This document shows positions 1 to 64,000 of a DNA stretch of 64,000 nucleotides, piece after piece. The stretch spans positions 1,303-65,302 of IMG/VR virus record IMGVR_UViG_3300047533_000002. One strand, 5' to 3'. The notes under the pieces are model-generated. The model searched no databases and was not told the origin of the DNA. It saw only the letters and a list, made by a program, of their open reading frames with translations. Source of the stretch: a virus. How positions within the stretch are numbered: the first letter of the stretch is position 1; the number at the start of each line of letters is the position of its first letter. Position numbers and translations under genes: made by a program.

Positions 1-36
1 AGGGGCGCCGTCTGGGCGCCCGTATAGGCTTTCAGG

Positions 37-1131
37 TTATTCGACTTCGCTCATGGCTACGACGCGCGACAGGTGATCCTCTGTAACGTCCTTGCCAAGG
101 AAACCGTCGAGCTGGGCGCGGGTGAACTTGCCGGCGTCGTGCGTATTGTTCGAGTAGCCACTGAAGCACGCCCGGTGATACAGGTTGTGCCCGGTATGGT
201 AGAGCATGAATAGCGGCTCGTTGGTCGGGAACAGGATGTCGCGCAACTGGGCCGCGCGCTCGAAGCGCATGTCTTTCACGGCCTGGTTCATTTCATGATT
301 CAGCCGCTTCTCGCGTTCGCTATGGGTCATCCGGCTGCGTAGGTTCGCCGGCTGGATGGTGTAGATTTCATGGGTATGAACGACTGAGTGCCCATATTTT
401 CCGCTGACCAGATACCAGGCGGTATTCAGGTCGTAGTAAGCCGTGCCCTGGAATATGCGCTTAGTGCGCCAGTCCTTGTACCAAACCGTCGCGCCATGCT
501 CGATGGTGCCGCCGTCGCGTGCCGTACAGTTGGTTTTCGAGTGAATCGGCGCATGTCCCAACGCCGCATTGTAATGGCAACTCTCGCGGGTGTTGTGGTC
601 CTTCCATTCCAGCGCGGTAAGGCCAGAAGGACCAACCACCAGCGGGCCAAAGTATTTGGGGTTCAGCTCGTAGTTGGTGAAAACGTTACACAGGTACTGC
701 GTGATGCGGTTGCGCGTGCGCTTCATCTCCAGGCGCATCAGGTAGGTCATGTGCTTTTCTAGGTCGCGCTGATAGCGGCCTTCGTGGTCGGAACGATCCG
801 GGGTGTTGATGCTCTGGAAGAACTTCAGGTTGATCGAACAACTGTTCATCTCCAGATCGGCTTTCAAATCACCTTTCTGGCAAAAGCGTTTGCGCCTGCA
901 CGACTCTTCCTCGATTCCATGGCCGTAGCGCGCCTTTTTGGCTGGATCGACTTCGGGCATGGTGCAGGTCCAGCCCAGGTGGCGCATCATCCAAACGACG
1001 CGCTTGAATACTTGGTTCTTGTACTCGCGCTCCCACGCTTTCTGTGCATTCCACTCGCGCGGTACGCCTTCTTCAAGCACGGTCAGAGAGGCCGGGCCCA
1101 GGTTGATCTTGCCGGTACGTTCAATTTGCAT
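37..1131 (-). CDS. Phage hypothetical protein with a C-terminal UVR (UvrB/C-type) coiled-coil motif
   Basis: Likely start ATG 1131 (MQIERTG) with GAGG RBS; motif EMNQAVKDMRFERAAQLRDIL. Confidence 0.7.
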   Translation of the reverse strand: MQIERTGKINLGPASLTVLEEGVPREWNAQKAWEREYKNQVFKRVVWMMRHLGWTCTMPEVDPAKKARYGHGIEEESCRRKRFCQKGDLKADLEMNSCSINLKFFQSINTPDRSDHEGRYQRDLEKHMTYLMRLEMKRTRNRITQYLCNVFTNYELNPKYFGPLVVGPSGLTALEWKDHNTRESCHYNAALGHAPIHSKTNCTARDGGTIEHGATVWYKDWRTKRIFQGTAYYDLNTAWYLVSGKYGHSVVHTHEIYTIQPANLRSRMTHSEREKRLNHEMNQAVKDMRFERAAQLRDILFPTNEPLFMLYHTGHNLYHRACFSGYSNNTHDAGKFTRAQLDGFLGKDVTEDHLSRVVAMSEVE

Positions 1132-1172
1132 AGATGCCTCGATGGGCGCCGGGCGCCCAGGTAATTGGGTGA

Positions 1173-1868
1173 TCAGGCTTCGCCTTGTGCCGGCTCTTCC
1201 TTCGGCATCAGCCACTCGGGCAGGATGGTCTTTGGTGCGTTTCCGTCGCGAAGCTGCATGATGACGGCAACGAAACGCTCGCTCATCTCAGCATCGTCCA
1301 GGCGTACAACGACGCTTCGCCCATCGTCGCGGCATTGAATTCTGATGCCTGCATAGGCCCGCTGCTTGCCGAGAACTTTCACGGCATCCTCGAACAGAGA
1401 CAGGTACTGGGACTGGACGAGCATGGTGGGAGGCGCTTTTCCAAGGTCCGTTGGCAGCACGGCGCGCCACTTCGGGTACACCGCATCGATCAGCGTGATC
1501 CGGCTCAGGTGCATCACGCACTTGCTGAATGGTTCGATCTCGCCATGCTGGATGTCGCCATAGTCCACGATCGCGCCACCATCCGCGATATACAGTCCGG
1601 TCGGCGGCATTCCTTTGATAACGCCCTTCGATCGGCAGGCGCTGATCAGGGGTTTGCTGATGTCACCCACGATGATTGGCTTAGCGCAGAAGCCGTCGGG
1701 GTCGTGCATGACGCCGATGACATGGCCGTTGGTGGCTACGATGATTGCGCCCTGTTCCGGGTGCGGCTCGATGTACACGCCGTTCAGGTAATAGCGAACA
1801 TCGTTGTTCGCCTGGAACAGGTTGATCGCCGCGAAGTAGCGCGGGTTAACGCGGGCAAGGATTTCCAT
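1173..1868 (-). CDS. DNA polymerase III beta-clamp-like protein (phage, partial clamp)
   Basis: Motifs NDVRYYLNGVYIE, IVATNGH, LIDAVYPKWRAVLP match the DnaN central domain; start reassigned to ATG 1868. Confidence 0.75.
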   Translation of the reverse strand: MEILARVNPRYFAAINLFQANNDVRYYLNGVYIEPHPEQGAIIVATNGHVIGVMHDPDGFCAKPIIVGDISKPLISACRSKGVIKGMPPTGLYIADGGAIVDYGDIQHGEIEPFSKCVMHLSRITLIDAVYPKWRAVLPTDLGKAPPTMLVQSQYLSLFEDAVKVLGKQRAYAGIRIQCRDDGRSVVVRLDDAEMSERFVAVIMQLRDGNAPKTILPEWLMPKEEPAQGEA

Positions 1869-1879
1869 ACATTGGAGCC

Positions 1880-2095
1880 TCAATTCTGTTGTTTATGCGC
1901 GTCCTCGAACGCGATCACGTCGTCCAGGCGGTAGCGCACGCCCTGGCCGAACCCGCCCCGGTGACCGATAGCCACGCTTGGCGGGGTTTTTCCGGCAGCA
2001 CGCCAGCGCCCGATGGTCCTGACCGATACCCCCCAGCGCTCGGCCAGGTCTTTGTCGGTCAGGAGGGCGGCTTTCGCCGCCTCCTTGTCCATCAC
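1880..2095 (-). CDS. Excisionase/AlpA-like helix-turn-helix protein
   Basis: LLTDKDLAERWGVSVRTIGRWR...VRYRLDDVIAFE. Confidence 0.75.
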   Translation of the reverse strand: MMDKEAAKAALLTDKDLAERWGVSVRTIGRWRAAGKTPPSVAIGHRGGFGQGVRYRLDDVIAFEDAHKQQN

Positions 2096-3828
2096 TCAGC
2101 GCTCGACAGGGTGAAGCCCGTAGGAGCGAACCCGTGGTGATCCACGAATGCCTGCACTGCCTCGGGGTGGATTTGAACCAGGTCCATGGGCATCACTCCG
2201 TCCACGATGTCGCCCAGCAGCGCATCCATGTTCACCAGCGTGGCCACGCTCTTGCGCTTGCCGACGGTGGCCGGCGCCGTGGTGTGGTAGACGGTCTGGT
2301 CCTGCCCGCTGGCCGGGTCAAAGCCGGTGACCACAGGTTTGGCGGTTTCCGCCGTGGGAGCGGGATCGACAGCCGGCGCAGGATTAGGTGTTGGTTCTGG
2401 CACTGTCTCGGCTGGCGCCTGGGCGGCTGCTTCTGCTGCAGCGGCCTGGCGCCGCTCTTCTTCCTCGCGTTCCTGCTGCTCGCGCTGCAGGCGCTGTTGC
2501 TCTTCCTGGCGAATGCGCTCGCGTTCCTGCTCCAGGCGATCGGCCTCGGCTTTGTCGTGCTCGCTGCAACGAAGGGTCACCACGTTCACGAAGTCCTCGT
2601 GCGGCTTCAGCACCAGCTGGTTCGCGTCGGCGAACAGGCTGCGATACTTGGCGTCCAGCTCGCGCAGGGTCTTCAGGTTCGTTTCGATCTTCTCGGCGAT
2701 CGCGTTCGCCTCGATCTTGACGCGGGCCAGCTCGCTATCGGCGGCATCCTGAAGGGTGGCGATGGTGCGCTTGCCCTTCATGACACCAACGAAGTCGGCT
2801 TCGATGGTCGGCAGGCACACGCGCGGGCCGATACGCTTATTGATGGTCGCGACGTGCTCGCGGAAACCTTCTTCGGCGCCGTTCTTGATCTCGATGCGAA
2901 TGGCCTCCTTGCGGGCTTTGACCAGTTTGTCCAGCTCCAGGCGCTTCTTCCGCATCTCTTCCTTCAGCACGTCGATGGTGCTGAACAGCTCGGCGATGGT
3001 TTGCGTCTGGCTCAAGGCCTGGGACTTGACCAGCTCCAGCTCTTTCTCGGCCTTGTCGCAGAACTTCACAGTCGCTTCGGCATCGGCGAAGTCCTGGTCG
3101 GTCTTCAGGTCGGTATTGATCGAGCGGATGAAGCTCAGCGCCGTGTTCTGGTAAAGCGCCAAGTTGGACTGCTTCACTTCGCCTACCAGCTGGACAGCCA
3201 GGGCCGGGAGCTGTTCGATGGTCTTCGCCGTCGCCTCAACCTTGGCTTCCTTCGGAACGTAGTTAGCCAGGTCTTCCTCAAACTGTGCCCAGCCGGCCAG
3301 AAGCTGCTGCGCACGTCCCGGTACTGGGTAATAGTCCATCGACTCGAAGTTGGCTTCAGTTCCGTCGGAGCAGACGAAGATGGCGTATTCAGCGCCCGAA
3401 ACCACCAGCTGCTGCTCAAGCTGCCAGTAGTATTCCGGGTCAAGCTCGCCAGCACGCACGGCGGCGGCCAGTTCCTTATTCCAGCTTTTGTGCTCATAGA
3501 CCACGTTTTCCATCATGGTCAGGCCGTCGAACGATGCCAGCAGGCGCTCGTCATCGTCGGTAGCGGTTGCCGGGTACAGCTCTTCACCGATCCGCTCTTC
3601 CAGGATCACGCGGGCCTTGGCTTCCAGCTCGTGGCCCTTATCGAACAGGTTTTTCTGCACCCAGTCGCTGACTTCCTTGGCGCTGCCGGTCGCCTTCATG
3701 TGCAGCAGCTCGTTGCGGCGCATCTTCTTCGATGCGTTCATCATGACCGGGGCTTCGCTGGCGGTCAGGCACTTGGCACGGAGGGCGTGCCATTCTGGGG
3801 AACCCTGTGCAACGTCGATAATTTTCAT
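2092..3828 (-). CDS. YqaJ/lambda-exonuclease-family viral recombinase with a long coiled-coil C-terminus
   Basis: QGSPEWHALR..LTASEA, GHELE, ASFDG, YEHK, YYWQLEQQL motifs. Confidence 0.9.
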   Translation of the reverse strand: MKIIDVAQGSPEWHALRAKCLTASEAPVMMNASKKMRRNELLHMKATGSAKEVSDWVQKNLFDKGHELEAKARVILEERIGEELYPATATDDDERLLASFDGLTMMENVVYEHKSWNKELAAAVRAGELDPEYYWQLEQQLVVSGAEYAIFVCSDGTEANFESMDYYPVPGRAQQLLAGWAQFEEDLANYVPKEAKVEATAKTIEQLPALAVQLVGEVKQSNLALYQNTALSFIRSINTDLKTDQDFADAEATVKFCDKAEKELELVKSQALSQTQTIAELFSTIDVLKEEMRKKRLELDKLVKARKEAIRIEIKNGAEEGFREHVATINKRIGPRVCLPTIEADFVGVMKGKRTIATLQDAADSELARVKIEANAIAEKIETNLKTLRELDAKYRSLFADANQLVLKPHEDFVNVVTLRCSEHDKAEADRLEQERERIRQEEQQRLQREQQEREEEERRQAAAAEAAAQAPAETVPEPTPNPAPAVDPAPTAETAKPVVTGFDPASGQDQTVYHTTAPATVGKRKSVATLVNMDALLGDIVDGVMPMDLVQIHPEAVQAFVDHHGFAPTGFTLSSAE

Positions 3829-4523
3829 TGGGTAGTCTCGGTCGGCTGGATAGCTTTGATGGCGGCAATCTGTTCATCGGTGAGCTTCCGTTTCGTGGAA
3901 GCCATCTTGATCACCTTATCGGGGGTGGACTTGTTTCCGGTGATGGCGGCGGTCCAGTTCGGCAGGTTCTTTTTGAACTGCTCGTCCGTGTAAAAGCCGT
4001 CGTCGGCTTCCTGGCTGGCCTTGGCATCGGTTGAGCCCTGGCCCTGGCCTTGGTCGCCTTCTTCACCGTTCTCGTCCAGGTCATCGTCTGCCGCGATATC
4101 CAGCAGGGAAGACTTCGCGTAGCGGCGCAGGTAGGAAATGGTCGCACCGTAGGCTTTGATGTCACCTTTGTTCGCCGGCAGCGGGATTTCAGACACCAGC
4201 TCGGCGCCGCTGCTGTGAAGCAAGCGTGTGAAAAGCGACGTTCCCCCGCCCGACGGATTGATAAGCTGCACGGTCGCCAACCCATGCCTGGAGAGAGCTG
4301 GGCGCGTCTTCGCGGTGATCTCTTCCAGGTCCGCATAGCGGAAGGTGTATTGGCCGACCTTCTGGCGCTGCTCGTTCTTGATGTCGATGCTGACCGAACG
4401 GTTCTTGACGATCGGTTCGAATTCGCCTTGCGCTGCAGCCAGAGCAGCAAACAGCTGGGCCATCTGGTTACCGCTACCGTTGGCGGTGACGACCGGGACC
4501 GGGTCGTCGATGATGTCGTCCAT
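3825..4523 (-). CDS. ERF-family single-strand annealing protein
   Basis: YADLEEI..RPALSRHGL, YGATISYLRRY..DDDLD; start ATG 4523 with GAGGA RBS. Confidence 0.88.
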   Translation of the reverse strand: MDDIIDDPVPVVTANGSGNQMAQLFAALAAAQGEFEPIVKNRSVSIDIKNEQRQKVGQYTFRYADLEEITAKTRPALSRHGLATVQLINPSGGGTSLFTRLLHSSGAELVSEIPLPANKGDIKAYGATISYLRRYAKSSLLDIAADDDLDENGEEGDQGQGQGSTDAKASQEADDGFYTDEQFKKNLPNWTAAITGNKSTPDKVIKMASTKRKLTDEQIAAIKAIQPTETTQ

Positions 4524-4659
4524 AAGAATCCTCAAAGGTGCCTCTAAACGTGGGAGAAATGGCGCATGACCGCGCCGCCTGTTTGGATGATAGAACAGGC
4601 CGTTTAGATTTTGCAAACACCTTTGGCAAAAAGAATGCGCAATGAATGCGCAATCTGTC

Positions 4660-5244
4660 TCAATGGCGGGTCAGCAGGATGCGTGCAGCCCACTCAAGGC
4701 GCTGGCTCGTGCGCGGCACTGGGCCGTGCAGGCTGTAGGTTCCGATCTCATACCCTTTCGAGAGGGTGCCGACCACTTCCTTGCCGCCTTGTATCTTGGC
4801 CACGCAGAAGGCGCCCAGCAGTTCCTCGGGCTCCTGGTGGCCATTGGTAAAGAGCATCCAGCCATCAGCCCAGGCCACGGGGGTGCCGACGGTTCGGCAC
4901 TGTATAGCCCGGCAGTCGGCGGGCAGCCCATCCGGCAATAGAGTGCGCTCTACCGCATTGGGGTCGGCAGGCACAACCTCATACTTACCGTTCAGGTAGC
5001 CGGTGATGGTCACCCGGTTCCGGTCGGTTCGCACTTCCTCGATGCCGGCGTTCAGCATTACCTCATTGAGCGGGGCGCCTAGTATCTGGGCGATCCTGAC
5101 CGCCTCTGAAATCTGCATGCGCCGCTTGCCGTTGAAGGTAAGGGAGATTTGAGACGGCAAAATATCTAGCCGCTTGGCGAGCTGCCGAAGCGATAGCCTG
5201 CGGTCCTTCAATAGGTCTTCGAAAAATTTTTTGTTCGTTTGCAT
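4660..5244 (-). CDS. CI-like prophage repressor (N-terminal XRE HTH)
   Basis: LSLRQLAKRLDILPSQISLTFNGKRRMQISEA; divergent from a small HTH gene. Confidence 0.8.
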   Translation of the reverse strand: MQTNKKFFEDLLKDRRLSLRQLAKRLDILPSQISLTFNGKRRMQISEAVRIAQILGAPLNEVMLNAGIEEVRTDRNRVTITGYLNGKYEVVPADPNAVERTLLPDGLPADCRAIQCRTVGTPVAWADGWMLFTNGHQEPEELLGAFCVAKIQGGKEVVGTLSKGYEIGTYSLHGPVPRTSQRLEWAARILLTRH

Positions 5245-5368
5245 GCGTGCCTCCTGCGCGCTTCGTCAACTCATGGACCAAATGTTTGGATTTTGCAATC
5301 GCCCCTATTGATTTTATGTTGCGATTTTGCAAACATTGCTTCGACAACATGAACACGGTAACCAGGCC

Positions 5369-5716
5369 ATGCCCATTCAAAACGAAGGCGATTTCAACGC
5401 CTTGAATGTGAAACAGCTGCGTAGCCAGCTGAAATTGACGCAACGCAAATTTTGGGAAGCTGTTTGCGTTCCGAATTCGCGTGGTTGCGCATACGAAACG
5501 GGCCGTACACCTATCCCGGCAGAGGTAAAGCGCTTGCTCTACCTGCAGTACGTGATCGGCCTTCCTACCGACATCACCAGCAAAGAAATCAAAGAGCTAG
5601 CGGCCATCGCATCCCCGGCTCGCCGAGCCCAGCGCCAGGCGACCCTTGCCGCTGATTTCATCGACCAAGCCGCCGTCCTGCTGAAGCAGGCGAAGGATGC
5701 TCTGCATGTTCAGTAA
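5369..5716 (+). CDS. Cro-like XRE HTH regulator
   Basis: VKQLRSQLKLTQRKFWEAVCVPNSRGCAYETGRTPIP; divergent from the repressor; start approximate. Confidence 0.7.
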   Translation: MPIQNEGDFNALNVKQLRSQLKLTQRKFWEAVCVPNSRGCAYETGRTPIPAEVKRLLYLQYVIGLPTDITSKEIKELAAIASPARRAQRQATLAADFIDQAAVLLKQAKDALHVQ

Positions 5717-6146
5717 TAGCCACCTCCTGGAGAAGCAGGCTGATCGCGAGATGATCGCGGCGGCCACGGCTGAATTCTACGCACGAGGCAGCACCCAGCA
5801 CGCTCTGCAACACGGCGAGACTGCTGAGCCTGACGATAAGCGTCCTAGCCGTCAGTTGGTGCTCGACCCGGTAAAGCACGAGCAGAGCACTGCACACAAG
5901 CGCCGGCCACGCAAAGAGATCGAGATCAACACCGCCACGCCGCGCCGGCTGGCATCAATAAAGATAGCTCAAGAGAAGTACGCCAAGCAGGCCAAGGCCG
6001 AGCGCGAGAAGCTCGCCATGAAGATCGCGGCCTTTGCCGGCCTTGGTGACACCCAGCAGGAGATCGCAACAGCGATCGGCATCAGCCGGGCCCACCTGCA
6101 GCGCATCGTCAAAGAATTCAACATCAACCTGAAAGTCCAGGCCTAA
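5706..6146 (+). CDS. Phage hypothetical protein with C-terminal HTH
   Basis: Overlaps the upstream stop; TQQEIATAIGISRAHLQRI. Confidence 0.65.
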   Translation: MFSNSHLLEKQADREMIAAATAEFYARGSTQHALQHGETAEPDDKRPSRQLVLDPVKHEQSTAHKRRPRKEIEINTATPRRLASIKIAQEKYAKQAKAEREKLAMKIAAFAGLGDTQQEIATAIGISRAHLQRIVKEFNINLKVQA

Positions 6147-6175
6147 CGGCCCAATACCAACGAGGAAAGCCACCC

Positions 6176-7306
6176 ATGCGTCTGATCAAAAATGCCATCG
6201 TCTTCAAAGCCGAACTGCCACGTCAGGAAGTCCTGGCCCAGCACCTGGCAGAACTGCCGTTTGAGCCCGTCGGCGAAACCTTCATTTCCCGCGCCGGCTT
6301 TATCCCGAACGGTGCTACCGGCGAGCTGCTGACCCCGATCGAAGGCGGGTGCTCGTTCACCCTGCGATACGACGAGAAGATTTTGCCGGCCAGCGCCGTG
6401 CGCCAGGCGGTCAGCGCCGCAATCGACGAAGCCAAGGAACACCTTGGCCGCGACCTGGAAGGCGACGAGATCGGTGCCGTCAAGGAGCGCGTTACCGTCG
6501 AGCTGATCGCCAAGGCGTTGATCAAGAGCACCGTCGTGCACGCTTTCTACCACTCCGAAAGCAATTTCCTGGTCGTACCGACCACGAACAAGAACCTGGC
6601 GCAAGTCTTGGTCGGCACGCTGATCAAGGTTGTGGGCTCGGTCAAGACCACTACCATCCATGTGGACAACGTGAAGGGCGGCCTGACCACGCGCCTGAAG
6701 AGCTACCTGGACGGTGATGAAGAGGCATTCGGCGAGTTCGACCTGGGCGAAAGCGTGCAGCTGAAGAACAAGTCCGACAAGGTGAGCTTCGACCTGGGCA
6801 CACTGGACAGTGCCCGTGCCGGCCTTCGCGAGGCCCTGGACGCTGAGCTGATGGTCGAGCGCATGGCGCTGACGCATAAAGACGTGTCGTTCAAGCTGAC
6901 CCACAACTTCCAGATCAAGGGCATCGAGTTCGGCGGCGAGCTGAGCGAGGAAGAGGAAGCGCAGCGCGAGTACGCCGACGGCGCGTTCCTGTGGCGCCTG
7001 GAAGCCGCAACCCAGTTGCTGCAACTGGTAGCCACTATCCAGGCCCTGTGCGAGCTGTTCGGCTACAAAGAGCCCGAGCAGTCTGAGCCAGTGCCGGCGC
7101 TGGACGACCCGGACGCGGTTGAAGGTGACGAGCTGTACGGCGAGGTCTGCGACTGGATGCGCGGCGAAGGCCGGCCATCGATAAGCGCGGTCCAGCGCAA
7201 ATTCAAGCTTGGCTACAACCGCGCAGCTCGCCTGATCGAGCGCCTGGAGTCTGACGGCATCATCACGCCGATGGACAGCCACGGTCACCGCGAAGTCATC
7301 AAGTAA
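6176..7306 (+). CDS. rdgC: Recombination-associated protein RdgC with C-terminal FtsK-gamma winged helix
   Basis: N-terminal KNAIVFK, LRYDEKILPASAV; C-terminal PSISAVQRKFKLGYNRAARLIERLESDGII. Confidence 0.9.
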   Translation: MRLIKNAIVFKAELPRQEVLAQHLAELPFEPVGETFISRAGFIPNGATGELLTPIEGGCSFTLRYDEKILPASAVRQAVSAAIDEAKEHLGRDLEGDEIGAVKERVTVELIAKALIKSTVVHAFYHSESNFLVVPTTNKNLAQVLVGTLIKVVGSVKTTTIHVDNVKGGLTTRLKSYLDGDEEAFGEFDLGESVQLKNKSDKVSFDLGTLDSARAGLREALDAELMVERMALTHKDVSFKLTHNFQIKGIEFGGELSEEEEAQREYADGAFLWRLEAATQLLQLVATIQALCELFGYKEPEQSEPVPALDDPDAVEGDELYGEVCDWMRGEGRPSISAVQRKFKLGYNRAARLIERLESDGIITPMDSHGHREVIK

Positions 7307-7316
7307 GGAGCCGGCC

Positions 7317-7418
7317 ATGATGCTGCTGTTCGCAGGCGTCTGTATCGGCGCCGTCATTGGGTACGTCGGTCGAATCCTCGATCAGCAGCAGGCCCGCCGT
7401 AACGGGTGGAAGCTGTGA
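7317..7418 (+). CDS. 33-aa single-TM small protein (absent from the ORF track)
   Basis: AAGGAG RBS, MMLLFAGVCIGAVIGYVGRILDQQQARRNGWKL, GTGA overlap with the next gene. Confidence 0.65.
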   Translation: MMLLFAGVCIGAVIGYVGRILDQQQARRNGWKL

Positions 7419-7885
7419 AACTATATCTCCGCAAAGTTCAGGGCGGCCTGGTGCCGGACGACGAGGAAACCGCCGAGGCGATCAAGAAGATCACCCTGGG
7501 CACCGTCGTGCACGGCGAGTTCACCAAGCCGGCCAACTACAAGTTCTTCAAGAAGATGCACGCCCTGGTGCGCCTGACCTTCGACCGGTTCACCGAGAAC
7601 CTGGATACGGGCATGGAATACAGGGGCATGAAGGCCGAACCGTCCTACGAACGCTTCCGCAAGGACATGACGATCCTGGCCGGCTACTACGACGCCACCT
7701 ACGACATCAACGGCAAAGTCCGCGTAGAGGCGAAGTCCTGGTCGTTCGGCAACATGGACGAGGAAGAGCGGGAGAAAATGTACTCCGCGCTGATCAACGT
7801 CGCGCTGCGCAAGTTCTTCGGCGCGCAGCTGACCGAGGCAAAGCTGCGGGAAATCGTCGAGCAAATCTTAGGTTTCGCATCATGA
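7415..7885 (+). CDS. DUF1367-like phage protein
   Basis: YKFFKKMHAL, GYYD, EAKSWSFGNMDEEEREKMYSALIN. Confidence 0.75.
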   Translation: MKLYLRKVQGGLVPDDEETAEAIKKITLGTVVHGEFTKPANYKFFKKMHALVRLTFDRFTENLDTGMEYRGMKAEPSYERFRKDMTILAGYYDATYDINGKVRVEAKSWSFGNMDEEEREKMYSALINVALRKFFGAQLTEAKLREIVEQILGFAS

Positions 7886-8238
7886 AAGGAAAGAACCCCA
7901 GCGCAAAGCAGAAGCGGTTCCACGACCTGCTGGCCCAGCACATCGGCTGCCAGGCCTGTTTCCATGACCATGGAGTGCGCAACACTCATGTGAGCATCCA
8001 TCATGTGGATGGACGCACCAAGCCCAACGCGCACTGGCAGGTGCTGGCGGTTTGCGCCGGCCATCACCAGGACGGCTACGGGGAGCCCGGAATGATCGCC
8101 ATTCACCCGTTCAAGGCTCGCTTCGAGCAGCGCTATGGCCGCCAGCTCGACCTGCTGGGCCAGGCCGTCCAAGAGCTGCGCGCACAAGGGCATGATCTGC
8201 CCGAGGAAGCGCTGGCGCTGATGTTGGAGCCAGCATGA
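7882..8238 (+). CDS. Ref-like (recombination enhancement function) HNH nuclease
   Basis: GCQAC...IHHVDGRTKPNAHWQVLAVCAGHHQ; ATG 7882 overlaps the upstream stop. Confidence 0.8.
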   Translation: MKGKNPSAKQKRFHDLLAQHIGCQACFHDHGVRNTHVSIHHVDGRTKPNAHWQVLAVCAGHHQDGYGEPGMIAIHPFKARFEQRYGRQLDLLGQAVQELRAQGHDLPEEALALMLEPA

Positions 8239-8639
8239 CCGCCCGCATGCGTGAAGACGAATACGCGGCGCTCATGGCCCGCCAGAAGCCTTCCGGGGTT
8301 AAAAAGTGGCAGGCCCTGGGCCGACTGCCGAAAGGCACGATGAACAAAACTGAGGCGGCTTACGCTGCTGAACTTGAGCGCAGGAAGCAGGCTGGCGAGG
8401 TGCTTTGGTTCAGGTTTGAGGGTGTGAAGCTGCGCCTGGCGGACAACACCTTCTACACGCCAGATTTCTTCGTAATGCTCGCCTCGGGGCAACTTGAGGC
8501 GCACGAAGTAAAGGGGCATTGGGAGGACGATGCCCGCGTGAAAACAAAGGTGGCCGCCGACCAGTACCCTTTCCAGTTTATTGGCGTGAAGGCCGTGGCC
8601 AAGAAAGACGGCGGGGGATGGTCCTATGAGTTCTTCTGA
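8235..8639 (+). CDS. DUF1064-like PD-(D/E)xK nuclease
   Basis: MNKTEAAYA, FYTPDFFV, HEVKG. Confidence 0.8.
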   Translation: MTARMREDEYAALMARQKPSGVKKWQALGRLPKGTMNKTEAAYAAELERRKQAGEVLWFRFEGVKLRLADNTFYTPDFFVMLASGQLEAHEVKGHWEDDARVKTKVAADQYPFQFIGVKAVAKKDGGGWSYEFF

Positions 8640-9135
8640 GGAATGGCGGCCTGTCCCTGGTTACGAAGGCCTCTACGAAGTAAGCAGTTCCGGGAAAATC
8701 CGGTCTTGTGCAAGGTCGATTTCATACCGGAACCGACACGGCACCACCACCACGCGCATCATCAAGCCTAAGGTCCTGACGATGCACAGCTGGGGAGCTG
8801 ATTACCCTGGGATGGTTTTCGTTGCTGCCGACGGCGGCAAGAAACGCCGGATGCTCCACCAGGTTGTTGCCGAAGTATTCATACCGAACCCTCTTGGGCT
8901 CGGCTACATCAACCACAAGGACTCGAACCAGTGGAACGCCAGGGCTGACAACCTAGAATGGTGCACCCAGGCGGAAAACATGAAGCATGCGCATGCGGTA
9001 GGGCGCCGCCCGGTTGGCGCTGATCACCACTTCGCCAAACTGCACCGGGATCGATCCGGGCGGTGCCTTGCCGACGTTCATGTGCTTGCTACAAGTGTTT
9101 CGAAAACGCAAACATACGAGAGTGATTCGCAATGA
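8626..9135 (+). CDS. NUMOD4-HNH homing endonuclease (C-terminus possibly truncated)
   Basis: EEWRPVPGYEGLYEVSSSGKIRS; LHQVVAEVF, INHKDSN..N.ADNLEW. Confidence 0.85.
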   Translation: MSSSEEWRPVPGYEGLYEVSSSGKIRSCARSISYRNRHGTTTTRIIKPKVLTMHSWGADYPGMVFVAADGGKKRRMLHQVVAEVFIPNPLGLGYINHKDSNQWNARADNLEWCTQAENMKHAHAVGRRPVGADHHFAKLHRDRSGRCLADVHVLATSVSKTQTYESDSQ

Positions 9136-9878
9136 TTGAAGCCCTGCATCCTGAATTCCGCCAGCACTACCCGGCGCTGCTGGAGATCATCACCTACGCC
9201 AAAAGCGCAGACCCCCAGCCGGAAACCCTGTCAGAAATGATCGAGCAGGACGACGAGTGGTTAGCAGCCTTTGACTGGGCAATGGGTATCCTTGTCACCA
9301 ACAGAGTGACCGGGCTGGCAGGATCGGCCTTCGCGGTGCCATTCCTGCATCCCGAGGTGTGCAGCAACCTGGTGGACGAGGCCGTGCGCCTGGGCTTCGA
9401 GCAAGGCCACCAGCCGAACCCAGAGGAAGACAGCCCGTACCAGATACCCGAGCTGGTGCTGAAGCATGTTGCGCCCGAGCTGCACGAACGCTGCTCCGAG
9501 CTGGTGGAAGCGCTGAATATCTGGTTCCTGCTGATCTACCACGTTGCGCCGAACAGTATCAGCTCGATCCAGTTCGCCAAGTACGAGCCGAATGGCACGG
9601 CGCATGGGAACTGGCACCACGATCGAGACAGTGACTTCACTGCTGTGGTCAGCCTGGCACCCGAGCTTTTCGAGGGTGGCGGCACTGACATACGCTTGAG
9701 CCCGGTCGATTATCATAGCGTGCCACCGTTGCCGGCAGGCTATGCGCTGATCATGAACGGCAAGCAAATCCAGCACCGTGGCCGCGCCGTCGAAAGTGGC
9801 GTTCGTCACCTACTGGTTTTTTGGCTTGATAGCCGTGGCGGAAGTGTTTCGATTCCGCAAACGCACAGCGTACAATAG
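9132..9878 (+). CDS. Fe(II)/2-oxoglutarate dioxygenase, lysyl/prolyl-hydroxylase-like
   Basis: HxD motif (HHDRDSDFT), FEGGGT, distal H (QHRG) and R (GVRH). Confidence 0.85.
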   Translation: MIEALHPEFRQHYPALLEIITYAKSADPQPETLSEMIEQDDEWLAAFDWAMGILVTNRVTGLAGSAFAVPFLHPEVCSNLVDEAVRLGFEQGHQPNPEEDSPYQIPELVLKHVAPELHERCSELVEALNIWFLLIYHVAPNSISSIQFAKYEPNGTAHGNWHHDRDSDFTAVVSLAPELFEGGGTDIRLSPVDYHSVPPLPAGYALIMNGKQIQHRGRAVESGVRHLLVFWLDSRGGSVSIPQTHSVQ

Positions 9879-9976
9879 CAACATGAATATGCGCCGAAGG
9901 TGATAGGCGCCCAAAAAAAACCCCGCGATCACCGGCCTGGCAGCCTACGCGGGGTTTCTCTCAAGGAGGTGCCATT

Positions 9977-10225
9977 ATGGCACACGGACAGAGCTTGCCC
10001 AACCCTTCGCAAGCAACACAAATCCTCCGCTGGCTGCAGGCCGGCAAGAAACTTACCCCTCAAGATGCGCTGCGCGAATTCGGCTGTTTCCGCCTGGCCG
10101 CTCGTGTCGCTGACCTTCGCCGCGATGGCTACAAAATCAACTCCGACCGGAAGAAGGTCATCAACTCCGACGGTACGCAGGCGGTTGTGGCTGAATACTG
10201 GATTTCCGAGGGTGACCGCCCATGA
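9977..10225 (+). CDS. Winged-HTH DNA-binding protein
   Basis: QILRWLQAGKKLTPQDALREFGCFRLAARVADLRRDGY; AAGGAGG RBS. Confidence 0.8.
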   Translation: MAHGQSLPNPSQATQILRWLQAGKKLTPQDALREFGCFRLAARVADLRRDGYKINSDRKKVINSDGTQAVVAEYWISEGDRP

Positions 10226-10458
10226 CCAGCCCAATCGTTACTCGGCGTGAATTTATGAAGGCCGCCATGGAGCTGGGAAAGGCATCGAGCCCGACCCAGC
10301 TTCAAATCCTGGCCGTCACCCAGAACCTGGCGCAACTGATCACCAACGTCACCGGACGCCCTTGCGAGCTGGCGCTGCGCTTCCCTGAGCCAGAGCCAGG
10401 CCGCGACCCGCTGCCCGGTCAGATCGACATGGGCGAAGTGTGGGAGGCTAAGGCGTGA
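10222..10458 (+). CDS. Phage hypothetical protein
   Basis: ATGA overlap coupling, phage codon usage. Confidence 0.6.
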   Translation: MTSPIVTRREFMKAAMELGKASSPTQLQILAVTQNLAQLITNVTGRPCELALRFPEPEPGRDPLPGQIDMGEVWEAKA

Positions 10459-11264
10459 GCATCCGTCGCGGCCCAAGGCCTGAAACCAAGTTCTACACGC
10501 TAGACAAGTCGATCAGCGAAGATGCGCGCCTGTCGTGGGCTGCGCGTGGCCTGCTGATCTTCCTGCTGGGCAAGCCGGACAACTGGGAAGTATCAACCAA
10601 GCACCTGATCAATCAGACCAAGGAAGCGATCGGCAAGGCATCAGGCCGTGACGCTGTTCGCGTAATCCTCAAGGAGCTGGAAGACGCTGGTTACCTGAAG
10701 GTGGACCTGGCTCGCAGCGAAGGGGGTGCATTCAACGGCATGTCCTACACGGTTAGCGAGGTTCCAGACTTCACGCGGGAGCCGGCAAATCCGGCGCCGG
10801 TGGAACCGGAAACGGAAAACCCGGCCCCGGCACAACCGGCCCCGGTAAATCCCCACCTAATAAACAATGACTTACAGCAATATCCTGAAGAAGCAGTGAG
10901 TAATGATCAAAGCAATGCGCCGAGCACATGCTCGCCGCCCGTAATTACGATGCCCTTAAACACTGGAATGGAATACCCGATCACAGTCGCCCAGGTCATG
11001 GAATGGTCCGAACTGTTCCCGGCAGTGGACGTGATGCAGCAGCTGAGAGCCATGCGTGCCTGGCTGCTGTCTAACCCGAAGAAGCGGAAAACGAAGTCCG
11101 GCATCGCCAGGTTTATCACCAGCTGGCTTTCGCGCGACCAGGACAGGGGCGGCAGCCGCTCTGCCCAGCAGCCGCGCCATGGCATGAGCCGGCAGGAGGC
11201 GCTTGAGGCGCGCAACCGCCAGGCAGCCGATGATTTCGTGTACGGAGATAATTTCCATGGTTGA
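10455..11264 (+). CDS. Phage replication initiator (O-like)
   Basis: LSWAARGLLIFLLGKPDNW, ILKELEDAGYL N-terminal HTH; C-terminal WLLSNPKKRKT..FITSWLSR. Confidence 0.8.
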   Translation: MSIRRGPRPETKFYTLDKSISEDARLSWAARGLLIFLLGKPDNWEVSTKHLINQTKEAIGKASGRDAVRVILKELEDAGYLKVDLARSEGGAFNGMSYTVSEVPDFTREPANPAPVEPETENPAPAQPAPVNPHLINNDLQQYPEEAVSNDQSNAPSTCSPPVITMPLNTGMEYPITVAQVMEWSELFPAVDVMQQLRAMRAWLLSNPKKRKTKSGIARFITSWLSRDQDRGGSRSAQQPRHGMSRQEALEARNRQAADDFVYGDNFHG

Positions 11265-11934
11265 TCCAGACGACAAGAAGCCTTTCGCTGAGATCATGCA
11301 AGCCACCATGGCGATCTACAGCAAGGACGTGACCAAGCCTGTGATGGCGCTCTACTGGGCTGCGCTGATCGAATACGACCTGCCGTCAGTTAGCCGGGCG
11401 TTCGAATTCTGGATCAAGAACCCGGACCAGGGACAGTTCGCTCCGAAGCCTGCCGACATCATCCGCATGATCGACGGCGCGACTGGCGATCGGGCGATGG
11501 TCACCTGGTCGAAGGTGGACAAGGCTGTGCGCATGGTCGGCCATTACCAGTCGGTCGCCTTCGATGACCCGATCATCCACCGTGTGATCGACGAGATGGG
11601 AGGCTGGCGCAAGCTGGCTTCCCTGCCTACGAACAAAGACCTGGAGTTCGCGGGCATCGATTTCGTGAAGCGGTATCGAGCCTATGCGCTGGCTGGCGGC
11701 GTCGGGAATGAGTACCCGGCGTATCTGATCGGCGAGAGCGAAGCCGAGAACGGCGGTCGCGGATTCCGTGACTGTGACCCAGTGCAACTGGTCGGTGACC
11801 ATCGCAAGGCCTCCGAGGTTGCGCGCCTGGGCAGCACCGGGCCGACCCTGCGCATCACGCAGGTGAAAAACGGTCGTGAACTGGTCGGGCATCAGCTGGC
11901 CAACCTTCTGCCTCGGAGCCTGACCAATGATTGA
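11257..11934 (+). CDS. Replication-associated protein (helicase-loader position, DUF6475-like)
   Basis: FAPKPADIIRMI, FDDPIIHRVIDEMGGW; follows the initiator gene. Confidence 0.7.
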   Translation: MVDPDDKKPFAEIMQATMAIYSKDVTKPVMALYWAALIEYDLPSVSRAFEFWIKNPDQGQFAPKPADIIRMIDGATGDRAMVTWSKVDKAVRMVGHYQSVAFDDPIIHRVIDEMGGWRKLASLPTNKDLEFAGIDFVKRYRAYALAGGVGNEYPAYLIGESEAENGGRGFRDCDPVQLVGDHRKASEVARLGSTGPTLRITQVKNGRELVGHQLANLLPRSLTND

Positions 11935-12538
11935 CGCCAAGCCATGCCTGCACAACGGCTACATCATGCGTTCGAAGTGCGAGCGCGCCTGGGCTCGTCA
12001 TCTCGACAGCCTGCGCATCGACTACCTGTACGAGCCGGAGGTGTGGAGCACTGATGCCGGCGCATACCTGCCTGACTTCTTCGTGCCTGCCGCCGACTGC
12101 TTCCTTGAAATCAAGGGCTCCAACCCGACCGGCATTGAAATACGCAAGGCGGAAGGTCTCATGAAGGCCAGCGGCAAGCTTGTGGTGTTCGGCGTGGGGG
12201 CGCCACAGTGCACGCAGTTTGCAGACGGGCTATTGCCGTCAAACGCGGTGATCATGGCGCCTGGGCGTGGCCGCTGGGTGACCATCCCCATGACGCTGAT
12301 AGGCCAGCTGGTCTACAGCTCCATGGGCATGGCATCAGGCCTACGCTTTGCGCAGGCGGGCGGGATCGGTGCCGATGAAGCAGTGCCGTCAATGGCTGAG
12401 CGCATGCTGCAGGAGTCTAAGATTGCCTATGCAAGGGAGCCGATCAATGCGCTGAAGCGGTCAAACCATCGGCAGATAACCCAAGGCGAGGCTGTGGCGG
12501 GGCAAGCGGCTGCATACGTGCGGCGTACCATTGCCTGA
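11927..12538 (+). CDS. PD-(D/E)xK nuclease-like protein
   Basis: RSKCERAWA, YLYEPE, YLPDFF, FLEIKG. Confidence 0.75.
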   Translation: MIDAKPCLHNGYIMRSKCERAWARHLDSLRIDYLYEPEVWSTDAGAYLPDFFVPAADCFLEIKGSNPTGIEIRKAEGLMKASGKLVVFGVGAPQCTQFADGLLPSNAVIMAPGRGRWVTIPMTLIGQLVYSSMGMASGLRFAQAGGIGADEAVPSMAERMLQESKIAYAREPINALKRSNHRQITQGEAVAGQAAAYVRRTIA

Positions 12539-12590
12539 ATACGAAACGAGCCGCCAGGGCGCGCTGGCGGCCTCCTACAGGGGAATTCCT

Positions 12591-13055
12591 ATGTTCATCG
12601 AGATCGATACCTGGCCAGCGGCCAAAGAGTTCGCCCAGCAGGCCATTGCCGACCTGGAACAGATGCAGGTGCACGCAGCCACCATGGCGCAGGCATTCAC
12701 GGTCTGGCCGGAGCCGCTGCACGGCGGTGGCTGGTCGGTATTACCGCTCAAATGGCAGGGCAAGATCGTCAACGACGTGTGGCCATGGCTGCGCAGCGAT
12801 ATGGTGCTGAACGCCGGCTATTCGCGGATGGCGCCAGACACGGAGATTGAAGAGCATGTTGGCTACACAGACGACGTGCTGCGCCTGCATATCGGCCTGA
12901 GCTGCCCGGTGGGCAACTGCGCTATCCAGGTCGGCGACCAGGTCCGTGGCTGGCGCAATGGGGAGGTGCTGCTGTTCGACGACACGATCCAGCATTCGGC
13001 TTGGAACCGCGCAGACCGCGATCGGGTGATCCTGCTAGTGGACCTGGTGAAATAA
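12591..13055 (+). CDS. Aspartyl/asparaginyl beta-hydroxylase-family dioxygenase
   Basis: IEEHVG..LRLHIGL, WRNGEVLLFDDTIQHSAWN..RVILLVD; start probably ATG 12591. Confidence 0.88.
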   Translation: MFIEIDTWPAAKEFAQQAIADLEQMQVHAATMAQAFTVWPEPLHGGGWSVLPLKWQGKIVNDVWPWLRSDMVLNAGYSRMAPDTEIEEHVGYTDDVLRLHIGLSCPVGNCAIQVGDQVRGWRNGEVLLFDDTIQHSAWNRADRDRVILLVDLVK

Positions 13056-13056
13056 A

Positions 13057-13077
13057 AACGGGCCATCTAGGCCCGTT
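13057..13077. terminator. Hairpin between convergent genes (likely bidirectional terminator)
   Basis: AACGGGCC-atcta-GGCCCGTT preceded by an A-run. Confidence 0.55.
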
Positions 13078-13249
13078 CGAGTAGTGCAATGATCGCCTTG
13101 GACCGCTGGCGGGCATCGCCATCGGTCAAGGCATTGAGCCTGTCCAGCGCCGGCCCTGGCGGGATATTCAGGTCAACCCGAGCCCAGCCCAGGGCATCCC
13201 GCTTTTCCCGCAAGGTCTTCACCTTGTCCCGGCTAGGCTTTGCGGCCAT
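13067..13249 (-). CDS. Small phage hypothetical protein (60 aa)
   Basis: MAAKPSRDKVKTLREKRDALGWARVDL; last gene of the leftward operon. Confidence 0.6.
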   Translation of the reverse strand: MAAKPSRDKVKTLREKRDALGWARVDLNIPPGPALDRLNALTDGDARQRSKAIIALLERA

Positions 13250-13439
13250 TGAAAAACGCCTCCATCTGGTCAAGCGCCTTTGCCAGGCGCGGCTTAAACG
13301 CTGCCGCATCGCGCTCGCGCGCTTTACGGCATGTCTCGGCGAATTTATCGCCATCGGTGTGCTGAAGGCTTGGCGCCTGCAGCTGTTCGCGGTCCCATTC
13401 CCTGGCCTGGGCGCTGTCAGCGTAAAGTTCGTCACTCAT
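13233..13439 (-). CDS. Phage hypothetical protein
   Basis: Overlap-coupled ORF in the leftward operon. Confidence 0.6.
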   Translation of the reverse strand: MSDELYADSAQAREWDREQLQAPSLQHTDGDKFAETCRKARERDAAAFKPRLAKALDQMEAFFNGRKA

Positions 13440-13762
13440 TCGATCATCCCCCTGTTCAGCGCATAGCGGTGCGCTTTCCTCAGTGGCGCAGCCTCTACGC
13501 CTAGTTCATCTGCTGCTTGTGCCCAGGTGTAGCCACGCTGGCGCAAACCATGAGCAGTACGGATCAGGCGCAGCTCGAAGGTTGCTTTGCGCCCTGGTAT
13601 GCGCTGGTAGCCGTCCAAGCCCTTGCTGATGCCGTTTACCACCAGGTGCGAAACCTGGGCGCTAATCAGTCTGGCATCGCCGCCAAGGCCTTGCGCGATC
13701 CGCTTCCAGCAGCAGCCCGCCTGGCGCAGCTCATAGGCCAGGGCAAGCTCTTCCACTGTCAC
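13436..13762 (-). CDS. Tandem-HTH phage protein
   Basis: AYELRQAGCCWKRIAQGLG and AHGLRQRGYTWAQAADELG; GTGA overlap. Confidence 0.65.
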   Translation of the reverse strand: MTVEELALAYELRQAGCCWKRIAQGLGGDARLISAQVSHLVVNGISKGLDGYQRIPGRKATFELRLIRTAHGLRQRGYTWAQAADELGVEAAPLRKAHRYALNRGMIE

Positions 13763-14466
13763 TGTTTGCGCTCCAGGGCGGCGCGGGCTTGCCATACCAG
13801 CCAGTCATTATCGCGAGCGATGGCCTTGATGCTTTCGGAAGGGAACGGCCAGTCTTTCGAGTGATCTTTGAACCAGGCATCAAACGCCGCCCGCTCGTCG
13901 ATCTCAACCGGCGCGCTCGGAGTGCAGTCCATGCAGGTTTCTGCGTTCAGGATGTTGCCGACGATTCCTTGGTCCGAACAAGTTTCGCACTTAGGCGCGC
14001 TCGGCTCTGCGCTGGCGGGTAGACCATTATACAGAGCCACTTGCGCTTCACCCGGCTTGCCGGCCTTCAAGTGACCGAGCACCTTTTGCAGCAGCGCCTG
14101 CGCCTCGGCCAGCTGGGCGCGCAGGGCGTCAATTTTTCCTTCTTGCATATCAAAGATTCTGTTCCACTCTTCGATTTCTGCGCGCAGCCGCTCAACCTCG
14201 GCAGGGTGGGCGTGGGTGAATACTTCGGTTAATTCGCCAAGTGTGAATTGGCCACTATCAAAGCGCTCAACAGTTGCGCAAAGACGCCCATTCACCATAC
14301 GCATCTTGATACTCGCGCATGCCACCGGCTCGCCCTGGTGCTGCTGGGCTGGCGGGGTAAGCAGTGCCTGTCCTTCCTTCGTCCCGGTGTTGTGGCACCA
14401 TACGCAGCCAGGCTCGCCCGGCTCTTTGCCCGTACCTTTGCAGAATTCGCATTTGTCGTTGTTCAC
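13759..14466 (-). CDS. Mosaic phage protein with CxxC zinc ribbons and coiled coil
   Basis: GTG 14466; CEFCKGTG..CVWCHNTG, CETC..CMDC, EVERLRAE. Confidence 0.7.
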   Translation of the reverse strand: MNNDKCEFCKGTGKEPGEPGCVWCHNTGTKEGQALLTPPAQQHQGEPVACASIKMRMVNGRLCATVERFDSGQFTLGELTEVFTHAHPAEVERLRAEIEEWNRIFDMQEGKIDALRAQLAEAQALLQKVLGHLKAGKPGEAQVALYNGLPASAEPSAPKCETCSDQGIVGNILNAETCMDCTPSAPVEIDERAAFDAWFKDHSKDWPFPSESIKAIARDNDWLVWQARAALERKQ

Positions 14467-14963
14467 TTTCCTTTCCTCGGTTGGTTGCTGCTGAAATTGG
14501 ACAGCTCGGCGCATGCTGCCGCCGCCCTGAAGCACTGGTCGATATCGAACAGGCCGAAGTGGCATTCGGATACGTCGAGCCCCATGCGCTTGGCCAGCCA
14601 GGCATAGGCCTTGGTGCGGCTCATGATCTTGTTGCGCCAGATCGGCTCGAAGACTGCCTTGCAGTCCTGGCGGGCCATGCGGGTAGGTTTGTCGGCGGGC
14701 GTGCCCAGCGGGATATCGGTCTGAGGGTGTAGGCCGACATAGGCCTTGCAGCCCCGGCACAGGTAGGCATAGGGCCAGTCGCCGTAGGTGCGCCCGTTGT
14801 AGATTTCGCTGTTCTCCACCAGCTCGACGCGGCCACCGCATTTGCAGGTGACCGGCATAGGAGCTGGGTCTTTGACGCGCTTCAGGGCGCGACGGCTCAC
14901 GAACGGCAATGGAGCTGGCGCCGTCAGTTGGGTCTCGCTGTATGCCCGTGGGTCGATTGCCAT
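14463..14963 (-). CDS. DUF3268-like zinc-finger protein
   Basis: CKCGG, YLCRGCKAYVGLHPQTDIPLGT, CHFGLFD. Confidence 0.8.
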   Translation of the reverse strand: MAIDPRAYSETQLTAPAPLPFVSRRALKRVKDPAPMPVTCKCGGRVELVENSEIYNGRTYGDWPYAYLCRGCKAYVGLHPQTDIPLGTPADKPTRMARQDCKAVFEPIWRNKIMSRTKAYAWLAKRMGLDVSECHFGLFDIDQCFRAAAACAELSNFSSNQPRKGK

Positions 14964-14981
14964 GGGATAGTCTCTTGGGGG

Positions 14982-15215
14982 TTAGATCAGGCCGGACGCC
15001 TTGGCGAACCAGATCGCGGCCATCGAGCCAAAGCCGATCAGCAGCAGCATGCCACCAAGCAGGGCATCCAGCACCGGATGGCGGGTAGCGAACGAAGGCG
15101 GCGTCATGGTGCTGGTGGGGATCGGCTCGCCAGGCTTGAAGCGGTAGCCTTTGGACTGCCAGTGCGCCAGGCAGGCCAGCTCTTGCTGGGTGCAGCGGGT
15201 GGCTTGCTTACGCAT
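14982..15215 (-). CDS. Small phage protein with C-terminal TM segment
   Basis: Hydrophobic LLGGMLLLIGFGSMAAIWF; overlap-coupled. Confidence 0.6.
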   Translation of the reverse strand: MRKQATRCTQQELACLAHWQSKGYRFKPGEPIPTSTMTPPSFATRHPVLDALLGGMLLLIGFGSMAAIWFAKASGLI

Positions 15216-15540
15216 GGTGCATCCCCTTCGCGATGCTGGCCACTCGGCGCTGTTCGCGGACCAGCTTCAGGACGTTGCTTTCAGCGGCAAATTCGCGGGA
15301 AGTGATGTCGCCGTTCTCCACCGCGTACTCGATGAAGCCGCGCACCACGTTCAGCTGCACCTCGGCTACTTCTTCGGATGGCGTGTTGCGTGCCATCTCC
15401 AGGTGCGTGTTCATCAGCTTGCGGACGTTTTCCTTGATCATCTGGCGTTGCCTCGATGCGGGTTTTGGTACTGGCAAAGCCCGCACAGGGCGGGCTTGGT
15501 GCCTTCCATGCCGGTCAGTCGTTGTAGCAGACGAGATCAC
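15208..15540 (-). CDS. Phage hypothetical protein
   Basis: ORF in the leftward operon, phage codon usage. Confidence 0.6.
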   Translation of the reverse strand: MISSATTTDRHGRHQARPVRALPVPKPASRQRQMIKENVRKLMNTHLEMARNTPSEEVAEVQLNVVRGFIEYAVENGDITSREFAAESNVLKLVREQRRVASIAKGMHHA

Positions 15541-15748
15541 GGGAGAGTGCGCCGATATGCTCGTCCTTGTGGATATGGCGGCAGACGCTCAGGCGCTTGT
15601 GTTCGTCGCCAACGGAGGTGTGGCACACAACTGCAGTGCGGCGCTCACTGGCAAGGAAAGTGGTTGTGTAGCCACTGCCAGGGGCACCATCACCACAGAG
15701 CAGCGCTACCGTTTCGCCTTCTTTGATTAAGCACAGGAAATTGAACAT
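15515..15748 (-). CDS. Phage hypothetical protein, first gene of the leftward operon
   Basis: GGAGG RBS upstream of ATG 15748. Confidence 0.5.
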   Translation of the reverse strand: MFNFLCLIKEGETVALLCGDGAPGSGYTTTFLASERRTAVVCHTSVGDEHKRLSVCRHIHKDEHIGALSRDLVCYND

Positions 15749-16167
15749 CGTCTTGCCCTCCAGGGCGGTGTTTGTTTCGGTAGGCTGATGGTCTCAGGGT
15801 TACCGGTAACCGCGCAAGAGGTTTAACTATCACAATGGCTTAAAGCCGACCAACGGTCGTTGCCAGCATTGCAAAATCAAAGGGCGATATGGTTTACTTC
15901 GCAGCAATTGCCGCTTCACCGGACTACGGCAATATAAATAATCATGGGGCCGGTCACGGGGGTTCATGACCTCTTGTAAGTGCGGAATGTCCGAGCAAGT
16001 TGCACGTAAAGCTACAGTCGGACCCGATCACCTGAGCAACCCTTTACCGGAGAGCCCAGGCTGCATCGGTCAGCGCCCTGAGATAGCAGGGTGCGCACCT
16101 GCCCATGAGCCGCGAATAGGTCGAGTAGCTGCCGACTGGTGAAGATTGGGTACTGAGGGCGCTGACC

Positions 16168-16301
16168 GATGCAGATGAATGCGCAGGCTGATGCGCAGCG
16201 ATGCAGGCTCAAAGCGCGGCGCCGGTGGGCAAGAGCTGGCCGGCTTGGTTGAACCTGACACTTCACACGCAAGCCGGAGATCAGCGCCGGCCATCTGCAT
16301 C
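16168..16301 (+). ncRNA. C4/IsrK-like phage antisense RNA
   Basis: 10-bp closing stem GATGCAGATG/CATCTGCATC enclosing hairpins GCGCAGGCTGATGCGC and GCCGGAGATCAGCGCCGGC, which I recall as C4-family hallmarks. Confidence 0.65.
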
Positions 16302-16536
16302 AAACAGGGGAGTTGTAGCCCCTGCGCTTGGAAACTGACAGCCGGGAAAGACCGGTATCCTGACGCGCTACTGTTCTGGTGGCGCCTGACGCCCCAGCCG
16401 GGGCCAGCCCGCACACGCGGAATCCTTAATCAATCTAGGCCGCTTTCAAGCATGACCTTTGAAAAATGGATGATCCAGCAATGGGCCATCCTTCAATCGC
16501 ATGGCCTGATAAAGGCCGACTACCGAGGAAAGGACC

Positions 16537-17094
16537 GTGAGCAACGAATTCAAGCGGGAGAACCGCTACATCGTCATCAAGCGCAGCGACCTGGCGAAAT
16601 TGCCCAAAGCACTTCAGGGTGATCTGGTGAATGTTCTGTTCCAGATCAATGCGCGCGTACCGGCTCGTGATTGCGTCGTCGTTGAAAGCGACTGGCCCGA
16701 GTTCGAGCCAACCTGGGCGGCCATCGAGCGCCGGGTAACCGGTCCCGCGCACTGGGATGGCAGGGGCCTGGGCCTGCCGCCTGCTGATACAGTCTGTAAA
16801 ATCAAGCGCGTTCCTCATGGTAATTGGGGTGAGGCCATCGTCCGCTTCTCTTCCAACAATGTGATTGTGTGGGACTGGGCGGACGAGCCGGCCATAAACG
16901 GCAAGTGCACTGCATACGCGCATGAGGTTAAATGCCGCCCCATGCGCACGCCTGAGCAGATCGCGGCGGAAGAGCGCGAGAAAGCCATTATGGAAATGGC
17001 CGAGACGATGCACGCAGCAACTGGCTTCGGCGTGAACCGTGCTGATTGCGAAGCGCTGTACGACGCCGGCTACCGCAAGCAGGTGGCGCCATGA
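16537..17094 (+). CDS. Phage hypothetical protein (Pseudomonas-phage type)
   Basis: AAGGA RBS, GTG start; ENRYIVIKRSDL, CVVVESDWPE. Confidence 0.75.
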   Translation: MSNEFKRENRYIVIKRSDLAKLPKALQGDLVNVLFQINARVPARDCVVVESDWPEFEPTWAAIERRVTGPAHWDGRGLGLPPADTVCKIKRVPHGNWGEAIVRFSSNNVIVWDWADEPAINGKCTAYAHEVKCRPMRTPEQIAAEEREKAIMEMAETMHAATGFGVNRADCEALYDAGYRKQVAP

Positions 17095-17546
17095 AGATTG
17101 GGATCATAGGAAACGGTTCGCGTAGCAGGCTGGCTACGCTGCTTTTGGCATCTGGCGCTTTGACTGTTGCGAGAGATCCGATGTTTGGCGTGTCCATGGC
17201 TCTTGAGCCATCCAAGCCAAAGACCAAGGCGCATGATGATCGTTGGCCCGAGCCGTTGAGCCAGGGCGAGCAGCTGATGCGCGACCATGGTGAGACTCCC
17301 GAAAGCATGCGCCATCACCGGGCGCGGTCGAATGCTGCCGAGCGCAAGCGCCTGCGCCGGATCGAGCGCAACCTGATCAATGAGGCGCGCCAGGGTCGCG
17401 CGCCGGAAGGCTTGGAGCTGACCAAGGACGGTAAGTGGTTTGCCTGCTGCCGATCGTGCGAACGGAACTACGAAATCTACTGCGAGGCGCATGAGTTCGA
17501 GCCCGGCCAAAGCTATTGCGGCAGAAACGAGTGGTGCACGCCATGA
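17091..17546 (+). CDS. Phage hypothetical protein with C-terminal Cys cluster
   Basis: ATGA overlap; CCRSC..C..YCG..WC. Confidence 0.6.
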   Translation: MKIGIIGNGSRSRLATLLLASGALTVARDPMFGVSMALEPSKPKTKAHDDRWPEPLSQGEQLMRDHGETPESMRHHRARSNAAERKRLRRIERNLINEARQGRAPEGLELTKDGKWFACCRSCERNYEIYCEAHEFEPGQSYCGRNEWCTP

Positions 17547-17872
17547 ATCGGGCCGACGCGAAACGCATCGCGGAAACCGTCACCAACGACCAGCTCAAGG
17601 CCATGTTCGATCGCGCCCAGGTGGGTATCACCGACTGGCGCAAGCCAAGCGCCGTAACTCCCTCCATCAGCAAGGGCGCATCCTGGAACATCATGCGCCG
17701 CGTCGATGCGGGTCAGCTGAAGCGCGGTCGCCGGGACATGCTGATCATCAAGAACATGGTGTGGGAGTTCGGCGACTTCCTGGACGACGAGATCAAGCCG
17801 GCCAAGCAGCGCGCCAGCCGCCCAGCGATCCAGGTGCACCATGAAGACCCAGTATTCGAGGTGCTGCCATGA
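17543..17872 (+). CDS. Phage hypothetical protein
   Basis: ATGA overlap-coupled ORF. Confidence 0.65.
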   Translation: MNRADAKRIAETVTNDQLKAMFDRAQVGITDWRKPSAVTPSISKGASWNIMRRVDAGQLKRGRRDMLIIKNMVWEFGDFLDDEIKPAKQRASRPAIQVHHEDPVFEVLP

Positions 17873-18222
17873 CCGCTTACACCCCGAACCCGATCGACCA
17901 CGAGCTGCTGATGCTATCGGCCAAGGCCATGGGAATCACGCTAGACTATCGCCACGGCAGCGATACCTATTACTACGACGACCCGAAAACGGGACGTGAA
18001 GAGTGGTATCCCCTCGGTCGCATTGGGCAAGCGGGGCGCATGGCGGTCATGCTGCGTATCGGCATGGACCTGGCTGGGCGTTACCCGACAGCGGTGTTCT
18101 TCCATCCTCGGAAGGCGCGCTTCTGCCGCTACCACGAAGACCAGGACGCGCTTGGCTGGGAGCCTGCTGTATGCCGGGCATTCACCAGGGCGGCCGCCGA
18201 AATCGGGCGGTGCCTGCCATGA
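17869..18222 (+). CDS. Phage hypothetical protein (NinX-like C-terminal RAFTRAAAEIG)
   Basis: ELLMLSAKAMG, W.PL, RAAAEIG pattern. Confidence 0.65.
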   Translation: MTAYTPNPIDHELLMLSAKAMGITLDYRHGSDTYYYDDPKTGREEWYPLGRIGQAGRMAVMLRIGMDLAGRYPTAVFFHPRKARFCRYHEDQDALGWEPAVCRAFTRAAAEIGRCLP

Positions 18223-18350
18223 AGCGCGTATGGACCGTAATCGTCGGCTCCAAGTCCTTCCAGATGGTGCTGATGGAGGGTGCCCTGGATCAAGCCGGAG
18301 CCCTGCGCGAGGCTCAGCTTATCTGGCCACACTGCGAGGTAAAGCCGTGA
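18219..18350 (+). CDS. 43-aa phage protein
   Basis: MKRVWTVIVGSKSFQMVLME..; coupled overlaps at both ends. Confidence 0.6.
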   Translation: MKRVWTVIVGSKSFQMVLMEGALDQAGALREAQLIWPHCEVKP

Positions 18351-18655
18351 GCGATCGCATGTTCTGCTTAGAATGCTTGACCAGTAACCCGGCCAATTTC
18401 AGCCGCAAGACCGGGAAGTGCAAGGCCTGCCATCACAAGGCCCAGTTGGCTAGCCTTGAGCATCATTTGCTTGGCCTGCCCGCGAACATACCCGAGCGGG
18501 TATCCATTGCGCTCAACGTCCTATCCCGAGCCCGCTCGGCTTACCGCGCCCTAGCCACGGGCGGCTCTGCTGCTGCGCTGCGCCTGGCGCTGAAGCAGAA
18601 GACCATGGCCCTGATCCGACACGACCGCATACTGCGCTGCGAGGTACACCAATGA
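18347..18655 (+). CDS. Phage hypothetical protein with CxxC motifs
   Basis: GTGA overlap; CLEC, CKAC. Confidence 0.55.
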   Translation: MSDRMFCLECLTSNPANFSRKTGKCKACHHKAQLASLEHHLLGLPANIPERVSIALNVLSRARSAYRALATGGSAAALRLALKQKTMALIRHDRILRCEVHQ

Positions 18656-19446
18656 CCGCTGAACAAGCAAACCTGAAGCCGTGCCCGTGCTGTGGCGGCG
18701 GCGTGAAGCTGGAAGAAGTCAAGATGCGCTCCGGCACCTGGTATGGCATCAAATGCCGCAACAACCGGAACCTGGGCGGCGACTGCGCCATCGAGCAAGT
18801 GCCATCCCGCACGCCAGAGGCAGCGATCAGCCGGTGGAACATGCGCAAGCCCGAGGACGAGCTGCGCGCCGAGATCGAGCGATTGAATGGGTTACGGCCT
18901 GATGCGCCACCACGCGCGCCAGACGGTGGCGGGCTGCCCCGCTATGGCCTGCGCTGGAATGGCCCGCAGCAGCCGTTGGCGGTGCCGATGGATGACGGCT
19001 ACTGGACCCCCTGGCACCTTGCGGAGCGGATCGGCGTGCAGCTCGATGTCAGCGAGGACACCCTGGCCACTATCCGAGGCTGCTTGCGATCGGCTGAAGA
19101 AGAAATCGACCAGCTGAAAGCCGAGCTGGAGGCGCTGCGCAAGGATGCCGAGCGGTATCGGTGGCTAAGTCAGGTCTCGACTATGGCGGACAAGCTGTCT
19201 CCCGGCACTGTAGACCATGCCATCATGCTGCATCAGACCATGGAGAGGATAGAAATACCGGATTTCACGCCCGGTAATGGCAACAAAGCACGCCGCCGCG
19301 CTGAAGAGCTTGGTATCGACTACGACGCCGCCATTCGCACTGAGCACGAACATCGCCTCAAGAATGCGGTCACCTACGGCACCACCCATCCTGAGATGTT
19401 CAATCCGTCTGGCGAAGCGAAGGAGGCTGGCAATGGCGATCAGTAG
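18652..19446 (+). CDS. Lar-family (restriction alleviation) N-terminal domain protein
   Basis: LKPCPCCGG...IKC...C...EAAISRWNMR. Confidence 0.65.
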   Translation: MTAEQANLKPCPCCGGGVKLEEVKMRSGTWYGIKCRNNRNLGGDCAIEQVPSRTPEAAISRWNMRKPEDELRAEIERLNGLRPDAPPRAPDGGGLPRYGLRWNGPQQPLAVPMDDGYWTPWHLAERIGVQLDVSEDTLATIRGCLRSAEEEIDQLKAELEALRKDAERYRWLSQVSTMADKLSPGTVDHAIMLHQTMERIEIPDFTPGNGNKARRRAEELGIDYDAAIRTEHEHRLKNAVTYGTTHPEMFNPSGEAKEAGNGDQ

Positions 19447-19633
19447 CTGGAACACGTATGAAGATATCCGCGCTGACCTGGCTGCCTGGGCGATCGTCGC
19501 AGCGATAGGATGGTTCGGCGGCTGGGTGCATGCCCACTACACTGTTGGCAAGGAATGCGAGCGCCTAGGCACGTTCTACGTTGGCAGCAAGACGTTCGGC
19601 TGCCTGATCGTCAAGGAAGCCCCGAAGGGCTGA
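19433..19633 (+). CDS. Small membrane protein
   Basis: AAGGAGG RBS; hydrophobic LAAWAIVAAIGWFGGWV. Confidence 0.6.
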   Translation: MAISSWNTYEDIRADLAAWAIVAAIGWFGGWVHAHYTVGKECERLGTFYVGSKTFGCLIVKEAPKG

Positions 19634-19715
19634 TATAACATCATCGCCAGGTGCAAAGCCTGGCGGTACACTCGCTAACCCGTATCGCCTATCCAGGCAC
19701 AGAAGCAGCTACGCA

Positions 19716-19982
19716 TCAGATCATCCAGGCAATGCCGTGGCACACATGGTTCACGGTATTCCCCCAGCATACCCACTCACCGCGCATTGCTTCGCCGAGC
19801 AGGGCAAGAGCTGATTCAATCTCGTCAATGACCTGAGCACCCAAGGCGGAACAGTCCACCCAGCCCGTTAAATCGGGTGACCCTTCTAGCCACCTGGCGT
19901 TTTCAACTCGGTAAGCATCGTTCGGTAGGTCTATCTGATCCCATGCCAAATACCGGCTTACACCTGCCGTTCCTGTTTGCAT
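19716..19982 (-). CDS. Possible antisense-oriented small gene
   Basis: 88-aa ORF filling an otherwise empty gap; no family recognised. Confidence 0.35.
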   Translation of the reverse strand: MQTGTAGVSRYLAWDQIDLPNDAYRVENARWLEGSPDLTGWVDCSALGAQVIDEIESALALLGEAMRGEWVCWGNTVNHVCHGIAWMI

Positions 19983-20077
19983 TCCTTCATACTCCGTTTA
20001 TAAAATCCAAACATCAGAGTGCATCTGAATCCATAGGATGCACCCCAGAGTCAATACCGGAGTCGAAACAATCACTT

Positions 20078-20842
20078 ATGGCCCACAAGAACGCGCAGGA
20101 CGCCGCGAACACGCGGACACAGCCGCTACAGGCCCTTGACGCTAAGGAGCAGCGCTTTGTCGAGGAATACCCCAAAGACCTCGATCCAAAGCGAGCTGCC
20201 CTTGATGCCGGCTACAGCAAGACCACGGCTGCATCCAAGGCTTATCAATGGGTAAGCAATGGTAAGGTGAAACCTCACGTCTTTGCCGCCGTCCAGGAGC
20301 GCCTGCAAGCCAGGTCAGAGCGAACCCAGATCACTGTCGATATGGTTCTGGCTCGCCTATGGGCCGTGGCCACTGCCAACCCGAACGAGCTGATGACGCA
20401 CCGTCGGGTTTGCTGCCGCCACTGCTTTGGGAATGGTCACGCCTACCAGTGGGTTGACGAGGCCGAGTACGAGCGCGCCGTGGCCCACGCCAAGAAAGAG
20501 GACATGCAGCCGCCCAGCGATGAAGGTGGCTATGGCTTCGACAAGACCGTGCGCCCGCATCCCAAGTGCCCGCGCTGCAAGGGCGAAGGCTATGGCGATG
20601 TCATCTGGGGCGATACCCGCGACGTTAGCCCCGAGGCCCTGGCGCTGTATGCCGGCGTCAAGCAGACCAAGGAAGGCTTCGAGATCAAGACCCAGGACCA
20701 GCTGGCCGCCCTGCAGATGGTTGGCCGGCACCTGGGCATGTTCAATGACAAGCTGATGCTACAGGGTGACAAGGAGAACCCGCTGACCCTGCTGCTGCAA
20801 CAGGTAGCGGGCAAGACCCTTATGCCCAGGGATGGCGACTAA
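20078..20842 (+). CDS. terS: Terminase small subunit with a Cys-rich insertion
   Basis: KEQRFVEEYPKDL..AALDAGYSKTTA; CCRHC, HPKCPRCKG; QLAALQMVGRHLGMF. Confidence 0.88.
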   Translation: MAHKNAQDAANTRTQPLQALDAKEQRFVEEYPKDLDPKRAALDAGYSKTTAASKAYQWVSNGKVKPHVFAAVQERLQARSERTQITVDMVLARLWAVATANPNELMTHRRVCCRHCFGNGHAYQWVDEAEYERAVAHAKKEDMQPPSDEGGYGFDKTVRPHPKCPRCKGEGYGDVIWGDTRDVSPEALALYAGVKQTKEGFEIKTQDQLAALQMVGRHLGMFNDKLMLQGDKENPLTLLLQQVAGKTLMPRDGD

Positions 20843-21036
20843 TGGGTCACCCAGGGGCGACTGCCAGTCTCAAGACGATGCCAGAGCGCAAGACACGCCA
20901 GTTCCGTCCGAGTGCTTACGGAGCTGGCGGCCTCGCTATCGACGTACTGTCGTCTGCTCATACCGAGCATGGCAGATGCTTCGGCCTGCGTTATCCCCAT
21001 CCTGCCGCGCCATTCAGCCAGTTCTTTCCCGGTCAT
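20839..21036 (-). CDS. Small XRE HTH protein, antisense to the packaging operon
   Basis: ELAEWRGRMGITQAEASAMLGMSRRQY. Confidence 0.7.
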   Translation of the reverse strand: MTGKELAEWRGRMGITQAEASAMLGMSRRQYVDSEAASSVSTRTELACLALWHRLETGSRPWVTH

Positions 21037-21195
21037 GTCAGTGCCTATCCGATAGTTATCCCTGCCTCATTGTGCAGTTTCCTCTCAGAAAGAGCTACAA
21101 TAGCGGGGGTTTCAAGGAGGAAACCGCGCTTCTGTGTGAATTCTGTGGCGCAAGCAAGGGAGTTGCCCGGCACATTTTGCGCAGGAGCGGCCCAA

Positions 21196-21903
21196 TTGAG
21201 GCACCTAATCGGCATTTACACCTGGACCAATACGAAGACAGGCAAGGTCTACATCGGTTCGAGCGCGAACTGCGACCGCCGCATGAACGAGCACCGCAGC
21301 AGGCTACGGCGCGGCGTGCACACCAACGCGAAGCTGCAGGCGTCATGGAGTAAGCATGGCGAGAGCGCATTCGAGTTCAGCATGATCTTCACCGTCCTGA
21401 ACCGGGCTGACCTGGAAGCGGTCGAGCAGCAGTTCCTGGATGATCACGCCGCAGTGCTGAATGGCTACAACCTGGCGCCGACGGCCGGAAACACGTTTGG
21501 TTGGGTAGCGCCTCCTGAAACGCGCGCTCGAATGTCTGAGGCAGCGAAGCGGAGAGACAATAGCCTGCAGGTCGAAGCGATGAGGCGGGCATCGACAGGC
21601 AAAAAACGACCGCCTCATGTTGTCGAGGCAATCCGTAGGGCCAAGACCGGTACGACGGTCAGCGACGAGACGAGAGCGAAGATGTCTCTTTCTGCGCGCA
21701 ACAGGCCTGAGCGCGGGCCTGAGTGGCGTGAGCGCATGTCCCAAATCAGCAAGGCCAAGACCAGGTACAGCCAAGACGATCGCCGAGAGATGGCCAGGAT
21801 GAAGGCCGAAGGCATGACCTTGCGAGAGATAGGTGAGCGCTTTGGTGCGTGCCAGTCGCTTGTATCTCGCTACGTTCGGGAGGCTCGGTCAAGTGAGGCC
21901 TGA
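21196..21903 (+). CDS. GIY-YIG homing endonuclease with NUMOD3 repeats
   Basis: GIYTWTNTKTGKVYIGSS; ETRARMS/ETRAKMS repeats; AGGAG RBS before TTG 21196. Confidence 0.88.
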   Translation: MRHLIGIYTWTNTKTGKVYIGSSANCDRRMNEHRSRLRRGVHTNAKLQASWSKHGESAFEFSMIFTVLNRADLEAVEQQFLDDHAAVLNGYNLAPTAGNTFGWVAPPETRARMSEAAKRRDNSLQVEAMRRASTGKKRPPHVVEAIRRAKTGTTVSDETRAKMSLSARNRPERGPEWRERMSQISKAKTRYSQDDRREMARMKAEGMTLREIGERFGACQSLVSRYVREARSSEA

Positions 21904-23476
21904 GACCATACCTCCTATTGAGCAATGCAACGAGGCTCAGCTTGCACTTGGGCTAGCCGACCCAATGTGGCGGCTAGAAAATTTGTACATGATCACCTCG
22001 AAAGGCGATGATCGGGCCGATGACGATCCCGATAAGGCCCCCGATGTCGTTATGCGTCTCAAGCCAAATCGGTTTCAGCGCAGGCTGATCAAGAACCTAT
22101 GGCACCGGAACATAATTTTGAAGGCGCGCCAGCTGGGTTTCACCACGTTCATCGCCATCCTGTTCCTGGACTGCTGCCTGTTCCGGCCAAACGTGCGCGC
22201 CGGCATCATCGCCCAGGACTTGGATGCGGTGGAGGCGATCTTCGATACGAAGGTGAAGTTCGCCTACGACAACCTGCCCGACGTGCTGCGCGAAGCCATG
22301 CCGCTGATGACCGACAGCAAGCGGGAGCTGAAGTTTGCGCACAACGGCTCGGTGATCCGCGTGGGCACGTCCATGCGATCGGGCACGTACCAGTACCTTC
22401 ACATTTCCGAGTTCGGGAAAATCTGCGCCAAGTTCCCCGACAAGGCCAAGGAGGTGAAGACCGGTTCGTTGCCAGCGGCAGAGCGCGGCATGATCTTCAT
22501 CGAGAGCACAGCCGAAGGTCGCGAAGGCGAGTTCTACGAGATGTGCCAGCGCGCCTTGAAGCTGCAACAGCAAGGCCGCAAGCCCAACCGGATGCAGTAC
22601 GCATTCCACTTCTTCCCGTGGTGGGGCGCCATGGAGTACCGCGCCGACCCGGACCTGGTGATTATCACAGACCAGGACCACGCCTACTTCGACGAGATCG
22701 AAGGCAAGATGAACTGCATCATCGACCTGGAGCAGCGCGCCTGGTGGGTATCGACCCGCGACGAGCAGTTCAGCGGCCAGCCCGAGATGATGTGGCAGGA
22801 ATACCCGAGCACGCCGGAAGAGGCGTTCCAGCAGTCCAGCGAGGGCTGCTATTATGCTGTGCAGATGACCGCTGCCAGGAAGCAGGGCCGCATTACGACG
22901 GTTCCTTACACGCCAGGCATCCCGGTCAACACATTCTGGGACATCGGCAGGAGCGACGGCACGGCTATCTGGTTCCACCAGCGTGTCGGCATCCAAGACC
23001 GGTTCATCCACTTCGACGAGGCGAAGGGCGAGCCCTACGAATACTTCGTCCAGCGGATGCAGGCCAAGGGCTGGGTTTGGGGTACGCACTACCTGCCGCA
23101 CGACGGCAACCACACCCGGCAAGGCCAGGACTATGACACCCAGCTGTCTCCGAGGGAGATGCTTTACAAGCTGGGGCTGCGCAACATCGAGATCGTCACG
23201 CGCGTGCTGGAGATACAGCACGGCATTCAGGCAGCGCGGAATGCCTTCGCCAACTGCTGGTTCGACGAGACGAACTGCAAGGACGGTATCATCCACCTGG
23301 AACGCTACCGGAAGAAGTTCAACAACGCGATGCAGGTTTGGACCGACGTACCGCAGCACGACGAGCACTCAGAGGCCGCTGACGCATTCCGCCAGTTCGC
23401 CCAGGGCTTCACACCAACGACAGTGACCGCAGGCACCAGGCCGAGGCGGCGCAACACATCAGGACGGGTAGCATGA
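21893..23476 (+). CDS. terL: Terminase large subunit
   Basis: IILKARQLGFTT, LHISEF, FIESTAEG, FWDIG; GGAGG RBS before GTG 21893. Confidence 0.95.
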   Translation: MRPETIPPIEQCNEAQLALGLADPMWRLENLYMITSKGDDRADDDPDKAPDVVMRLKPNRFQRRLIKNLWHRNIILKARQLGFTTFIAILFLDCCLFRPNVRAGIIAQDLDAVEAIFDTKVKFAYDNLPDVLREAMPLMTDSKRELKFAHNGSVIRVGTSMRSGTYQYLHISEFGKICAKFPDKAKEVKTGSLPAAERGMIFIESTAEGREGEFYEMCQRALKLQQQGRKPNRMQYAFHFFPWWGAMEYRADPDLVIITDQDHAYFDEIEGKMNCIIDLEQRAWWVSTRDEQFSGQPEMMWQEYPSTPEEAFQQSSEGCYYAVQMTAARKQGRITTVPYTPGIPVNTFWDIGRSDGTAIWFHQRVGIQDRFIHFDEAKGEPYEYFVQRMQAKGWVWGTHYLPHDGNHTRQGQDYDTQLSPREMLYKLGLRNIEIVTRVLEIQHGIQAARNAFANCWFDETNCKDGIIHLERYRKKFNNAMQVWTDVPQHDEHSEAADAFRQFAQGFTPTTVTAGTRPRRRNTSGRVA

Positions 23477-23901
23477 CCATCAATACGCGCAAGGTGCAAT
23501 TCACGTTCTCACGCGAACAGGACGAAAACCAGCTCTTCGAGCCTGACGTTCACGCAGCCATGCGCGAGTACATGGCGAAGCAGGAGGCTTATATCGAAAC
23601 CTTCGGCGAGGACGCGCCAGGCACGGACTACACGGCCAGCAATGGCGTCCGTATCCAGATCAATGCCACCTCCTTAGCTCTGGGCGATGTCGGCCATCTG
23701 CCGCCGCACCAGCAGCGCGTTCTATCCGAGCAGGCCGAGCTGCATGACCGGTTGAAGAAGCTGGCAGCATTCTTGGAAACGGATCGCTTCAAGTCCCTGG
23801 ACCCTGCCGAGCAGGATCGCATGCACGCCCAGCTCAACGCGATGGATCGATACTTCGGCGTGCTGGCAGCTCGCATTGCAGTGTTTGGGGGTTCCAATTG
23901 A
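23473..23901 (+). CDS. Phage protein with crAss001_48-like helical domain
   Basis: HQQRVLSEQAELHDRLKKL..QLNAMDRY..LAARI. Confidence 0.7.
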   Translation: MTINTRKVQFTFSREQDENQLFEPDVHAAMREYMAKQEAYIETFGEDAPGTDYTASNGVRIQINATSLALGDVGHLPPHQQRVLSEQAELHDRLKKLAAFLETDRFKSLDPAEQDRMHAQLNAMDRYFGVLAARIAVFGGSN

Positions 23902-24362
23902 GCCGCCCAGCCCTGGACCTGACCAAGCGCCACTTCATCCACCCGCACCTGGGGAAGGGCATCACCGTCTACGGCAGCTGGTGGCGCAACAATGACGGCA
24001 CCACGCGCCCGTGCATTGTGCTGCTGCCCACTGTGCGCAAGATCGATCACCGGCTGACCCCGTGCGTGATCACCATCGATGACGCCTTCAAGTGGGATAT
24101 CGAAGACCAGACCCTCAACGACAAACAGCGCCAGGCCGTGCGCGTCTACATGAGCAACGCCGCGCGCGAATTCGCCATCGCCCTTGGCCTGGGCGACTCC
24201 AAGCTGTCGATCGCCACCGTCATCAACGTGGTGCACGACGAGCTGGGCGAGCTTCTATCACTGCCACCGGTCCCGCCTGGCGAAATCCAGGTCGTCGCCG
24301 ATGGCTTCATCACCGATCAGGACGGTCGAACCACGCACCGGGAGATCGTCGAACGTGTATGA
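23898..24362 (+). CDS. Phage hypothetical protein
   Basis: TTGA overlap; lies directly upstream of the portal. Confidence 0.7.
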   Translation: MSRPALDLTKRHFIHPHLGKGITVYGSWWRNNDGTTRPCIVLLPTVRKIDHRLTPCVITIDDAFKWDIEDQTLNDKQRQAVRVYMSNAAREFAIALGLGDSKLSIATVINVVHDELGELLSLPPVPPGEIQVVADGFITDQDGRTTHREIVERV

Positions 24363-26640
24363 CAGCCAGCTGGACCTGAAGCAGGCGCGCCGCAAGCGCA
24401 CCCCTGACGACTTCGAACCGATGTTCACCGACGACCCGGCATCGGTGAAGTCGCATGACTTGGACAATGAGAAGAGCTGCCTGCTTCATGGCCGGCTGCT
24501 GGCTTTCTACCTACAGGAGCTGAGCCGGCAGGAGCTGAACCGCAAGGAGCAGGCCGAAGAAGAGGACTTCTACGACAACAAGCAGTGGAAGGACGAAGAC
24601 GCCGCAGTCCTGGAAGAGCGCGGGCAGATACCGCTGGTCTACAACGTCATCAGTACCATGATTGACTGGGTACTGGGCACCGAGCGCCGCATGCGCACCG
24701 ACTTCAAGGTGCTGCCACGGCGCAAGGATGGCGGGAAGCAGGCCGAGCGCAAGAGCCAGCTGCTGAAGTATCTGTCGGACGTGAACCGTACCGGCTTCGA
24801 CGTGAGCCGTGCCTTTGCCGACGCGGTGAAGGTCGGTATCGGCTGGATCGAGGACGGCGCCCAGGACGATAGCGACGGCGAGCCGGTCTACTGCCGGTAC
24901 GAGAGCTGGCGCAACATGCTGTGGGATAGCGCATCCACGCAGCTGGACCTTTCCGACTGCCGCTACGTCATCCGCGTGAAGTGGGTGGATGAAGATATCG
25001 CGGTCGCCATGTTCCCCGATCGGGCCGGCACCATCGTCAACAGCGTGGACAGCGGCACTCGCATTGGCGGCCTGGACGAAGACGGCGACGACCCGATGGA
25101 CAGCCAGGAGGACGAGCGCGAGGAATACCAGAACGGCGTGTTCGACGTGACGCACCAGCGCCGCCGCGTTCGCCTGATCGAAATCTGGTACAAGGCACCG
25201 GTCAAGGACAAGATCGTTCGCGGTGGCGACTTCACTGGCGAGGTCTACGACCAAGAGGCCCCAGGCCACCAGCTCGATATCCAGGAAGGCCGGGCCGAGC
25301 TGATGGAAAAGACCGTGCACCGGATGCACGTCGCCATCATGACCACCGATGCCCTGCTGTACGTCGGCAAAAGCCCATACCGCCACAACCGCTTCCCGTT
25401 CACCCCTGTGTGGGGCAAGCGCCGCGGCCGGGACAACATGCCCTACGGCATGATCCGCAACGTCAAGGATATCCAGGTCGATATCAACAAGCGCGCGGCC
25501 AAGGCCCTGCACATCCTGTCTTCCAACAAGATCATCATGGAAGAAGGCGCGGTTGCCGACATCGACCAGACCACCGAGGAAGCAAGCCGGCCTGATGCCG
25601 TTCTCGTGGTCAAACCGAACAAGCGCTTCGAGCTGAATGCCGAGCGCGAGCTTGCCCCGGCTCACCTGGACCTGATGGCCCGCTCCATCAACATGGTGCA
25701 GCAGACCAGCGGCGTCACCGACGAGAACATGGGCCGCAGCACCAACGCCACGTCTGGCCGGGCCATCATGGCGCGCCAGGACCAGGGTTCGCTGGCCACG
25801 TCCGGCTATTTCGACAATCTGCGCTTTGCCAGGCAGATGCAGGGCGAGGTCGAGCTGTCGCTGATCGAACAGTTCTTCACCGAGGAAAAGCAGTTCCGCA
25901 TCACCAACATGCGCGGCAAGCCGCAGTACATCACGGTGAACGACGGCCTGCCCGAGAACGACATCACCCGCACCAAGGCTGACTTCCTGATCAGCGAAGC
26001 CGACTGGAACACCACGCAGCGCCAGGCCCAGGTGGCCGAGCTGCTGCAGGTCATCCAGCAGGTTGCCCCGGTCAACCCCCAGGTGGCCATGGCCATGCTC
26101 GACCTGGTTGTCGAGACCATGGACATCCCGAGCCGCGAAGAGATCGTCAAGCGTATTCGCTCCATCACTGGCCAGCGCGACCCGGATGCCGAGGAACCGA
26201 CCCCGGAAGAAATCCAGCAGATGCAGGCAGCCCAGGCCCAGGCCGAGATGCAGCAACGTGCCATGATGGCCGAGATCGCCAAGAACGAGGCTACTGCGCT
26301 AAAATCCCAGGCGGACGCGAAGCGTGCTGAGGCTGGCGCGCAAGAGATCATGGCGAAGCTGGCCGGCCAGAACGTCAGCACGCAGAAGGCAGCACTGGAA
26401 ACCGCGCTTGCTATGCTGTCAGCGCCAGCCGTCGTCCCAGTTGCCGATACCGTCCTGCACGAAGCTGGGTTCCATTCCCGCACCGAGCAAGAGCAGCAGG
26501 CACAGGTGGAACAGCTCCAACAGGCCCAGGCCGAGCAAGACGCCATGGAGCAGCAGCAGGCCGAGCAGCAGATGCAGGCCCAACAGCAGGCCCAGCAACA
26601 ACCCGAGCAACCCCAGCAGCCCATGATAGGCCAACAGTGA
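24355..26640 (+). CDS. Portal protein (P22-like) with Gln-rich tail
   Basis: FYDNKQW, PLVYNVI, FPFTPVWG, SGRAIMARQDQG; start GTG 24355. Confidence 0.92.
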   Translation: MYDSQLDLKQARRKRTPDDFEPMFTDDPASVKSHDLDNEKSCLLHGRLLAFYLQELSRQELNRKEQAEEEDFYDNKQWKDEDAAVLEERGQIPLVYNVISTMIDWVLGTERRMRTDFKVLPRRKDGGKQAERKSQLLKYLSDVNRTGFDVSRAFADAVKVGIGWIEDGAQDDSDGEPVYCRYESWRNMLWDSASTQLDLSDCRYVIRVKWVDEDIAVAMFPDRAGTIVNSVDSGTRIGGLDEDGDDPMDSQEDEREEYQNGVFDVTHQRRRVRLIEIWYKAPVKDKIVRGGDFTGEVYDQEAPGHQLDIQEGRAELMEKTVHRMHVAIMTTDALLYVGKSPYRHNRFPFTPVWGKRRGRDNMPYGMIRNVKDIQVDINKRAAKALHILSSNKIIMEEGAVADIDQTTEEASRPDAVLVVKPNKRFELNAERELAPAHLDLMARSINMVQQTSGVTDENMGRSTNATSGRAIMARQDQGSLATSGYFDNLRFARQMQGEVELSLIEQFFTEEKQFRITNMRGKPQYITVNDGLPENDITRTKADFLISEADWNTTQRQAQVAELLQVIQQVAPVNPQVAMAMLDLVVETMDIPSREEIVKRIRSITGQRDPDAEEPTPEEIQQMQAAQAQAEMQQRAMMAEIAKNEATALKSQADAKRAEAGAQEIMAKLAGQNVSTQKAALETALAMLSAPAVVPVADTVLHEAGFHSRTEQEQQAQVEQLQQAQAEQDAMEQQQAEQQMQAQQQAQQQPEQPQQPMIGQQ

Positions 26641-26650
26641 GGAAAGACTG

Positions 26651-27661
26651 ATGCCGATGACTGAAGAAGAACTTGAATTGCTCACCCCCGAAGAGCGTGC
26701 CGGCCTGGAGCTGGACGACGACAATGTTGAAGACGCAGACGAAGGCGACGACAACCAGGGCGATGACGACAATCAGCAGGAAGACGACCAGGATGCCGAC
26801 GAGGATGATGGCGAAGAAGACGGCGACGACCAAGATCAGGACGAGGGTGACGAAAGCGATCCTGACGATGATCAGGACGATGATGCCGCCGCCGACGATG
26901 GCCAGCCTGGACGCGACGATGGTGCTGACACCGACGATCAGGGCGCGGATGGCGAGGACGAAGCGAACCCAGATCGTCCGATAGTCCCTGAGTTCACCCT
27001 GACGGAGCCGGAAGGGGTTGAGGACAAGCTCAAGGCGCTGGATGAACGCGAGGACAAGCTGACCGAGCAGTTCGACGACGGCGATATCACCACCGCCGAA
27101 TACCGCAAGGGGCTGCGCGAGCTGGGCAAGGAGCGCGACGACATCACCTGGTCGGTGCGTAAGTACGAGCAGGCCAAAGAACGGCATGAAGAGGCCGTTA
27201 CTGGCGCCCAGCAGCAGTTCATGCAGAACTGGTTCAAGACTGCCGACGATTTCGTGAAGTCTCACCCCGAGATTTCGCGCAACAAAACCGTCATGCAGGT
27301 CTTCGACAACATCGTTCAGGGCGTCAACACCGAAGAGAACATCAACAAGTTCTCGCACCAACGTCGCCTGGAGATGGCCTACAAGCAGTGGGCCGAAGAC
27401 CTGGGCATACAGGTGCAAGAACCGACCGGCAAGGGCAAGCAGGCCAAGCCGGCGAAGAAGGCAGCCCCGCCGAAGAAGCGCGACCTTCCACCGACCCTGG
27501 GCAAAGTCCCTTCGGCTGAGGTGAATGAGACGGACGACGGTTCCTTCGGCACCCTTAACCGGCTGTTCAACAGCTCAAACCCTAAAGACGTGGCGAAGGC
27601 AGAGGACATGCTTTCGCGCATGCCTGAAGCCGAACAAGACCGCTACCTGCGCAGCAACTAA
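26651..27661 (+). CDS. Acidic scaffolding-like protein
   Basis: Asp/Glu-rich N-terminus; position between portal and capsid. Confidence 0.75.
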   Translation: MPMTEEELELLTPEERAGLELDDDNVEDADEGDDNQGDDDNQQEDDQDADEDDGEEDGDDQDQDEGDESDPDDDQDDDAAADDGQPGRDDGADTDDQGADGEDEANPDRPIVPEFTLTEPEGVEDKLKALDEREDKLTEQFDDGDITTAEYRKGLRELGKERDDITWSVRKYEQAKERHEEAVTGAQQQFMQNWFKTADDFVKSHPEISRNKTVMQVFDNIVQGVNTEENINKFSHQRRLEMAYKQWAEDLGIQVQEPTGKGKQAKPAKKAAPPKKRDLPPTLGKVPSAEVNETDDGSFGTLNRLFNSSNPKDVAKAEDMLSRMPEAEQDRYLRSN

Positions 27662-27673
27662 GGACTGACACCC

Positions 27674-27859
27674 GTGCTCAAGATCGACTTACGCCCAGGC
27701 GAAGAACTTCAGGTAGGGGATGCCATCGTCAAGATGGTTCACAAATCGGGGCAGCTCGCCTGCCTGGTGATCGACGCGCCAAAGGAAACGCCGATCAAAC
27801 GGGTGACAAAGGCCAAGGAGGGCCAAACCTGCACAATAGCCGCACAATTGCAAGCTTAG
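27674..27859 (+). CDS. CsrA/RsmA-like small protein
   Basis: MLKIDLRPGEELQVGD...DAPKETPIKR aligns by eye with CsrA MLILTRRVGETLMIGD...APKEVSVHR; AAGGA RBS. Confidence 0.65.
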   Translation: MLKIDLRPGEELQVGDAIVKMVHKSGQLACLVIDAPKETPIKRVTKAKEGQTCTIAAQLQA

Positions 27860-27862
27860 CGT

Positions 27863-27891
27863 TTGCCTTTTGCAAACAATCATCAGATAAT
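27863..27891 (+). promoter_or_regulatory. Sigma70-like promoter for the capsid operon with an operator-like motif in the spacer
   Basis: TTGCCT-17 nt-GATAAT; TTTTGCAAACA at 27868-27878. Confidence 0.5.
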
Positions 27892-27957
27892 CCGAACAGC
27901 AAAGGGCGCAAGACGTGCCTCATGCGGATATCTCAATCCAACTGAGGACACCCTACA

Positions 27958-29064
27958 ATGGGCCAAACAGTCATTCCCTTTGGCAGCAAGCTCGCCCAGA
28001 AACGCTGGTCGGGCAAACTGTTCATCGACACCCTGAACAAAAGCTACTGGAACCAGCGGTTCACTTCCACCGACGACAACGCACCGATCCAGCGCTTGAC
28101 CGACCTGGAGTCTGCCGCTGGTGACACCATCCAATTCGACCTGTCGGTTCAGCTTCGCGGAAAACCGGTCTACGGCGACAACGTTGCCGAAGGCACCGAG
28201 GAAGACCTCAAGTTCTTCTCGGACGAAGTGAAGATCGATCAGATGCGCCACCCTGTGTCGCTCGGCGGTCGCATGACCCGCAAGCGCACCAGCCACGACC
28301 TGCGCACCATCGGCAAGAACCGACTGTCCGACTACTGGGCGAAGTTCATCGACGACATGACCTTCATCTACGTGTCGGGCGCGCGCGGCATCAACGAAGA
28401 CTTCCTTGAAGGCACCACCTGGCAGGGCCATGCCGGCAACGCCATCACCCCGCCTGATGCCGATCACCAGCTCTACCCGGAAGGCATCCAGGGTAAGGCC
28501 GAAATCACCGTCAACGACACCATGTCGCGTGAACTGGTGGAGCGCGCCAGCGTGAAGGCCCGCATGATGCGCGCCCAAGACCCAACCACCGCTAACATGC
28601 AGCCGATCAAGATCAACAGCGGTGACCACTACGTCATGGTCATGTCTCCGTTCCAGGAGCACGACCTGCGCAACGAAGTCGGCGAGAAGGGCTGGCTCGA
28701 CGTGCAGAAGGCCGCTGCCGCTGCCGAGGGCAAGAACAACCCGATCTTCAAGGGCGGCATGGGCATGATCAACAACGTGGTTCTGCACAGCCACGAGTCG
28801 GTCATCCGCTTCGACAACTACGGTGCTGGCGGCAATGTCGCTGCATCCCGCGCCATCTTCATGGGCCGTCAGGCAGCTGTCATCGCCTTCGGTTCCAAGG
28901 GCGGCCTGCGCTTCACCTGGCAGGAGAAGAAGGCCGACTACGAAAACCTGGCGAGCATCAACGCCGGCACCATCATGGGCATGAAGAAAGCCCGCTTCAA
29001 CGGGAAGGACTTCGGTGTGCTGTCGATCGACACCGCAGCCAAAGACCCGAACGAAGTCATCTAA
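27958..29064 (+). CDS. Major capsid protein, N4-gp56 family
   Basis: PIQRLTDLESAAGDTIQFDL..L.G, EDLKFFSDEVKIDQMRH, DFGVLSIDTA. Confidence 0.93.
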   Translation: MGQTVIPFGSKLAQKRWSGKLFIDTLNKSYWNQRFTSTDDNAPIQRLTDLESAAGDTIQFDLSVQLRGKPVYGDNVAEGTEEDLKFFSDEVKIDQMRHPVSLGGRMTRKRTSHDLRTIGKNRLSDYWAKFIDDMTFIYVSGARGINEDFLEGTTWQGHAGNAITPPDADHQLYPEGIQGKAEITVNDTMSRELVERASVKARMMRAQDPTTANMQPIKINSGDHYVMVMSPFQEHDLRNEVGEKGWLDVQKAAAAAEGKNNPIFKGGMGMINNVVLHSHESVIRFDNYGAGGNVAASRAIFMGRQAAVIAFGSKGGLRFTWQEKKADYENLASINAGTIMGMKKARFNGKDFGVLSIDTAAKDPNEVI

Positions 29065-29079
29065 AGGAGACAAGCCACA

Positions 29080-29556
29080 ATGCTTCTGATCATCAGTGAC
29101 ACCGCCAACGGCCTGTCTTCGACGCCGACCGGCGAGCGCGCCGGGGAAACTCTGAACATCGAGTTGCCCCTGGTCATCAAGGCCAACAGCACGCTAGCGG
29201 CCAACACCATCGTAGAGCTGGGTTACCTGCCGGCCTACCACAACCTGGTGGGTGGCCACCTGATCGTTGACGCCCTTGGCGCTGGCGTGACCGCAACCGT
29301 CGGCTTCATGTCCGGCGAGGTCGCCCAGAACGATCCAGCCCGCACCTCGGGCACCGAGCTGTTCAATGCCGCTGACGTGTCGGCTGCTGCCGCGCTTCCG
29401 CTCAACAGCGCCTATGCTCTACGCCTGCCTTCTGAGCGCTTCCATCGCCCAATCGGCATCAAGTTCTCGGGCGCTGTCGCCAACGGCACTGGGACCGACA
29501 AGGTAGTCACCCTGTCCCTGCTGTACGCGCCATCCGGCGACCGCAACGCCAAGTAA
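29080..29556 (+). CDS. Virion structural protein (capsid decoration/cement-like)
   Basis: Follows the capsid gene; AAGGAG RBS; beta-rich. Confidence 0.65.
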   Translation: MLLIISDTANGLSSTPTGERAGETLNIELPLVIKANSTLAANTIVELGYLPAYHNLVGGHLIVDALGAGVTATVGFMSGEVAQNDPARTSGTELFNAADVSAAAALPLNSAYALRLPSERFHRPIGIKFSGAVANGTGTDKVVTLSLLYAPSGDRNAK

Positions 29557-29567
29557 TCAAACCGACG

Positions 29568-29590
29568 AAATGGGCCGAAAGGCCCATTTT
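29568..29590 (+). terminator. Rho-independent terminator
   Basis: AAATGGGCC-GAAA-GGCCCATTTT. Confidence 0.75.
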
Positions 29591-29605
29591 GCACAGGAGA
29601 CGGAA

Positions 29606-30100
29606 ATGCCGATCATTGAATGCACTATCAAGCGTCCCCGTGTGGTGACCCTTGGCGACACCGCCTACCAGTTCCAGCCAGACGAACAGGGCCGTTACGT
29701 GGCCGAAGTCGAGGACGAAGATCACGCCGATCGGCTGCTTGAAATCCGCTGCTACCGCAAGCTGGCCACCACCCCTAAGCAGGTGAAGCAGCAGAAGCAG
29801 GAAGAGAAGAAGAACGAGCAGCCCACCGGCTCGGTCGATACTCGCCCTGAAGGTGCAGCCGTCGAAACCCCCAACGCTGCCAACAGCGGCAATCCGCTCA
29901 CCGGCCACGGCTTAGGCACCATCCAGCCGGACGATAACGGCGAAGGCGTCGAAGGCGGCAACCGTGAAGGCGAAGGCAACACCGAAACCCTGGATCGCGC
30001 CAAGCTGGCTGCCGAGTACGAGGCGAAGTTCAAGAAGAAGCCTCACCACTCGCAGAGCGCTGAGCGCATCAAACAGCTGCTGGAACAGGAAGAAGACTGA
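29606..30100 (+). CDS. Phage hypothetical protein
   Basis: CAGGAG RBS, ATG 29606. Confidence 0.7.
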   Translation: MPIIECTIKRPRVVTLGDTAYQFQPDEQGRYVAEVEDEDHADRLLEIRCYRKLATTPKQVKQQKQEEKKNEQPTGSVDTRPEGAAVETPNAANSGNPLTGHGLGTIQPDDNGEGVEGGNREGEGNTETLDRAKLAAEYEAKFKKKPHHSQSAERIKQLLEQEED

Positions 30101-30798
30101 TGCTCGCCAGCGACCTTTTCGACCGCGCGCAGCGGATCATGCTCGATGAAACCAACGTGCGCTGGCCGCTGCCTGAGCTGTGCATGTGGCTCAACGACGC
30201 CCAGCGCGAGGTTGTGCTGCAAAAGCCCAATGCGCTGTCGAAGACGGTCGTGATGAAGCTGGAGCAAGGCACCTATCAGGCCTTGCCCGGCGACTATCTC
30301 AAGCTGCTGCGCGTTGTGCGCAACATTGCCGCCGAAACGCCTTACCGCCAGGGCGGTCGTGCTGTGCGCATCGTCAGCCGTGAAATCCTCGATACCCAGT
30401 CGCCAAACTGGCATGACGGGTCTGTCACCCCGTTCAAGCGCGACGTGAAGCACGTAATCTTCGACGAGCAGGACCAGCGCGCTTTCTACGTCTACCCCGG
30501 CAATAACGGGGAAGGCGCGGTAGAGCTGGTCGTGTCCGTGCAGCCGGCGCCAATCAAGCCTACTGGCGATGCCAACGAGCTGGACAGCTACCGCGTCCCG
30601 ATCGAGCTGCAGGATATCTACGGCAACGCGCTGTTGGATTTCATCCTGTACCGTGGCTACGCCAAGGACGCCCAGTTCGCCGGGGCCGCAGAGCGCGCTG
30701 TGCTGCATTACCAGCAGTTCGCCAACAGCCTGGGCATGAAAGTGCAGTTGGACGTTCAGTTGTCGCCTAACGGCCCAGCACAGGTGCAGGCATCATGA
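30100..30798 (+). CDS. Head-tail connector-like protein (DUF6682-like)
   Basis: VRWPLPELCMWLNDAQRE, LLDFILYRGYAKD. Confidence 0.75.
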   Translation: MLASDLFDRAQRIMLDETNVRWPLPELCMWLNDAQREVVLQKPNALSKTVVMKLEQGTYQALPGDYLKLLRVVRNIAAETPYRQGGRAVRIVSREILDTQSPNWHDGSVTPFKRDVKHVIFDEQDQRAFYVYPGNNGEGAVELVVSVQPAPIKPTGDANELDSYRVPIELQDIYGNALLDFILYRGYAKDAQFAGAAERAVLHYQQFANSLGMKVQLDVQLSPNGPAQVQAS

Positions 30799-31427
30799 TG
30801 CTGGCCAACGCCTGGCGCGACTTCGAAGACCTGATGCCGAAGATCCTCCCGCATGCCATCCAGTGCACGGAAGGTTTCGCGCTCGACCACCTGCGCGATG
30901 CCGTTATTCGCGCCTGCGAGCGAGCCCGGCTGTGGGTTGTGGATGACGAGTTCGAGATGGGCTGCGATACCGACAGCCTGATCGTCGCCCCCAAGGGCTC
31001 GCAGCTCTACCAGATCGACCGCGTGTTCATCGGTGGCAGCACCATGCAAGCCATTACCAGTCAGCAAATGTATGGCATGCGCGACGACTGCCACCCAGGT
31101 GGGCGCCCGCACTACTTCGCCCAGGCGGATAGCGACTCCATTTCCATCTTCCCGGTGCAGCGTGGTGCCCGCATCCGCGTGCGCGCCTACCTGATCCCCA
31201 CTGCCGACGCCACCAGGGCGCCCAAGGTCGTGCTGGACCGTCACCGCGAGATGCTGGTGAACGGTGCCCTGGCTCGCATCCTGTCGGTCCCGGCCCAGCC
31301 ATTCACCAACGTCGAGCTGGCTGCCTACCGCGACAACCTGTTCGAGCGCCGCCTGGACGAAATCAGCCGCGAGTACGTGACCGGCATTCAGCGCGGCCCA
31401 CTGCGCACTCGCCCCAACTTCATGTGA
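30795..31427 (+). CDS. Adaptor/tail tubular-like protein
   Basis: LRDAVIRACERARLW, GALARILSVPAQPFTN. Confidence 0.7.
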   Translation: MMLANAWRDFEDLMPKILPHAIQCTEGFALDHLRDAVIRACERARLWVVDDEFEMGCDTDSLIVAPKGSQLYQIDRVFIGGSTMQAITSQQMYGMRDDCHPGGRPHYFAQADSDSISIFPVQRGARIRVRAYLIPTADATRAPKVVLDRHREMLVNGALARILSVPAQPFTNVELAAYRDNLFERRLDEISREYVTGIQRGPLRTRPNFM

Positions 31428-31434
31428 GGACCGC

Positions 31435-31578
31435 ATGGATTACGACTGCAACTGCAAAGAAGACGAAGTTGATGGCGTGCCTGGCACACCGATTACCGCG
31501 CTGCCGCCCCAATCCAGCGCGTGCGTGTACCTGAGCGTCGAGCCTGACGGCAGCGTGGTTGTCGAGGTGGACAATTGA
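31435..31578 (+). CDS. 47-aa small protein (absent from the ORF track)
   Basis: GAGGA RBS; MDYDCNCKEDE...VVVEVDN; TTGA overlap with the cellulase gene. Confidence 0.55.
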   Translation: MDYDCNCKEDEVDGVPGTPITALPPQSSACVYLSVEPDGSVVVEVDN

Positions 31579-33107
31579 TCGAGTACATCCTGAAGAACCC
31601 GCACGACCGGCGGGACTACGTGATCAAGCTGGACCGCTGGCTGGGGGCAAAAGAGCGTATTGCCTTCGCCAGCGCTTCCGTGCGCCCGTCCAGCATCAAG
31701 ATCGAGCGCGTTAAGTTCACCGATACCGCCGTTGTGCTGCGTCTGTTCGGCGGACAGCCGCGCGCACGCCATACGGTGCGCCTAACGATCACCACGACCG
31801 TGGGCCAGGTGAAGAACGTCGAGTTCGGCATCTACACCCAGGGCGATGCGGCCAAGGCGGTTCTGGCCCCGTTCGTCATCGGCCAGGGCTCACTGGCAAT
31901 TACTGGCGCAGGCGCCGACCAGGACTTCGCCCCTGATGTCTCGGTGAGCGGCAGCATGGTCGTGTTCGCCAGCGATTACAGCGACGAGCCTGATCCTGGT
32001 GAAGACCCGGAGCCTTCAACCGATCCTTTCCCGCTGGTCACCCAAGGGCGGCGCATCCTTCGCCCTAGCGGTGAAGCCGTCCGCATCAAAGCCGTCAACT
32101 GGTTTGGCGCCGAGGGCAGCAACCGTGTGCCTGCCGGCCTGTGGGCGGTCGGATACAAGGAGCTGATCGACAAGATCGCGGGCTGGGGCTTCAACACCAT
32201 CCGTATTCCGTTCGCTGGCAACACCTTCGATGGCTCCGATGCCTCGGGCGTCAACTTCAGCCCAAACCCAGACCTGCAAAGCGCCACGCCGGGCAAGCCG
32301 AAGAAGCCTATTGACGTGATGGACATCCTGATCAGCTACGCCACGTCCAAGGGCCTGATGATCATCCTTGACCATCATCGCCGCACGATCGGGGATGGCG
32401 CGGACGGCTCGCCTATCAGCTCGACCTACACCAAGGCCCAGTGGATCGCTACCTGGACCATGCTGGCCAACCGGTACAAGGCCATCCCGAACGTCATCGG
32501 CGCTGACCTGCACAACGAGCCGCACAATCACGACTGGCCGACCTGGGCAGGCCTTGCCGAAGAGTGCGCCAACGCGCTGCACCAGGTGGCACCGGACTGG
32601 CTGGTCTTCGTCGAAGGCGTGGGCACGTACAACGGCAGGAACTACTGGTGGGGTGGCCAGCTCGGTGGCGTGACTACCCGCCCGGTGAAGATCAACAAGC
32701 AGAATAAGTTGGTCTATTCAGCACACGACTATGGGCAGAGCGTCGGCGCCCAGCCGTGGCTTGCTACCGCCGCCCAGCCGGTCGCCGGATACCCGAACAA
32801 TCTGCCCGCTGTGTTCCAGGCTGCCTGGGGCTTCATTCTGGAACAGAACATCGCTCCGGTCTGGGTTGGTGAGTTTGGAGGACACTTCGGCATCGACAGC
32901 GGCGGCGCCGCGAAACCGAACGCCGAGCTGGAAAAGCAGTGGGCCATCCAGCTGATGAACTACCTGAACAGCAACGAAGGCCACTTCGGCTACTGGTGCC
33001 TGAACCCTAACTCGGGGGATACTGGTGGCCTTCTCCGAAACGACTGGAAGACCGCGCAGACGCACAAGTTGCAGCTGCTGTTACCCGTGCTCGCCAACAC
33101 CCAATAA
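31575..33107 (+). CDS. GH5 endoglucanase (cellulase) fused to an N-terminal phage fibre-adaptor-like domain
   Basis: VNWFGAE, GFNTIRIPF, ILDHHR, GADLHNEPH (acid/base Glu), YSAHDYG, PVWVGEFGG (nucleophile Glu). Confidence 0.93.
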   Translation: MIEYILKNPHDRRDYVIKLDRWLGAKERIAFASASVRPSSIKIERVKFTDTAVVLRLFGGQPRARHTVRLTITTTVGQVKNVEFGIYTQGDAAKAVLAPFVIGQGSLAITGAGADQDFAPDVSVSGSMVVFASDYSDEPDPGEDPEPSTDPFPLVTQGRRILRPSGEAVRIKAVNWFGAEGSNRVPAGLWAVGYKELIDKIAGWGFNTIRIPFAGNTFDGSDASGVNFSPNPDLQSATPGKPKKPIDVMDILISYATSKGLMIILDHHRRTIGDGADGSPISSTYTKAQWIATWTMLANRYKAIPNVIGADLHNEPHNHDWPTWAGLAEECANALHQVAPDWLVFVEGVGTYNGRNYWWGGQLGGVTTRPVKINKQNKLVYSAHDYGQSVGAQPWLATAAQPVAGYPNNLPAVFQAAWGFILEQNIAPVWVGEFGGHFGIDSGGAAKPNAELEKQWAIQLMNYLNSNEGHFGYWCLNPNSGDTGGLLRNDWKTAQTHKLQLLLPVLANTQ

Positions 33108-33127
33108 CGAATGCGCCCAGCGCTTGA

Positions 33128-35740
33128 ATGGAACTACAGCATATGACCGACACTGATCTGACAGCCCAGTTTGTATTTACCCTGGCCCAGGCGAGCACCC
33201 GGACAGTCACCCTTAGCTGGGAGACGCGAGACGGCACGGCGGTTGAGAACATCGACTATGTTCCGGCGTCCGGGCAGCTGGTATTCCAGCCGGGCGAAAC
33301 CAGTAAGTCCGTGACTATCCAGGTGCTTCAGCCGCCGACTGAAGAACGAAAGTTCTTCACTGTGGCAATTACTGACGCCGTGAACGCTACCGTTGACGAG
33401 ACCGAGCCAGGTCAGGTCGTGATCATGCCGAGCAACGTTTTCCGTGGGAAGCGTGGCTTCAAGGGTGACCGTGGGCAGCGGGGAATGTCGGCGTATGAGG
33501 AAGCTGTAGCCAACGGGTCGTTCACCGGGAGTTATCCTGACTGGCTCACGTACCTTTCACTCTTGCCGCTTGAGCAGCTCGCCAACAACACCGACCCAGC
33601 AAAAGGTGCAGCGCTAGTCGGGTATCGCGGAAAGAATGTGGCCAAAGCTCTGGATCGGTTACAGAGATCACCGCATCAAAACACCCACTGCAGGACAGTT
33701 TACGCGGTCTTGCCTTCGCAATTTCCAGATTACCTAAAGATTCTTACGGACGCCGGTTACACGAATGAGACTGCTTGGCTCGGCCCTGGGGCGTTTGCCG
33801 TAGATGAAGTAGCAGGGGAAATTTTCGTAGCCTTTGGCACATCATGGCAGGCCTTTACCGCAATTGCCGTTTTCGACCTTAAAACCTCGGCTTACAAGGG
33901 CTATTTCAAGCTGGTCCATGCTACGCCTGAAGGTATCGAGGTGCTCTATGATTATGGGGTACGAAAAGTATTTGTAAGCGCGGCTGACACAGGTGACCTT
34001 TACGAATACAACATCCCCACGACACCATTAGACGGCAGCATGCAGACGCATGTGGCCAGCCACGCTATGAATATGTATACCCAGTTCTCGTACCGCAACG
34101 GCATCTGGATGGTGGACGAGGCAAGCCGCGAAATCGGCGGTTCTCTTGGTCGAAATGTATTCGGTATTTACAACAAAAATTTCGAAAGAATTGGAACCTA
34201 TTACACGGACCTGCACAACTCGGGTTATATCACCTACGAAACAAACGAGCTGGCACCTTACCTGAACAAGAGGCAGGGTTTTGCCCTGGGTGACGGTTTT
34301 GTTGTGTGTTCCTACGGGGGCGCGCACGATGGTGACAGTCCGGGCACCGTGGCAAGTCATCAAGGCACGCGGATACTGTCGGCGGACGGCCAGCGCATCA
34401 AAGAGTCGATCCTGAATCCCGAAAAATTCAAAGCTCTTCTGACTCAGAGCCTTGGAAACAACGAGCATTACACGCGTGTAGAAAACGAGGGCGTAAAGGT
34501 TCTTTCGGACGGCAGCATTATCGCGCTCTATATCTACAAGGCACGGTTCAGCCCAGGCTCTAAAGATAAAGACGGCATAGTCTTACTTAAGGAATATTCG
34601 AATGACGCAAGCGCATTCGATTACAGCTCGGCTGCCACTGCACAGGGTCAGTTTAGGTTCAAGGACTTTTCCGGCGCAATTTTTCCGCGCTCGCCAGATG
34701 GCATCTACAACCCGGCAACTGGAGCGAAGTTCACGACCTTCGACCAAATCTGCAATTATATGCTTCTTTCGCACCAGAGCGTTTTCGGTTTTTACGCCAG
34801 GAATGTGTCCATAAAGGACTTTGACGGCACTGCTCTAGCGGATGGCTATTACCGGATATCGAACGTCAGCGGCAGTGTTTTCATTGTGGAAGTTTTCAAT
34901 CCTAGCGCTTCTCCGATGGCTTCCTGGGCCATCACAACTACCAACGGCGTTCGGTCGAAAGCTCCGCTAAGCGTAGGCGCAAGCATGCTGACTTTGGCGA
35001 GCAATTACGCTGACGAGTCTACCAAATTCGGCAGAATGCTAGGCGCGCACTACAAAGCAGCGGAAGAGCGCATACTTGCGCTGGATATCCAGTCGAATGC
35101 TAGCGCAAACACATTGGTAATCGGCGGCGGCAGCTCTTTGTTCAACGGTGCTACCTCGATCTTGTTTTCTACGGCTGCTACAGGCGATACCCTGGGAGGG
35201 ACTGTCAAGTGGGGGATATACGACTCCACCTTCCGCCCAGCGGCAGATAACGTCTATGCGCTCGGAGCAGTGAACGCGCGTGTTTCCCAAGTATTTGCGG
35301 GAACGGGCACTATCAGCACTTCGTGTGCAACCAAGAAGACGACTGTTCGTGGTTTTTCCGACGCCGAGATTGCTGCTTCGAAGGAGCTTGGTAAGGAAGT
35401 CGGCTTCTTCAAGTTTCTCTCCGCGATCGAAGAAAAGAAGAACGACCCATCGAAGGAGGCGCGTGAGCACTGTGGCATGACCGTTCAGCGCGCCATCGAG
35501 ATTTTCGAGGCGCACGGCCTAGACCCCTTCAACTACGGGATCATCTGCTACGACAAATGGGAAGATCAATTCGTCGAACACGCCGATGAATTCGATGATG
35601 CCGGTGAATTGATTCGGCCTGCTTACAGTGAGCTGGTGATGGCCGCAGGTGAACTCTACGGCTTCCGCGAAAACGAGCTGTATGCGTTCATCGCCCGAGG
35701 TCTCGAAGCTCGCCTAACTGCGCTGGAAGAGCGGCAATGA
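33128..35740 (+). CDS. Tail fibre/spike: Calx-beta, short Gly-X-Y stretch, unknown central domain, C-terminal S74-type chaperone
   Basis: TRDGTA...DYVPASGQLVFQPGETSKSVTIQV; GKRGFKGDRGQRG; AREHCGMTVQ..GLDPFNYGIICYDKW. Confidence 0.85.
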   Translation: MELQHMTDTDLTAQFVFTLAQASTRTVTLSWETRDGTAVENIDYVPASGQLVFQPGETSKSVTIQVLQPPTEERKFFTVAITDAVNATVDETEPGQVVIMPSNVFRGKRGFKGDRGQRGMSAYEEAVANGSFTGSYPDWLTYLSLLPLEQLANNTDPAKGAALVGYRGKNVAKALDRLQRSPHQNTHCRTVYAVLPSQFPDYLKILTDAGYTNETAWLGPGAFAVDEVAGEIFVAFGTSWQAFTAIAVFDLKTSAYKGYFKLVHATPEGIEVLYDYGVRKVFVSAADTGDLYEYNIPTTPLDGSMQTHVASHAMNMYTQFSYRNGIWMVDEASREIGGSLGRNVFGIYNKNFERIGTYYTDLHNSGYITYETNELAPYLNKRQGFALGDGFVVCSYGGAHDGDSPGTVASHQGTRILSADGQRIKESILNPEKFKALLTQSLGNNEHYTRVENEGVKVLSDGSIIALYIYKARFSPGSKDKDGIVLLKEYSNDASAFDYSSAATAQGQFRFKDFSGAIFPRSPDGIYNPATGAKFTTFDQICNYMLLSHQSVFGFYARNVSIKDFDGTALADGYYRISNVSGSVFIVEVFNPSASPMASWAITTTNGVRSKAPLSVGASMLTLASNYADESTKFGRMLGAHYKAAEERILALDIQSNASANTLVIGGGSSLFNGATSILFSTAATGDTLGGTVKWGIYDSTFRPAADNVYALGAVNARVSQVFAGTGTISTSCATKKTTVRGFSDAEIAASKELGKEVGFFKFLSAIEEKKNDPSKEAREHCGMTVQRAIEIFEAHGLDPFNYGIICYDKWEDQFVEHADEFDDAGELIRPAYSELVMAAGELYGFRENELYAFIARGLEARLTALEERQ

Positions 35741-35778
35741 TAATTGTCGCCTTCACCTTCAGCCAGCAGGGGTGACTG

Positions 35779-38508
35779 ATGAACGCACAGCACACCATCC
35801 AGCTGAGCAGAGCCGCGCGCAGCCCCGTGACTGTGGTGTGGTACACACGTGACAAGGAAGCAATTGCCGGACGCGACTACATTGCTGCGTCCGGCGCTGT
35901 CTTGTTCGAGCCCGGCGAAACCAGTAAGACAATCGACATCCAAATCATCGACCGCAAGGATGCTACTGTCGAACGATCCTTCGAAGTCGTCATCGACAAG
36001 CCGAAGGACGTTGCTCTGGGTTCTTCAGTCGCGGTCTGTCGGATCATTCCGCCAGCAGGGACGCCTGGGAACCCAGATCAGGGCGACTATCAACCGGACC
36101 CCGGCCAGCCAGGCCTGGGTCCGCTGATCAAGAACGGGCTGATCACCAACAGCTTCCACAACGTGCTGGGCCGTGGCGGGTACTTCCACGAGTATTCCGG
36201 CACGTCTGAGGGGCAAGCGGTCGCGATCGAGGGCGCGTTCCTGGCCTATGACGCGCTGGCCAAGACTAATCGAACCGAGGCCAACTGGTATCTGTCCCTT
36301 GCCCTGCAAATGTGTGCAGCGCTGGGCGATGGTGGGCGCCGTGGGCCGATGCTGCGCCAGCCGTTCCCCAGCAGCGTGGAAACCATCACCTTGCTGCACT
36401 GGCTATTCGCTGCGCGCGGGCCGATCCCGCAGCAGCGTACCAATTACGCCTATGAGGCGGACGTGGCCAACGGCAAGCTCCTGATCACCGAGCATGCCGA
36501 CGAGATTTCGCGCGTATGGATGATCTACCCGGCAGCGTCCGAGCTGCTGTACCAGAACCCGTATAGCCCGGCCTTCGACGTTGCCAGCCCTGCCGGCGAA
36601 ACGCAGGTTCCGATCACCTCCTGGAAGCTGGTCGGCGGCAAGGTTGAAGTTCCTGTGCCTGCCGGCGTGACTGGGCGCTGGAAGATCGTCTACAGCTATG
36701 GGCAGGCCGGGACCATCAAGCAAGGCGAGGCGCAAGAAGCCTGGCCGTTCTGGACGCGCCTCGCCGATGGCTACGCGGCGTGCGCACCCGACACGTTCCG
36801 CTGGTTCGACCTGGCCATGGACGAGGCTATCCAGCACGACAGCCGCGCCAGCTACTCGACGAAGTGGAAGGCGCTGCGCGATGCCATGCGCCGCACGGCT
36901 GTGCGTGGCCAGGCCATCAGCGACCTGCGCGAAGTGTTCAAGCCCATGCCTGGCTTCCCGGCGCTGCCGGCCAGCGGTGAGCCTTCGGGCATGTTCTGCT
37001 ACTCGGACCACCGCCTAGCCGGCGCGCCGCCGTCGGACATGAACCCAGGCTGGACCGGATACAACTTCTGGAGCCGGGAGAAGGACGGCAGCCTGCTTGC
37101 CACCGTGCCGGCTGCTGGCGCTGCCAACCAGGTGCAGATAGGCCGTGGCTTCAATGACTCTTGGCGCCAGAAAACTGCCTACCAGGAGGCTGATGCCTGC
37201 CTGTGGGTATCGCTGGCCGTCAGCCAGTGGCGCTCGGGCCAGAAGTGCTACGTCTACCTTTCGAGCACCAAGGCCTACAACGGGGCGACACGCTGGTATG
37301 CCGATCTGACAGCGATGCCTGGCTGGGCAGCAGCGGTCACCGCATTCGCCAGTGGCGGCGTGGCTGATTTCTTCGTGCCGATCGAGCGCTTCGTCCGTAA
37401 AGACCTGGACAATGCCCCGCTGCCGCCCGGCACCCGCCTGGAGAACTTCGGCGTGTCGGTCGAGAACGTGTCGGCCTACCAGCTGCGCCTGCGCCACCTG
37501 CGACTGGTCGGCGAGGCCAGCGAAGACGGCAAGCGCGGGAGCCAGATGCCTTACTTCCCTGGCGCCATGCCTTTCGCGATCAACGCCGACACCATCAACC
37601 AGCAGTTCGTCGGCTGGAATGGTTCGCCATTCCACGGTTACCAGCTTCCCGACTTCTGGCTGGTCCTGGAGAAGGACGCGGACAGCGTGCACCCAGGCCT
37701 GACCGTCGATGACCTGCCTGTGGCCAATGCTTCGGGCGGCCTGGTGCATCCCATTCAGGCAAAGACCACCGCAGGGGTGACAAAGCCGAAGGCGGCCTTG
37801 CTGATGGAGCAGCAGCTGCTGTTCTTGAAGCATGCCCAGGACAAGTGGCAGGCCGATGCCGGCTATGTCGGGCCGTTCGCCCATACCTTCGTGCTCAACA
37901 CCCCGGCGCGCATGAGCCTGGGCAATCCGACGCCGCACACTTGGGTCTACACCAACGACGACCCGAACACCCGCTGGGGCGGATACCAGGCGCGCGTCGT
38001 CGAGAGCCTGACCAAGGGCGCATGGCTTGCCCGCGACAAGCCGGGCTTCGCCGAGTGCGCCAGCCTGTCGATTGACATGGCGCTGGCCTGGCTGAACTGG
38101 ATTGACGGATACTGGAAGGACGGCATGGGGCCGCCGACCGATTTCGAAGACCCGCGCCTGAAGCCGGTGCAGTCGCTGTATGATGAACCGCACATCGCTG
38201 CCCTGGTGCTGCGCGCGTGCGTCTGGCTGAAGCTGGCGCATCCGGCATCTGCTGCCCTGTGCGACCGCCTGATCATCCGGTCATGGCGTTATCTGGAAGG
38301 CTTGTGGGTGACTGACGGCTTCATGGCCAACACCTGGTGCCCGAACCCCGAGACCGCCGAGTGGTTCGGGTTCTGGCACTTCGAGATCATCACATCGATC
38401 TGCGCGCTGCTGAACTACGGCGCCAGGCCAAACGCGGTGCCAGAGGCCCAGCTGCGCGAGCGCCTGCTGCTGACCCGCAAATGGCTTGAAACTACAGGAG
38501 TGAAATAG
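35779..38508 (+). CDS. Calx-beta plus putative GH8-like glycoside hydrolase tail protein
   Basis: DYIAASGAVLFEPGETSKTIDIQI; GTSEGQ motif as in GH8 enzymes; aromatic-rich C-terminus. Confidence 0.65.
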   Translation: MNAQHTIQLSRAARSPVTVVWYTRDKEAIAGRDYIAASGAVLFEPGETSKTIDIQIIDRKDATVERSFEVVIDKPKDVALGSSVAVCRIIPPAGTPGNPDQGDYQPDPGQPGLGPLIKNGLITNSFHNVLGRGGYFHEYSGTSEGQAVAIEGAFLAYDALAKTNRTEANWYLSLALQMCAALGDGGRRGPMLRQPFPSSVETITLLHWLFAARGPIPQQRTNYAYEADVANGKLLITEHADEISRVWMIYPAASELLYQNPYSPAFDVASPAGETQVPITSWKLVGGKVEVPVPAGVTGRWKIVYSYGQAGTIKQGEAQEAWPFWTRLADGYAACAPDTFRWFDLAMDEAIQHDSRASYSTKWKALRDAMRRTAVRGQAISDLREVFKPMPGFPALPASGEPSGMFCYSDHRLAGAPPSDMNPGWTGYNFWSREKDGSLLATVPAAGAANQVQIGRGFNDSWRQKTAYQEADACLWVSLAVSQWRSGQKCYVYLSSTKAYNGATRWYADLTAMPGWAAAVTAFASGGVADFFVPIERFVRKDLDNAPLPPGTRLENFGVSVENVSAYQLRLRHLRLVGEASEDGKRGSQMPYFPGAMPFAINADTINQQFVGWNGSPFHGYQLPDFWLVLEKDADSVHPGLTVDDLPVANASGGLVHPIQAKTTAGVTKPKAALLMEQQLLFLKHAQDKWQADAGYVGPFAHTFVLNTPARMSLGNPTPHTWVYTNDDPNTRWGGYQARVVESLTKGAWLARDKPGFAECASLSIDMALAWLNWIDGYWKDGMGPPTDFEDPRLKPVQSLYDEPHIAALVLRACVWLKLAHPASAALCDRLIIRSWRYLEGLWVTDGFMANTWCPNPETAEWFGFWHFEIITSICALLNYGARPNAVPEAQLRERLLLTRKWLETTGVK

Positions 38509-38862
38509 ATGGGCCTGAAGCTCAAGAACAACGCCAAGAGCACCCTGGCCGCGACGGTCACAGCCGTACAGACCAGCATATCCTTGGCAGCCGGGCATGG
38601 CTCTCGCTTCCCGGCGCTGGAGGCCGGCGACTGGTTCCCGCTTGCCTTGGTCGATACCAGCGGCAACATCGAGTACCTGAAGGCTACGGCCCGCAATGGC
38701 GACTCGGTAACGGTGCTGCGCGCCCAGGAAGGCACCCAGGCGCGCGTGTTCGCGTCTGGCAGCTCGGTGATGCTGCCGCTGACCGTCGATGCCATCGCCG
38801 CCCTGGAGATCGGATCAAGTCCGCTGGCCGTGTCCATCGGAAACTCTGTGGTGGCGCAATGA
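38509..38862 (+). CDS. Tail-associated protein
   Basis: LKNNAKSTLAA...EYLKATARNGDSVTVLRAQEGT pattern typical of phage tail genes. Confidence 0.7.
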   Translation: MGLKLKNNAKSTLAATVTAVQTSISLAAGHGSRFPALEAGDWFPLALVDTSGNIEYLKATARNGDSVTVLRAQEGTQARVFASGSSVMLPLTVDAIAALEIGSSPLAVSIGNSVVAQ

Positions 38863-40589
38863 AACTCAGGATCGCCGGGTTTGCCGGGGAAATTCCGCGC
38901 ACCACGCCGCGCCTGTTGCAAGACAACTACGCGCAGTTTGCGGCCAACACCAAGCTGGACAACGGCGCCATAACACCAATACGGCGCGCGCGTTACGCAA
39001 AAACGCTTACGATCGATGCGGTTACCATTTACCGCCATGGCGACCAGTGGCTTGGCTGGCCAAGGCTTGCCAATATCGCGCCTGGCCCGGTTGCCGGCGA
39101 TCGGCTCTACATTACTGGCGATGGGTTGCCCCAGCTGCGAGTTGGCGGGGTGGATTACCTGCTTAAGGTTCCACGGCCTAGCAAGCAGGTGACCATTAGC
39201 TGGGAGGGAGAGCCGGACCCGGAAATATTCAGTACGGTGACCTATGCATATACGAATGTCACAGCATTTGACGAAGAGTCTGAGCCTTCGCCCTTGAGCG
39301 GCGAGATCATCTGGAGCCCTGGAATGGTAGTGACGCTGGGAGCATTCGATCCTCCCGATGTTGCGCGCCGGGTAAACAGGCAGCGCATCTACAGGTCGCA
39401 GACGAGTTCTCTAGGCGTCACGACCCTGAATTTCATAGCTGAACGACCAGCCTCTACTGACCTGTTCGTAGACAATTCGCTCGAAATCCTAGAGCCGATC
39501 AGCTCTGTTGATTACAACCAGCCCCCTGATGATCTTTCTGGGATTGTGGCAGGCCCGAACGGTATGATGTCGGCGTTCGTGGGCAAGGACTTGTACTTCT
39601 GCGAGCCTTACATACCGCACGCCTGGCCCGAAAAATATGTGCTGACAGTTGACTCAGACATTGTTGGTCTTGGGTGGATCGGAAGTTCGCTTGTCATCAT
39701 GACCAAGGCGTCTCCCTACATCGCAACCGGCACGGCGCCGGAAAACATGACGATGGAAAAGCTGGAGGTAAACCTTCCTTGCATCAACGCCTTGGGCATC
39801 GTGGACCTGGGCTACACGATCGCTTACCCGACCCACTCCGGGCTGGTTACGATCAGCACGAACGGCGCAAACGTCGCAACTGAGGCGCTGATCACGCGCG
39901 ACCAATGGCTGAAAATGAATCCGTATTCGTTCAAGGCTGCGCAGTACGCTGGGCGCTACATGGCATCCTATAACTATACCGACGACGACGGCATCGAGCA
40001 GCGTGGGACTATCATCATCGATCTATCCGGCTCCACGCCATTCATCATCCGCAACTTCGACTATGCCAATACCATGCACTACCACGTCGAGAGTGGCTCG
40101 CTTTATGTCTTATCCGGTAGAGACATCTACGAATGGGATGCGCTGTCGGAGCCATTCGGCGAGCAGACTTGGCGTTCAAAGCTGTTCGTATTGCCCAGCT
40201 ATACCAACTTCGGCGCCATTCTTGTCGAGGGTGAAGACGTATCCTCTGTCAGTCAGCGTGCCAAAATTGCGACAGCAGCAGCGGACATCAGGGCCAGCAA
40301 CGCGGCGCTTATTGCAGCCGGTAAGGCCGGGGGCGACATGGGTGCAACCGCCGTTGGCGTAGTACCGCTTGGAGGGTCGTTGCTGGCCAGTGCCGATCGC
40401 GATGACCCGGCGATCGGTATCACCATCATCGCAGACGGTCGTGAGGTCGGCTACGTCGATAAGATCAATGAGGTTGTCAGGCTTCCAGCGGGGTTTACCG
40501 CGAGGGCCTGGGAGATCATCGTGCGCGGTAACGTCGAGGTGACCGGCATCACCCTTGCCAACACTCCATCGGAGATCGCTGCAGGATGA
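38859..40589 (+). CDS. Tail hub/stabilisation protein (podovirus nozzle-like)
   Basis: FAGEIPR, YAYTNVTAFDEESEPSP, LYFCEPYIPHAWP, WRSKLF. Confidence 0.75.
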   Translation: MKLRIAGFAGEIPRTTPRLLQDNYAQFAANTKLDNGAITPIRRARYAKTLTIDAVTIYRHGDQWLGWPRLANIAPGPVAGDRLYITGDGLPQLRVGGVDYLLKVPRPSKQVTISWEGEPDPEIFSTVTYAYTNVTAFDEESEPSPLSGEIIWSPGMVVTLGAFDPPDVARRVNRQRIYRSQTSSLGVTTLNFIAERPASTDLFVDNSLEILEPISSVDYNQPPDDLSGIVAGPNGMMSAFVGKDLYFCEPYIPHAWPEKYVLTVDSDIVGLGWIGSSLVIMTKASPYIATGTAPENMTMEKLEVNLPCINALGIVDLGYTIAYPTHSGLVTISTNGANVATEALITRDQWLKMNPYSFKAAQYAGRYMASYNYTDDDGIEQRGTIIIDLSGSTPFIIRNFDYANTMHYHVESGSLYVLSGRDIYEWDALSEPFGEQTWRSKLFVLPSYTNFGAILVEGEDVSSVSQRAKIATAAADIRASNAALIAAGKAGGDMGATAVGVVPLGGSLLASADRDDPAIGITIIADGREVGYVDKINEVVRLPAGFTARAWEIIVRGNVEVTGITLANTPSEIAAG

Positions 40590-41191
40590 CTATTGCAGAC
40601 GCGGAGTTCAGGAAACTCAAAGAGATCGTTGAAGTTCTCAATGGCGACCGGGGCGACCAAAAAAGGAGCCAGGCCGCGCTGCGTAGGGCTCAACTTCTTG
40701 AGGTTGAAACGTTCATTGCCACGGTGAAGGAGTCTGCAACAGCGATACGCAAGAGCCTGGAAGCGCTGGTGGAAGAGGTACGGTTGGCGCAGGGTGACAT
40801 CCTGGAACTGACCGCCCGTATCGGGAATGCTGAGCAGAATTTGCAGATCCTTGAGGACGAGCTGGCCGAGCTTCAGCAGGAGGTTTCCGCGCTTGATACC
40901 CGCATTCAGTCCTTGCAGGAGCAAGCCGACGGTATCGAGCAGCAGCTGGCCGAGGCCCAGGGGCAGATTACAGCTGTGACTGGTGATCTGACCACTCTGC
41001 AAACCACTGTTACCGGCGTCCGCGACACCCTTAATGGCATCCGAACCCGCGTCGGGGCGGTCAACATACCCGGTTTGGCTTCCAGCGATATTGGAGCGGC
41101 CCCGACGGCAAGTGATTACAACACCTTGCGCGCGGACGTCGCCAACCTGCGCCAGGCCCTGGTCAATATAAAAACCGCTATCACCACTTAG
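40586..41191 (+). CDS. Coiled-coil tail needle-like protein
   Basis: Long heptad repeat; C-terminal APTASDYNTLRADV. Confidence 0.6.
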   Translation: MTIADAEFRKLKEIVEVLNGDRGDQKRSQAALRRAQLLEVETFIATVKESATAIRKSLEALVEEVRLAQGDILELTARIGNAEQNLQILEDELAELQQEVSALDTRIQSLQEQADGIEQQLAEAQGQITAVTGDLTTLQTTVTGVRDTLNGIRTRVGAVNIPGLASSDIGAAPTASDYNTLRADVANLRQALVNIKTAITT

Positions 41192-41251
41192 CCACTGGCC
41201 GACTGTTGCGATTGTCAATAGAATGTTTGCAAATCGCAAACGGGGCATGTT

Positions 41252-41686
41252 ATGGGGCTCAGGATTAGAACGGACAAGGGCGAGCTGCTGGATTGGGCGG
41301 CAGCTCGCTACGACGACAACGCCATCGATAGCGACACTCACGCCATCGGTATCGAGGTTGACGGCGTAGTCCAGGCCGTCGCCATGTACAATTGTTTCAC
41401 CGACATCAGCTGCAACATTCATGTGGTCAGCGACGGCGGTAAGCGCTGGGCCAGCAGAACATTTCTGCGCGAAGCCTTCGCTTACCCATTTGTCCAAGTT
41501 GGGTTGAAGCGCCTGACTGCCCTGGTTCCCGCCAAAAACACCGATGCCCTGACCCTGGACCTACGACTTGGTTTCCAGGTCGAGGGCCGAATGGCCGAAG
41601 CGACGGACAACGACGACTTGGTCGTGCTCGGTATGCTTCGGCGCAATTGCATATGGATACCGGAGGAATATCGCCATGGGCGGTAA
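41252..41686 (+). CDS. GNAT-fold acetyltransferase-like protein (podovirus tail/ejection region)
   Basis: AFAYPFVQVGLKRLTALVPAKN..LRLGFQVEG. Confidence 0.8.
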   Translation: MGLRIRTDKGELLDWAAARYDDNAIDSDTHAIGIEVDGVVQAVAMYNCFTDISCNIHVVSDGGKRWASRTFLREAFAYPFVQVGLKRLTALVPAKNTDALTLDLRLGFQVEGRMAEATDNDDLVVLGMLRRNCIWIPEEYRHGR

Positions 41687-42815
41687 AAAATCGAAGGCGC
41701 CAGCGCCGGACCCGCAAATCGGCGAAGCCGCGAAGATGCAAGCGGCAATTGCCGCTGAATGGCTGGATTTCTCCAAAGAGCAGTTTGCCATTGGCAACGA
41801 GCGGCAAAAGGGCATCGATGCGCTTACCCAGCGCGTGACCGAACAGCAGCTTGCCACGCAGGACCGCGCCAACCAATGGGCGCAAGAGGACCGCGACCGG
41901 TACAAAACTGTCTTCCAGCCGCTGGAGGACAAGTACGTCCAGGATGCAAACAACTGGGATAGTCAAGATCGTCAGGCGCAGGTGGCCGCAGAGGCGAGCG
42001 CAGACGTTCTCAACAGCGCCTCTCAGCAACGAGCAGCGTCCAAGCGCAGCATGGCAGCCATGGGCGTGAACCCAAACAGTGGGCGGTTTGCCGGCATCGA
42101 TCGCGCCTCGGAGCTTCAAACCGGACTTGCTGCCGCTGGCGCGCGAAACACCGCCCGCAACCAGGTCAGGCAGCAGGGTATGGCCATGCGTGCGGATGCA
42201 CTCAACATTGGCAAGGGGCTGCCAGCCCAAGCAGCGGCTGGCGCCGGCCTGGGCCTGACCGCAGGCAGCTCAGCGCTTAACGGAAACCTGGCCGCCAATG
42301 CCAGCTGGGGCCAGAACAACTCCATCATGGGGCAAGGCTTCCAAGGCGCTGCCGCAGGTTATGGCCAGCAAGCGAACATCCTGAATCAGCAGTATCAGGG
42401 GCAGCTCAGTGCCTGGAGTACGCAGCAGCAGGCGAATGCGGCGGGCACAGCGGGGCTATGGGGCGGCCTCGGCACCGCAGCAGGCCTTGGCATGATGGCC
42501 TTCTCGTCCAAGGAGCTGAAGGAAGACAAAACGCCAGTCGAGGGCGCGCTCGATGCCGTGAACTCAATGCCGGTCGAAGAGTGGACCTACAAGCAAGGTG
42601 TGGCCGATGAAGGTCGCCATATCGGCCCGTATGCCGAAGACTTCCAAGCCGCTACCGGCAAGGGTGACGGCAAGACCATCAACCTGATGGACGCCGTGGG
42701 CGTCAACATGAAGGCCACCCAGGAACTCAGCCAGAAGGTTGACCAGGTGGCCGATGCTGTCTCGCAGCTAGCGGGCGCTGGCATCAGAAAACCAGCTCGG
42801 AGGGCTAAGGCATGA
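41676..42815 (+). CDS. Ejection/pilot protein with C-terminal S74-like domain
   Basis: MGGKKSKAPAPDP; Ala/Gly/Gln-rich; FSSKELKED..WTYK..HIGPYAEDF. Confidence 0.75.
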   Translation: MGGKKSKAPAPDPQIGEAAKMQAAIAAEWLDFSKEQFAIGNERQKGIDALTQRVTEQQLATQDRANQWAQEDRDRYKTVFQPLEDKYVQDANNWDSQDRQAQVAAEASADVLNSASQQRAASKRSMAAMGVNPNSGRFAGIDRASELQTGLAAAGARNTARNQVRQQGMAMRADALNIGKGLPAQAAAGAGLGLTAGSSALNGNLAANASWGQNNSIMGQGFQGAAAGYGQQANILNQQYQGQLSAWSTQQQANAAGTAGLWGGLGTAAGLGMMAFSSKELKEDKTPVEGALDAVNSMPVEEWTYKQGVADEGRHIGPYAEDFQAATGKGDGKTINLMDAVGVNMKATQELSQKVDQVADAVSQLAGAGIRKPARRAKA

Positions 42816-43087
42816 GTTTCGGGGAAGCGTTTGGCGCATTTGCATCCGGCGCTATGGGCGGTGCTGCGCTCGGCAAGAGCTTCAAGGGTATGAAGCCTCT
42901 AGCTGCCACCAAGATTGTGGGCGGTAGCGACGGCGGTAAGCCCGTTGGCTTTGGTATCGGTGAAGACCTGGTGTCCGGCACGCTTGGTTCCAGCTCAACC
43001 GCCGCAGGCGATACGAAGTCGTCTAGCCCGTGGAGCTTCTTGAGCGGGATTCTTGGCAACCTGTCCGGCGACGGCGGCAATCAATAA
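42812..43087 (+). CDS. Small Gly/Ser-rich putative ejection protein
   Basis: ATGA overlap; N-terminus resembles the next gene. Confidence 0.55.
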   Translation: MSFGEAFGAFASGAMGGAALGKSFKGMKPLAATKIVGGSDGGKPVGFGIGEDLVSGTLGSSSTAAGDTKSSSPWSFLSGILGNLSGDGGNQ

Positions 43088-43101
43088 TCATAGGAGCCAG
43101 C

Positions 43102-44382
43102 ATGGCAAATTTCGGCATTGGCCTTGGCGCCTTCATGAATGGCCTGAGTGGTGGCATGCAGGCCTACAACCAGATTCAGGAGTCGAAAGACCGCAAGCGC
43201 CTGCGTGATATCCAGTTCAAGCAACTGGAGCAGGATGCGACGGATAAGCAGGAGCTGCGCGATACGATGCGTAGCAGCGCGGACGCAGCACGGTCAGCAC
43301 GTCAAGCCGATATCAGCGGCCTGATCAACGTCGGCTCACAGCCGTCGCCGGATGGCTCCACCACCGTGCCGACGTACAGCGTGGGCGATAAATCCTACAA
43401 AACCCAGGAAGAAGCGACCGCCGCAGCTGAAAAGCAGACCGGTTCATTCATGGATTACTACATGAAGACCAGCGTTCCCAGGATGCAGGAATACTGGGCA
43501 TCAAATGGGCAGCTCGACAAGGCGCAGGCGTTGGGCAAATGGATGGAGGACGAAAACGTCAAGAAGGGCGCCAAGGCTTGGGCCGGAGCAGTCCGTGCAT
43601 TCCAGACCGGCGACCGCGAAGGGTTCAAGACCAACCTGATGGCGGCCTACAACCAGCAAGGCTACTTCGACGACGGCATGACTGCCACGAAGATCGAGGA
43701 CGTAAAGAACGACAAGGGCCAGCTGACCGGCTACGCCATCACGTTCCGCGATGGCAACGGCAAGGAAACCACCCAGAACTATGATGGCGACGACGTGGCG
43801 CGCTTGGGGCTCAACGCCTTGTCGCCTACCGAAGTGTTGTCCTACGGCATGGATCAGCTCAAGCAGGCTAATGCAGCCCGAGCCGACTTGGCCAAAGAAG
43901 GACGCGCATTCCAGCGCGATGTTACCAAGCTGGGTATCCAGCAGCAGAATACCCTGGAAAGCCAGGCCAACCAGTCACAGCTTCGCCGGGCCGAGGAAGC
44001 CGAGAAGCGGCGCAATGGCGGCGACAGTACGAAGGTGAAGGACGCCAACGCAATCGCTGGGGCGCTCAAGGCGCGAGGCTACGACGAGAAGTACATCAAC
44101 TCAATCTACCCGCAACTTTTGGGGGTGGAGCGCGGCTCCAAGTCGGTCACCGATCGCCTGGACGGATACGTCGCTGCGCTGGCGAAGAGCGATCTGGACT
44201 TCGCTGCCTTGCCGCCTGCCCAGCAGGTCGCAAAAGCTCAGGAGATGATGGCCGAAGTGGACAAAGCGCGCGGCGGCGAAACTGCAACGCCAGGAAGTGC
44301 GCCAGCCGACTCTACTCCGGTACAATCCGGCAAAGGCGTCCCGTTCTGGGACAGCAAGACACAAACCCTGATCTATCGTTGA
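43102..44382 (+). CDS. Ejection (internal virion) protein
   Basis: AGGAG RBS, ATG 43102; helical, charged. Confidence 0.75.
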   Translation: MANFGIGLGAFMNGLSGGMQAYNQIQESKDRKRLRDIQFKQLEQDATDKQELRDTMRSSADAARSARQADISGLINVGSQPSPDGSTTVPTYSVGDKSYKTQEEATAAAEKQTGSFMDYYMKTSVPRMQEYWASNGQLDKAQALGKWMEDENVKKGAKAWAGAVRAFQTGDREGFKTNLMAAYNQQGYFDDGMTATKIEDVKNDKGQLTGYAITFRDGNGKETTQNYDGDDVARLGLNALSPTEVLSYGMDQLKQANAARADLAKEGRAFQRDVTKLGIQQQNTLESQANQSQLRRAEEAEKRRNGGDSTKVKDANAIAGALKARGYDEKYINSIYPQLLGVERGSKSVTDRLDGYVAALAKSDLDFAALPPAQQVAKAQEMMAEVDKARGGETATPGSAPADSTPVQSGKGVPFWDSKTQTLIYR

Positions 44383-44391
44383 GGACCGCCC

Positions 44392-47300
44392 GTGGCCAAC
44401 GCCCCTCTGTCGCCGCTTGAGAACGTACTGTCCGAACAGCAGCAATCGCTCGGCATCTCAGACTTCAAATTCAGCGAGCCCGAGCGGGCGCCTGCCACGG
44501 CCAAGGCTGGCACTGCGCCGGCTGACCTGATGCCGCTGTTCGAGGGTGCAGCCCAGAAATACAACGTGCCGGTGAATATCCTGCTGGGCTTGGCCGACCA
44601 GGAATCCCGGTTCAATCCCCGTGCACTGGGTCAGCAGACGAAGTGGGGGCGCGCCAAGGGCTTGATGCAGTACCTGGACAGCACCGCCCAGGGGATGGGT
44701 ATCAACCCTTATGACCCGGCGCAGTCGATCGATGCAGCTGCCAAGCAGCTGTCCGAGCGCCTGGGCAAGGGCTACTCGATGATCGACGCGGTTCGCGAGC
44801 ACTTCGCCGGCCCTGATCGCAAGCAGTGGGGCAAGAAGACCGAAGCCTATGGCAACGAGGTCATGCAGCGCGCTGCGAAGTTCGAAGGCGTTCCGCTGGT
44901 GGGCGCTAACGGCCAGCCCGTGCAGTCGCCGACTGGTGACATGCCGATGGCTGCCGACATGGCGCCGGGCGCCAATGCCGATGCTGGCATGCAGCCAGGC
45001 CAGCTGGACGAGGCCGGCAAGCGCAAGCTGGCCCAGGACATGCTGACCGAGATGAACGCCGCCGAGCCAGGTCGCTACAGCCTGGCTACGCCAGAGCAGA
45101 TCGCCGCCGCGCAGTCCAAGTTGCCAGGGACTGCCGATCAGGCCCAAGGCCCTGATGGTTTCTGGTCGGCGACCGGCAAGGCCCTGTCGAACATCCCCGG
45201 CAACTTCCAGGAAGCGGCAGGCGGCCTGCTGCGCTACCTGGGCGAAGGCGTGGACGACAACACCCTGTACTTCAACGCTCAAAAGCTGGGTGTGCTGAAA
45301 AAGCTTCAGGAAGACGGTGTGATCACCATGGGTCCAAGCAAGGGAGGGCTGATCACCACCCAAGTCCCATATCTGCCTGATGGCAAGATGGCCGACATAT
45401 CGAACACGGCCCGCTACCTTCGTGAGAACGCTCCGCAGCTGTTCTCCAAGGAACAGCAGGAGGTGATGAACGGCATCAAGCCGAACGCCGTCGCCCAGAA
45501 GGGTATCGACCTGGCCGCCGATGCCCGCAAGGACCGCGCCGAGATCAACCCGGACGGCCCACTTGCCAAGTACGGCAGCATGATCATCAGCTCGACCGCC
45601 GAAATGGCGCCGGCATTGCTGGCCGGCATCGTGACCCGCAACCCGAACATGACGTTGGGCATGATCGGTACTCAGGTTTACGGCCAAAGCTACGAGAAGG
45701 GCCGCGAGAAAGGCCTGAACCCTGACGAGGCCGGCACCTACGCTGCTGCCCAGGCCGCCGCCGAGGCGATCCCGAGCGCGCTTCCGGTCCATGCGATCCT
45801 GGCGCCGGGCAAGAACTTCTTCAGCGGGCTGTTCAAGGCCGGCCTGGCCGAGTCGGTGCAAGAGGGCATTACCGGTGCACTGCAAGCCGGTATCGACAAA
45901 GGCACCATCGATCCCAATATGACCTGGGCGCAAGCGCGCGAACAGATCATCGACAGCATGATCGTAGGCGGTGGCGCTGGCGTGGCCATGCGTGCCGGTG
46001 TGGACGGCGGGCGCCGTGCACGCGAAGCCATGCGCAGCCCCGAGGCTCGCCTGGGTGAAGCCATGCAAGCCGAGGTCGATAACGCGCAGCCAAGCACCAC
46101 GGCAGACGCCGAGGCTCGTGCAGCGCTTGACCCGAACACCCAGCCCATGCAGCAGCAAGCCGAGGCCGCACCGGTTGAGGTAGCGCCAGCTAAGGACGTT
46201 CCGGCCCAAGCGCAACCAGAGCAGCCTGGGCCATCGGGTCCGCTTGGCCGTGCCCTGGAACGCGCACTACCGACCGATCCCGTGGTGGAAGCCCCGCAAG
46301 TGGTGGAGCAGGCTGCCGTGGAGCAGCAGGCACCGGTCGAGCGGGTGGAAGAATCTGCCGCGCCAGCAGCCAGCGAGTTCATGGGGCCGACCGGCTCCAC
46401 CATCAACGTTGCGCCAGCAGGCGTCGAGCCGTTCCAGGCGACGATCGAAGGCTACACGGACGGCGAGGTTGTGCTGCGCGACCAGGAGGGCAACCGTTTC
46501 CAGGTCAGCCAGGCCGAGCTTCAGCCAGCCGAGCAGATACCCAAGGCCGCCGAAGAAGCCGCGCCTGCCGTTGAAGAAACCCAGCAGGCACAGCCTGATC
46601 AGGTAGCCGAAGCGGCGCCAGCCGAGCAGGAACGCGCGCAAGCCGACCAGCAGCAGCCTGCCCGTCGTGAGCCGAAAACCTACGACCAGATGGACGAGCC
46701 TGAGCTGCGCGAGCGGCTGAAGTACCTTGCCAGGCAGGCGAAAAGCACCGGCTGGGATAAGAAGCTGGTTACCGAGCGCAAGAAGGTAGAGGCAGCGATC
46801 GACGCTATCGCCGCCAAGTCCACCCCAGAAGTGGCAGAGCCGGTTGCCGAGCAGCCTGCGCAGCAGGTTGAGCAAAAGACCGATAAGCCAGCAGCAGAGC
46901 CGGTGACCGCTGAGCTGCCCCAGGCAGAGGCGCCGAAGTGGTTCGGCACCCAGGAAAAGGCTGACGCCTACGTTGCCAAGAAAAACCTGGCAGACACCCA
47001 TGAGGTGAAGCTGAACGGTCGTCGCTTCGAGGTCGTGCCAAAGGCTGAGGTTTCGCAACCTGATACAGCTGTCGCTGAGCCTGCGCCAGTGCAGGACGCC
47101 CCACAGATCAAGCCTGACCCCAATGTTACCGGGCACGTCAATCGCGCTCGCAAGCTGATGGGTGCCAATGTCGGTGATTTCGTTCGTCCATCCTCCGATA
47201 TCGGCTACTCGACCGGTGGGCGCGAGTATTTCATCAACAAGATCGACAAGAACGGCACGGTTCACGTCACCAATCAGGAAGACGGATCGAGCACCAGCTG

Positions 47301-50300
47301 GTCGCGCGCCGAGCTGGAGCGTGCATCGCGTGCAGGCGTCTCGTTCGGTCGTGAAGTGAAGTCAGAGACAAAGGCTTCTGCTGCCCCGAGCGTTGCTGAA
47401 ACGCAAACACAATCAACTGAAGCGAAACGACCGGCAGAGAGCAGCGGCGCCGAGATTGGCAGCCTCTTCCATGGCACTGCGCGAGCCTTCGATAAATTCG
47501 ACGCCGCAAGGGTTGGCAGGTCGGGCGGCGGCTTCAATCATCAGGGGCCAGGCTTCTACCTGACTGATGACGGCGACGGCTATGCCAAGTTCTTCGCCGA
47601 AAAGGCGGCGGCCAAGGTGTCGCAGATGGACAAGTTGTTGACCGAAGCGCAGGCCGACGAGCTGTTCCATAGCGGCGGAAAAGTGCTGAACGTGTCCATT
47701 GCCGAAGATGCAAAAATGCTGGACCTTCGTAAGCCCGGCGCCGATCCAGAAGTGGTGGATATGTTTTCCCGATCCGTCGGCGATAAGTCGGTCGGTGAGC
47801 AGCTGCGCAAGCGCGTTATGGACTTAGGCTATGACGGTATTGTCTTCAAAGAGCCTAATGCGATCGAGGGCTGGGCTACAAAAGACGGCGCCATTACCGC
47901 CGTGCTTTACGATGAAAGCAAGGCTGTTATCGAGAAGCCGGCCAATACGCCCGCTGCGCCATCCATCGAAGGCGATCGCATCGACAGCGAGTGGTCCCGC
48001 TTCAAATCCGAATCCGGAACCCTTGGCATTCCGCGCGAACAGATGCCGCAGATTAAGGCCGAGCACCGTGGAGCCATGGTCAACTTCCTGAACGCGCGCG
48101 ACATTGCGCATGAGGAACAGACCGTTCCAGCTGACAGCCTCAAACCGACACAGGCAGAGTTTTCTCGCGAGAAGGTGGCGCGGGCCCAGGCCTTCGAAGG
48201 CGGTGACCGCTCCATCCTAGTATCGAGCGATGGTCACGTGCTGGACGGCCATCACCAGTGGATGGCAAAGCGCGAGGCCGGCGAGCCAGTGAAGGTGATC
48301 CGTCTGGATGCGCCGATCCGTGAGCTGCTGTCAACCGTGGCCGAGTTCCCGAGCGCGACCGTTGATCAAGGCGCGGCAACCGCAAATAACCCACAGGGAA
48401 AACCTGCTAACCGGTCGGATAGCGGTATTTCCAAGCCGTCGGCGAACAAGATTTTCACCGAGGACGCCGCCGATAAGGCCCGCGCCCTGCTGCGCTCGAA
48501 GTTGACCCAACTGAATAGCGGCATTGACCCGGAAATCATGCAGGCGGGTATTACCCTGGCCGGCTACCATATCGAGAAGGGCGCCCGCACCTTCGCCGCC
48601 TATGCCAAGGCTATGACCGCCGACCTGGGCGATATCGTGCGTCCCTACCTGAAATCGTGGTATATGGGCGTGAAGTACGACCCACGCGCCACCGGCTTCG
48701 ACGGTATGAGTACCGCTGCCGACGTTGAAGCTTTCGACCTGGCCAAACCTATCGAGGAAACCCGCAATGAACCTACAGAACTGGATCAGCCAAGCCAGGG
48801 AGCACTGGAAAGAGCACCAGCCGAAGAGGTTCCAGGAGCTGAAGGCGAAGGGTCAGCTGGGGAACGCGCTTCGCGAAGCAGCGGAGCGGACGCACGCCGA
48901 AATGAGCGAGCTGGAAGCCAGCGGGATGACGACGCACGAAGCGTGGGAGATGGCGCGGGAGCAGTACCTGTTCCCGCCAGCGGAGAGCGACCAGGACGAC
49001 GAGCAGCCGGCGAGCGGCAGCCTGTTCAACGAGGCGATGGCGGTGATCCAGCCCGAGGACGAGCAGGCGGACCAGACGGAACCGACCCAAGCAGCGTAAC
49101 CGCGTCGAACGGCGTCGAGTCTGGCGACCGTGGCACCAACTACACCATCACCGAAGCCGATGCGATCGGCACGGGCGGCGCGAAGACCAAGTACAAGGCC
49201 AACGTCGAGGCAATCCAGCTGTTGAAAAAGCTGGAGGCTTCCGGGCGCCCGGCTACCGCCGCAGAGCAGGCCGCGCTCGCCAAGTACGTGGGCTGGGGTG
49301 GCATCCCGCAGGCATTCGAGCGCAGCGACAAGAGCGCCAGCAAGGGCTGGGAGCGGGAAGTTAAGGAGCTGCGCGAGCTGCTGACGCCCGAGGAATACAG
49401 CGCCGCTGCGTCGTCCACTAAGAATGCCCACTACACCAGCCCGGAAATCGTCGCCGCCGTGTGGCGCGCCGCTGATCGCCTGGGCTTCAAGGGTGGCCGT
49501 GTGCTGGAGCCTTCTGTGGGCGCCGGCAACTTCTTCGGCCTGATGCCGCACGAGCTGCGCAAGGCATCCGCGCTGCACGGCGTGGAGCTGGATCGCATCA
49601 CCAGCGGTATCGCTGCCCAGCTTTACCCTGAAGCCAAGATCGCCCGCATGGGCTTTCAGGACTACACCATTCCAGATGGTCACTTTGACATCGCCATTGG
49701 CAACCCGCCGTTCGGGCGCGAGAGCCTGTACGACGGCAAGCGCAAGGACATCAGCGGTTTCAGCATTCACAACTACTTCTTCGCCAAGAGCCTGGACGGC
49801 CTGAAGGAAGGCGGCGTCCTGGCCATGGTCGTGACCAGCCGCATGATGGACGTGCCAGGCGATAAGGCGCGCGCCTACATGGACTATCGCGCTGACTTCA
49901 TCGGGGCGATCCGGCTGCCGAATGACGCCTTCATGGCGAAAGCCGGCACCGCCGTAACCACTGACATCATCTTCATGCGCAAGCGCGGCCCAGGCTCGCC
50001 GAATGCCGGTGAGAACTGGATGAAGGTGCGCGATTACACCGACAGCGACGGCAATACCGTGCCGCTGAACGAGTATTTCCACGATCACCCCGAGAACATG
50101 CTGGGTGACTTCGGCGCCTACGGGTCCATGTACCGCGACGGTGAGCCGGCACTTGTTGCCCGAGCCGGCCAGGACACGGCGAAACTGCTGGATCAAGCCA
50201 TTGCGCGGCTGCCGCTTGCCGAGGGCACTGTGGAGCCCGTCGTTAAGCCTGAAACCGCCGCGACCGTGCGCGCTGATAACGTGCGTGTCGGCTCCATGTT

Positions 50301-53300
50301 CGTTGACGGCGACACCGTGAAGGTTCGCGGGGATGACGTGCTAGGCGAAAACACTGCCGAGGCCGTCACCTTCCCGAGCGACAAGGCCCGCGATCGAGTG
50401 GTTGGCATGATCGGCATGCGTGACCAGCTGGCAACCCTGCGCGGCCTGCAGCTGAACCCGAACGCCACCGAGAAGCAGATCGCCACCGCTCGCAAGGCGC
50501 TGAACAACGCCTATGACGCCTTCGTCAAGGAGAACGGCCCGATTAACCTGGACGCCAACAAGCGCTTGTTCAGGGATGATCCATCCTGGCCGCAGCTGTC
50601 CGCCCTGGAAGATGGTTTCGACAAGGGTATCTCTGCTGCCGTGGCCAAGAAGACCGGCGAAGAGGCACGCAAGCCAAGCGCCCAGAAAGCCGCGATCTTC
50701 ACCAAGCGCACCCAGTCGCCATACCAGGCACCCGAAAGCGCCAGCTCAGCCAAGGACGCCTTGGTATCGTCGCTGGCCGAGACTGGCCGCGTTGACCTGG
50801 GGCTTATGGGCCGCCTGTACGGGAAGAGCGAAGACGCCATCGTCAAGGAGCTGGGCGACCTAGTGTTCCAAGACCCTGCCAAGGGCTACGTTACCCGTGA
50901 CGAGTACCTGTCTGGCAACGTGAAGGCTAAGCTGGCCCAGGCACGCCAGGCTGCACAGAAGGATGCCGCGTTCGCCCGCAACGTCGAGGCGCTGGAGGCA
51001 GTCCAGCCGCGCGACATCGAGGCCGTGGATATCAACGTGAAGCCGGGCGCCGCCTGGATACCGAACGATACCATGGGCGGCTTCGCCAACCACATCGGAG
51101 AAGGCGGCAAGGCCCGTGCTATCTACAACCCGGCCACCGCCAAGTGGTCGATCCTGGGCCTGGATTCCAGTCGTTCGGCAGATGCGCGCTGGTCTACCGG
51201 TCGCGTCGATCTTAAATCCATCCTGGAGGCTGCCGCCAACCAGAAGACGCTGCAGGTCTTCGATAGCCATTCCGACGGCACCCGCACGCTCAACGAGACC
51301 GAAACCCAGCTTGCCAATGACAAGGTAAACGCGGTCAAGGAGGAATGGAGCCGCTGGGTCTGGGCCGATGACGCCCGCCGTGAGCAGCTTGCCGGCATCT
51401 ACAACAACGTGTTCAACACCAACGTCGCCCGCGAGTACGATGGCTCGCACCTGACGTTCCCTGGCAAGGTCGGGAACGACATCATTGCCCTGCGCCCGCA
51501 CCAAGCCAATGGCGTGTGGCGCATTGTCCAGTCTGACACCACCCTGGCTGACCACGTTGTTGGCGCGGGCAAAACCTTCACGCTCATTGCCGGCGCCATG
51601 GAACTGCGCCGCATGGGTCTGGCCAAGAAGCCGATGTTCGCCGTGCCGAACCACCTGGTCGGCCAATGGGCCGCCGACTTCACCAAGCTTTACCCAGGCG
51701 CCAACGTGCTGGCCGCGACCAAGAAGGACTTCGACAAAGAAAACCGCAAGCGCCTGTTCGCCAGGATTGCGACCGGCGATTGGGATGCGGTGATCGTCGC
51801 GCATTCCAGCTTCGGCAAGGTTGAGGTCGAGCCCAAAGAGCAGGCCGCGTTTATTGAAGAGCAGATCGCCGACCTGGACAGCTCGATCGAACTGATGCGT
51901 CAGACCGATGGCGAGAAGAGCCGGAACGTCAAGGACGTGCAGAAGCGGCGGGATGCGCTGCGCGAGAAGCTGAAAAAGCTGCTGGACGCCGACAACAAGG
52001 ACGACAACCTGTACTGGGGCGAGCTGGGAATCGACGCCCTGTTCGTGGACGAGGCGCACGAGTTCAAGAACCTGGCGTTCTCCACGTCGATGAACCGCGT
52101 GGCCGGCCTGGGCAACCAGCAGGGCAGCCAGAAGGCGTCCGATATGTTCCTCAAGGTGCGCCAGGTGCTGAACGCCACGGGTGGGCGCAACGTCGTTTTC
52201 GCCACCGGTACGCCGATCAGCAACACCATGGCCGAAATGTACACCATGCAGCGCTACCTGGATTACTCGAACCTGAAGGCGCAGGGCATCAATCACTTTG
52301 ATGCCTGGGCGCGCATGTTCGGCGAGGTCGTGACCGATTGGGAACTGTCGCCATCCGGCAAGTACAAGATGAACAGCAGGTTCGCCAAGTTCGTGAACAT
52401 GCCCGAGCTGATGCAGCGGTACACGCACTTCGCTGACGTGATCAATCGCGACGACATCAACCGCATGCTGGCGTCCCAGGGTAAGAAGCTGCCCGTTCCG
52501 AAGCTAGCCGGGGGCAAGCCGACCAACGTTGTAGTGCCGCGCAGCCCTGAGCAGGCCAAGTTCATCGGGGAGCCGATCAAGGACGAGGCTGGCAACGACA
52601 CCGACAACTACCCGCAGGGCTCGCTTGTCTGGCGCTCGGAGAACATGCCGAAGAAGGCCGAGAAGGGCGCGGACAACATGCTCAAGATCATGGGCGATGC
52701 GCGTAAGGCCGCGCTCGACATGCGCTTGATCGATCCGAGCTACCCGGATTACCCGAACAGCAAGGTCAACCACGCGGCTGGTCGCATCAAAGCCATCTAC
52801 GACGAATGGCATGCCGATCGTGGCACCCAGCTGGTGTTCATCGACCTGTCCACGCCGAAGAACGCGAAAGCCGCCGAGGCTGCACGCCTGCGCGACCTGG
52901 TTGAGCGTGCCGAGCAGGGTGATGAACAGGCCATCACTGACCTGGATAAGGTGAGCCCGGACGAGATGATGGCCCTGGACGGCGATTTCTCTGTCTATGA
53001 CGACCTGAAGCAGAAGCTGATCGATCGCGGCATTCCTGAAGCGGAGATCGCCTTTATCCACGATGCCAAGACCGAGCTGCAAAAGGACGAGCTGTTCGGC
53101 AAGGTCCGGTCGGGCCGCGTTCGCGTGCTGTTCGGCTCAACCGCCAAGATGGGCGCCGGCATGAACGTACAGGACCGCCTGGTCGCACTTCATCACCTGG
53201 ACGCCCCGTGGCGGCCGTCCGACCTGGAGCAGCGAGAAGGCCGCATCATCCGCCAGGGCAACAAGCTGTACGAGCGCGACCCGGAAGGGTTCGAGGTGCG

Positions 53301-56300
53301 CATCAACCGCTATGCCACCAAGCAGACCCTGGACAGCCGTATGTGGCAGACGATCGAGGGCAAAGCCAACTTCATCGAGCAGGTGCGCAAGGGCAACACC
53401 GGCACCCGCGAGATCGAGGACGTGGCCGGCGAAGCCGCCAACGCCGCCGAAATGAAAGCGGCATCGAGCGGCAACCCCCTGATCCTGGAAGAAATGAGTC
53501 TGCGCCAGAAGGTCCGCAAGCTAGAGACCGAGCGCCAGGGCTTCGACCGGGAGCAGCACCGCCTGCGCGATAGCATTCGTTACGCCAAGCAAAGCGCCGA
53601 TCGTGCCGACGTGCTGCTGAACGAGCTGCGCCAGGACGCCAAGCGTGCGCAGCCCTCCGAGTTCGAGATGACCATCGACGGTCAGGCCTTCGACAAGCGC
53701 AAGGACGCTGGCGAGGCACTGATGGCCAAGCTGGCAGAGATGGAGGCCAGCCAGGCCGAGACTGCCACCCTGGGCAAGTTTGGCGACTTCACGCTGCACG
53801 CTGAACGGGTTGGTGCCGAACGCTTTATCGCCACCCTGGAAGGCGCTGGCACGTATGACGCGAAGATCGAGATCGGCAACGACCCGATGGGCGCCATCAT
53901 GCGCATCACCAACAGCGTGAAAGACCTGGGAGCAGCGATCGAGCAGGTAGAGCGCAACAAGGCGCGTGCCGAGGCAGACATTCCCAAGCTGGAAGCGCAG
54001 GTAAGCAAATGGCCGAAAAGCCAGGAGCTGAATGGAGCACGGTCGCGCCACGCCGAAGTGCTGGAGCAGCTGAAGCCGAAGAAGACCGTGCAGACCGCGC
54101 CAGCGGAAGCAGCCGGTAACAAGGCGAGCATGGGCGATTCCGCATCCCTGGGCGAAACCCTGCGCGCCAGCGACCTAGGCCGCATCCTTGGAACCATGAT
54201 CGACGGCGGCCAGGTCGTGCTGCACGATACTGCGCCAGACGGCATCCATCCTCAAACCCAGGGGTGGACCGACACCAATGGTAAAATCCATCTGGTGGCA
54301 GATCAGCTGACCCCTGAAAGCGCGCCGGCAGTGCTCTTGCACGAGGCGTTCCACTCAGGCGGCGAGGCCCTGGTCAAGACCGATAAGTGGATGAACCTGA
54401 TGGCTCGCCTGAATGGTTTCTACAAGGCCGCCGAGGCCGGGCGCTTGTCGGGCGACTGGGCCGAGGCCTTCCGCCGCGTGGAGAAGGCCAAAGCGGCAGG
54501 CGATACCATGTCCCGCATGCGCTCCATTGAAGAGCTGGGCGCCTATGCGATCGAGAACTACGAGCGCGCGCCGGCAGGTATCAAGAAGTGGGCGCAGAGC
54601 ATCATGGGTGCCGTGAAGGACTTCCTGTACCGCCGCTTCGGCATCCAAGCCGGCTCGGTCACCCCAGCCCAGCTGCGCGCCATGGCTGTATCGGCCCTGC
54701 GCAGTGGCAGGACCGCGCCGCGCGAGGAAGCAGCGTTCAGCCGAAACCAGGATGATGCGCCTACCGATCGCGAGGTGGACAGCTGGTTTAGCCGAGCCCT
54801 GACCGACGCCATGGCCGGCGCCAAGAGCAAAGGCCAGTTCAGCCTCCTGGCCACCGCGCCCATGGACCGCATGATCGAAGAGCTGGCCGGCAATAACATG
54901 CACGCCACCGAGTACCTGAAGCTCAAGCGTGACATGGACGCCTACCGGGCCAAGAAGCACGCCGAGTTCGATACCACGGCACAGAAGTGGCTGAAGCTGA
55001 ACGTCACTGACCGGCAGGGAGCGAAGGAGATGGCGCGCATCATGCACGATGCAACCATCGCCCAGGCCGACCCGGCTGAGTCGTTCTCGTCGATCATCAA
55101 CAAGATCGATCAGCAGATGATGGACAAGCAGCCGAACAGCGAGGCCGGCAAGGCCGCGTTCGAGAAGAAGGTGCGCGACGATGCGCGCCGGTCGGCGCAT
55201 GCTGAGTTGTCCAAGCGCTTCAAGGCGCTGTCGCCCGAGCTGCAGGCTCACTATCGCGAGGTGCGTGACACGTACAAGCGGATGACCGAAGAGCTGGACC
55301 AGATCCTGATGGACAACCTGGCAGCAGCAATCGACATCCACGGTCGGAAAGCGGAGCGCACCTACGAGAAAGAGCTGGCAGAAATCAAGGACGAGGGCCT
55401 GACCGGTGACGCCAAGAAACAGGCCGAAGCCGCTGCGCTGTACAAGTACAACACCGCCATGACCAAGCTGCGCTGGAACAAGAAGGCTCGCTTGACCATG
55501 ATGCGTCAGCAGTTCGAGGCCAACCGCCTGGAAGGCCCTTACTTCCCGCTGGCTCGCTTCGGTGACTACTTCGTGACCGTTCGCGACCGCGACACTGGCG
55601 AGGTGATCAGCTTCAGCCGGTTCGAATCCCGCAAGGAGCAGCAGCGGTTCGCGGCTGACGCTAAGCGCCTGGGCAAGGTGCAGACCGGCCTGCTGAGCGC
55701 AGACGCCGAGCTGCGTGGCTCCGTTGATCCGCGCTTTGTGTCCGATGTTGAGGACATCCTGGGCGGCGCCGACGTGCCTGATTCCGTCAAGGACCAGGTA
55801 TGGCAGCGTTACCTGGAGAGCATGCCCGACATGAGCATGCGCAAGGGCTTCATCCACCGGAAGAACCGTGAAGGCTATACCCAGGATGCCTTGCGCGCGT
55901 TCGCTTCCAGGATGTTCCATGGCGCTCACCAGCTGGGCCGCCTCAAGTTCGGCGCCCGCATGCAGGAGTCGATCGACCTGGCCAAGGAGTTTGCCGGCAA
56001 GAGCAAGGAGCCGGAGCGTGACACGGCTGTGGTCAATGAGATCAACCGTCGCCATGACTACGTGATGAACCCCAAAGGCGGCCCGCTGGCGCAGAAACTG
56101 ACCAGCGCTGCCTTCATCTATCACCTGTCGATGTCGCCAGCCGCCGCCCTGGTCAACCTGTCGCAGACCGCAATCATCGGCATTCCGGTCATTGGCGCCA
56201 AGTTCGGTACGGCCAAGACCATTGCCGAGATGGGCAAGGCTGCGACCCACTTTGTCACCGGCAAGGGACACGCGGAGAATTCGAAGTCCCTGACCGACGA

Positions 56301-57570
56301 CGAGCGCCGGGCCATGCGCCAGGCCTACGAGGCCGGCATCATCGATAGCAGCCAGGCGCACAACCTGGCAGGTGTTGGCGAAACGGGAGTCGAATACAGC
56401 GCGGTGCGCAATAAGGTGATGGGCGTCATTGCCTGGCAGTTCCATCAGGCCGAGCGGCTTAACCGGGAGGTGACGTTCCTGGCTGCTTACCGTCTGGCTC
56501 GTGCTGACGGCATGACCCACGCCCAGGCAGTCGATGAAGGGGCGCGCCTAACCTACAAGACCCACTTCGACTACTCGAACACCAACCGCCCGAGAGTCAT
56601 GCACGGCGACGTGGCCAAGGTGGCGCTGGTCTTCCGCAACTATCAGGTCAACATGCTTTGGCGCCTGTTCCGCGACACTCACCAGGTGCTCCACGGCGAC
56701 AGCGCGGCCCGGAAGGAAGCCGTTCACCAGCTCGCCGGCATCAGCGGCATGATGGCAATGAGCGCGGGCGTTAAAGGCGTGTGGCTGTATGGCTTGGCCA
56801 TGGCCATCGCCAGCATGATCTTCGGTGACGATGCGGAAGAGCAGTTCAAGAAGGGCACGGTTGACCTGCTGGGGCCCACCACCGCTGGGCTGCTGCTGAA
56901 TGGCATCCCAGGCCACCTGACCGGTACGTCGCTGTCGGGCCGCATCGGTATGCCAGACCTCTGGTTCCGTTCGCCAGATCGTCAGCTCGAAGGCAAAGAC
57001 GAGTTCAACTACTGGCAAAGCCAGTTGCTGGGTGCCTTGCCTGGCATTGCGCAGAACGTGTGGACGGGCTGGGGCCAGATCGGCGACGGCAAGGTCTATC
57101 GCGGCGTCGAAACCATGTCGCCCAAGTTCGTGAAGGACATCATGCGCACGGCGCGGTTTGCCGAAGAGGGCGCCACTACCCTGCGCGGCGATCCGCTGGT
57201 CAGCGAGTTCAAGGGCACAGAGCTGGCGGCGCAGATGCTGGGCTTCACGCCGGCAGTCCTGGCCGAGCAGTACGAGCGCAATAGCGCCCTGAAGAATGCC
57301 GAGAAGCGGATCATGGATAAGCGCCGTGGGCTGATGGACAAGTACGCCACTGCCCACAAGCTGAAGGACGAAGAGGGTAAGGCTGATGCCATGGCCGATA
57401 TCAAGGCGTTCAACCGCGAGCATAAGCAGGTGGCGATCACGCCGAACACGATCCGCCAGTCGTTGCAATCGCGTCGGCGCTACAGCGATCGGACAGAAGG
57501 CGGCGTGAACATCAATCCGAAGCTGAACCGCGAACTTCGTGATAATCTAGGCCAAGCGATCTACCGTTGA
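44392..57570 (+). CDS. 4,392-aa DarB-like polyvalent virion protein: SLT, ART-like, ParB-like, N6-adenine MTase, SNF2 helicase, metallopeptidase, LPD38-like C-terminus
   Basis: QESRFNP/GLMQ (SLT); FHGT..GPGFYLT..GYDGIVF (ART-like); LKPTQ..LDGHHQW (ParB-like); VLEPSVGAGNF and IGNPPF (MTase); VGAGKT and FVDEAHEFKN (helicase); LLHEAFH. Confidence 0.92.
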   Translation: MANAPLSPLENVLSEQQQSLGISDFKFSEPERAPATAKAGTAPADLMPLFEGAAQKYNVPVNILLGLADQESRFNPRALGQQTKWGRAKGLMQYLDSTAQGMGINPYDPAQSIDAAAKQLSERLGKGYSMIDAVREHFAGPDRKQWGKKTEAYGNEVMQRAAKFEGVPLVGANGQPVQSPTGDMPMAADMAPGANADAGMQPGQLDEAGKRKLAQDMLTEMNAAEPGRYSLATPEQIAAAQSKLPGTADQAQGPDGFWSATGKALSNIPGNFQEAAGGLLRYLGEGVDDNTLYFNAQKLGVLKKLQEDGVITMGPSKGGLITTQVPYLPDGKMADISNTARYLRENAPQLFSKEQQEVMNGIKPNAVAQKGIDLAADARKDRAEINPDGPLAKYGSMIISSTAEMAPALLAGIVTRNPNMTLGMIGTQVYGQSYEKGREKGLNPDEAGTYAAAQAAAEAIPSALPVHAILAPGKNFFSGLFKAGLAESVQEGITGALQAGIDKGTIDPNMTWAQAREQIIDSMIVGGGAGVAMRAGVDGGRRAREAMRSPEARLGEAMQAEVDNAQPSTTADAEARAALDPNTQPMQQQAEAAPVEVAPAKDVPAQAQPEQPGPSGPLGRALERALPTDPVVEAPQVVEQAAVEQQAPVERVEESAAPAASEFMGPTGSTINVAPAGVEPFQATIEGYTDGEVVLRDQEGNRFQVSQAELQPAEQIPKAAEEAAPAVEETQQAQPDQVAEAAPAEQERAQADQQQPARREPKTYDQMDEPELRERLKYLARQAKSTGWDKKLVTERKKVEAAIDAIAAKSTPEVAEPVAEQPAQQVEQKTDKPAAEPVTAELPQAEAPKWFGTQEKADAYVAKKNLADTHEVKLNGRRFEVVPKAEVSQPDTAVAEPAPVQDAPQIKPDPNVTGHVNRARKLMGANVGDFVRPSSDIGYSTGGREYFINKIDKNGTVHVTNQEDGSSTSWSRAELERASRAGVSFGREVKSETKASAAPSVAETQTQSTEAKRPAESSGAEIGSLFHGTARAFDKFDAARVGRSGGGFNHQGPGFYLTDDGDGYAKFFAEKAAAKVSQMDKLLTEAQADELFHSGGKVLNVSIAEDAKMLDLRKPGADPEVVDMFSRSVGDKSVGEQLRKRVMDLGYDGIVFKEPNAIEGWATKDGAITAVLYDESKAVIEKPANTPAAPSIEGDRIDSEWSRFKSESGTLGIPREQMPQIKAEHRGAMVNFLNARDIAHEEQTVPADSLKPTQAEFSREKVARAQAFEGGDRSILVSSDGHVLDGHHQWMAKREAGEPVKVIRLDAPIRELLSTVAEFPSATVDQGAATANNPQGKPANRSDSGISKPSANKIFTEDAADKARALLRSKLTQLNSGIDPEIMQAGITLAGYHIEKGARTFAAYAKAMTADLGDIVRPYLKSWYMGVKYDPRATGFDGMSTAADVEAFDLAKPIEETRNEPTELDQPSQGALERAPAEEVPGAEGEGSAGERASRSSGADARRNERAGSQRDDDARSVGDGAGAVPVPASGERPGRRAAGERQPVQRGDGGDPARGRAGGPDGTDPSSVTASNGVESGDRGTNYTITEADAIGTGGAKTKYKANVEAIQLLKKLEASGRPATAAEQAALAKYVGWGGIPQAFERSDKSASKGWEREVKELRELLTPEEYSAAASSTKNAHYTSPEIVAAVWRAADRLGFKGGRVLEPSVGAGNFFGLMPHELRKASALHGVELDRITSGIAAQLYPEAKIARMGFQDYTIPDGHFDIAIGNPPFGRESLYDGKRKDISGFSIHNYFFAKSLDGLKEGGVLAMVVTSRMMDVPGDKARAYMDYRADFIGAIRLPNDAFMAKAGTAVTTDIIFMRKRGPGSPNAGENWMKVRDYTDSDGNTVPLNEYFHDHPENMLGDFGAYGSMYRDGEPALVARAGQDTAKLLDQAIARLPLAEGTVEPVVKPETAATVRADNVRVGSMFVDGDTVKVRGDDVLGENTAEAVTFPSDKARDRVVGMIGMRDQLATLRGLQLNPNATEKQIATARKALNNAYDAFVKENGPINLDANKRLFRDDPSWPQLSALEDGFDKGISAAVAKKTGEEARKPSAQKAAIFTKRTQSPYQAPESASSAKDALVSSLAETGRVDLGLMGRLYGKSEDAIVKELGDLVFQDPAKGYVTRDEYLSGNVKAKLAQARQAAQKDAAFARNVEALEAVQPRDIEAVDINVKPGAAWIPNDTMGGFANHIGEGGKARAIYNPATAKWSILGLDSSRSADARWSTGRVDLKSILEAAANQKTLQVFDSHSDGTRTLNETETQLANDKVNAVKEEWSRWVWADDARREQLAGIYNNVFNTNVAREYDGSHLTFPGKVGNDIIALRPHQANGVWRIVQSDTTLADHVVGAGKTFTLIAGAMELRRMGLAKKPMFAVPNHLVGQWAADFTKLYPGANVLAATKKDFDKENRKRLFARIATGDWDAVIVAHSSFGKVEVEPKEQAAFIEEQIADLDSSIELMRQTDGEKSRNVKDVQKRRDALREKLKKLLDADNKDDNLYWGELGIDALFVDEAHEFKNLAFSTSMNRVAGLGNQQGSQKASDMFLKVRQVLNATGGRNVVFATGTPISNTMAEMYTMQRYLDYSNLKAQGINHFDAWARMFGEVVTDWELSPSGKYKMNSRFAKFVNMPELMQRYTHFADVINRDDINRMLASQGKKLPVPKLAGGKPTNVVVPRSPEQAKFIGEPIKDEAGNDTDNYPQGSLVWRSENMPKKAEKGADNMLKIMGDARKAALDMRLIDPSYPDYPNSKVNHAAGRIKAIYDEWHADRGTQLVFIDLSTPKNAKAAEAARLRDLVERAEQGDEQAITDLDKVSPDEMMALDGDFSVYDDLKQKLIDRGIPEAEIAFIHDAKTELQKDELFGKVRSGRVRVLFGSTAKMGAGMNVQDRLVALHHLDAPWRPSDLEQREGRIIRQGNKLYERDPEGFEVRINRYATKQTLDSRMWQTIEGKANFIEQVRKGNTGTREIEDVAGEAANAAEMKAASSGNPLILEEMSLRQKVRKLETERQGFDREQHRLRDSIRYAKQSADRADVLLNELRQDAKRAQPSEFEMTIDGQAFDKRKDAGEALMAKLAEMEASQAETATLGKFGDFTLHAERVGAERFIATLEGAGTYDAKIEIGNDPMGAIMRITNSVKDLGAAIEQVERNKARAEADIPKLEAQVSKWPKSQELNGARSRHAEVLEQLKPKKTVQTAPAEAAGNKASMGDSASLGETLRASDLGRILGTMIDGGQVVLHDTAPDGIHPQTQGWTDTNGKIHLVADQLTPESAPAVLLHEAFHSGGEALVKTDKWMNLMARLNGFYKAAEAGRLSGDWAEAFRRVEKAKAAGDTMSRMRSIEELGAYAIENYERAPAGIKKWAQSIMGAVKDFLYRRFGIQAGSVTPAQLRAMAVSALRSGRTAPREEAAFSRNQDDAPTDREVDSWFSRALTDAMAGAKSKGQFSLLATAPMDRMIEELAGNNMHATEYLKLKRDMDAYRAKKHAEFDTTAQKWLKLNVTDRQGAKEMARIMHDATIAQADPAESFSSIINKIDQQMMDKQPNSEAGKAAFEKKVRDDARRSAHAELSKRFKALSPELQAHYREVRDTYKRMTEELDQILMDNLAAAIDIHGRKAERTYEKELAEIKDEGLTGDAKKQAEAAALYKYNTAMTKLRWNKKARLTMMRQQFEANRLEGPYFPLARFGDYFVTVRDRDTGEVISFSRFESRKEQQRFAADAKRLGKVQTGLLSADAELRGSVDPRFVSDVEDILGGADVPDSVKDQVWQRYLESMPDMSMRKGFIHRKNREGYTQDALRAFASRMFHGAHQLGRLKFGARMQESIDLAKEFAGKSKEPERDTAVVNEINRRHDYVMNPKGGPLAQKLTSAAFIYHLSMSPAAALVNLSQTAIIGIPVIGAKFGTAKTIAEMGKAATHFVTGKGHAENSKSLTDDERRAMRQAYEAGIIDSSQAHNLAGVGETGVEYSAVRNKVMGVIAWQFHQAERLNREVTFLAAYRLARADGMTHAQAVDEGARLTYKTHFDYSNTNRPRVMHGDVAKVALVFRNYQVNMLWRLFRDTHQVLHGDSAARKEAVHQLAGISGMMAMSAGVKGVWLYGLAMAIASMIFGDDAEEQFKKGTVDLLGPTTAGLLLNGIPGHLTGTSLSGRIGMPDLWFRSPDRQLEGKDEFNYWQSQLLGALPGIAQNVWTGWGQIGDGKVYRGVETMSPKFVKDIMRTARFAEEGATTLRGDPLVSEFKGTELAAQMLGFTPAVLAEQYERNSALKNAEKRIMDKRRGLMDKYATAHKLKDEEGKADAMADIKAFNREHKQVAITPNTIRQSLQSRRRYSDRTEGGVNINPKLNRELRDNLGQAIYR
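48767..49099 (+). CDS. Overprinted 110-aa gene in the +1 frame inside the giant polyvalent gene
   Basis: GAGGA RBS 8 nt before ATG 48767; GC3-rich preferred codons in this frame; globular-looking MNLQNWISQAREHWKEHQPKRFQELKAKG...AWEMAREQYLFPP. Confidence 0.7.
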   Translation: MNLQNWISQAREHWKEHQPKRFQELKAKGQLGNALREAAERTHAEMSELEASGMTTHEAWEMAREQYLFPPAESDQDDEQPASGSLFNEAMAVIQPEDEQADQTEPTQAA

Positions 57571-57776
57571 TCAGCGGACGTGCCGGGCTGGCGCCCAATC
57601 TGGTCCGGCACGAATGGGATGGAACCCACTTTCCTCACCTGAGCGCGAAGACAGGCGCGCAATTGTGGCTTACCTGTCATCGTTTTCTGTTTGGGTTTTG
57701 CAAACAGTCGGTTTAATATCCCGGCATATCAAAACGCCAGCGCAAGACGTGCTGCCAACCTTACCGGGGGCACGTC

Positions 57777-58373
57777 ATGCCGAATAGTATCACCGAGACA
57801 GACTACAAAACTGCCGGGCAGACGCTCGGCGCCGCCGTATCTGCTATCAAAGCCGTAGCGTCCGTGGAAAGCGCAGGCGCTGGCTTCCTTCCTGACGGCA
57901 GACCAAAGATTCTCTTCGAACGCCACGTCATGTACGCCCAGCTGAGTGACAAGCTCGGCAAGACGAAGGCTGATCAGCTCGCTTCCAAGCATCCCGACAT
58001 CGTGAACCCGGTATCCGGTGGCTACAGCGGCGGCGCCAAGGAGCACGACCGCTTGTCCCGTGCCGCAGAAATCGATCGGGAGTGCGCCCTGTCGTCGGCA
58101 AGCTGGGGAGCCTTCCAGATCATGGGTTACCATTGGAAGAGCCTGGGGTATGCCAGCCAGCAAGCTTTCATCAACGCCATGTATGCCAGCGCTTCGGCCC
58201 AGCTCGATTCATTCGTGCGGTTCATCAAGGCTGACCCAGCGCTGCTGCGAGCGTTGAAGGCGCTGGACTGGAAAGCGTTCGCCCGCCGCTATAACGGCCC
58301 GGCCTACGCCAAGAACCAGTACGACACGAAGATGTCCGATGCGTATCGGAAGTTCGCCGGGGGTGCCGCCTAA
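57777..58373 (+). CDS. Endolysin, N-acetylmuramidase (DUF3380 family)
   Basis: AVASVESAGAGF..GRPKILFERH, SASWGAFQIMGYH, FARRYNGPAY. Confidence 0.92.
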   Translation: MPNSITETDYKTAGQTLGAAVSAIKAVASVESAGAGFLPDGRPKILFERHVMYAQLSDKLGKTKADQLASKHPDIVNPVSGGYSGGAKEHDRLSRAAEIDRECALSSASWGAFQIMGYHWKSLGYASQQAFINAMYASASAQLDSFVRFIKADPALLRALKALDWKAFARRYNGPAYAKNQYDTKMSDAYRKFAGGAA

Positions 58374-58723
58374 TGGACCCGGAAAACCTGCAAAACATCG
58401 GCGGCGGTGGCATGTGGTCGTACATCGGTTCGGCAGTCGGTGCGCTGATCCTCGGCGGCGTTACTGGCGTCCTTGCCCTTCGCAAGCGTCTCTCGTCGGA
58501 CGCTACCACCATCGCCAGCGACCGGGCCGAAGTAGACATCATCAAGACGTTGCAGGACGACAACAATTCGTTGCGTGCCAGCCTGAAGGAAGTGAACGCG
58601 GAGCGCGACAAGCTCTGGAAAGAAATGGCGGAAATGACCGCCACCCTGAAAATCATGGAATACCAGATGACCGCTATCAAGGAAGAACTTGCGGCGCTTC
58701 GAGCAGAAAGGGGTAGAGCGTGA
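58373..58723 (+). CDS. Single-TM plus coiled-coil lysis-cassette protein (holin/antiholin candidate)
   Basis: N-terminal hydrophobic segment then coiled coil. Confidence 0.55.
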   Translation: MDPENLQNIGGGGMWSYIGSAVGALILGGVTGVLALRKRLSSDATTIASDRAEVDIIKTLQDDNNSLRASLKEVNAERDKLWKEMAEMTATLKIMEYQMTAIKEELAALRAERGRA

Positions 58724-59058
58724 TGACGTGTGAGAATTCTGGCAAAGCCAAGCGCCTCAAGCATTGGCAAATATCGGCGATCGTGGCTTTCATTCTGGCC
58801 GCTGGCGCCTGCGCCGGGATTCCCCTTGGCGTTATGATCGTGCGCGAAGATGCTGAAAAGGCGATAGCCGAGCTGCGCAGCACCTATGCAGAAGCGTCTG
58901 AGGCTCGCTTGCAGACCCTTAATGTGTGCCTGGCAAACCAGGGCAAAGCCGCCATCACAGCATCGGAGGCTGCCAAGGTTGCCGGTGATGCGGCGAAAGC
59001 GGCAGCCAAGGCCGTGGATGCGGCAGCTGGGAAGAAAGAAACGGAACAACGTCCATGA
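58720..59058 (+). CDS. Single-TM lysis-cassette protein
   Basis: WQISAIVAFILAAGACAGIPLGVMIV. Confidence 0.55.
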   Translation: MMTCENSGKAKRLKHWQISAIVAFILAAGACAGIPLGVMIVREDAEKAIAELRSTYAEASEARLQTLNVCLANQGKAAITASEAAKVAGDAAKAAAKAVDAAAGKKETEQRP

Positions 59059-59585
59059 CCGGGAAGATCACAGCAGCGATCGCGGTTGTTGCCTTCCTGG
59101 CAGGCTGCCTGGTGGCCGGCATCGCGCAGGGCTGGCGCTATGAGGCAAAGCTCTCCAGACAGACCGGCGCCCACGCAACCGAGTTGAAGATCATCAGCGA
59201 CAAAGCAGCGGCCCAGCGTGATCAGGCGCTGGCTGATCAGCAGGCGATGCAAGACAAAGCGCAGGCCGCCGACCAGAAGCACATCCAGGAACTGACCAAT
59301 GAACAAGCCGAAAACGAACGCCTACGCCGCCTGTATGCTGGCGCCAACGCTAATGCTGATGCTCTTCGCCAGCGGTTGCGCATCCAGGCAAAGTGCCCAG
59401 CTCCAGCAGCAAGCGGCAGTTTGCCCGCGCCCGCAGGCGCCGGCAGCCTGGGCGATGCAACCAGCGTCGAACTCTCTGATGCTGCTGGACAAGACGTTTT
59501 CGATATCCGCCGAGGAATAATCGAGGATCAGCGCAAGCTGGCGTACCTCCAGGAATACGCCAGAACTTGCTCGGGGCAGCCCTAA
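59055..59585 (+). CDS. Rz-like i-spanin
   Basis: N-terminal TM, GWRY, coiled coil, LRIQAKCP, KLAYLQEYAR. Confidence 0.85.
   Translation: MTGKITAAIAVVAFLAGCLVAGIAQGWRYEAKLSRQTGAHATELKIISDKAAAQRDQALADQQAMQDKAQAADQKHIQELTNEQAENERLRRLYAGANANADALRQRLRIQAKCPAPAASGSLPAPAGAGSLGDATSVELSDAAGQDVFDIRRGIIEDQRKLAYLQEYARTCSGQP
59299..59520 (+). CDS. Rz1-like o-spanin lipoprotein nested in Rz
   Basis: Lipobox FASGC, Pro-rich CPRPQAPAAWAMQP. Confidence 0.8.
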   Translation: MNKPKTNAYAACMLAPTLMLMLFASGCASRQSAQLQQQAAVCPRPQAPAAWAMQPASNSLMLLDKTFSISAEE

Positions 59586-60776
59586 TCAGGCTGCCTTTTT
59601 CTTTACCCTCCTGACTCCGGTGGCCGTCATCTCTTCTCGCTCGAACCCGTTGTATTCGGTTCGGTTGATCTTCGGCGAGGCCTGAGCCTTGGCATCGATG
59701 GCCACCTGTAGCCACTTCCAGCCCGCATACTTATCACCATGCCCGTTCAGGTGCGTATAGCGGCGCAGGCTATTCCAGTCCCTGTGGCCACTGACGGCGG
59801 CGACACGAGGGATTTCCCAGCCGATTTCAAACAGACGCGACACGCCTTCATGCCGCAGGTCGTGGAAGTGCAGATCTTCGATATCGACCCAACGCAGGGC
59901 CCGCAGGAAGGAAGCGCCCAGGGCGTCACCCTCATAGGGGAAGATACGGTCTTCCAGGCGCGGCATTGATTCCAGGATCGCCCAGGCTTCGTCGGGCAGC
60001 TTGCAGGTAACATCGTTGCCCCACTTCATGCTGGGGTTCTTCATGTTGCGGACAATCACCGTGCGGTTCTCGACGTCCACGTCGTCCCACACGATCCGCA
60101 GGATTTCATCCATGCGCCGGGTGCTGAATATGGCGAAGGCGATCAGCTTGATAAGCGGCAGCGCCCAGGGACGGCGCCTGTGCATGTCGGCGGCATGGGC
60201 CATGAGCCGGTCCAGCTCTTCCAGCGTAGGGCGCCGGGTGCGCTCCTTGGGCCGGCCCCACATGCCGATCTTGCGCATGACGGCCTTGGCCTTGCGAACG
60301 TCCTCATGGTTTAGCCGGTAACCCCAGGCGGGCTCTGCCACGGCGAAGACGGACGAGATGATGGCGATGTCGTTACTGGCGGTCTGCTTTTTAACCCCAT
60401 CGACGGTGATGCGCTGGTTCGCATAGTCCACCAGGTGCGAGCTGCCAATCTGCGATGCCGGCACCTTGCCCAGTTCGGATCGGGCAATCTGGCGCAGCGT
60501 GCATTCCTTCGTCCTGCCGATCGGCTTGTGCACGACAATCTCGGTTAGGTATCGGTCGATGATCGCTGCCAGCGTGGGATCATCTCCGGTAGCTATTTCC
60601 AGGCCGCCCGGCGCCTCAAGCTCGGCTTCGCGCTTCTTTGCCCAGGACTGGGCAGCCTGTTTGCGGTCAAAGGTCTGCGACTCCGAATAGACCTTCTTGC
60701 CATCTCGCATAATGCGAATTTGCGCGGTATAACCAACACTTCCGTCCTTGCGCTTGCGCGGCGTTATCGTCGCCAT
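59586..60776 (-). CDS. int: Tyrosine recombinase, dusA-associated integrase type
   Basis: MATITPRKRKDGSVGYTAQIR; catalytic STRRMDEI, FHDLRHEG, GHRDW..LRRY. Confidence 0.93.
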   Translation of the reverse strand: MATITPRKRKDGSVGYTAQIRIMRDGKKVYSESQTFDRKQAAQSWAKKREAELEAPGGLEIATGDDPTLAAIIDRYLTEIVVHKPIGRTKECTLRQIARSELGKVPASQIGSSHLVDYANQRITVDGVKKQTASNDIAIISSVFAVAEPAWGYRLNHEDVRKAKAVMRKIGMWGRPKERTRRPTLEELDRLMAHAADMHRRRPWALPLIKLIAFAIFSTRRMDEILRIVWDDVDVENRTVIVRNMKNPSMKWGNDVTCKLPDEAWAILESMPRLEDRIFPYEGDALGASFLRALRWVDIEDLHFHDLRHEGVSRLFEIGWEIPRVAAVSGHRDWNSLRRYTHLNGHGDKYAGWKWLQVAIDAKAQASPKINRTEYNGFEREEMTATGVRRVKKKAA

Positions 60777-60787
60777 CCTGACCTCAT

Positions 60788-60906
60788 TTGCTACAAAACT
60801 CACGCCGTCGAGGCGCGTAGCCCGGCGTAGCAAAATTTGTAGCAAGGCGGAAGGAAAAACGGTCGGAAACGGCCCGAAACAAGCAAAAAACGGCCCGCGT
60901 AGCAAA
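60788..60906. repeat. Inverted/direct repeats between int and dusA (integrase arm-type sites)
   Basis: TTGCTACAAA 60788-60797 / TTTGTAGCAA 60836-60845; CGTAGCAAA at 60826 and 60898. Confidence 0.6.
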
Positions 60907-60921
60907 CGCGACCAGGTGTGA

Positions 60922-61971
60922 TTGATGGAAAATAAGACAGAAAAAACAGATATTTACGGCCAAAAAGTCTTTGCCGTTGCGCCCATGATCGACTGGACGG
61001 ATCGGCATTGCCGTTTTTTCCATCGACAGCTCTCGGGACGCGCTCTGCTTTACACAGAAATGGTCGTGGCCGATGCGATTATCCACGGGCCGCGGGAGAA
61101 GCTGCTGTCCTTCGATGATGCCGAGCATCCCGTTGCCTTGCAGCTCGGCGGCTCGGACCCGGCCAAGCTCGTCGAGGCGGTCAGGATCGCTTCGGACTAT
61201 GGCTATGACGAGATCAACCTCAATGTCGGCTGCCCCTCGGACCGGGTGCAGTCTGGAACGTTCGGGGCTTGCCTCATGCAGACGCCCGAGGTGGTCGAGG
61301 CCTGTGTCTCGGCGATGAAGCGGGTAGCGACGGTGCCGATGACCGTGAAGTGCCGGATCGGGGTGGACGAGCAGGAACCGGGTGATGTGCTGCCAGACTT
61401 TCTGGCCCGGATGATCGCGGCGGGAGCCGATGCAATCTGGATCCATGCGCGCAAAGCCTGGCTGAAAGGCCTGTCGCCGAAGGAAAACCGCGAAATCCCG
61501 CCGCTCGACTATGATCTAGTGTACCGGATGAAGCGGGAGAACCCGCAGGTCTTTGTCGGCATCAATGGCGGGATTGCCGATCTCGACCAGGCGGTGGCGC
61601 ATCTCGCGGTTATGGACGGCGTCATGCTCGGGCGGGCGAGCTATCACAATGCGACGCTGTTGACCGAGGTCGACCGGCGGATCTATGGCGACGCCGCCGC
61701 GCCTGTGGACTGGGACCGGGTGCGCGATGCGATGATCGCCTATGCCGAGCGGGTGATCGCATCCGGCGGGCGGCTCAACCATGTGACGCGGCATATGGTC
61801 GGGCTGTTCCAGGGCTTTGCCGGCGCCCGGCGCTATCGGCAGATCCTGTCGTCCGAGGCGACGAAGCCGGGTGTATCGCCCAGGCTGATTGCCGAGGCCT
61901 TTGCGGCGGTCGACATTGCGGGCGGGCCGAAGACACAGGGTACGCCCGGGACATCGGCTGCTGCCGAATAA
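60922..61971 (+). CDS. dusA: tRNA-dihydrouridine(20/20a) synthase DusA; 5' end probably supplied by the prophage
   Basis: VAPMIDWTDRHCR, EINLNVGCPSDRVQSG, HARKAWLKGLSPKENR. Confidence 0.96.
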   Translation: MMENKTEKTDIYGQKVFAVAPMIDWTDRHCRFFHRQLSGRALLYTEMVVADAIIHGPREKLLSFDDAEHPVALQLGGSDPAKLVEAVRIASDYGYDEINLNVGCPSDRVQSGTFGACLMQTPEVVEACVSAMKRVATVPMTVKCRIGVDEQEPGDVLPDFLARMIAAGADAIWIHARKAWLKGLSPKENREIPPLDYDLVYRMKRENPQVFVGINGGIADLDQAVAHLAVMDGVMLGRASYHNATLLTEVDRRIYGDAAAPVDWDRVRDAMIAYAERVIASGGRLNHVTRHMVGLFQGFAGARRYRQILSSEATKPGVSPRLIAEAFAAVDIAGGPKTQGTPGTSAAAE

Positions 61972-62050
61972 CCTGGCACTGCTTTCCGGCGAATTTCAGG
62001 CTCCAGATGCGAAAATGGCGTCCCGGGGGACGCCATTCGAAAACTTTAAA

Positions 62051-62263
62051 TCAGGCAGACTGGATGTTGACGGCCTTGGGGCCCTTGCCCATGCGGTCCG
62101 GCTCGGTGTCGAAGGTGACCTGCTGGCCATCCTGCAGGGTCTGCAGGCCGGAGGCCTGGAGCGCCGAGATGTGGACGAATACGTCCTTCGCGCCGCCTTC
62201 CGGGGTAATGAAGCCAAAACCCTTGTCCTGGTTGAAGAATTTAACGGTGCCCTTGGTGGCCAT
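62051..62263 (-). CDS. cspA: Cold-shock protein (CspA family, alphaproteobacterial type)
   Basis: [25 protein letters not shown]; GGAGAG RBS-like; long 5' leader. Confidence 0.95.
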
Positions 62264-62754
62264 GGGAGAGTTCCTTGTTCCCGTGTTTGTCGTCTTCGCC
62301 ACGGCCGGCGGACCGGAAGCGGCTGCGTGAAGTTCCGCCGAAACGGAACCGTCGAGGGATCGCGATAACGGGGAAAGAACGTCTACCGGCGGGAGAAAGC
62401 CCCCATGACCGCAGCTGCGGTCCATACAAGTCAGTCCAGTCTCCGGGATCATTTCTGCCCGAACGCGACAAGAGGTAGGGTCATTTCCGCAGGTTGGCAA
62501 GTACGAAAAGTCACACTGGTCGGCGCAAAATTGTCTCAACGGACTGAATTCCTTGAGATTTGGTGGGTGGTAACGATGCCATCCCAGGCTCCGGGCCGGC
62601 TGGGCATGGCCTGAGTATGGCTTGGGCATGGGCTGGGCCGGCGATCGCGACCGGGGACGACGCGGTGTTCCGTCTTGAAGCGGCCGCCATCCCGGTTTAG
62701 GGGAAGGACGGGCCGGGGCAGGGCAGGACCGAGCGGACGCGGGAGTGCAAGAGT

Positions 62755-63381
62755 ATGGCGAAGACGGGTGCCGCGGTGATAGATCCTTACGAAATGCTGG
62801 GCGTGACGCGCGATGCCGACGAGGCCGCGATCAAGGCTGCCTATCGCAAGCTGGCCAAGAGCGCCCATCCGGATGGCGGCGGCGATGCCGAGGCATTTGC
62901 TAAGATTTCCACCTGCTACGAACTGCTGAAGGACCCGGTGCGCCGCCGGGTGTTCGACGATACCGGCTACGATCCGCAGCTTGCCGAACCCGCCGATCTC
63001 AAGGGCGTGATGGTGCTGGAAACGCTGGTCAACGACATGATCCTCGATGAGCGTGAGCCGGGCAGTTTCGATCCGGTGGCGGGGCTGCGGCGCAAGCTGA
63101 CCGACGACATCCTGAAGGCGCGCTTCCACATCCTCGAGCTGGAGCGCCACCGGGCGCGGGTGCGCAAACATCTCGACCGGCTCGGCCGTCGGCCCGATGC
63201 CGATGTGCTCGGCTCGATGCTGCGTGCCCGGGCGCAGTCGATCACCGATGCGATCAAGGCATCGGAAGCACAGATCGCCGCGATCGAGCGGGCCTATACC
63301 ATGCTCGAGGGCTATTCCTACGAGATGGAGCCGCTGGCACCCGAGATCGAGGTCGAGGAGCTGCCGAAGGCGGCCGAATAA
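62755..63381 (+). CDS. J-domain (DnaJ-like) protein
   Basis: [23 protein letters not shown]. Confidence 0.9.
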
Positions 63382-63657
63382 GTCTGTCCCGAGCCTGGCT
63401 GGCAGCGAATTTTGACGTTCTTCATTTTTCTTGGGAAAACTGTCAATCAATATTGACAGTACGCGCCTGCATTTTAGGGTACCGTAATACTCCGGTGATA
63501 TGCCCAATGTTGCAGACCGTATCGGCACGATCACCCCAGTAGGACTGGCATGGCATGGGTCCGTCGCACCCCGCGCAGCTTGCGCGCCGGTTGTCTCCAC
63601 GTGATCCATGAGCCCCTTGGAGGGGTGACCTGACACCAACAGCTGGGGAATCCAAAC

Positions 63658-63951
63658 ATGCATCACGACGGCTTCGTCTCGCGATCGGTCGAGACGATTG
63701 TATACTTCCCACTCGGCCATCGCCGGCACCTCGTTCGCACAACCGCCCGACGGTTGGACCAATTGAATGGGGACGCCGCGACGGATTTCTGGAAATCGCT
63801 GTGCGGCCGCCTCAAGGCCGACCTTTTCGCGGCCGGCCGGTCCTACGAGGACGTGCGCCGCGAGATCCTGGCCTTCCAGGCGGCGGTGCATCGGGAGCTT
63901 TTGCTGCTCTACGAGCCGGACGGCGACACGCGGAGCGCGGTCGCCACCTGA
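63658..63951 (+). CDS. Conserved Rhizobiaceae-type hypothetical protein (DUF6074-like)
   Basis: YFPLGHRR...AADFW pattern; host codon usage. Confidence 0.6.
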   Translation: MHHDGFVSRSVETIVYFPLGHRRHLVRTTARRLDQLNGDAATDFWKSLCGRLKADLFAAGRSYEDVRREILAFQAAVHRELLLLYEPDGDTRSAVAT

Positions 63952-64000
63952 CATCATCGTCGCCATCCCGTTGAAGCCTTCGGCATGCCCGGACCCGCAC

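Follow-up and report, generated by a model that had tools for sequence, protein, structure and literature searches.

Two groups of cultured phages share one order of tail genes: the Erwinia phages PEp14, Pavtok and Stean (Pavtokvirus) and the Klebsiella phages LASTA, SJM3, SopranoGao and ZX1 (Lastavirus). In both, adaptors are followed by a collar-GH5 gene, a Calx-beta-led variable spike, a Calx-beta-led barrel protein, a small fibre-like gene and a gp67-like gene. In ZX1, the GH5 homologue ORF59 binds cells and forms halos, antibodies raised against it abolish infection, and ORF59 together with the variable spike ORF60 has been experimentally shown to act in receptor binding (PMC11795761). 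In Erwinia phage S6, gp095 degrades carboxymethylcellulose (CMC) and cellulose is the receptor, needed for infection (Knecht et al. 2022, summarised in PMC9544554). The collar domain of Ralstonia phage GP4 is described as a ring tying the fibres to the tail (Zheng et al. 2023, cited through PMC12609058 and PMC13730344).

The window analysed here is a stretch of 64,000 nucleotides from a viral record classified as a provirus. In it, three consecutive genes on the plus strand (genes 1 to 3, Table 1) follow two SU10-type adaptor genes, in the same order as in Pavtokvirus and Lastavirus; the succession of GH5 gene, variable spike and Calx-barrel was also found in an Agrobacterium prophage. P22-type portal and capsid genes lie upstream of the block; on its 3' side are a tail-fibre-like gene and a Bcep22 gp67-like gene and, further downstream, an acyltransferase gene, a second S74-type protein and an ORF of 4,392 aa which contains an SLT domain. 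The flank of the prophage points to the order of Aquamicrobium (matches in 377/401 genomes of that order). The block comprises the host-recognition genes of a PEp14/Bcep22-like prophage and adds a further case to a module whose layout had already been described in cultured phages. It quite probably encodes the adsorption apparatus of a temperate podophage of this type, carried in a Hyphomicrobiales (Rhizobiales) chromosome, with the roles of genes 1 to 3 that are discussed below. The original prediction had placed three large genes between the head-tail adaptors and the tail hub. The three genes are real and the adaptors do lie upstream, but the first gene starts at a TTG at 31575 (510 aa) and not at 31435, and the gene that follows the block carries the annotation of an internal virion or structural protein, not that of a demonstrated hub. 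The start at 31435 belongs to a separate ORF of 47 aa in another frame, whose TGA overlaps the TTG of the GH5 gene (aaTTGAtc); this ORF had no match in Pfam or PHROG, and nothing significant was found in comparison with the GH5 N-termini of PEp14 and Stean.

Table 1. Features of the tail gene block and of the adjacent adaptor genes (positions in the window)
Feature	Residues	Position	Strand	Basis or remark
SU10-type adaptor gene		30100-30798		PF24175, E 1e-34
SU10-type adaptor gene		30795-31427		PF24175, E 2e-10
Separate ORF (MDYDCNCKEDE...)	47 aa	31435..31578	+	outside GH5 gene
Gene 1, tail-collar domain and GH5 endoglucanase	510 aa	31575..33107	+	
Collar / fibre-tail-adaptor domain, GP4 gp77-related	aa 7-85	31593..31829	+	PF23148
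GH5 catalytic domain	aa 150-505	32022..33089	+	PF00150, PDB matches
Gene 2, receptor-binding fibre, variable slot	870 aa	33128..35740	+	
Calx-beta anchor of gene 2	aa 9-84	33152..33379	+	PF03160, 44.2 bits
Five-bladed beta-propeller	aa ~185-500	33680..34627	+	predicted structure
C-terminal intramolecular chaperone, T5 pb1 / endosialidase type	aa ~729-870	35312..35737	+	
Gene 3, Calx-beta anchor and (alpha/alpha)6 barrel, probable glycanase	909 aa	35779..38508	+	
Calx-beta anchor of gene 3	aa 1-92	35779..36054	+	PF03160, 43.4 bits
(alpha/alpha)6 barrel, interrupted by two beta inserts	aa 114-909	36118..38505	+	predicted model
TSEGQ motif, start of first long barrel helix	aa 142-146	36202..36216	+	candidate general acid E144
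Beta insert 1 in barrel	aa ~216-335	36424..36783	+	model secondary structure
Beta insert 2, CBM11 / CIA30-type jelly roll	aa ~382-581	36922..37521	+	structural matches

Gene 1 had been described as a complete GH5 endoglucanase behind a phage-type N-terminal domain, and both parts of this description were confirmed. The catalytic domain scores 156.9 bits with PF00150 (cut-off 23.5, E 1e-45) and matches the structures 8fc0 (E 1e-86) and 1ece (E 4e-73), with NEP and GEFG conserved in the 8fc0 alignment; the acid/base E315 (codon 32517-32519) is found in HNEPH at aa 313, and the nucleophile E433 (codon 32871-32873) in GEFGG at aa 432. The domain is 46% identical to that of S6 gp095. An acidic, Pro-rich linker joins it to the small, Ig-like collar domain, to which PF23148 assigns 55.9 bits (cut-off 27), and which also exists as a stand-alone protein, of 118 aa in L013 and as the 'virion-associated component' gp17 of POI1126. 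These similarities support gene 1 as a putative tail-borne endo-beta-1,4-glucanase. In GP4 the collar domain forms a fibre-tying ring; fused to GH5, as it is here, it would array cellulase domains in a ring about the tail.

The N-termini of genes 2 and 3 were expected to be closely similar Calx-beta domains. Both exceed the Pfam threshold of 27 bits, an alignment of 71 aa gives 42% identity between them (E 3e-17), and the model of the gene 3 domain superimposes on CBD1 of NCX1 (3gin, Z 12.5, rmsd 1.9). Comparison among phages agrees with the proposal that these domains are reused as an anchor: Calx-beta is common to unrelated tail proteins of one phage, while the barrel carries other N-termini elsewhere; a published study can be cited in support (PMC10194208). 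The two paralogous domains may be plugs that can replace each other in a single kind of tail socket.

Gene 2, whose true start may be Met6, continues after its anchor with a short stretch of collagen-like G-x-y repeats (aa ~107-119) and a propeller modelled at pLDDT > 90. Its structural matches are the receptor-binding proteins (RBPs) of phi11 (5efv, Z 21.6) and NF5 (9m7x, Z 18.6), and Foldseek retrieved those of phi11, 80alpha and P68 at E 1e-11 to 1e-10. The S74-type chaperone predicted for this fibre was recovered as one of T5 pb1 type (4uw8, E 6e-41; VIA Z 11.9, 47% identity), but the Pfam Peptidase_S74 model itself reached only 17.5 bits, under its cut-off of 22. In comparison with protein P0124 of a sister phage, the anchor (aa 6-135) is ~95% identical, the centre ~25-30% and the C-terminus ~70%, and GC content dips to 48-55% across the propeller region; the centre has thus been exchanged between this phage and a near-identical one. 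The propeller is presumed, from its model, to be a receptor-binding head. Counting gene 2 in a three-gene glycanase module is not sustained: glycanase evidence was not found and its centre is a propeller of the phage receptor-binding type, although its conserved acidic residues E452 and E454 could serve an enzymatic role. In the preferred reading, gene 2 is an exchangeable receptor-binding fibre with a head that would bind a strain-specific surface glycan, and its chaperone would fold and trimerise the fibre and then probably be cleaved off.

Gene 3 carries the TSEGQ motif at the position given in Table 1, as expected, and the original prediction had asked for a model with an (alpha/alpha)6 barrel that holds the SEGQ Glu in a cleft. 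The protein does model as such a barrel (pLDDT 81). With VIA-align its nearest solved neighbours were GH126 (3ren, Z 24.5, 310/332 aligned), the GH8 enzyme PssZ (6r2m, Z 20.6), GH48 chains (Z 18-19) and a GH8 xylanase (Z 17.5), at 9-14% identity to the GH8, GH48 and GH126 folds; GH105/88, GH76 and epimerases were also retrieved, and (alpha/alpha)6 epimerases, lyases and non-enzymes scored only 4-5 Z units lower. The second insert matches CBM11 (1v0a, Z 11.9, 152 aligned) and 7zkq_A (Z 13.9). The proposed membership in GH8 found no support in any sequence test: no HMM, sequence or profile-profile signal placed gene 3 in GH8, GH48 or any CAZy family, and hhalign paired its motif with the TTSEGQ of BcsZ at a probability of only 2%. 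Homologues at 47-51% identity are carried by phages of Erwinia, Klebsiella and Serratia and by prophages of alpha-proteobacteria. Of the 39 family members compared, 38 retain GTSEGQ, some of them at only ~25% identity; E144 and D728 are likewise present in 38/39, and E320, D338, D382 and D472 in all 39. The sole member without E144 (P0013) has also changed S143, D728 and H805. E144 presumably lies in a cleft, a placement made from alignment offsets and catalytic-residue numbers.

The fold and these residues make it probable that the gene 3 barrel, as modelled, is a sugar-cutting enzyme. One rival reading, not the preferred one and rather less likely than not, is that GH5 alone handles cellulose and that the barrel attacks another conserved envelope glycan, candidates being periplasmic or capsular beta-glucan, an LPS-core-linked sugar, succinoglycan-type EPS and peptidoglycan. 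In its favour, the fold neighbours cover many specificities, the barrel is independent of GH5, and it is present in Alteromonas, Bryobacteraceae and Roseibium elements, with fusions to Dit, megatron and T7-type fibres. However, its high conservation among hosts with unlike capsules and O-antigens points to a widely shared polymer, which cellulose fits, and peptidoglycan is already covered by the separate SLT domain of the giant ORF. Moreover, BcsB was found in 4/5 genomes with barrel prophages against 9/61 phylum-sampled genomes, an enrichment drawn from five genomes, for which differences in genome size and completeness are confounding factors.

The BcsB counts also count in favour of the original proposal, here judged rather doubtful, that GH5 and barrel are two cellulase folds, endo-acting and processive, which tunnel through cellulose biofilm as a cellulosome-like tail. 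Its GH5 half is solid, GH8 and GH48 cellulases are among the barrel neighbours, TSEGQ matches the acid motif of GH8, the second insert resembles a beta-glucan-binding module, and S6, which needs cellulose, couples GH5 to a Calx-beta-GH48 protein. Yet the barrel half fails the GH8 and GH48 sequence tests, the best structural neighbour (GH126) was deposited as an alpha-amylase, PssZ cuts an exopolysaccharide other than cellulose, and no scaffoldin or dockerin-like system was seen. An obligate partnership is further weakened because the barrel occurs in several prophages without GH5 within 10 kb, and also in phages whose collar protein has no GH5 domain. Nor would such a tail be new, as S6 has its own pair and PEp14 has been annotated with cel, dpo and a Calx protein since 2011. 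That the barrel serves the tail only in a structural or lectin-like way, with a glycanase fold retained, is improbable: many phage tail modules only bind, the barrel matches no CAZy family and P0013 lost the Glu, but hardly any variation is seen in GTSEGQ or in five more acidic residues, down to ~25% identity, and the joint changes in P0013 look like the loss of one active site.

In the preferred reading, gene 3 is a conserved core appendage, with a barrel resembling inverting GH8/GH48/GH126 glycanases and a CBM-like insert. Its most likely activity would be the cleavage, with E144 acting as general acid, of some beta-linked polysaccharide shared by many hosts, for which cellulose heads the candidates. 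The barrel family is the part of the module most worth testing.

Compared with Pavtokvirus and Lastavirus, the GH5 domain is ~48% identical, the barrel 47-51% and the gp67-like protein 55%; our phage differs in being integrated and in having an alpha-proteobacterial host. At 510 aa, our GH5 protein falls short of theirs (619-843 aa), having neither the Ig-like middle domain (weak in PEp14) nor the C-terminal region of ZX1 ORF59. In the variable slot, where those phages have a beta-helix depolymerase acting on EPS (PEp14 and Stean) or on the capsule (ZX1), our locus encodes a propeller fibre that ends in a T5-type chaperone. The propeller corresponds to the 'platform' of phi11 Gp45 and of the 80alpha and P68 proteins, with only 8-10% identity to Staphylococcus RBPs, and the chaperone to that of the T5 pb1 L-shaped fibre; gene 2 has a different anchor (Calx-beta) and a Gram-negative host. 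The GP4 protein gp77 (PDB 8JOU) shares PF23148 with gene 1, and the collar gene lies directly 5' of the fibre genes; the domain is fused to GH5 here and stands alone in GP4, POI1126 and L013. As in our locus, S6 has adjacent Calx-beta-led (alpha/alpha)6 and GH5 proteins (gp094 and gp095), but gp094 is a true GH48 (PF02011, E 1.5e-198), a family of which no model matches gene 3, and aligns with gene 3 in the Calx part only; gp095 begins with Ig-like domains instead of a gp77-type collar, and S6 belongs to the N4-like Schitoviridae, a family unrelated to this prophage. Finally, the inverting glycanases BcsZ, PssZ, Cel48F and CPF_2247 have the same fold as the gene 3 model, and in gene 3 as in BcsZ (residues 52-57) a T-S-E-G-Q motif opens the first inner helix, while the two large beta inserts, the N-terminal Calx-beta domain and the virion context set gene 3 apart from them.

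The 67.6 kb record containing the window is classed as a provirus, and the gene layout of the window is that of the Bcep22/PBC5/PEp14 podophage group. Its closest cultured relatives, in DNA as well as in protein, are the Erwinia phages PEp14, Pavtok and Stean, the Serratia phage Parlo and the Klebsiella phages SopranoGao, LASTA, SJM3 and ZX1. The right flank of the window was matched in 377 of the 401 sampled genomes of the order of Aquamicrobium, with a top nucleotide identity of 77%, and therefore the host belongs to the Hyphomicrobiales. The three consecutive genes that had been proposed, from the sequence alone, to form a tail glycanase module do exist, but the first of them does not start at 31435 as originally placed: translation from that position runs in a different frame, and what is found there is a distinct ORF of 47 aa. 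The start of the GH5 gene is instead the TTG at 31575, which gives a protein of 510 aa. The 47-aa ORF has a Cys-rich, acidic N-terminus; a search for a family match to it gave none, and the GH5 N-termini of PEp14 and Stean have no clear counterpart of it. Inside the three-gene block no promoter-like or terminator-like sites were found above chance.

Features of the window and of related loci (window positions unless a locus name precedes them)
Feature	Position	Strand	Remark
P22-type portal, capsid gene, two SU10-type adaptor genes			upstream of the three-gene block
47-aa ORF	31435-31578	+	between second adaptor gene and GH5 gene; TGA overlaps GH5 TTG start at 31575 (TTGA)
Gene 1, collar domain and GH5	31575-33107	+	510 aa
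Gene 2, fibre (product P0001)	33128-35740	+	870 aa
Low-GC part of gene 2	33800-35800		GC 48-55%
R-x-E-N-E-G motif of gene 2	~34475-34495		P0001 aa 450-456
Gene 3, Calx-beta and (alpha/alpha)6 barrel	35779-38508	+	909 aa; barrel aa 114-909
Small fibre-like gene, Bcep22 gp67-like virion protein			downstream of the block
Coiled-coil protein			downstream of the block
Acyl-CoA N-acyltransferase	41252-42815 region		downstream of the block
Second protein with S74-type chaperone			downstream of the block
4,392-aa ORF	44392-57570		downstream of the block
Gene 2 slot, Agrobacterium tumefaciens prophage	L012:5405-7404		
Barrel locus, metagenomic siphophage contig	L014:9001-12765		other tail context
Barrel locus	L026:5164-9693		other tail context
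Barrel locus	L027:5968-9495		other tail context
Barrel locus	L028:5458-10032		other tail context

Among the tail genes farther along, the acyl-CoA N-acyltransferase matches phrog_4470 (E 2e-45), and behind it lies another virion protein, whose chaperone domain is of the Peptidase_S74 type (PF13884, E 1e-9); as listed, these two ORFs overlap by ~120 nt, so the S74 protein probably begins later than 41568. The 4,392-aa ORF comes after the tail genes; SLT, helicase and methylase domains are present in its relatives.

The N-terminal part of gene 1 is a collar domain of the GP4 gp77 fibre-tail adaptor type (PF23148, 55.9 bits against a cut-off of 27), with aa 7-85 corresponding to profile positions 1-82 of 84. 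In two papers in which the structure of the Ralstonia podophage GP4 is discussed, gp77 is described as an Ig-like collar round the connector that carries fibres (PMC12609058, PMC13730344). The same domain is found alone in a 93-aa "virion-associated component" of the Ochrobactrum phage POI1126 and in a 118-aa protein of a metagenomic relative (L013), and therefore the GH5 domain is an addition to what is otherwise a structural protein of the tail. Concerning the enzyme itself, aa 172-480 match PF00150 with 156.9 bits (curated threshold 23.5), and the domain (aa 150-505) aligned to solved endoglucanases, namely 8fc0 (E 1e-86), A. cellulolyticus E1 (1ece, 4e-73) and Xanthomonas EngXCA (4tuf, E 3e-55), with a further match to EGPh (E 1e-48). 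Both catalytic glutamates previously noticed were confirmed, E315 as acid/base in the N-E-P motif (HNEPH) and E433 as nucleophile in the G-E-F motif (GEFGG), and the same motifs are aligned in 8fc0. The matched endoglucanases are members of subfamily GH5_1; gene 1 probably belongs to this subfamily too and is a predicted beta-1,4-glucan hydrolase. Its catalytic domain shares 46% identity with gp095 of the Erwinia phage S6, which is reported to degrade carboxymethylcellulose, bacterial cellulose being required for S6 infection (PMC9544554). For the homologous GH5 tail protein of the Lastavirus ZX1, ORF59, cell binding and halos have been reported, antibodies against it abolish infection and mutations in it change the receptor (PMC11795761).

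The middle gene had been counted as part of the glycanase module, which goes further than the present evidence: we found no glycanase evidence for gene 2, whose propeller is of the receptor-binding-protein type. In the AlphaFold model a Calx-beta domain and a short collagen-like run are followed by a five-bladed propeller (aa ~185-500, pLDDT >90), and the best matches of the latter are receptor-binding proteins of Staphylococcus phages, with VIA Z 21.6 for phi11 and 18.6 for NF5, and with Foldseek E 1e-11 to 1e-10 for the phi11, 80alpha and P68 proteins. The PHROG label "glycerophosphoryl diester phosphodiesterase" was rejected, the stretch matched being this same propeller. Across 40 propeller homologues E452, E454 and G455 of the R-x-E-N-E-G motif are invariant, which is suggestive of a site for metal binding or catalysis. 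The last ~140 residues form an intramolecular chaperone of the T5 pb1 type, in agreement with the chaperone expected there (4uw8, E 6e-41; 7y5s, E 4e-39; 3gw6, E 3e-12; VIA Z 11.9 at 47% identity), and the Peptidase_S74 profile (PF13884) scores 17.5 bits, under its threshold of 22. An exact match of the product was sought in public contigs and none was found.

As judged by comparing related phages, gene 2 sits in an exchangeable slot of the module. The corresponding protein of a sister phage, P0124, is encoded on a 49.5-kb contig that also carries a gene 3 copy of 92% identity, and the identity of P0124 to gene 2 is ~95% over aa 6-135, ~25-30% in the centre and ~70% in the chaperone. The part that differs coincides with the low-GC stretch, GC being 60-66% on either side, and this dip over the swapped part suggests a recent acquisition of the cassette. 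In PEp14 and Stean the slot is filled by a Calx-led EPS depolymerase, and in ZX1 by the capsule depolymerase ORF60. In the Agrobacterium tumefaciens prophage all that fills the slot is a Calx-beta protein of 185 aa with several small ORFs after it; the receptor cassette is apparently truncated or replaced there, with collar-GH5 and Calx-barrel retained.

Genes 2 and 3 do begin with similar Calx-beta domains, as had been observed (PF03160, 44.2 and 43.4 bits against 27; mutual identity 42%, E 3e-17), and the fold of the gene 3 copy matches 3gin with Z 12.5 and rmsd 1.9. In this phage, as in PEp14, Stean, the Agrobacterium prophage and L013, two tail proteins that are not otherwise related both open with such a domain, and S6 gp094 likewise begins with it. 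Between gene 2 and P0124 the Calx-beta part has hardly changed, whereas the body that follows has been exchanged, and elsewhere the same bodies stand behind other anchors (the siphophage contig L014, Alteromonas phages, Klebsiella phage N133). Among the N-termini of EPS depolymerases from Erwinia phages, a survey names Calx-beta together with T7-tail and Tail_spike_N (PMC10194208). On these comparative grounds Calx-beta would be a tail anchor, and the adjoining collar protein is an obvious candidate for a binding partner.

Gene 3 had been described as GH8-like, with the expectation of an (alpha/alpha)6 barrel. The fold was borne out: the model, built on 32 homologues (pLDDT 81, pTM 0.72), is a barrel of ~12 long helices broken by two beta inserts, and in an exhaustive structural comparison (VIA-align) its top neighbours belong to GH126 and GH8. 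The second insert (aa 382-581) resembles CBM11 (Z 11.9). The ESM Atlas's own model retrieves phage tail proteins first and then GH48 clusters (TM 0.43-0.44). Foldseek with the whole 909-aa model against pdb and afdb_swissprot returned multi-domain noise, Cry toxins and neuropilins for instance, and was disregarded.

Structural neighbours of the gene 3 model (VIA-align)
Structure	Family	Z	Residues aligned	Other values
3ren (CPF_2247), chain B	GH126	24.5	310 of 332	rmsd 3.6, 13% identity
6r2m (PssZ)	GH8	20.6	280	
7tem (YPO2471)	unassigned	20.3-20.5	337-338	
1nc5 (YteR)	GH105	20.2	312	
Cellobiose 2-epimerases	epimerase	~20	334-344	
GH48 cellulases	GH48	18-19	380-395	
1h12 (xylanase)	GH8	17.5	316	

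Membership in any of these families is a different matter, and the assignment to GH8 did not hold. None of the 32 members of the barrel family matched PF01270, even at E 10, and the extended barrel alignment compared by hhalign with a 10-sequence GH8 alignment gave a probability below 1%. For GH48, PF02011 matched no member of the family in a test in which S6 gp094 gave E 1.5e-198, and hhalign of the family against S6 gp094 aligned the Calx domain alone. The closest structural neighbour is the GH126 protein 3ren_B, with nearly the whole template covered; its chain and gene 3 gave no phmmer or profile match, so that the relation is a likeness of fold and not membership. In phmmer and profile searches of the PDB only the Calx part was matched. 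Sequence methods detect nothing in gene 3 beyond the Calx-beta domain, and membership by sequence in GH8, GH48 or GH126 was rejected on the phmmer, PDB profile, Pfam and hhalign results.

The motif on which the GH8 assignment had been based, TSEGQ, is present at aa 142-146. By hhalign only a 16-residue motif pairs with BcsZ TTSEGQSYGMFSALAA (BcsZ residues 52-57), at just 2% probability. The structural alignments begin at gene 3 model residues 112-114, against residue 23 of Cel48F, 55 of CelS, 45 of the GH8 xylanase and 53 of 3ren. The catalytic acids of the first three templates, E55, E87 and E78 respectively, thus fall within ~1 residue of E144, as estimated from the alignment offset and not by residue-level superposition. 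Conservation was evaluated in 39 barrel sequences, down to ~25% identity: G141, T142 and G145 are invariant, as are E320, D338, D382, D472, W325, W733, N730 and R739, while S143, E144, Q146 and D728 are each kept in 38 of the 39. D338 lies in an A-P-D-T sequence at a helix N-terminus, and D338 and D728 are candidates for the catalytic base Asp or the D-x-D sugar-binding positions of GH8 type. The homologue P0013 (54-55% identity to gene 3) is the sole member of the family that reads TAAGQ for TSEGQ; D728, H805 and E869 are altered in it too. These joint changes would look like the loss of one shared site, and P0013 may have a barrel that has lost its activity and only binds. Taken together, the conservation of the barrel and the joint loss in P0013 argue for an enzyme over a scaffold.

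The family to which gene 3 belongs is, by its sequence matches, large and modular. Among scored candidates there were 207 matches at E 1e-5, mostly from ~60-kb contigs, and the hundreds of members come from phages of Erwinia, Klebsiella, Serratia, Agrobacterium, Alteromonas and others, annotated just as "CalX-like" or "tail" protein. In the podophage lineage the barrel comes after the Calx-beta domain; in the siphophage contig L014 and in Klebsiella phage N133 it comes after the tape-measure gene, at the Dit position; in Alteromonas siphophages it lies within a "megatron" protein and in a T7-like Alteromonas phage within the long tail fibre. DUF2460 is matched weakly by 4 members of the alignment (best E 0.0018). 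Prophages of Roseibium, Aquamicrobium and Novacetimonas carry the barrel with neither a Calx domain nor a GH5 gene within 10 kb.

Across phages of Erwinia, Klebsiella, Serratia and alpha-proteobacteria the barrel keeps 47-51% identity and GH5 48%, compared with 55% for the gp67-like core virion protein, and over the same range the middle gene is replaced. That barrel and GH5 are kept about like core virion proteins while the gene between them changes points to a polymer common to these hosts. The bacterial cellulose synthase marker BcsB was found in 4 of the 5 genomes with a barrel prophage and in 9 of 61 genomes sampled evenly over the phylum (genome G001 included); the hypergeometric tail is ~0.003, on a tiny sample in which genome size and completeness act as confounders. 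Cellulose is thus the leading candidate for the substrate of the gene 3 barrel, although GH126, PssZ and its other structural neighbours make clear that the substrate is not determined by the fold. It is tempting to join all this in one reading, to which, as a whole, we give only a rather low probability: the Calx-barrel would be an undescribed family of tail-borne glycoside hydrolases, an inverting beta-glycanase with a GTSEGQ acid motif, kin to GH8, GH48 and GH126 by fold only, which swaps its N-terminal anchor and is thereby passed among podophage spikes, T7-type fibres and the Dit and megatron proteins of siphophages, and which in this phage lineage partners the collar-bound GH5 against bacterial cellulose, the shared primary receptor.

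The module illustrates how the adsorption apparatus of one podophage lineage is assembled from exchangeable parts: an enzyme-capable collar protein, a Calx-beta plug common to unrelated appendages, a fast-evolving receptor slot and a conserved enzyme-like spike. It is gene 3, with its clear candidate active site, that has practical value; should it prove to be a glycanase for cellulose or for some other widespread matrix polymer, it would be useful against biofilms, and its constancy beside a spike that varies with host serotype would be explained. In the literature searched, three features of the "CalX-like" protein appear not to have been described, namely its fold, the invariant GTSEGQ site and the range of tail architectures over which it is spread; they constitute a modest but testable lead.

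The arrangement itself has precedents. PEp14 shows in GenBank the same order of collar-GH5, variable spike and Calx-barrel, annotated cel, dpo and hypothetical protein, and this order recurs in named phage genera; in ZX1 two of the three positions have experimental support (PMC11795761). The pairing of GH5 with a Calx-(alpha/alpha)6 protein, with cellulose as receptor, has already been published for S6 (PMC9544554). Because of this shared gene order and the published S6 pairing, our locus belongs to a known module, from whose earlier examples it differs by a new host group and a different receptor cassette.

Follow-up and report, generated by a model that had tools for sequence, protein, structure and literature searches.

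In hepadnaviruses, the spacer of the polymerase overlaps the surface gene. In phage lambda, the small gene Rz1 is located within Rz, where it carries its own start signals on the same strand and in the +1 frame, and both genes are read from one late transcript. This class of embedded spanins is also present in Bcep22-like phages (PMC9144972). For the Dar system of phage P1, the statement of the JC1 paper that cites Piya et al. (2017) names the accessory proteins Ulx, DdrA, DdrB and Hdf as being required (PMC9144972), and Bcep22-like phages have no known homologues of these accessory proteins (PMC9144972). TnpV proteins (PF14198) are small proteins of Tn4451-type transposons and were once proposed to be Xis-like (PMC3158075).

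The window, i.e., the whole stretch of viral DNA analysed here, comprises 64,000 nt of IMG/VR record IMGVR_UViG_3300047533_000002 and contains, within a prophage, a giant ORF of 13.2 kb on the plus strand (positions 44392 to 57570; 4,392 aa without a stop). The giant protein matches the Pfam families SLT, Eco57I methylase, ResIII/SNF2/Helicase_C and LPD39, with a weak match to ART-PolyVal, as well as PHROG 10089, DarB-like antirestriction. It thus combines an N6-adenine methylase, an SF2 helicase and polyvalent-protein domains in one large protein of the virion module, which identifies it as a DarB-like polyvalent virion protein. A conserved module of about 85 residues (residues 1370-1455; positions 48499 to 48756, plus strand), which tblastn finds in 71 phage records, is directly followed by a low-complexity linker (residues 1459-1570; positions 48766 to 49101, plus strand). 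The first enzyme domain beyond this region is an Eco57I-type N6-adenine methyltransferase whose match begins about 190 residues further downstream (motif region at residues 1760-1829; positions 49669 to 49878, plus strand; PF07669, E = 3.1e-9). Giant DarB-like or "PLxRFG" proteins take up about one fifth of the genome in widespread podophages (PEp14-, Bcep22-, LASTA- and Itty13-like). Among PLSDB plasmids, the sole match was a 59-kb Brucella pseudintermedia record with a POI1126-like giant (PLxRFG) gene.

Positions 48767 to 49099 of the giant gene are dual-coding. An earlier note, made from the sequence alone, had described here a nested ORF of 110 aa with a GAGGA motif 8 nt upstream, and this layout was confirmed: the ORF begins with ATG, lies wholly within the giant ORF on the same strand and, as (48767-44392) mod 3 = 1, in its +1 frame, while the Shine-Dalgarno-like GAGGA occupies positions 48754 to 48758 (plus strand). 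Over the small gene, the giant frame encodes a low-complexity sequence rich in R, G, A, D and E, including the string quoted in the note. The codon preference ascribed to the nested frame was likewise recovered, with a GC3 of 0.84 in the small frame versus 0.43 in the giant frame; elsewhere in the giant gene GC3 is 0.78-0.83, and the small-gene stretch forms the deepest and longest GC3 dip across its whole length. The caution that such a frame may stay open naturally was also justified. When the giant-frame peptide was kept fixed and phage codon usage applied, the +1 frame was open in 87% of simulations for this window and in 22-98% across the simulated phages, the lower value (0.22) belonging to phages of about 50% G+C. 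Consequently, the bare existence of the ORF is not beyond chance, and its openness was rejected as evidence for a gene. Far beyond chance are the conservation, the start signals and the substitution pattern across relatives.

In tblastn searches, the small peptide matches 21 phage records of about ten genera, with identities of 50-76%. All annotated giant CDSs encode it in their +1 frame apart from those of the PBC5 records (GenBank 2001 and RefSeq) and of Itty13, whose record is mis-annotated, and the same placement was observed in metagenome or genome contigs (L015, L026, L028, L029, L033, L034, L039 and L041). All 21 embedded copies examined retain the ATG, and 19 of the 21 starts are preceded by a Shine-Dalgarno-like 4-mer at a distance of 4-14 nt, compared with 16% of background ATGs at the same loci. 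Residue conservation in the +1 frame sets in exactly at Met1, and residues 1-70 can be aligned without gaps in 12 phages. The earlier note had made its proposal depend on conservation of the +1 frame, ribosome-binding site and start and on the existence of homologues, all of which are found across these roughly ten genera. All 24 giant genes examined appear to conceal a second gene. The embedded ORF is not listed as a separate gene in any phage record that was checked, and no paper describing it was found in the literature on PLxRFG, on DarB-like proteins and overlapping genes, on Bcep22 gp75 or on polyvalent proteins.

The small frame is under purifying selection, and the giant frame is merely held open by biased codon choice. 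Per-site variability follows the codon positions of the small frame (0.435 at the third, 0.312 at the first and 0.268 at the second position), and the switch in codon phase matches the borders of the small ORF; over the 85-residue module upstream, the giant frame exhibits normal third-position variability. Among relatives, residue identity reaches 59% for the small frame but 41% for the giant frame, and the third frame, which is filled with stops, attains 44%. The giant-frame linker is thus conserved no better than a frame full of stops, yet it remains open. The per-frame substitution analysis suggested in the earlier note showed that changes follow the small frame and not the giant frame: among ten close pairs, 171 substitutions change the giant-frame residue and leave that of the small frame intact, versus 44 of the reverse kind, for which there were 112 and 163 opportunities, respectively. 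In the Bcep22-type family, this bias is weak (76 versus 55). The giant frame is free of stops in all embedded copies, a state retained by only 0-38% of random synonymous recodings, and the third positions of the small frame are depleted of T. Given the small peptide and the codon usage of the phage, the giant frame would be open by chance with a probability of 0.018 in this window; the corresponding values are below 2e-4 for VvAW1 and about 0.006 for Lastavirus.

The encoded protein is acidic, with a pI of 4.5 and a net charge of -13. AlphaFold2 predicts a four-helix domain (helices at residues 3-17, 19-27, 31-51 and 56-67; pLDDT of about 87-92, confident for residues 1-70), which together with the gap-free alignment delimits a folded part of residues 1-71 (positions 48767 to 48979, plus strand). 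The remaining residues 72-110 (positions 48980 to 49096, plus strand) form an acidic, predicted-disordered tail (pLDDT 42-58) that is poorly conserved, variable and gapped in the alignment. The resemblance to TnpV, suggested in the earlier note, turned out to be a genuine but sub-threshold relationship: the PF14198 HMM scores 16.7 bits (E = 0.007) against a Pfam gathering threshold of 27 bits, it matches 37 of 132 relatives at E <= 0.01 over the same core, and the top score seen, about 26 bits, was obtained for a separately scanned longer homologue (P0125). Predicted TnpV structures match weakly (E = 0.25-1.2, TM 0.4-0.5). The best solved chain, 2apl (PG0816), aligns over 64 residues with a Z of 7.7 and an rmsd of 2.3 A (VIA-align), values within the range usual for small helical bundles. 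A Foldseek search of the PDB yielded no match at E <= 0.001, and a sequence search of solved structures returned nothing useful.

The profile of the small protein matches 810 clusters, which are mostly small proteins. The search for stand-alone homologues advised in the earlier note revealed free-standing copies in mobile islands, which begin at the same Met as the embedded ones and carry stops in the -1 frame, the one that a giant gene would use. These relatives reside in integrative islands rich in defence genes and without a giant gene; therefore, the small protein can work in the absence of the latter. Two copies adjoin type I restriction-modification (R-M) operons (L030 and L036) and one Shedu/PanA (L012), while others are found next to TerB, DUF4145 and GT4-conflict genes or beside satellite small-terminase genes. 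The idea that the small gene came first or is the one under selection, with the giant protein reading through it as a linker, is thereby supported on three counts: purifying selection on the +1 frame with a giant frame that is only stop-free, free-standing members with stops in the giant-type frame, and a profile dominated by small proteins.

The small gene is linked to the enzyme module downstream. TnpV-like small genes precede an Eco57I/N6_Mtase domain, an arrangement also present in LASTA, Bcep22, Heva, Y7 and 8P, and an unrelated family of 129 aa precedes a ResIII/Helicase_C_4 helicase. Kinship between the two families was considered and rejected (hhalign probability 0.3%). Other giant genes contain unrelated small genes at the same spot, and the cassette families differ even between closely related phages. 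A comparison of the Klebsiella phages ZX1 and LASTA illustrates the exchange: their similarity stops at the ATG of the small gene, and from there on, small gene included, ZX1 is Parlo-like and LASTA is PEp14-like. Recombination thus swaps the small gene along with the enzyme module, with one junction in these mosaic relatives coinciding exactly with the start codon. The suggestion of a fusion across an intervening gene is plausible in the light of these observations and can be refined to the extent that, in the mosaic relatives, the small gene and the methylase/helicase module downstream of it move together.

Taken as a whole, the locus is probably best explained by a linker and a separate small protein sharing one stretch of DNA, with an internal start, a two-gene origin and a possible partner role for the small product. 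The giant frame encodes a sequence-unconstrained linker by which the N-terminal modules of the DarB-like virion protein are connected with the methylase-helicase part, and the +1 frame encodes a separate acidic protein of 110 residues with a predicted four-helix domain and disordered tail, belonging to a TnpV-like mobile-element family. In the proposed model, ribosomes would initiate independently at the internal site on the late mRNA of the giant gene, as for lambda Rz1 in Rz, and the small and giant proteins would therefore be made at the same time and in the same place. Initiation within a heavily translated ORF may, however, be inefficient. Mass spectrometry of JC1 virions detected the giant protein, and no small protein was reported, although the small ORF was possibly outside the search database (PMC9144972). 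As to its origin, the small gene may once have formed a two-gene unit with the methylase-helicase gene that follows it, onto which the upstream virion-protein modules were later fused by reading through the small gene in its -1 frame.

Other accounts of the nested ORF fare poorly. Were it a frameshift tail, as the earlier note had also envisaged, a programmed +1 ribosomal frameshift would generate a shorter product composed of the N-terminal modules and a TnpV-like tail. The +1 frame is indeed open for 19 codons ahead of the ATG in the window, and in PBC5 as deposited, N-terminal module and tail share one reading frame (orf33/gp22). This scenario is nevertheless very improbable, as the +1 frame of seven relatives (SopranoGao, LASTA, PEp14, Stean, Pavtok, Parlo and ZX1) is closed by a stop two codons ahead of the ATG, the ATG and Shine-Dalgarno motif of the small gene are conserved, free-standing homologues share the start Met, and no residue conservation is observed in the +1 frame upstream of Met1 in relatives. 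The PBC5 sequence, which dates from 2001, differs from its closest relative Atu_ph08 by an apparent single-base indel. As the N-terminal module of PBC5 is in frame with the tail, PHROG 938 has the tail at its C-terminus; the PHROG 938 "endolysin" match was traced to PBC5 gp22/orf33, whose frame departs from that of Atu_ph08 by this apparent indel, and was rejected as evidence for an in-frame C-terminal tail. That the ORF merely happens to be open, or is a relic decaying within a GC3-rich gene, and gives rise to no functional protein is scarcely credible. The high rate of chance openness in the simulations would agree with this notion, but the peptide, ATG, Shine-Dalgarno motif and stop position are kept across about ten genera, including phages of about 50% G+C, the substitutions follow the pattern of a coding frame, a fold is confidently predicted and the protein is a member of a large family that includes free-standing genes.

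The function of the small protein can be addressed with less confidence. Its position and its co-inheritance with the enzyme module suggest a link to the giant protein, and it is possible, albeit at low certainty, that it acts as the cognate partner of the downstream DarB-type module, either as a loading or folding helper or as a reversible inhibitor. It is rather unlikely that it is instead an independent conflict gene, i.e., an anti-defence gene or regulator that is lodged in the linker without acting on the giant protein and could, for example, counter restriction as an acidic factor or modulate HsdM-type methylases. The acidic character of the protein, the defence-rich islands that harbor its free-standing relatives, two of them beside type I R-M operons, and the differing cassette families of close phages, which are typical of anti-defence genes, would fit this possibility. 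However, mere lodging does not explain the strict position and the co-inheritance with the enzyme module, and R-M adjacency was found in just two of about seven contexts, R-M systems being common in islands anyway. Moreover, an early anti-restriction role would require packaging of the small protein, because its presumed source is a late virion-gene transcript. A further and quite improbable extension of the partner model holds that the embedded proteins are module-specific DarB partners, free copies of which were captured by islands and satellites to neutralise incoming DarB-like antirestriction (anti-anti-restriction). The embedded protein would then serve as an immunity-like inhibitor or a loading factor, and its production would keep pace with that of the enzyme because both come from one mRNA. 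If true, this would explain the copies beside type I R-M operons and beside satellite small-terminase genes as well as the co-swapping of modules.

The partner model is of interest for the Dar system, since P1 DarB needs small accessories, none of which have been identified in these phages (PMC9144972), and the embedded genes are obvious candidates. In addition, the locus represents a clean natural case of a fusion in which an intervening gene was retained while its other frame came to serve as a linker. Such embedded ORFs ought to be included in gene calling and in proteomics databases, and engineering of the giant gene, for instance by linker deletions, would unwittingly knock out a second gene.

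In comparison with the described systems, the small protein resembles TnpV in being a small helical protein of about 100-130 residues on mobile elements. Unlike TnpV, its family occurs in phage virion genes and proteobacterial islands rather than in Firmicutes transposons, and no TnpX-type serine recombinase was found as a neighbor: the gene lies within a virion gene, and its free-standing relatives are located in tyrosine-integrase islands. Like the P1 Dar accessories, it is co-encoded with a DarB methylase-helicase, whereas P1 ulx is an ordinary separate gene downstream of darB. An hmmsearch of P1 Ulx with the profiles of both embedded families gave nothing meaningful, and a functional equivalence with the Dar accessories would be pure conjecture. 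The arrangement itself corresponds to Rz/Rz1 in that the small gene is complete, has start signals of its own and is read in the +1 frame of a larger, same-strand gene that encloses it. It differs in that Rz and Rz1 are lysis proteins that both fold and interact, while the host frame here encodes a low-complexity linker within a virion protein of 4,392 residues and the embedded protein is cytoplasmic-looking and acidic. In this respect, the locus is reminiscent of the hepadnavirus overlap, where one frame encodes a constrained, folded protein and the other a spacer, tolerant and disordered, within a large protein of several domains. It is distinguished from the latter by its occurrence in a bacterial virus, by the presumed Shine-Dalgarno-led internal initiation and by an embedded gene that comes in interchangeable families.

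The provirus belongs to the PEp14/Bcep22 type (IMG/VR record), and its giant gene (44392-57570) is a stop-free ORF of 4,392 residues with SLT, weak ART-PolyVal, Eco57I-type methylase, ResIII/SNF2/Helicase_C and LPD39 domains (Pfam), labeled DarB-like antirestriction in PHROGs. The earlier note had described a nested +1-frame ORF with a ribosome-binding site, over which the giant frame turns into low-complexity sequence, and both points were borne out: the small gene (48767-49099; 110 residues, P0001) starts with an ATG, 8 nt downstream of GAGGA, and the giant-frame translation across it is rich in R, G, A, D and E. Third-position G+C across the overlap is 0.38-0.53 in the giant frame (0.78 gene-wide) and 0.84 in the small frame, which is the strongest such dip anywhere in the giant gene. 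Weaker dips (0.47-0.57) occur at 46552-47511 and 47812-47931.

Openness of the +1 frame was discarded as evidence for a gene, as this frame stayed open in 87% of trials when the giant-frame peptide was recoded according to the codon usage of the phage. The caution that a GC3-rich ORF suppresses stop codons in the overlapping frame was therefore justified, and the case for a small gene beyond chance rests on its relatives. By tblastn, 21 phage records contain a match to the P0001 peptide with 50-76% identity; these are from phages of Pseudomonas (Itty13), Klebsiella (SopranoGao, LASTA, SJM3), Erwinia (PEp14, Stean, Pavtok), Vibrio (VvAW1), Sinorhizobium (PBC5), Agrobacterium (Atu_ph08), Ochrobactrum (POI1126) and Microcystis (Mwe-JY07). 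According to the record coordinates, the match occupies the +1 frame of nine annotated giant CDSs, and the same placement is found in the metagenome or genome contigs L015, L026, L028, L029, L033, L034, L039 and L041. The small ORF is called as a protein of its own mainly on short contigs in which the giant gene is cut. In the Itty13 record (MW460249.1; locus L001, 161-11419), the giant-gene region carries several “hypothetical protein” CDSs on the strand opposite to the conserved giant frame, which look like mis-annotation of a GC-rich gene. A 59-kb Brucella pseudintermedia “plasmid” (NZ_CP137607.1; PLSDB) contains a POI1126-like giant gene in which the ORF is embedded (14829-15047); the record may therefore represent an episomal prophage or else a phage-plasmid.

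Within a gap-free core of 69 codons from 12 phages, pairwise differences per site in the small frame were highest at position 3 (0.435), followed by positions 1 (0.312) and 2 (0.268), an order that is the signature of coding in this frame. The small frame reached 59% residue identity, compared with 41% for the giant frame and 44% for the stop-filled third frame; the giant frame is thus conserved only as a by-product. Of the three giant-frame positions in a sliding scan, the third varied most in either flank (0.45-0.66) and least inside 48808-48957 (0.29-0.31), with the switch between codon positions falling at the borders of the small ORF. Among ten closer pairs, 171 substitutions were silent in the small frame and changed the giant frame, against 44 of the reverse kind, while the opportunities run the other way (112 small-frame-silent vs. 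163 giant-frame-silent). This bias, together with the difference in identity, supports the proposal that the small gene is the selected one and that the giant protein reads through it as a linker. The giant frame itself is kept open by selection across the overlap. When the small protein is recoded with randomly chosen synonymous codons, that frame stays open in only 1.8% of trials here, in about 0.6% for Lastavirus and in <0.02% for VvAW1. T is scarce at small-frame third positions (0.02-0.06 vs. 0.03-0.33 elsewhere), and free-standing homologues contain stops in the frame that a giant gene would use.

All copies of the small gene start with ATG, and conserved residues in the alignment of relatives set in precisely at Met1, with no conservation upstream in that frame. 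Of the 21 embedded starts, 19 have an SD-like 4-mer 4-14 nt on the 5' side, a motif that precedes 16% of the remaining ATGs in these loci; one start without it is that of a Bacteroides phage, a group in which SD sites are little used. The suggestion that the ORF is a frameshift tail fared poorly: a +1-frame stop lies two codons 5' of the ATG in SopranoGao, LASTA, PEp14, Stean, Pavtok, Parlo and ZX1, which leaves a frameshift route into the ORF almost no room. The single exception is PBC5 (AF448724.1), whose N-terminal module is in frame with the small ORF, which also accounts for the “tail” hit to PHROG 938; its methylase frame remains open across the overlap. Here, an apparent one-base frame difference from Atu_ph08 just upstream of the small gene (L007:~5940-5990), either a genuine variant or an error of sequencing, divides the giant gene into orf33/gp22 and orf23/gp21. 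Given the conserved ATG and SD site, conservation from Met1 and the upstream stops, the best-supported proposal for translation is that ribosomes initiate independently at this SD site of the late transcript. As judged from sequence, the small gene proves to be conserved, selected and separately startable, and the overlapped linker has only to stay open.

Where giant genes lack a P0001 homologue, the corresponding linker still holds a +1-frame ORF, with an ATG start in all cases and an SD-like site in all except the Bacteroides phage and USP_18 copies. A family of about 100-107 residues (L019:2793-3116, L017:4033-4356, L023:3498-3794 and L049-L051) occupies the slot in Burkholderia Lessieviruses, Ralstonia phage Heva and Pseudoalteromonas phage Y7, with 107 residues in Bcep22, BcepIL02, DC1, JC1 and Heva and a 98-residue relative in Y7. 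Its ATG and AAGGAG are conserved, start and SD site being kept in four Lessieviruses, and substitutions in it favor the small frame only weakly (76 vs. 55). An unrelated family of 129 residues, beginning with MYQVP or MFQVP, is found in Pseudomonas phage Skulduggery (L018:2772-3161), Serratia phage Parlo (L020:2898-3287) and Klebsiella phage ZX1 (L022:2919-3308). It passes the codon test (site differences of 0.320, 0.256 and 0.457 at positions 1, 2 and 3; residue identity 50-65% in the small vs. 32-46% in the giant frame), and nearly all of its 66 database homologues are exactly 129 residues long. Comparison of this family with the TnpV-like family of P0001 detected no relationship. Further ORFs in the slot occur in USP_18, 8P and the Bacteroides phage; the slot is general and modular.

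ZX1 and LASTA, members of one genus, are 81-93% identical in DNA up to the small-gene ATG and unrelated beyond it, where the match of ZX1 is to Parlo and that of LASTA to PEp14. Since similarity stops exactly there, a junction of about 25 nt ending at the ATG (TTCGAC..GAGGTAAC.CCGA-ATG; L022:~2897-2921 vs. L011:~5979-6003, also in L002-L005 and L020), common to enterobacterial phages with different embedded families, suggests a recombination boundary at which small gene and enzyme module are swapped together. In this sole close pair compared, the small gene is co-inherited with the downstream module. An Eco57I/N6_Mtase domain follows the TnpV-like, Bcep22-type, 8P and USP_18 small genes and a ResIII/Helicase_C_4 helicase follows those of the 129-residue family; in the phages examined, small-gene family accordingly tracks module type.

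P0001 is acidic (pI 4.5, net charge -13), with a confident four-helix domain at residues 3-67 (pLDDT about 90) and an acidic C-terminal tail predicted to be disordered (AlphaFold2). A profile from 23 homologues matches 810 clusters at 50% identity, mostly proteins of 75-130 residues aligned from residue 1. The suspected resemblance to TnpV held insofar as TnpV (PF14198) is the sole recurring family, surfacing weakly among predicted structures in AFDB and as the Atlas lead; every Pfam match stays below threshold (16.7 bits for P0001; 37 of 132 relatives at E <= 0.01). The PDB yielded no decisive match. The protein is therefore called TnpV-like and is not filed in PF14198. TnpV itself was proposed once as Xis-like and has no established function (PMC3158075).

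Free-standing relatives lie in islands. P0024 (L012:4722-5036; 49% identity) is located in an integrase/primase/Sf6-type small-terminase island and adjoins Shedu and PanA genes. P0090 (L030) lies two genes 5' of hsdM-hsdS-hsdR, and other copies are found immediately 3' of hsdR-hsdM-hsdS (L036), in an integrase/Mob_Pre island (L035) and amid the conflict-type genes GT4-conflict and Prim-Pol (L037) or TerB and DUF4145 (L038). In an alphaproteobacterial MAG (L040:7992-8663), a 223-residue protein begins with the TnpV-like domain and ends in a hydrophobic, possibly membrane, region. These copies mark the family as a genuine small-protein family of mobile elements, able to function without the giant gene. 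In L036 (7739-9301), a 520-codon ORF without Pfam match overlaps the free-standing gene in the -1 frame, directly 3' of the type I R-M operon; this ORF may be genuine or may be an artefact of high G+C. The 129-residue family, too, has a free-standing copy, in Crenobacter (L046:9001-9390), whose surroundings mirror those of P0024, so that two unrelated embedded families each have one example in a satellite-like island of similar layout: integrase, AlpA-type HTH, primase and small terminase come first, the small gene follows, and defence cargo (Shedu and PanA in L012, Zorya in L046) lies beyond it.

We infer that the small gene and a DarB-type gene first formed a unit, to which upstream virion modules would later have been joined via -1-frame read-through of the small gene. 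The small protein may serve the enzyme module as a cognate partner, whether helper or inhibitor, a role to which the shared junction and the pairing of family with module type may point; alternatively, it may be an independent conflict protein, as its neighbors in the islands might suggest. A cognate partner might have a parallel in the P1 Dar system, which needs small accessory proteins, none being known in Bcep22-like phages (PMC9144972). The small gene is unmentioned in the literature found and annotated as its own gene in none of the phage records checked, being read as the tail of orf33/gp22 in PBC5. P1 Ulx showed no homology to the TnpV-like or the 129-residue family in profile comparison and is encoded downstream of darB, whereas the small genes described here sit inside the giant gene. 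An embedded +1 gene is an architecture already known from Rz/Rz1; new, as far as can be told, are this instance, its breadth, the logic of a linker as alternative frame and the co-swapping with enzyme modules.

Follow-up and report, generated by a model that had tools for sequence, protein, structure and literature searches.

Positions 1,303 to 65,302 of the IMG/VR virus record IMGVR_UViG_3300047533_000002, the 64,000-nt stretch analysed here and hereafter called the window, run out of a phage genome into bacterial DNA at dusA, which raises the question of how the two came to be joined. The original prediction, made without database searches, read the locus as a Pseudomonas-type prophage abutting a Rhizobiaceae chromosome, and offered as explanations a gamma-to-alpha host jump, a mosaic phage or a mis-assembly at the conserved site, with a mild preference for a genuine integration module. 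Our results support that preference: we are highly confident that the element is a genuine and probably intact temperate podophage prophage of the Bcep22/PEp14/Itty13 group, ~62.4 kb long, which carries its own dusA-specific integrase and lies in the 5' end of a Rhizobiaceae dusA.

Islands with dusA-associated integrases (DAI), such as D1279779_RGP05 of A. baumannii and Prophage 03 of P. protegens Pf-5, have an integrase beside the 5' end of dusA and a prtN homologue (in 64% of islands), replace the dusA 5' end at a semi-conserved core, and have been found in Alpha-, Beta- and Gammaproteobacteria (Farrugia et al., 2015, NAR 43:4547, PMC4482086). Prophages at dusA have also been reported in Sinorhizobium (Phi2_WSM419 and Phi3_SM11; PMC5537653).

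Results

The right flank is the chromosome of a member of the Rhizobium rosettiformans / wuzhouense / Peteryoungia group within the Rhizobiaceae, as had been suspected from its DusA with a FAVAPMIDW-type motif, its CspA ending and its J-domain gene, all of which are present. These three proteins are 88-100% identical to those of the group, with gene order conserved; DusA itself is 88-93% identical to the proteins of Rhizobium rhizophilum, Root274, R. wuzhouense, R. rosettiformans and Peteryoungia, and the J-domain protein shares a 90% cluster with proteins of Rhizobium sp. Root274, R. wuzhouense and R. glycinendophyticum. More than 20 Rhizobiaceae genomes keep the order dusA-cspA-J-domain(-DUF6074). 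At the nucleotide level the flank is conserved as far as the record goes, and the IMG/VR call includes ~5.3 kb of host DNA. An Rfam search of the flank gave no match. Downstream of dusA the host genes are:

62051-62260, minus strand: cspA (PF00313), 94-100% identical and at the equivalent position in relatives
62755-63381, plus strand: J-domain protein gene (PF00226), 88-95% identical in relatives
63658-63951, plus strand: DUF6074 gene (PF19551), 71-90% identical and in the same place in four relatives

The junction was resolved by comparison with a sibling phage in free attP form, IMGVR_UViG_3300013925_000008 (hereafter G405; 62,145 bp, CheckV 100%), which is collinear with the prophage over 49 kb of alignment at a mean nucleotide identity of 87%. 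The 92% alignment of G405 starts at 49586 and breaks off at precisely 60995, the right end of the element; 86 nt later G405 meets the PrtN end of our record, as expected of attP. Nucleotide similarity to Rhizobiaceae dusA begins at 60967 and is even over the remainder of the gene, while similarity to the G405 attP stops at 60995; the new promoter region and 14 N-terminal codons are thus supplied by the phage. The features of the junction are:

1-60966, no strand: prophage body within the window, collinear with G405 and sharing gene order with Pseudomonas phage Itty13
59586-60776, minus strand: dusA-type tyrosine integrase, 396 aa (PF00589), transcribed away from dusA
60788-60905, no strand: attP-derived arm between int and dusA, with four GTAGCAA repeats, one of them inverted
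60925-60966, plus strand: phage-supplied surrogate dusA 5' end, 14 codons, MENKTEKTDIYGQK, aligning with the sibling attP and with no Rhizobiaceae dusA
60967-60995, plus strand: attR core or crossover interval, 29 nt, encoding VFAVAPMID-, where host similarity overlaps phage attP similarity
60925-61971, plus strand: intact hybrid dusA, 348 aa, with a VFAVAPMIDW motif (PF01207, 7e-75), 88-93% identical to Rhizobiaceae DusA

The AT-rich start of dusA (~29% GC over its first 14 codons) had been taken to encode Rhizobiaceae-type residues, a reading that does not hold: these codons match the sibling attP and replace the native N-terminus, which in a 96.4%-identical DusA comprises 21 codons (MTTETDFLTRDIPGPKPYGRA). 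Beyond the core, a count of differences revealed no excess private to the window after 60970 that would mark further phage-derived dusA sequence. Within the core, G405 reads ATGATGGACTG, a form that we take to be that of gamma- and betaproteobacterial DusA, whereas all Rhizobiaceae sequences read ATGATCGACTG (ATGATG in the G405 attP core against ATGATC in the prophage). The arm repeats differ as well, being GTGCCA/TGGCAC in G405 and GTAGCAA in the prophage. Four of the six GTAGCAA copies in the 64-kb window lie within the 118 nt of the attP-derived arm, and they are probably arm-type integrase sites. A sigma-70 scan of the 148-nt spacer between int and the dusA 5' end found no promoter.

To the left, another 1,302 nt of the element are in the record, and ~82 nt more lie outside it. 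An 11-mer search of the whole 67.6-kb record found no second copy of the junction sequence, which is explained by the record having been cut at gene boundaries, so that it starts ~82 nt inside the left end of the element. The PrtN-like gene (PF11112, 3e-30) occupies the extreme left end of the record, at the far end from the integrase, and is a likely excision factor; a metagenome scan with PrtN returned, as best matches, relatives at 80-89%. In the 90%-identity clusters, other contigs, 2.4-62.5 kb long, carry both this integrase and this PrtN.

On this anatomy, attP carries a surrogate start of dusA: an upstream region of phage origin, then 14 codons, then the 29-nt core, in which the conserved stretch coding for VFAVAPM(I/M)D is reproduced. 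Recombination inside the core, presumably by the phage's own integrase, exchanges the host promoter and first 21 codons for those of the phage, and the outcome at attR is the intact 348-aa hybrid DusA. The native dusA 5' fragment would then be expected at attL, just past the PrtN-like gene.

The remaining phage genes fit the proposed group in having an N4-gp56-family capsid (PF13252 in the capsid cluster) and a 4,392-aa giant open reading frame before the lysis cassette, in a genome of ~62.4 kb. RdgC and the embedded Rz/Rz1 pair, like the integrase, are present as originally described:

6176-7306, plus strand: RdgC-FtsK-gamma fusion gene of the early region (PF04381, 8e-34; PF09397, 3e-20)
21833-23476, plus strand: terminase large subunit (TerL), 93% identical to G405, 66% to A. 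tumefaciens, 65% to Itty13 and 64% to Skulduggery
27958-29064, plus strand: major capsid protein, N4-gp56 family (PF13252 in all relatives), best named match Bradyrhizobium elkanii (69%)
44392-57570, plus strand: giant virion protein, 4,392 aa, PLxRFG / DarB-like, in a single open frame
57777-59585, plus strand: lysis cassette, 41-58% amino-acid identity to that of Itty13
57777-58373, plus strand: muramidase (PF11860, 2e-67)
58373-58723 and 58720-59058, plus strand: two small membrane-protein open reading frames of the lysis cassette
59055-59585, plus strand: Rz (PF03245, 6e-14), with Rz1 embedded at 59299-59520
59573-59597, no strand: terminator-like hairpin between the converging Rz and int genes

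The giant gene has 81% nucleotide identity to that of Itty13 and matches genes annotated as PLxRFG- or DarB-like in SopranoGao, VvAW1 and H66. Bcep22-like (Lessievirus), F116/H66-like (Hollowayvirus) and Ralstonia GP4-like podophages resemble the prophage in size (~60-65 kb) and in a giant PLxRFG protein preceding the lysis genes. H66 has an annotated PrtN-type excisionase, but differs in capsid (26%), TerL (29%) and the orientation of its integrase relative to prtN.

Among cultured phages the nearest is Pseudomonas phage Itty13 (Ittyvirus, NC_070969), which resembles the prophage in size (61.8 kb), gene order and about 30 of 60 genes, including the lysis cassette and early genes, yet at a protein identity of only 35-77% (TerL 65%, portal 61%, capsid 67%, giant DarB-like protein 77% over 42%). 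Its DNA is also the best cultured-phage match, at 74-81% over just 13-22% of two 24-kb query pieces. The ICTV rule for a genus is ~70% or more nucleotide identity over the whole genome, and on these values the prophage falls outside Ittyvirus. The two further differ in host, in GC content (65.5% for Itty13, 60.7% for the prophage) and in the integrase, that of Itty13 having a different orientation and no match to ours at E 1e-5.

Closer relatives are uncultured. G405 and Logan contigs of 61.4-62.5 kb belong to the same lineage (integrase 90%, TerL 93%), although early-region segments are replaced in G405, and relatives at 78-99% identity form a cluster with no Pseudomonas label. None of the five nearest Rhizobiaceae genomes contains a related prophage, and among 400 sampled Rhizobiaceae genomes six hold related structural modules, at 67-73% nucleotide identity. 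For shared genes Itty13 is closer than these six (TerL 65% vs 41-47%; giant protein 77% vs 53-59%), and the early and lysis genes match Itty13 alone. The best named matches of the hallmark genes are nevertheless alphaproteobacterial: A. tumefaciens for integrase (63%) and TerL (66%), and Bradyrhizobium elkanii for the capsid. The A. tumefaciens prophage has all three genes (capsid 66%) on one 425,402-bp contig.

The integrase is 96% identical to P0001, 54-56% to integrases of Bcep22-like, F116/H66-like and GP4-like phages (55% for H66, GP4 and BcepMigl) and 53-57% to many from Pseudomonas. In its tree the A. tumefaciens integrase is its sister (SH-aLRT 99), and the Pseudomonas/Azotobacter integrases form a separate clade with a support of 100; an AU test rejected its joining that clade (p = 0.0003; the clade was named after the tree was seen). 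Similarly, the prophage capsid lies outside a 100-supported Itty13/Skulduggery/Erwinia clade. In the TerL tree, hosts from Alpha- and Gammaproteobacteria are intermixed, with the prophage on its own deep branch. The three trees are not congruent, and in none of them are the hallmark genes nested among those of Pseudomonas phages or prophages.

Discussion

The prophage has the traits of a DAI element: a tyrosine recombinase beside dusA, an altered, element-supplied 5' sequence, homology to dusA integrases, and a prtN homologue, which is frequent but not obligatory. Of the pair of semi-conserved 21-bp direct repeats, the attR core is present in the record. Excision to a circle, with restoration of dusA, would yield the attP form, in which int and prtN are adjacent, as they are in G405 and several contigs. 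The integrase of the prophage is nonetheless only ~55% identical to the Pseudomonas DAI representatives, forming its own clade with the Agrobacterium integrase. Host family and integration gene are shared with the Sinorhizobium prophages and with dusA islands of Rhizobium sp. Root274, Peteryoungia aggregata and Ciceribacter, but the integrases of these islands are only 45-50% identical to ours and their 10-kb flanks lack the prophage's lysis genes and giant gene. Integrases with this degree of identity lie at the same spot, directly upstream of dusA, in six Rhizobiaceae genomes besides that of the prophage's host.

Could the join be an artefact, a free phage or the prophage of another host fused to a Rhizobiaceae dusA through the shared core? 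It does fall in a conserved 29-nt stretch, and joining through homologous sequence would likewise keep dusA in frame. Yet phage proteins (capsid, RdgC, muramidase, Rz, PrtN) and host proteins (DusA, J-domain, DUF6074) are all recorded on one JGI contig of 1,844,713 bp, which makes a chimera unlikely. Between the G405 attP core and the attR/host sequence, no stretch of exact identity exceeds 11 nt, well short of the word sizes that assemblers commonly use; the order of attP arm, core and host is exactly that of known dusA islands; and the site is repeatedly used in the host clade, where roughly half of the 13 closest genomes carry an integrase or a remnant there. Even a chimera would imply a phage with an attP built for Rhizobiaceae dusA. 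We therefore regard mis-assembly as exceedingly improbable. A recent arrival of a Pseudomonas phage lineage in Rhizobiaceae, aided by the conserved att site, would be in line with the genes shared in order with Itty13, a PrtN with 66% identity to its counterpart in Pseudomonas phage H66 and the ATGATG core of G405. This too is very improbable: the similarity to Itty13 is distant and excludes the integrase, an A. tumefaciens prophage is just as near, both integrase and capsid fall outside the Pseudomonas clades of their trees, the cluster of near relatives is free of Pseudomonas labels, and the GC content fits a Rhizobiaceae host (flank 61.8%, DNA of relatives 60-62.6%) rather than Itty13. Both the best-hit comparison, with its largely alphaproteobacterial matches, and the integrase phylogeny, which had been suggested as checks, speak against the proposed jump. 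It is also highly unlikely that the locus records a traceable recent Gamma-to-Alpha crossing in which the dusA core is a class-spanning landing site, the ATGATG core of G405 a relic of the former host and the arm-repeat difference between the siblings a sign of ongoing re-tuning of the integration module.

An older mosaic, formed when a backbone common with gammaproteobacterial phages acquired an alphaproteobacterial int-attP module by recombination, is possible, if on balance unlikely, and would be compatible with the explanation that we prefer. It would account for the common backbone but different integrase of Itty13, for the H66 integrase being related (55%) while its capsid and TerL are distant, and for the incongruent trees. 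However, the same integrase family occurs in Bcep22-like, F116-like and GP4-like phages of ~60-65 kb and so may be ancestral to the group, and similarity to G405 shows no break at the integrase boundary (92% across 49586-60995). The mosaicism that had been offered as an option is real in the general sense in which all such phages are mosaic, but no Pseudomonas-derived block was found in the prophage.

Our preferred reading, a genuine prophage at dusA, can do without a recent jump from Pseudomonas and without an assembly error, since the phage group is widespread across many proteobacteria and integration at dusA is usual. The lineage is resident in Alphaproteobacteria and is not a recent arrival from Pseudomonas. 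Although Itty13 is the best cultured DNA match, the label 'Pseudomonas-type' is too narrow for a group with many alphaproteobacterial prophage members, and the impression arises from the bias of cultured-phage collections. Because alphaproteobacterial and gammaproteobacterial hosts interleave in the TerL tree, best cultured-phage matches are a poor guide to host.

In summary, a junction flagged as a 'cross-class' prophage is an ordinary dusA integration. The practical value of this result is mainly housekeeping, in that the true boundaries of the element are now set. It adds an uncultured Rhizobiaceae member to the Bcep22/PEp14/Itty13 group, together with a free-form sibling that defines attP. 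The wider point is a modest one, namely that a phage group with a dusA integrase spans hosts of several proteobacterial classes.

Host flank and extent of the element

Each of the features named in the original prediction (integrase, dusA, cspA, J-domain gene, RdgC and Rz/Rz1) was located in the window, together with others:

59586-60776, minus strand, integrase
60925-61971, plus strand, dusA
62051-62260, minus strand, cspA
62755-63381, plus strand, J-domain gene
63658-63951, plus strand, DUF6074 gene
6176-7306, RdgC, upstream of the integrase/dusA region
lysis cassette, Rz with Rz1 embedded, upstream of the integrase/dusA region
giant ORF of 4,392 aa, upstream of the integrase/dusA region

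The DusA search returned 542 relatives, the best 80 of which were nearly all from Rhizobiaceae, the closest (88-93% identity) being those of Rhizobium rhizophilum, Rhizobium sp. Root274, R. wuzhouense, R. rosettiformans and Peteryoungia aggregata. Downstream of dusA in those genomes cspA (94-100%) and the J-domain gene (88-95%) keep their order and orientation, DUF6074 (71-90%) also stands in this row in some of them, and non-coding DNA as far as the record's right edge is 70-93% conserved at the nucleotide level in relatives. With these identities and this gene order, the right flank is Rhizobiaceae chromosome, as had been proposed. A JGI DusA relative, P0376, is 96.4% identical to the window's DusA, measured downstream of the core, and its N-terminus is evidently the native one. 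In R. rosettiformans a phosphatase-like gene lies upstream of dusA (L013 9248-9880).

The source record (67,598 bp, IMG/VR class provirus, CheckV completeness 100%), of which the window covers bases 1303-65302, is bounded exactly by stop codons, that of its first gene on the left and that of its last gene on the right; such exact edges indicate that it was cut computationally out of a larger contig. Exact-sequence look-ups placed the capsid, RdgC, muramidase, Rz and PrtN, together with DusA, the J-domain protein and DUF6074, on a single JGI/IMG contig (1,844,713 bp). At the left edge (L001 1-342) the provirus call leaves out some 82 nt of phage sequence as well as attL, the junction opposite attR; at the right edge (L002 3225-3599) it runs on for about 5.3 kb into conserved Rhizobiaceae chromosome, with an XRE-type HTH gene last. 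The whole element, as reconstructed, measures about 62.4 kb, comparable to its sibling phage G405 (62,145 bp), and other contigs of 61.4-62.5 kb encode proteins from the same 90% clusters as the prophage. A sequence some 170-200 nt long occurs twice about 2-3 kb beyond the window's right end (L002 1886-2057 and 2925-3130) and is also found in relatives as direct or inverted copies; many related draft assemblies break off no more than a few kb past dusA. These features suggest a dispersed intergenic repeat; an Rfam search with it gave no match.

The int-dusA junction

In an alignment of the window with 16 Rhizobiaceae loci, the sequence upstream of 60967 could not be aligned, and from 60967 onwards it was 75-95% identical, with no excess of window-private differences deeper into dusA against these loci. 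The phage side was defined by G405, found by an integrase search of IMG/VR (CheckV 100%), in which the integrase is 90% identical and lies mid-contig. Its reverse complement matches window 49586-60995 at 92% identity; past the equivalent of 60995 come 86 unmatched bases and then the extreme left end of our record, the PrtN gene, at 89%. This arrangement is the attP configuration, in the order int, arm, surrogate dusA start, core, second arm, prtN, the surrogate start comprising 14 codons of which nine are the same as in the window. Phage similarity thus stops at 60995 and host similarity begins at 60967, and this overlap places the crossover within the 29 nt of 60967-60995, which code for VFAVAPMID. 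The hybrid dusA at attR is intact, and G405 shows that a free attP form exists. The attL core, outside the record, would be expected to resemble GTNTTTGCCGTNGC..ATGAT.GACTG, and the native dusA 5' fragment there to encode MTT(E/N)(T/A)DFLTRDIPGP.PYGRA.

A mis-assembly at the conserved dusA site, joining phage to Rhizobiaceae DNA, had been offered as an alternative. Such a chimera is improbable: the single 1.84-Mb contig carries the proteins of phage and host alike, the junction has canonical dusA anatomy, and exact runs common to the sibling's attP core and the attR/host sequence do not exceed 11 nt. What the window shows is an ordinary prophage that a Rhizobiaceae host carries at dusA.

We propose that the integrase acts on the attP core and codons 22-30 of native dusA, recombining the two, and that the PrtN-like protein may direct excision; the PrtN homologue in the cultured phage H66 carries an excisionase annotation. 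The int-dusA spacer (60788-60905) holds four of the window's six GTAGCAA copies, putative arm-type binding sites. At the corresponding places G405 has GTGCCA/TGGCAC repeats in place of GTAGCAA, and these also occur across the core on the other side; arm-type sites seem to have been swapped between close phage relatives. Transcription of dusA may start from the phage arm, in which no sigma-70 consensus was found.

The dusA site and its recurrent use

In its architecture the element matches the dusA-associated integrase elements: there the integrase lies at the dusA 5' end, the dusA 5' sequence is altered and attL and attR are semi-conserved (PMC4482086). These elements occur in Alpha-, Beta- and Gammaproteobacteria; prtN is present in 64% of the islands, and roughly one island in two is a prophage (PMC4482086). 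Sinorhizobium medicae and S. meliloti are on record as carrying dusA prophages (PMC5537653). Of the 13 genomes closest to the host, several carry an integrase at the same spot, two (L004, L008) have an island-type dusA 5' end with the integrase absent, and one (L073) retains an integrase remnant spanning residues 3-61. The dusA 5' ends of these last three (about 9,700-10,050 of each locus) resemble those of integrase-bearing neighbours and look like the remains of dusA elements that have decayed. These loci show recurrent use of the site in the clade of this host.

Relatives of the phage

The closest cultured-phage DNA match was Pseudomonas phage Itty13, with 81% identity along 5.8 kb of the giant gene and 74.5% across TerL and portal; Bcep22-like, F116-like, Erwinia (Stean) and Klebsiella (SopranoGao) phages ranked next. 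About 30 of some 60 genes are common to Itty13 and the window, in the same order and at 35-77% amino acid identity, but the integrase of Itty13 gives no match to ours. Integrases of the Ralstonia GP4-like, Pseudomonas F116/H66-like and Burkholderia Bcep22-like phages are 54-56% identical to it, so this dusA-type integrase spans a wider podophage group. Taken together, these comparisons agree with reading the element as a PEp14/Bcep22-like prophage.

The description of the prophage as Pseudomonas-type was not borne out by named relatives in a collection of 5.8 billion proteins. Those closest were alphaproteobacterial. The best integrase was that of Agrobacterium tumefaciens at 63%, against 53-57% for Pseudomonas, and the best TerL came from the same species (66%; Skulduggery 64%). 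For the capsid, Bradyrhizobium elkanii ranked first (69%); next, at 64-66%, came Aminobacter, Agrobacterium, Devosia, Ensifer, Nitrobacter, Pseudomonas and Erwinia phages. The A. tumefaciens integrase, TerL and capsid (66%) proteins (P0002, P0188 and P0248) lie on one 425,402-bp contig, which probably carries a related prophage, as close to ours as Itty13. Related structural modules were held by 6 of 400 sampled Rhizobiaceae genomes.

Phylogeny likewise spoke against the Pseudomonas label. In the IQ-TREE analysis the integrase was sister to the Agrobacterium integrase (SH-aLRT 99) and did not fall within the Pseudomonas/Azotobacter/H66 clade, which had full support; forced grouping with that clade, chosen after the tree had been seen, was rejected (AU p = 0.0003). 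The capsid fell outside a fully supported Itty13/Skulduggery/Erwinia clade; for TerL, the phage and its metagenomic kin formed their own deep branch, with alpha- and gammaproteobacterial hosts interleaved elsewhere. The GC content is 60.7% in the prophage, 61.8% in the flank, 60-62.6% in relatives' DNA and 65.5% in Itty13. In the capsid tree the A. tumefaciens protein groups with a Pseudomonas sp. protein, not with other alphaproteobacterial ones.

Between G405 and the window, mosaicism lies in the early/regulatory region (1636-20826), where blocks of 70-92% identity alternate with unalignable segments (e.g. 7887-9094, 10214-12541 and 17094-19433); across the late region identity stays at 84-92%, apart from 33547-35354 in the tail-fibre gene.

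In summary, both the phage group and the integration system were already known, and this prophage adds a new, uncultured representative to each.
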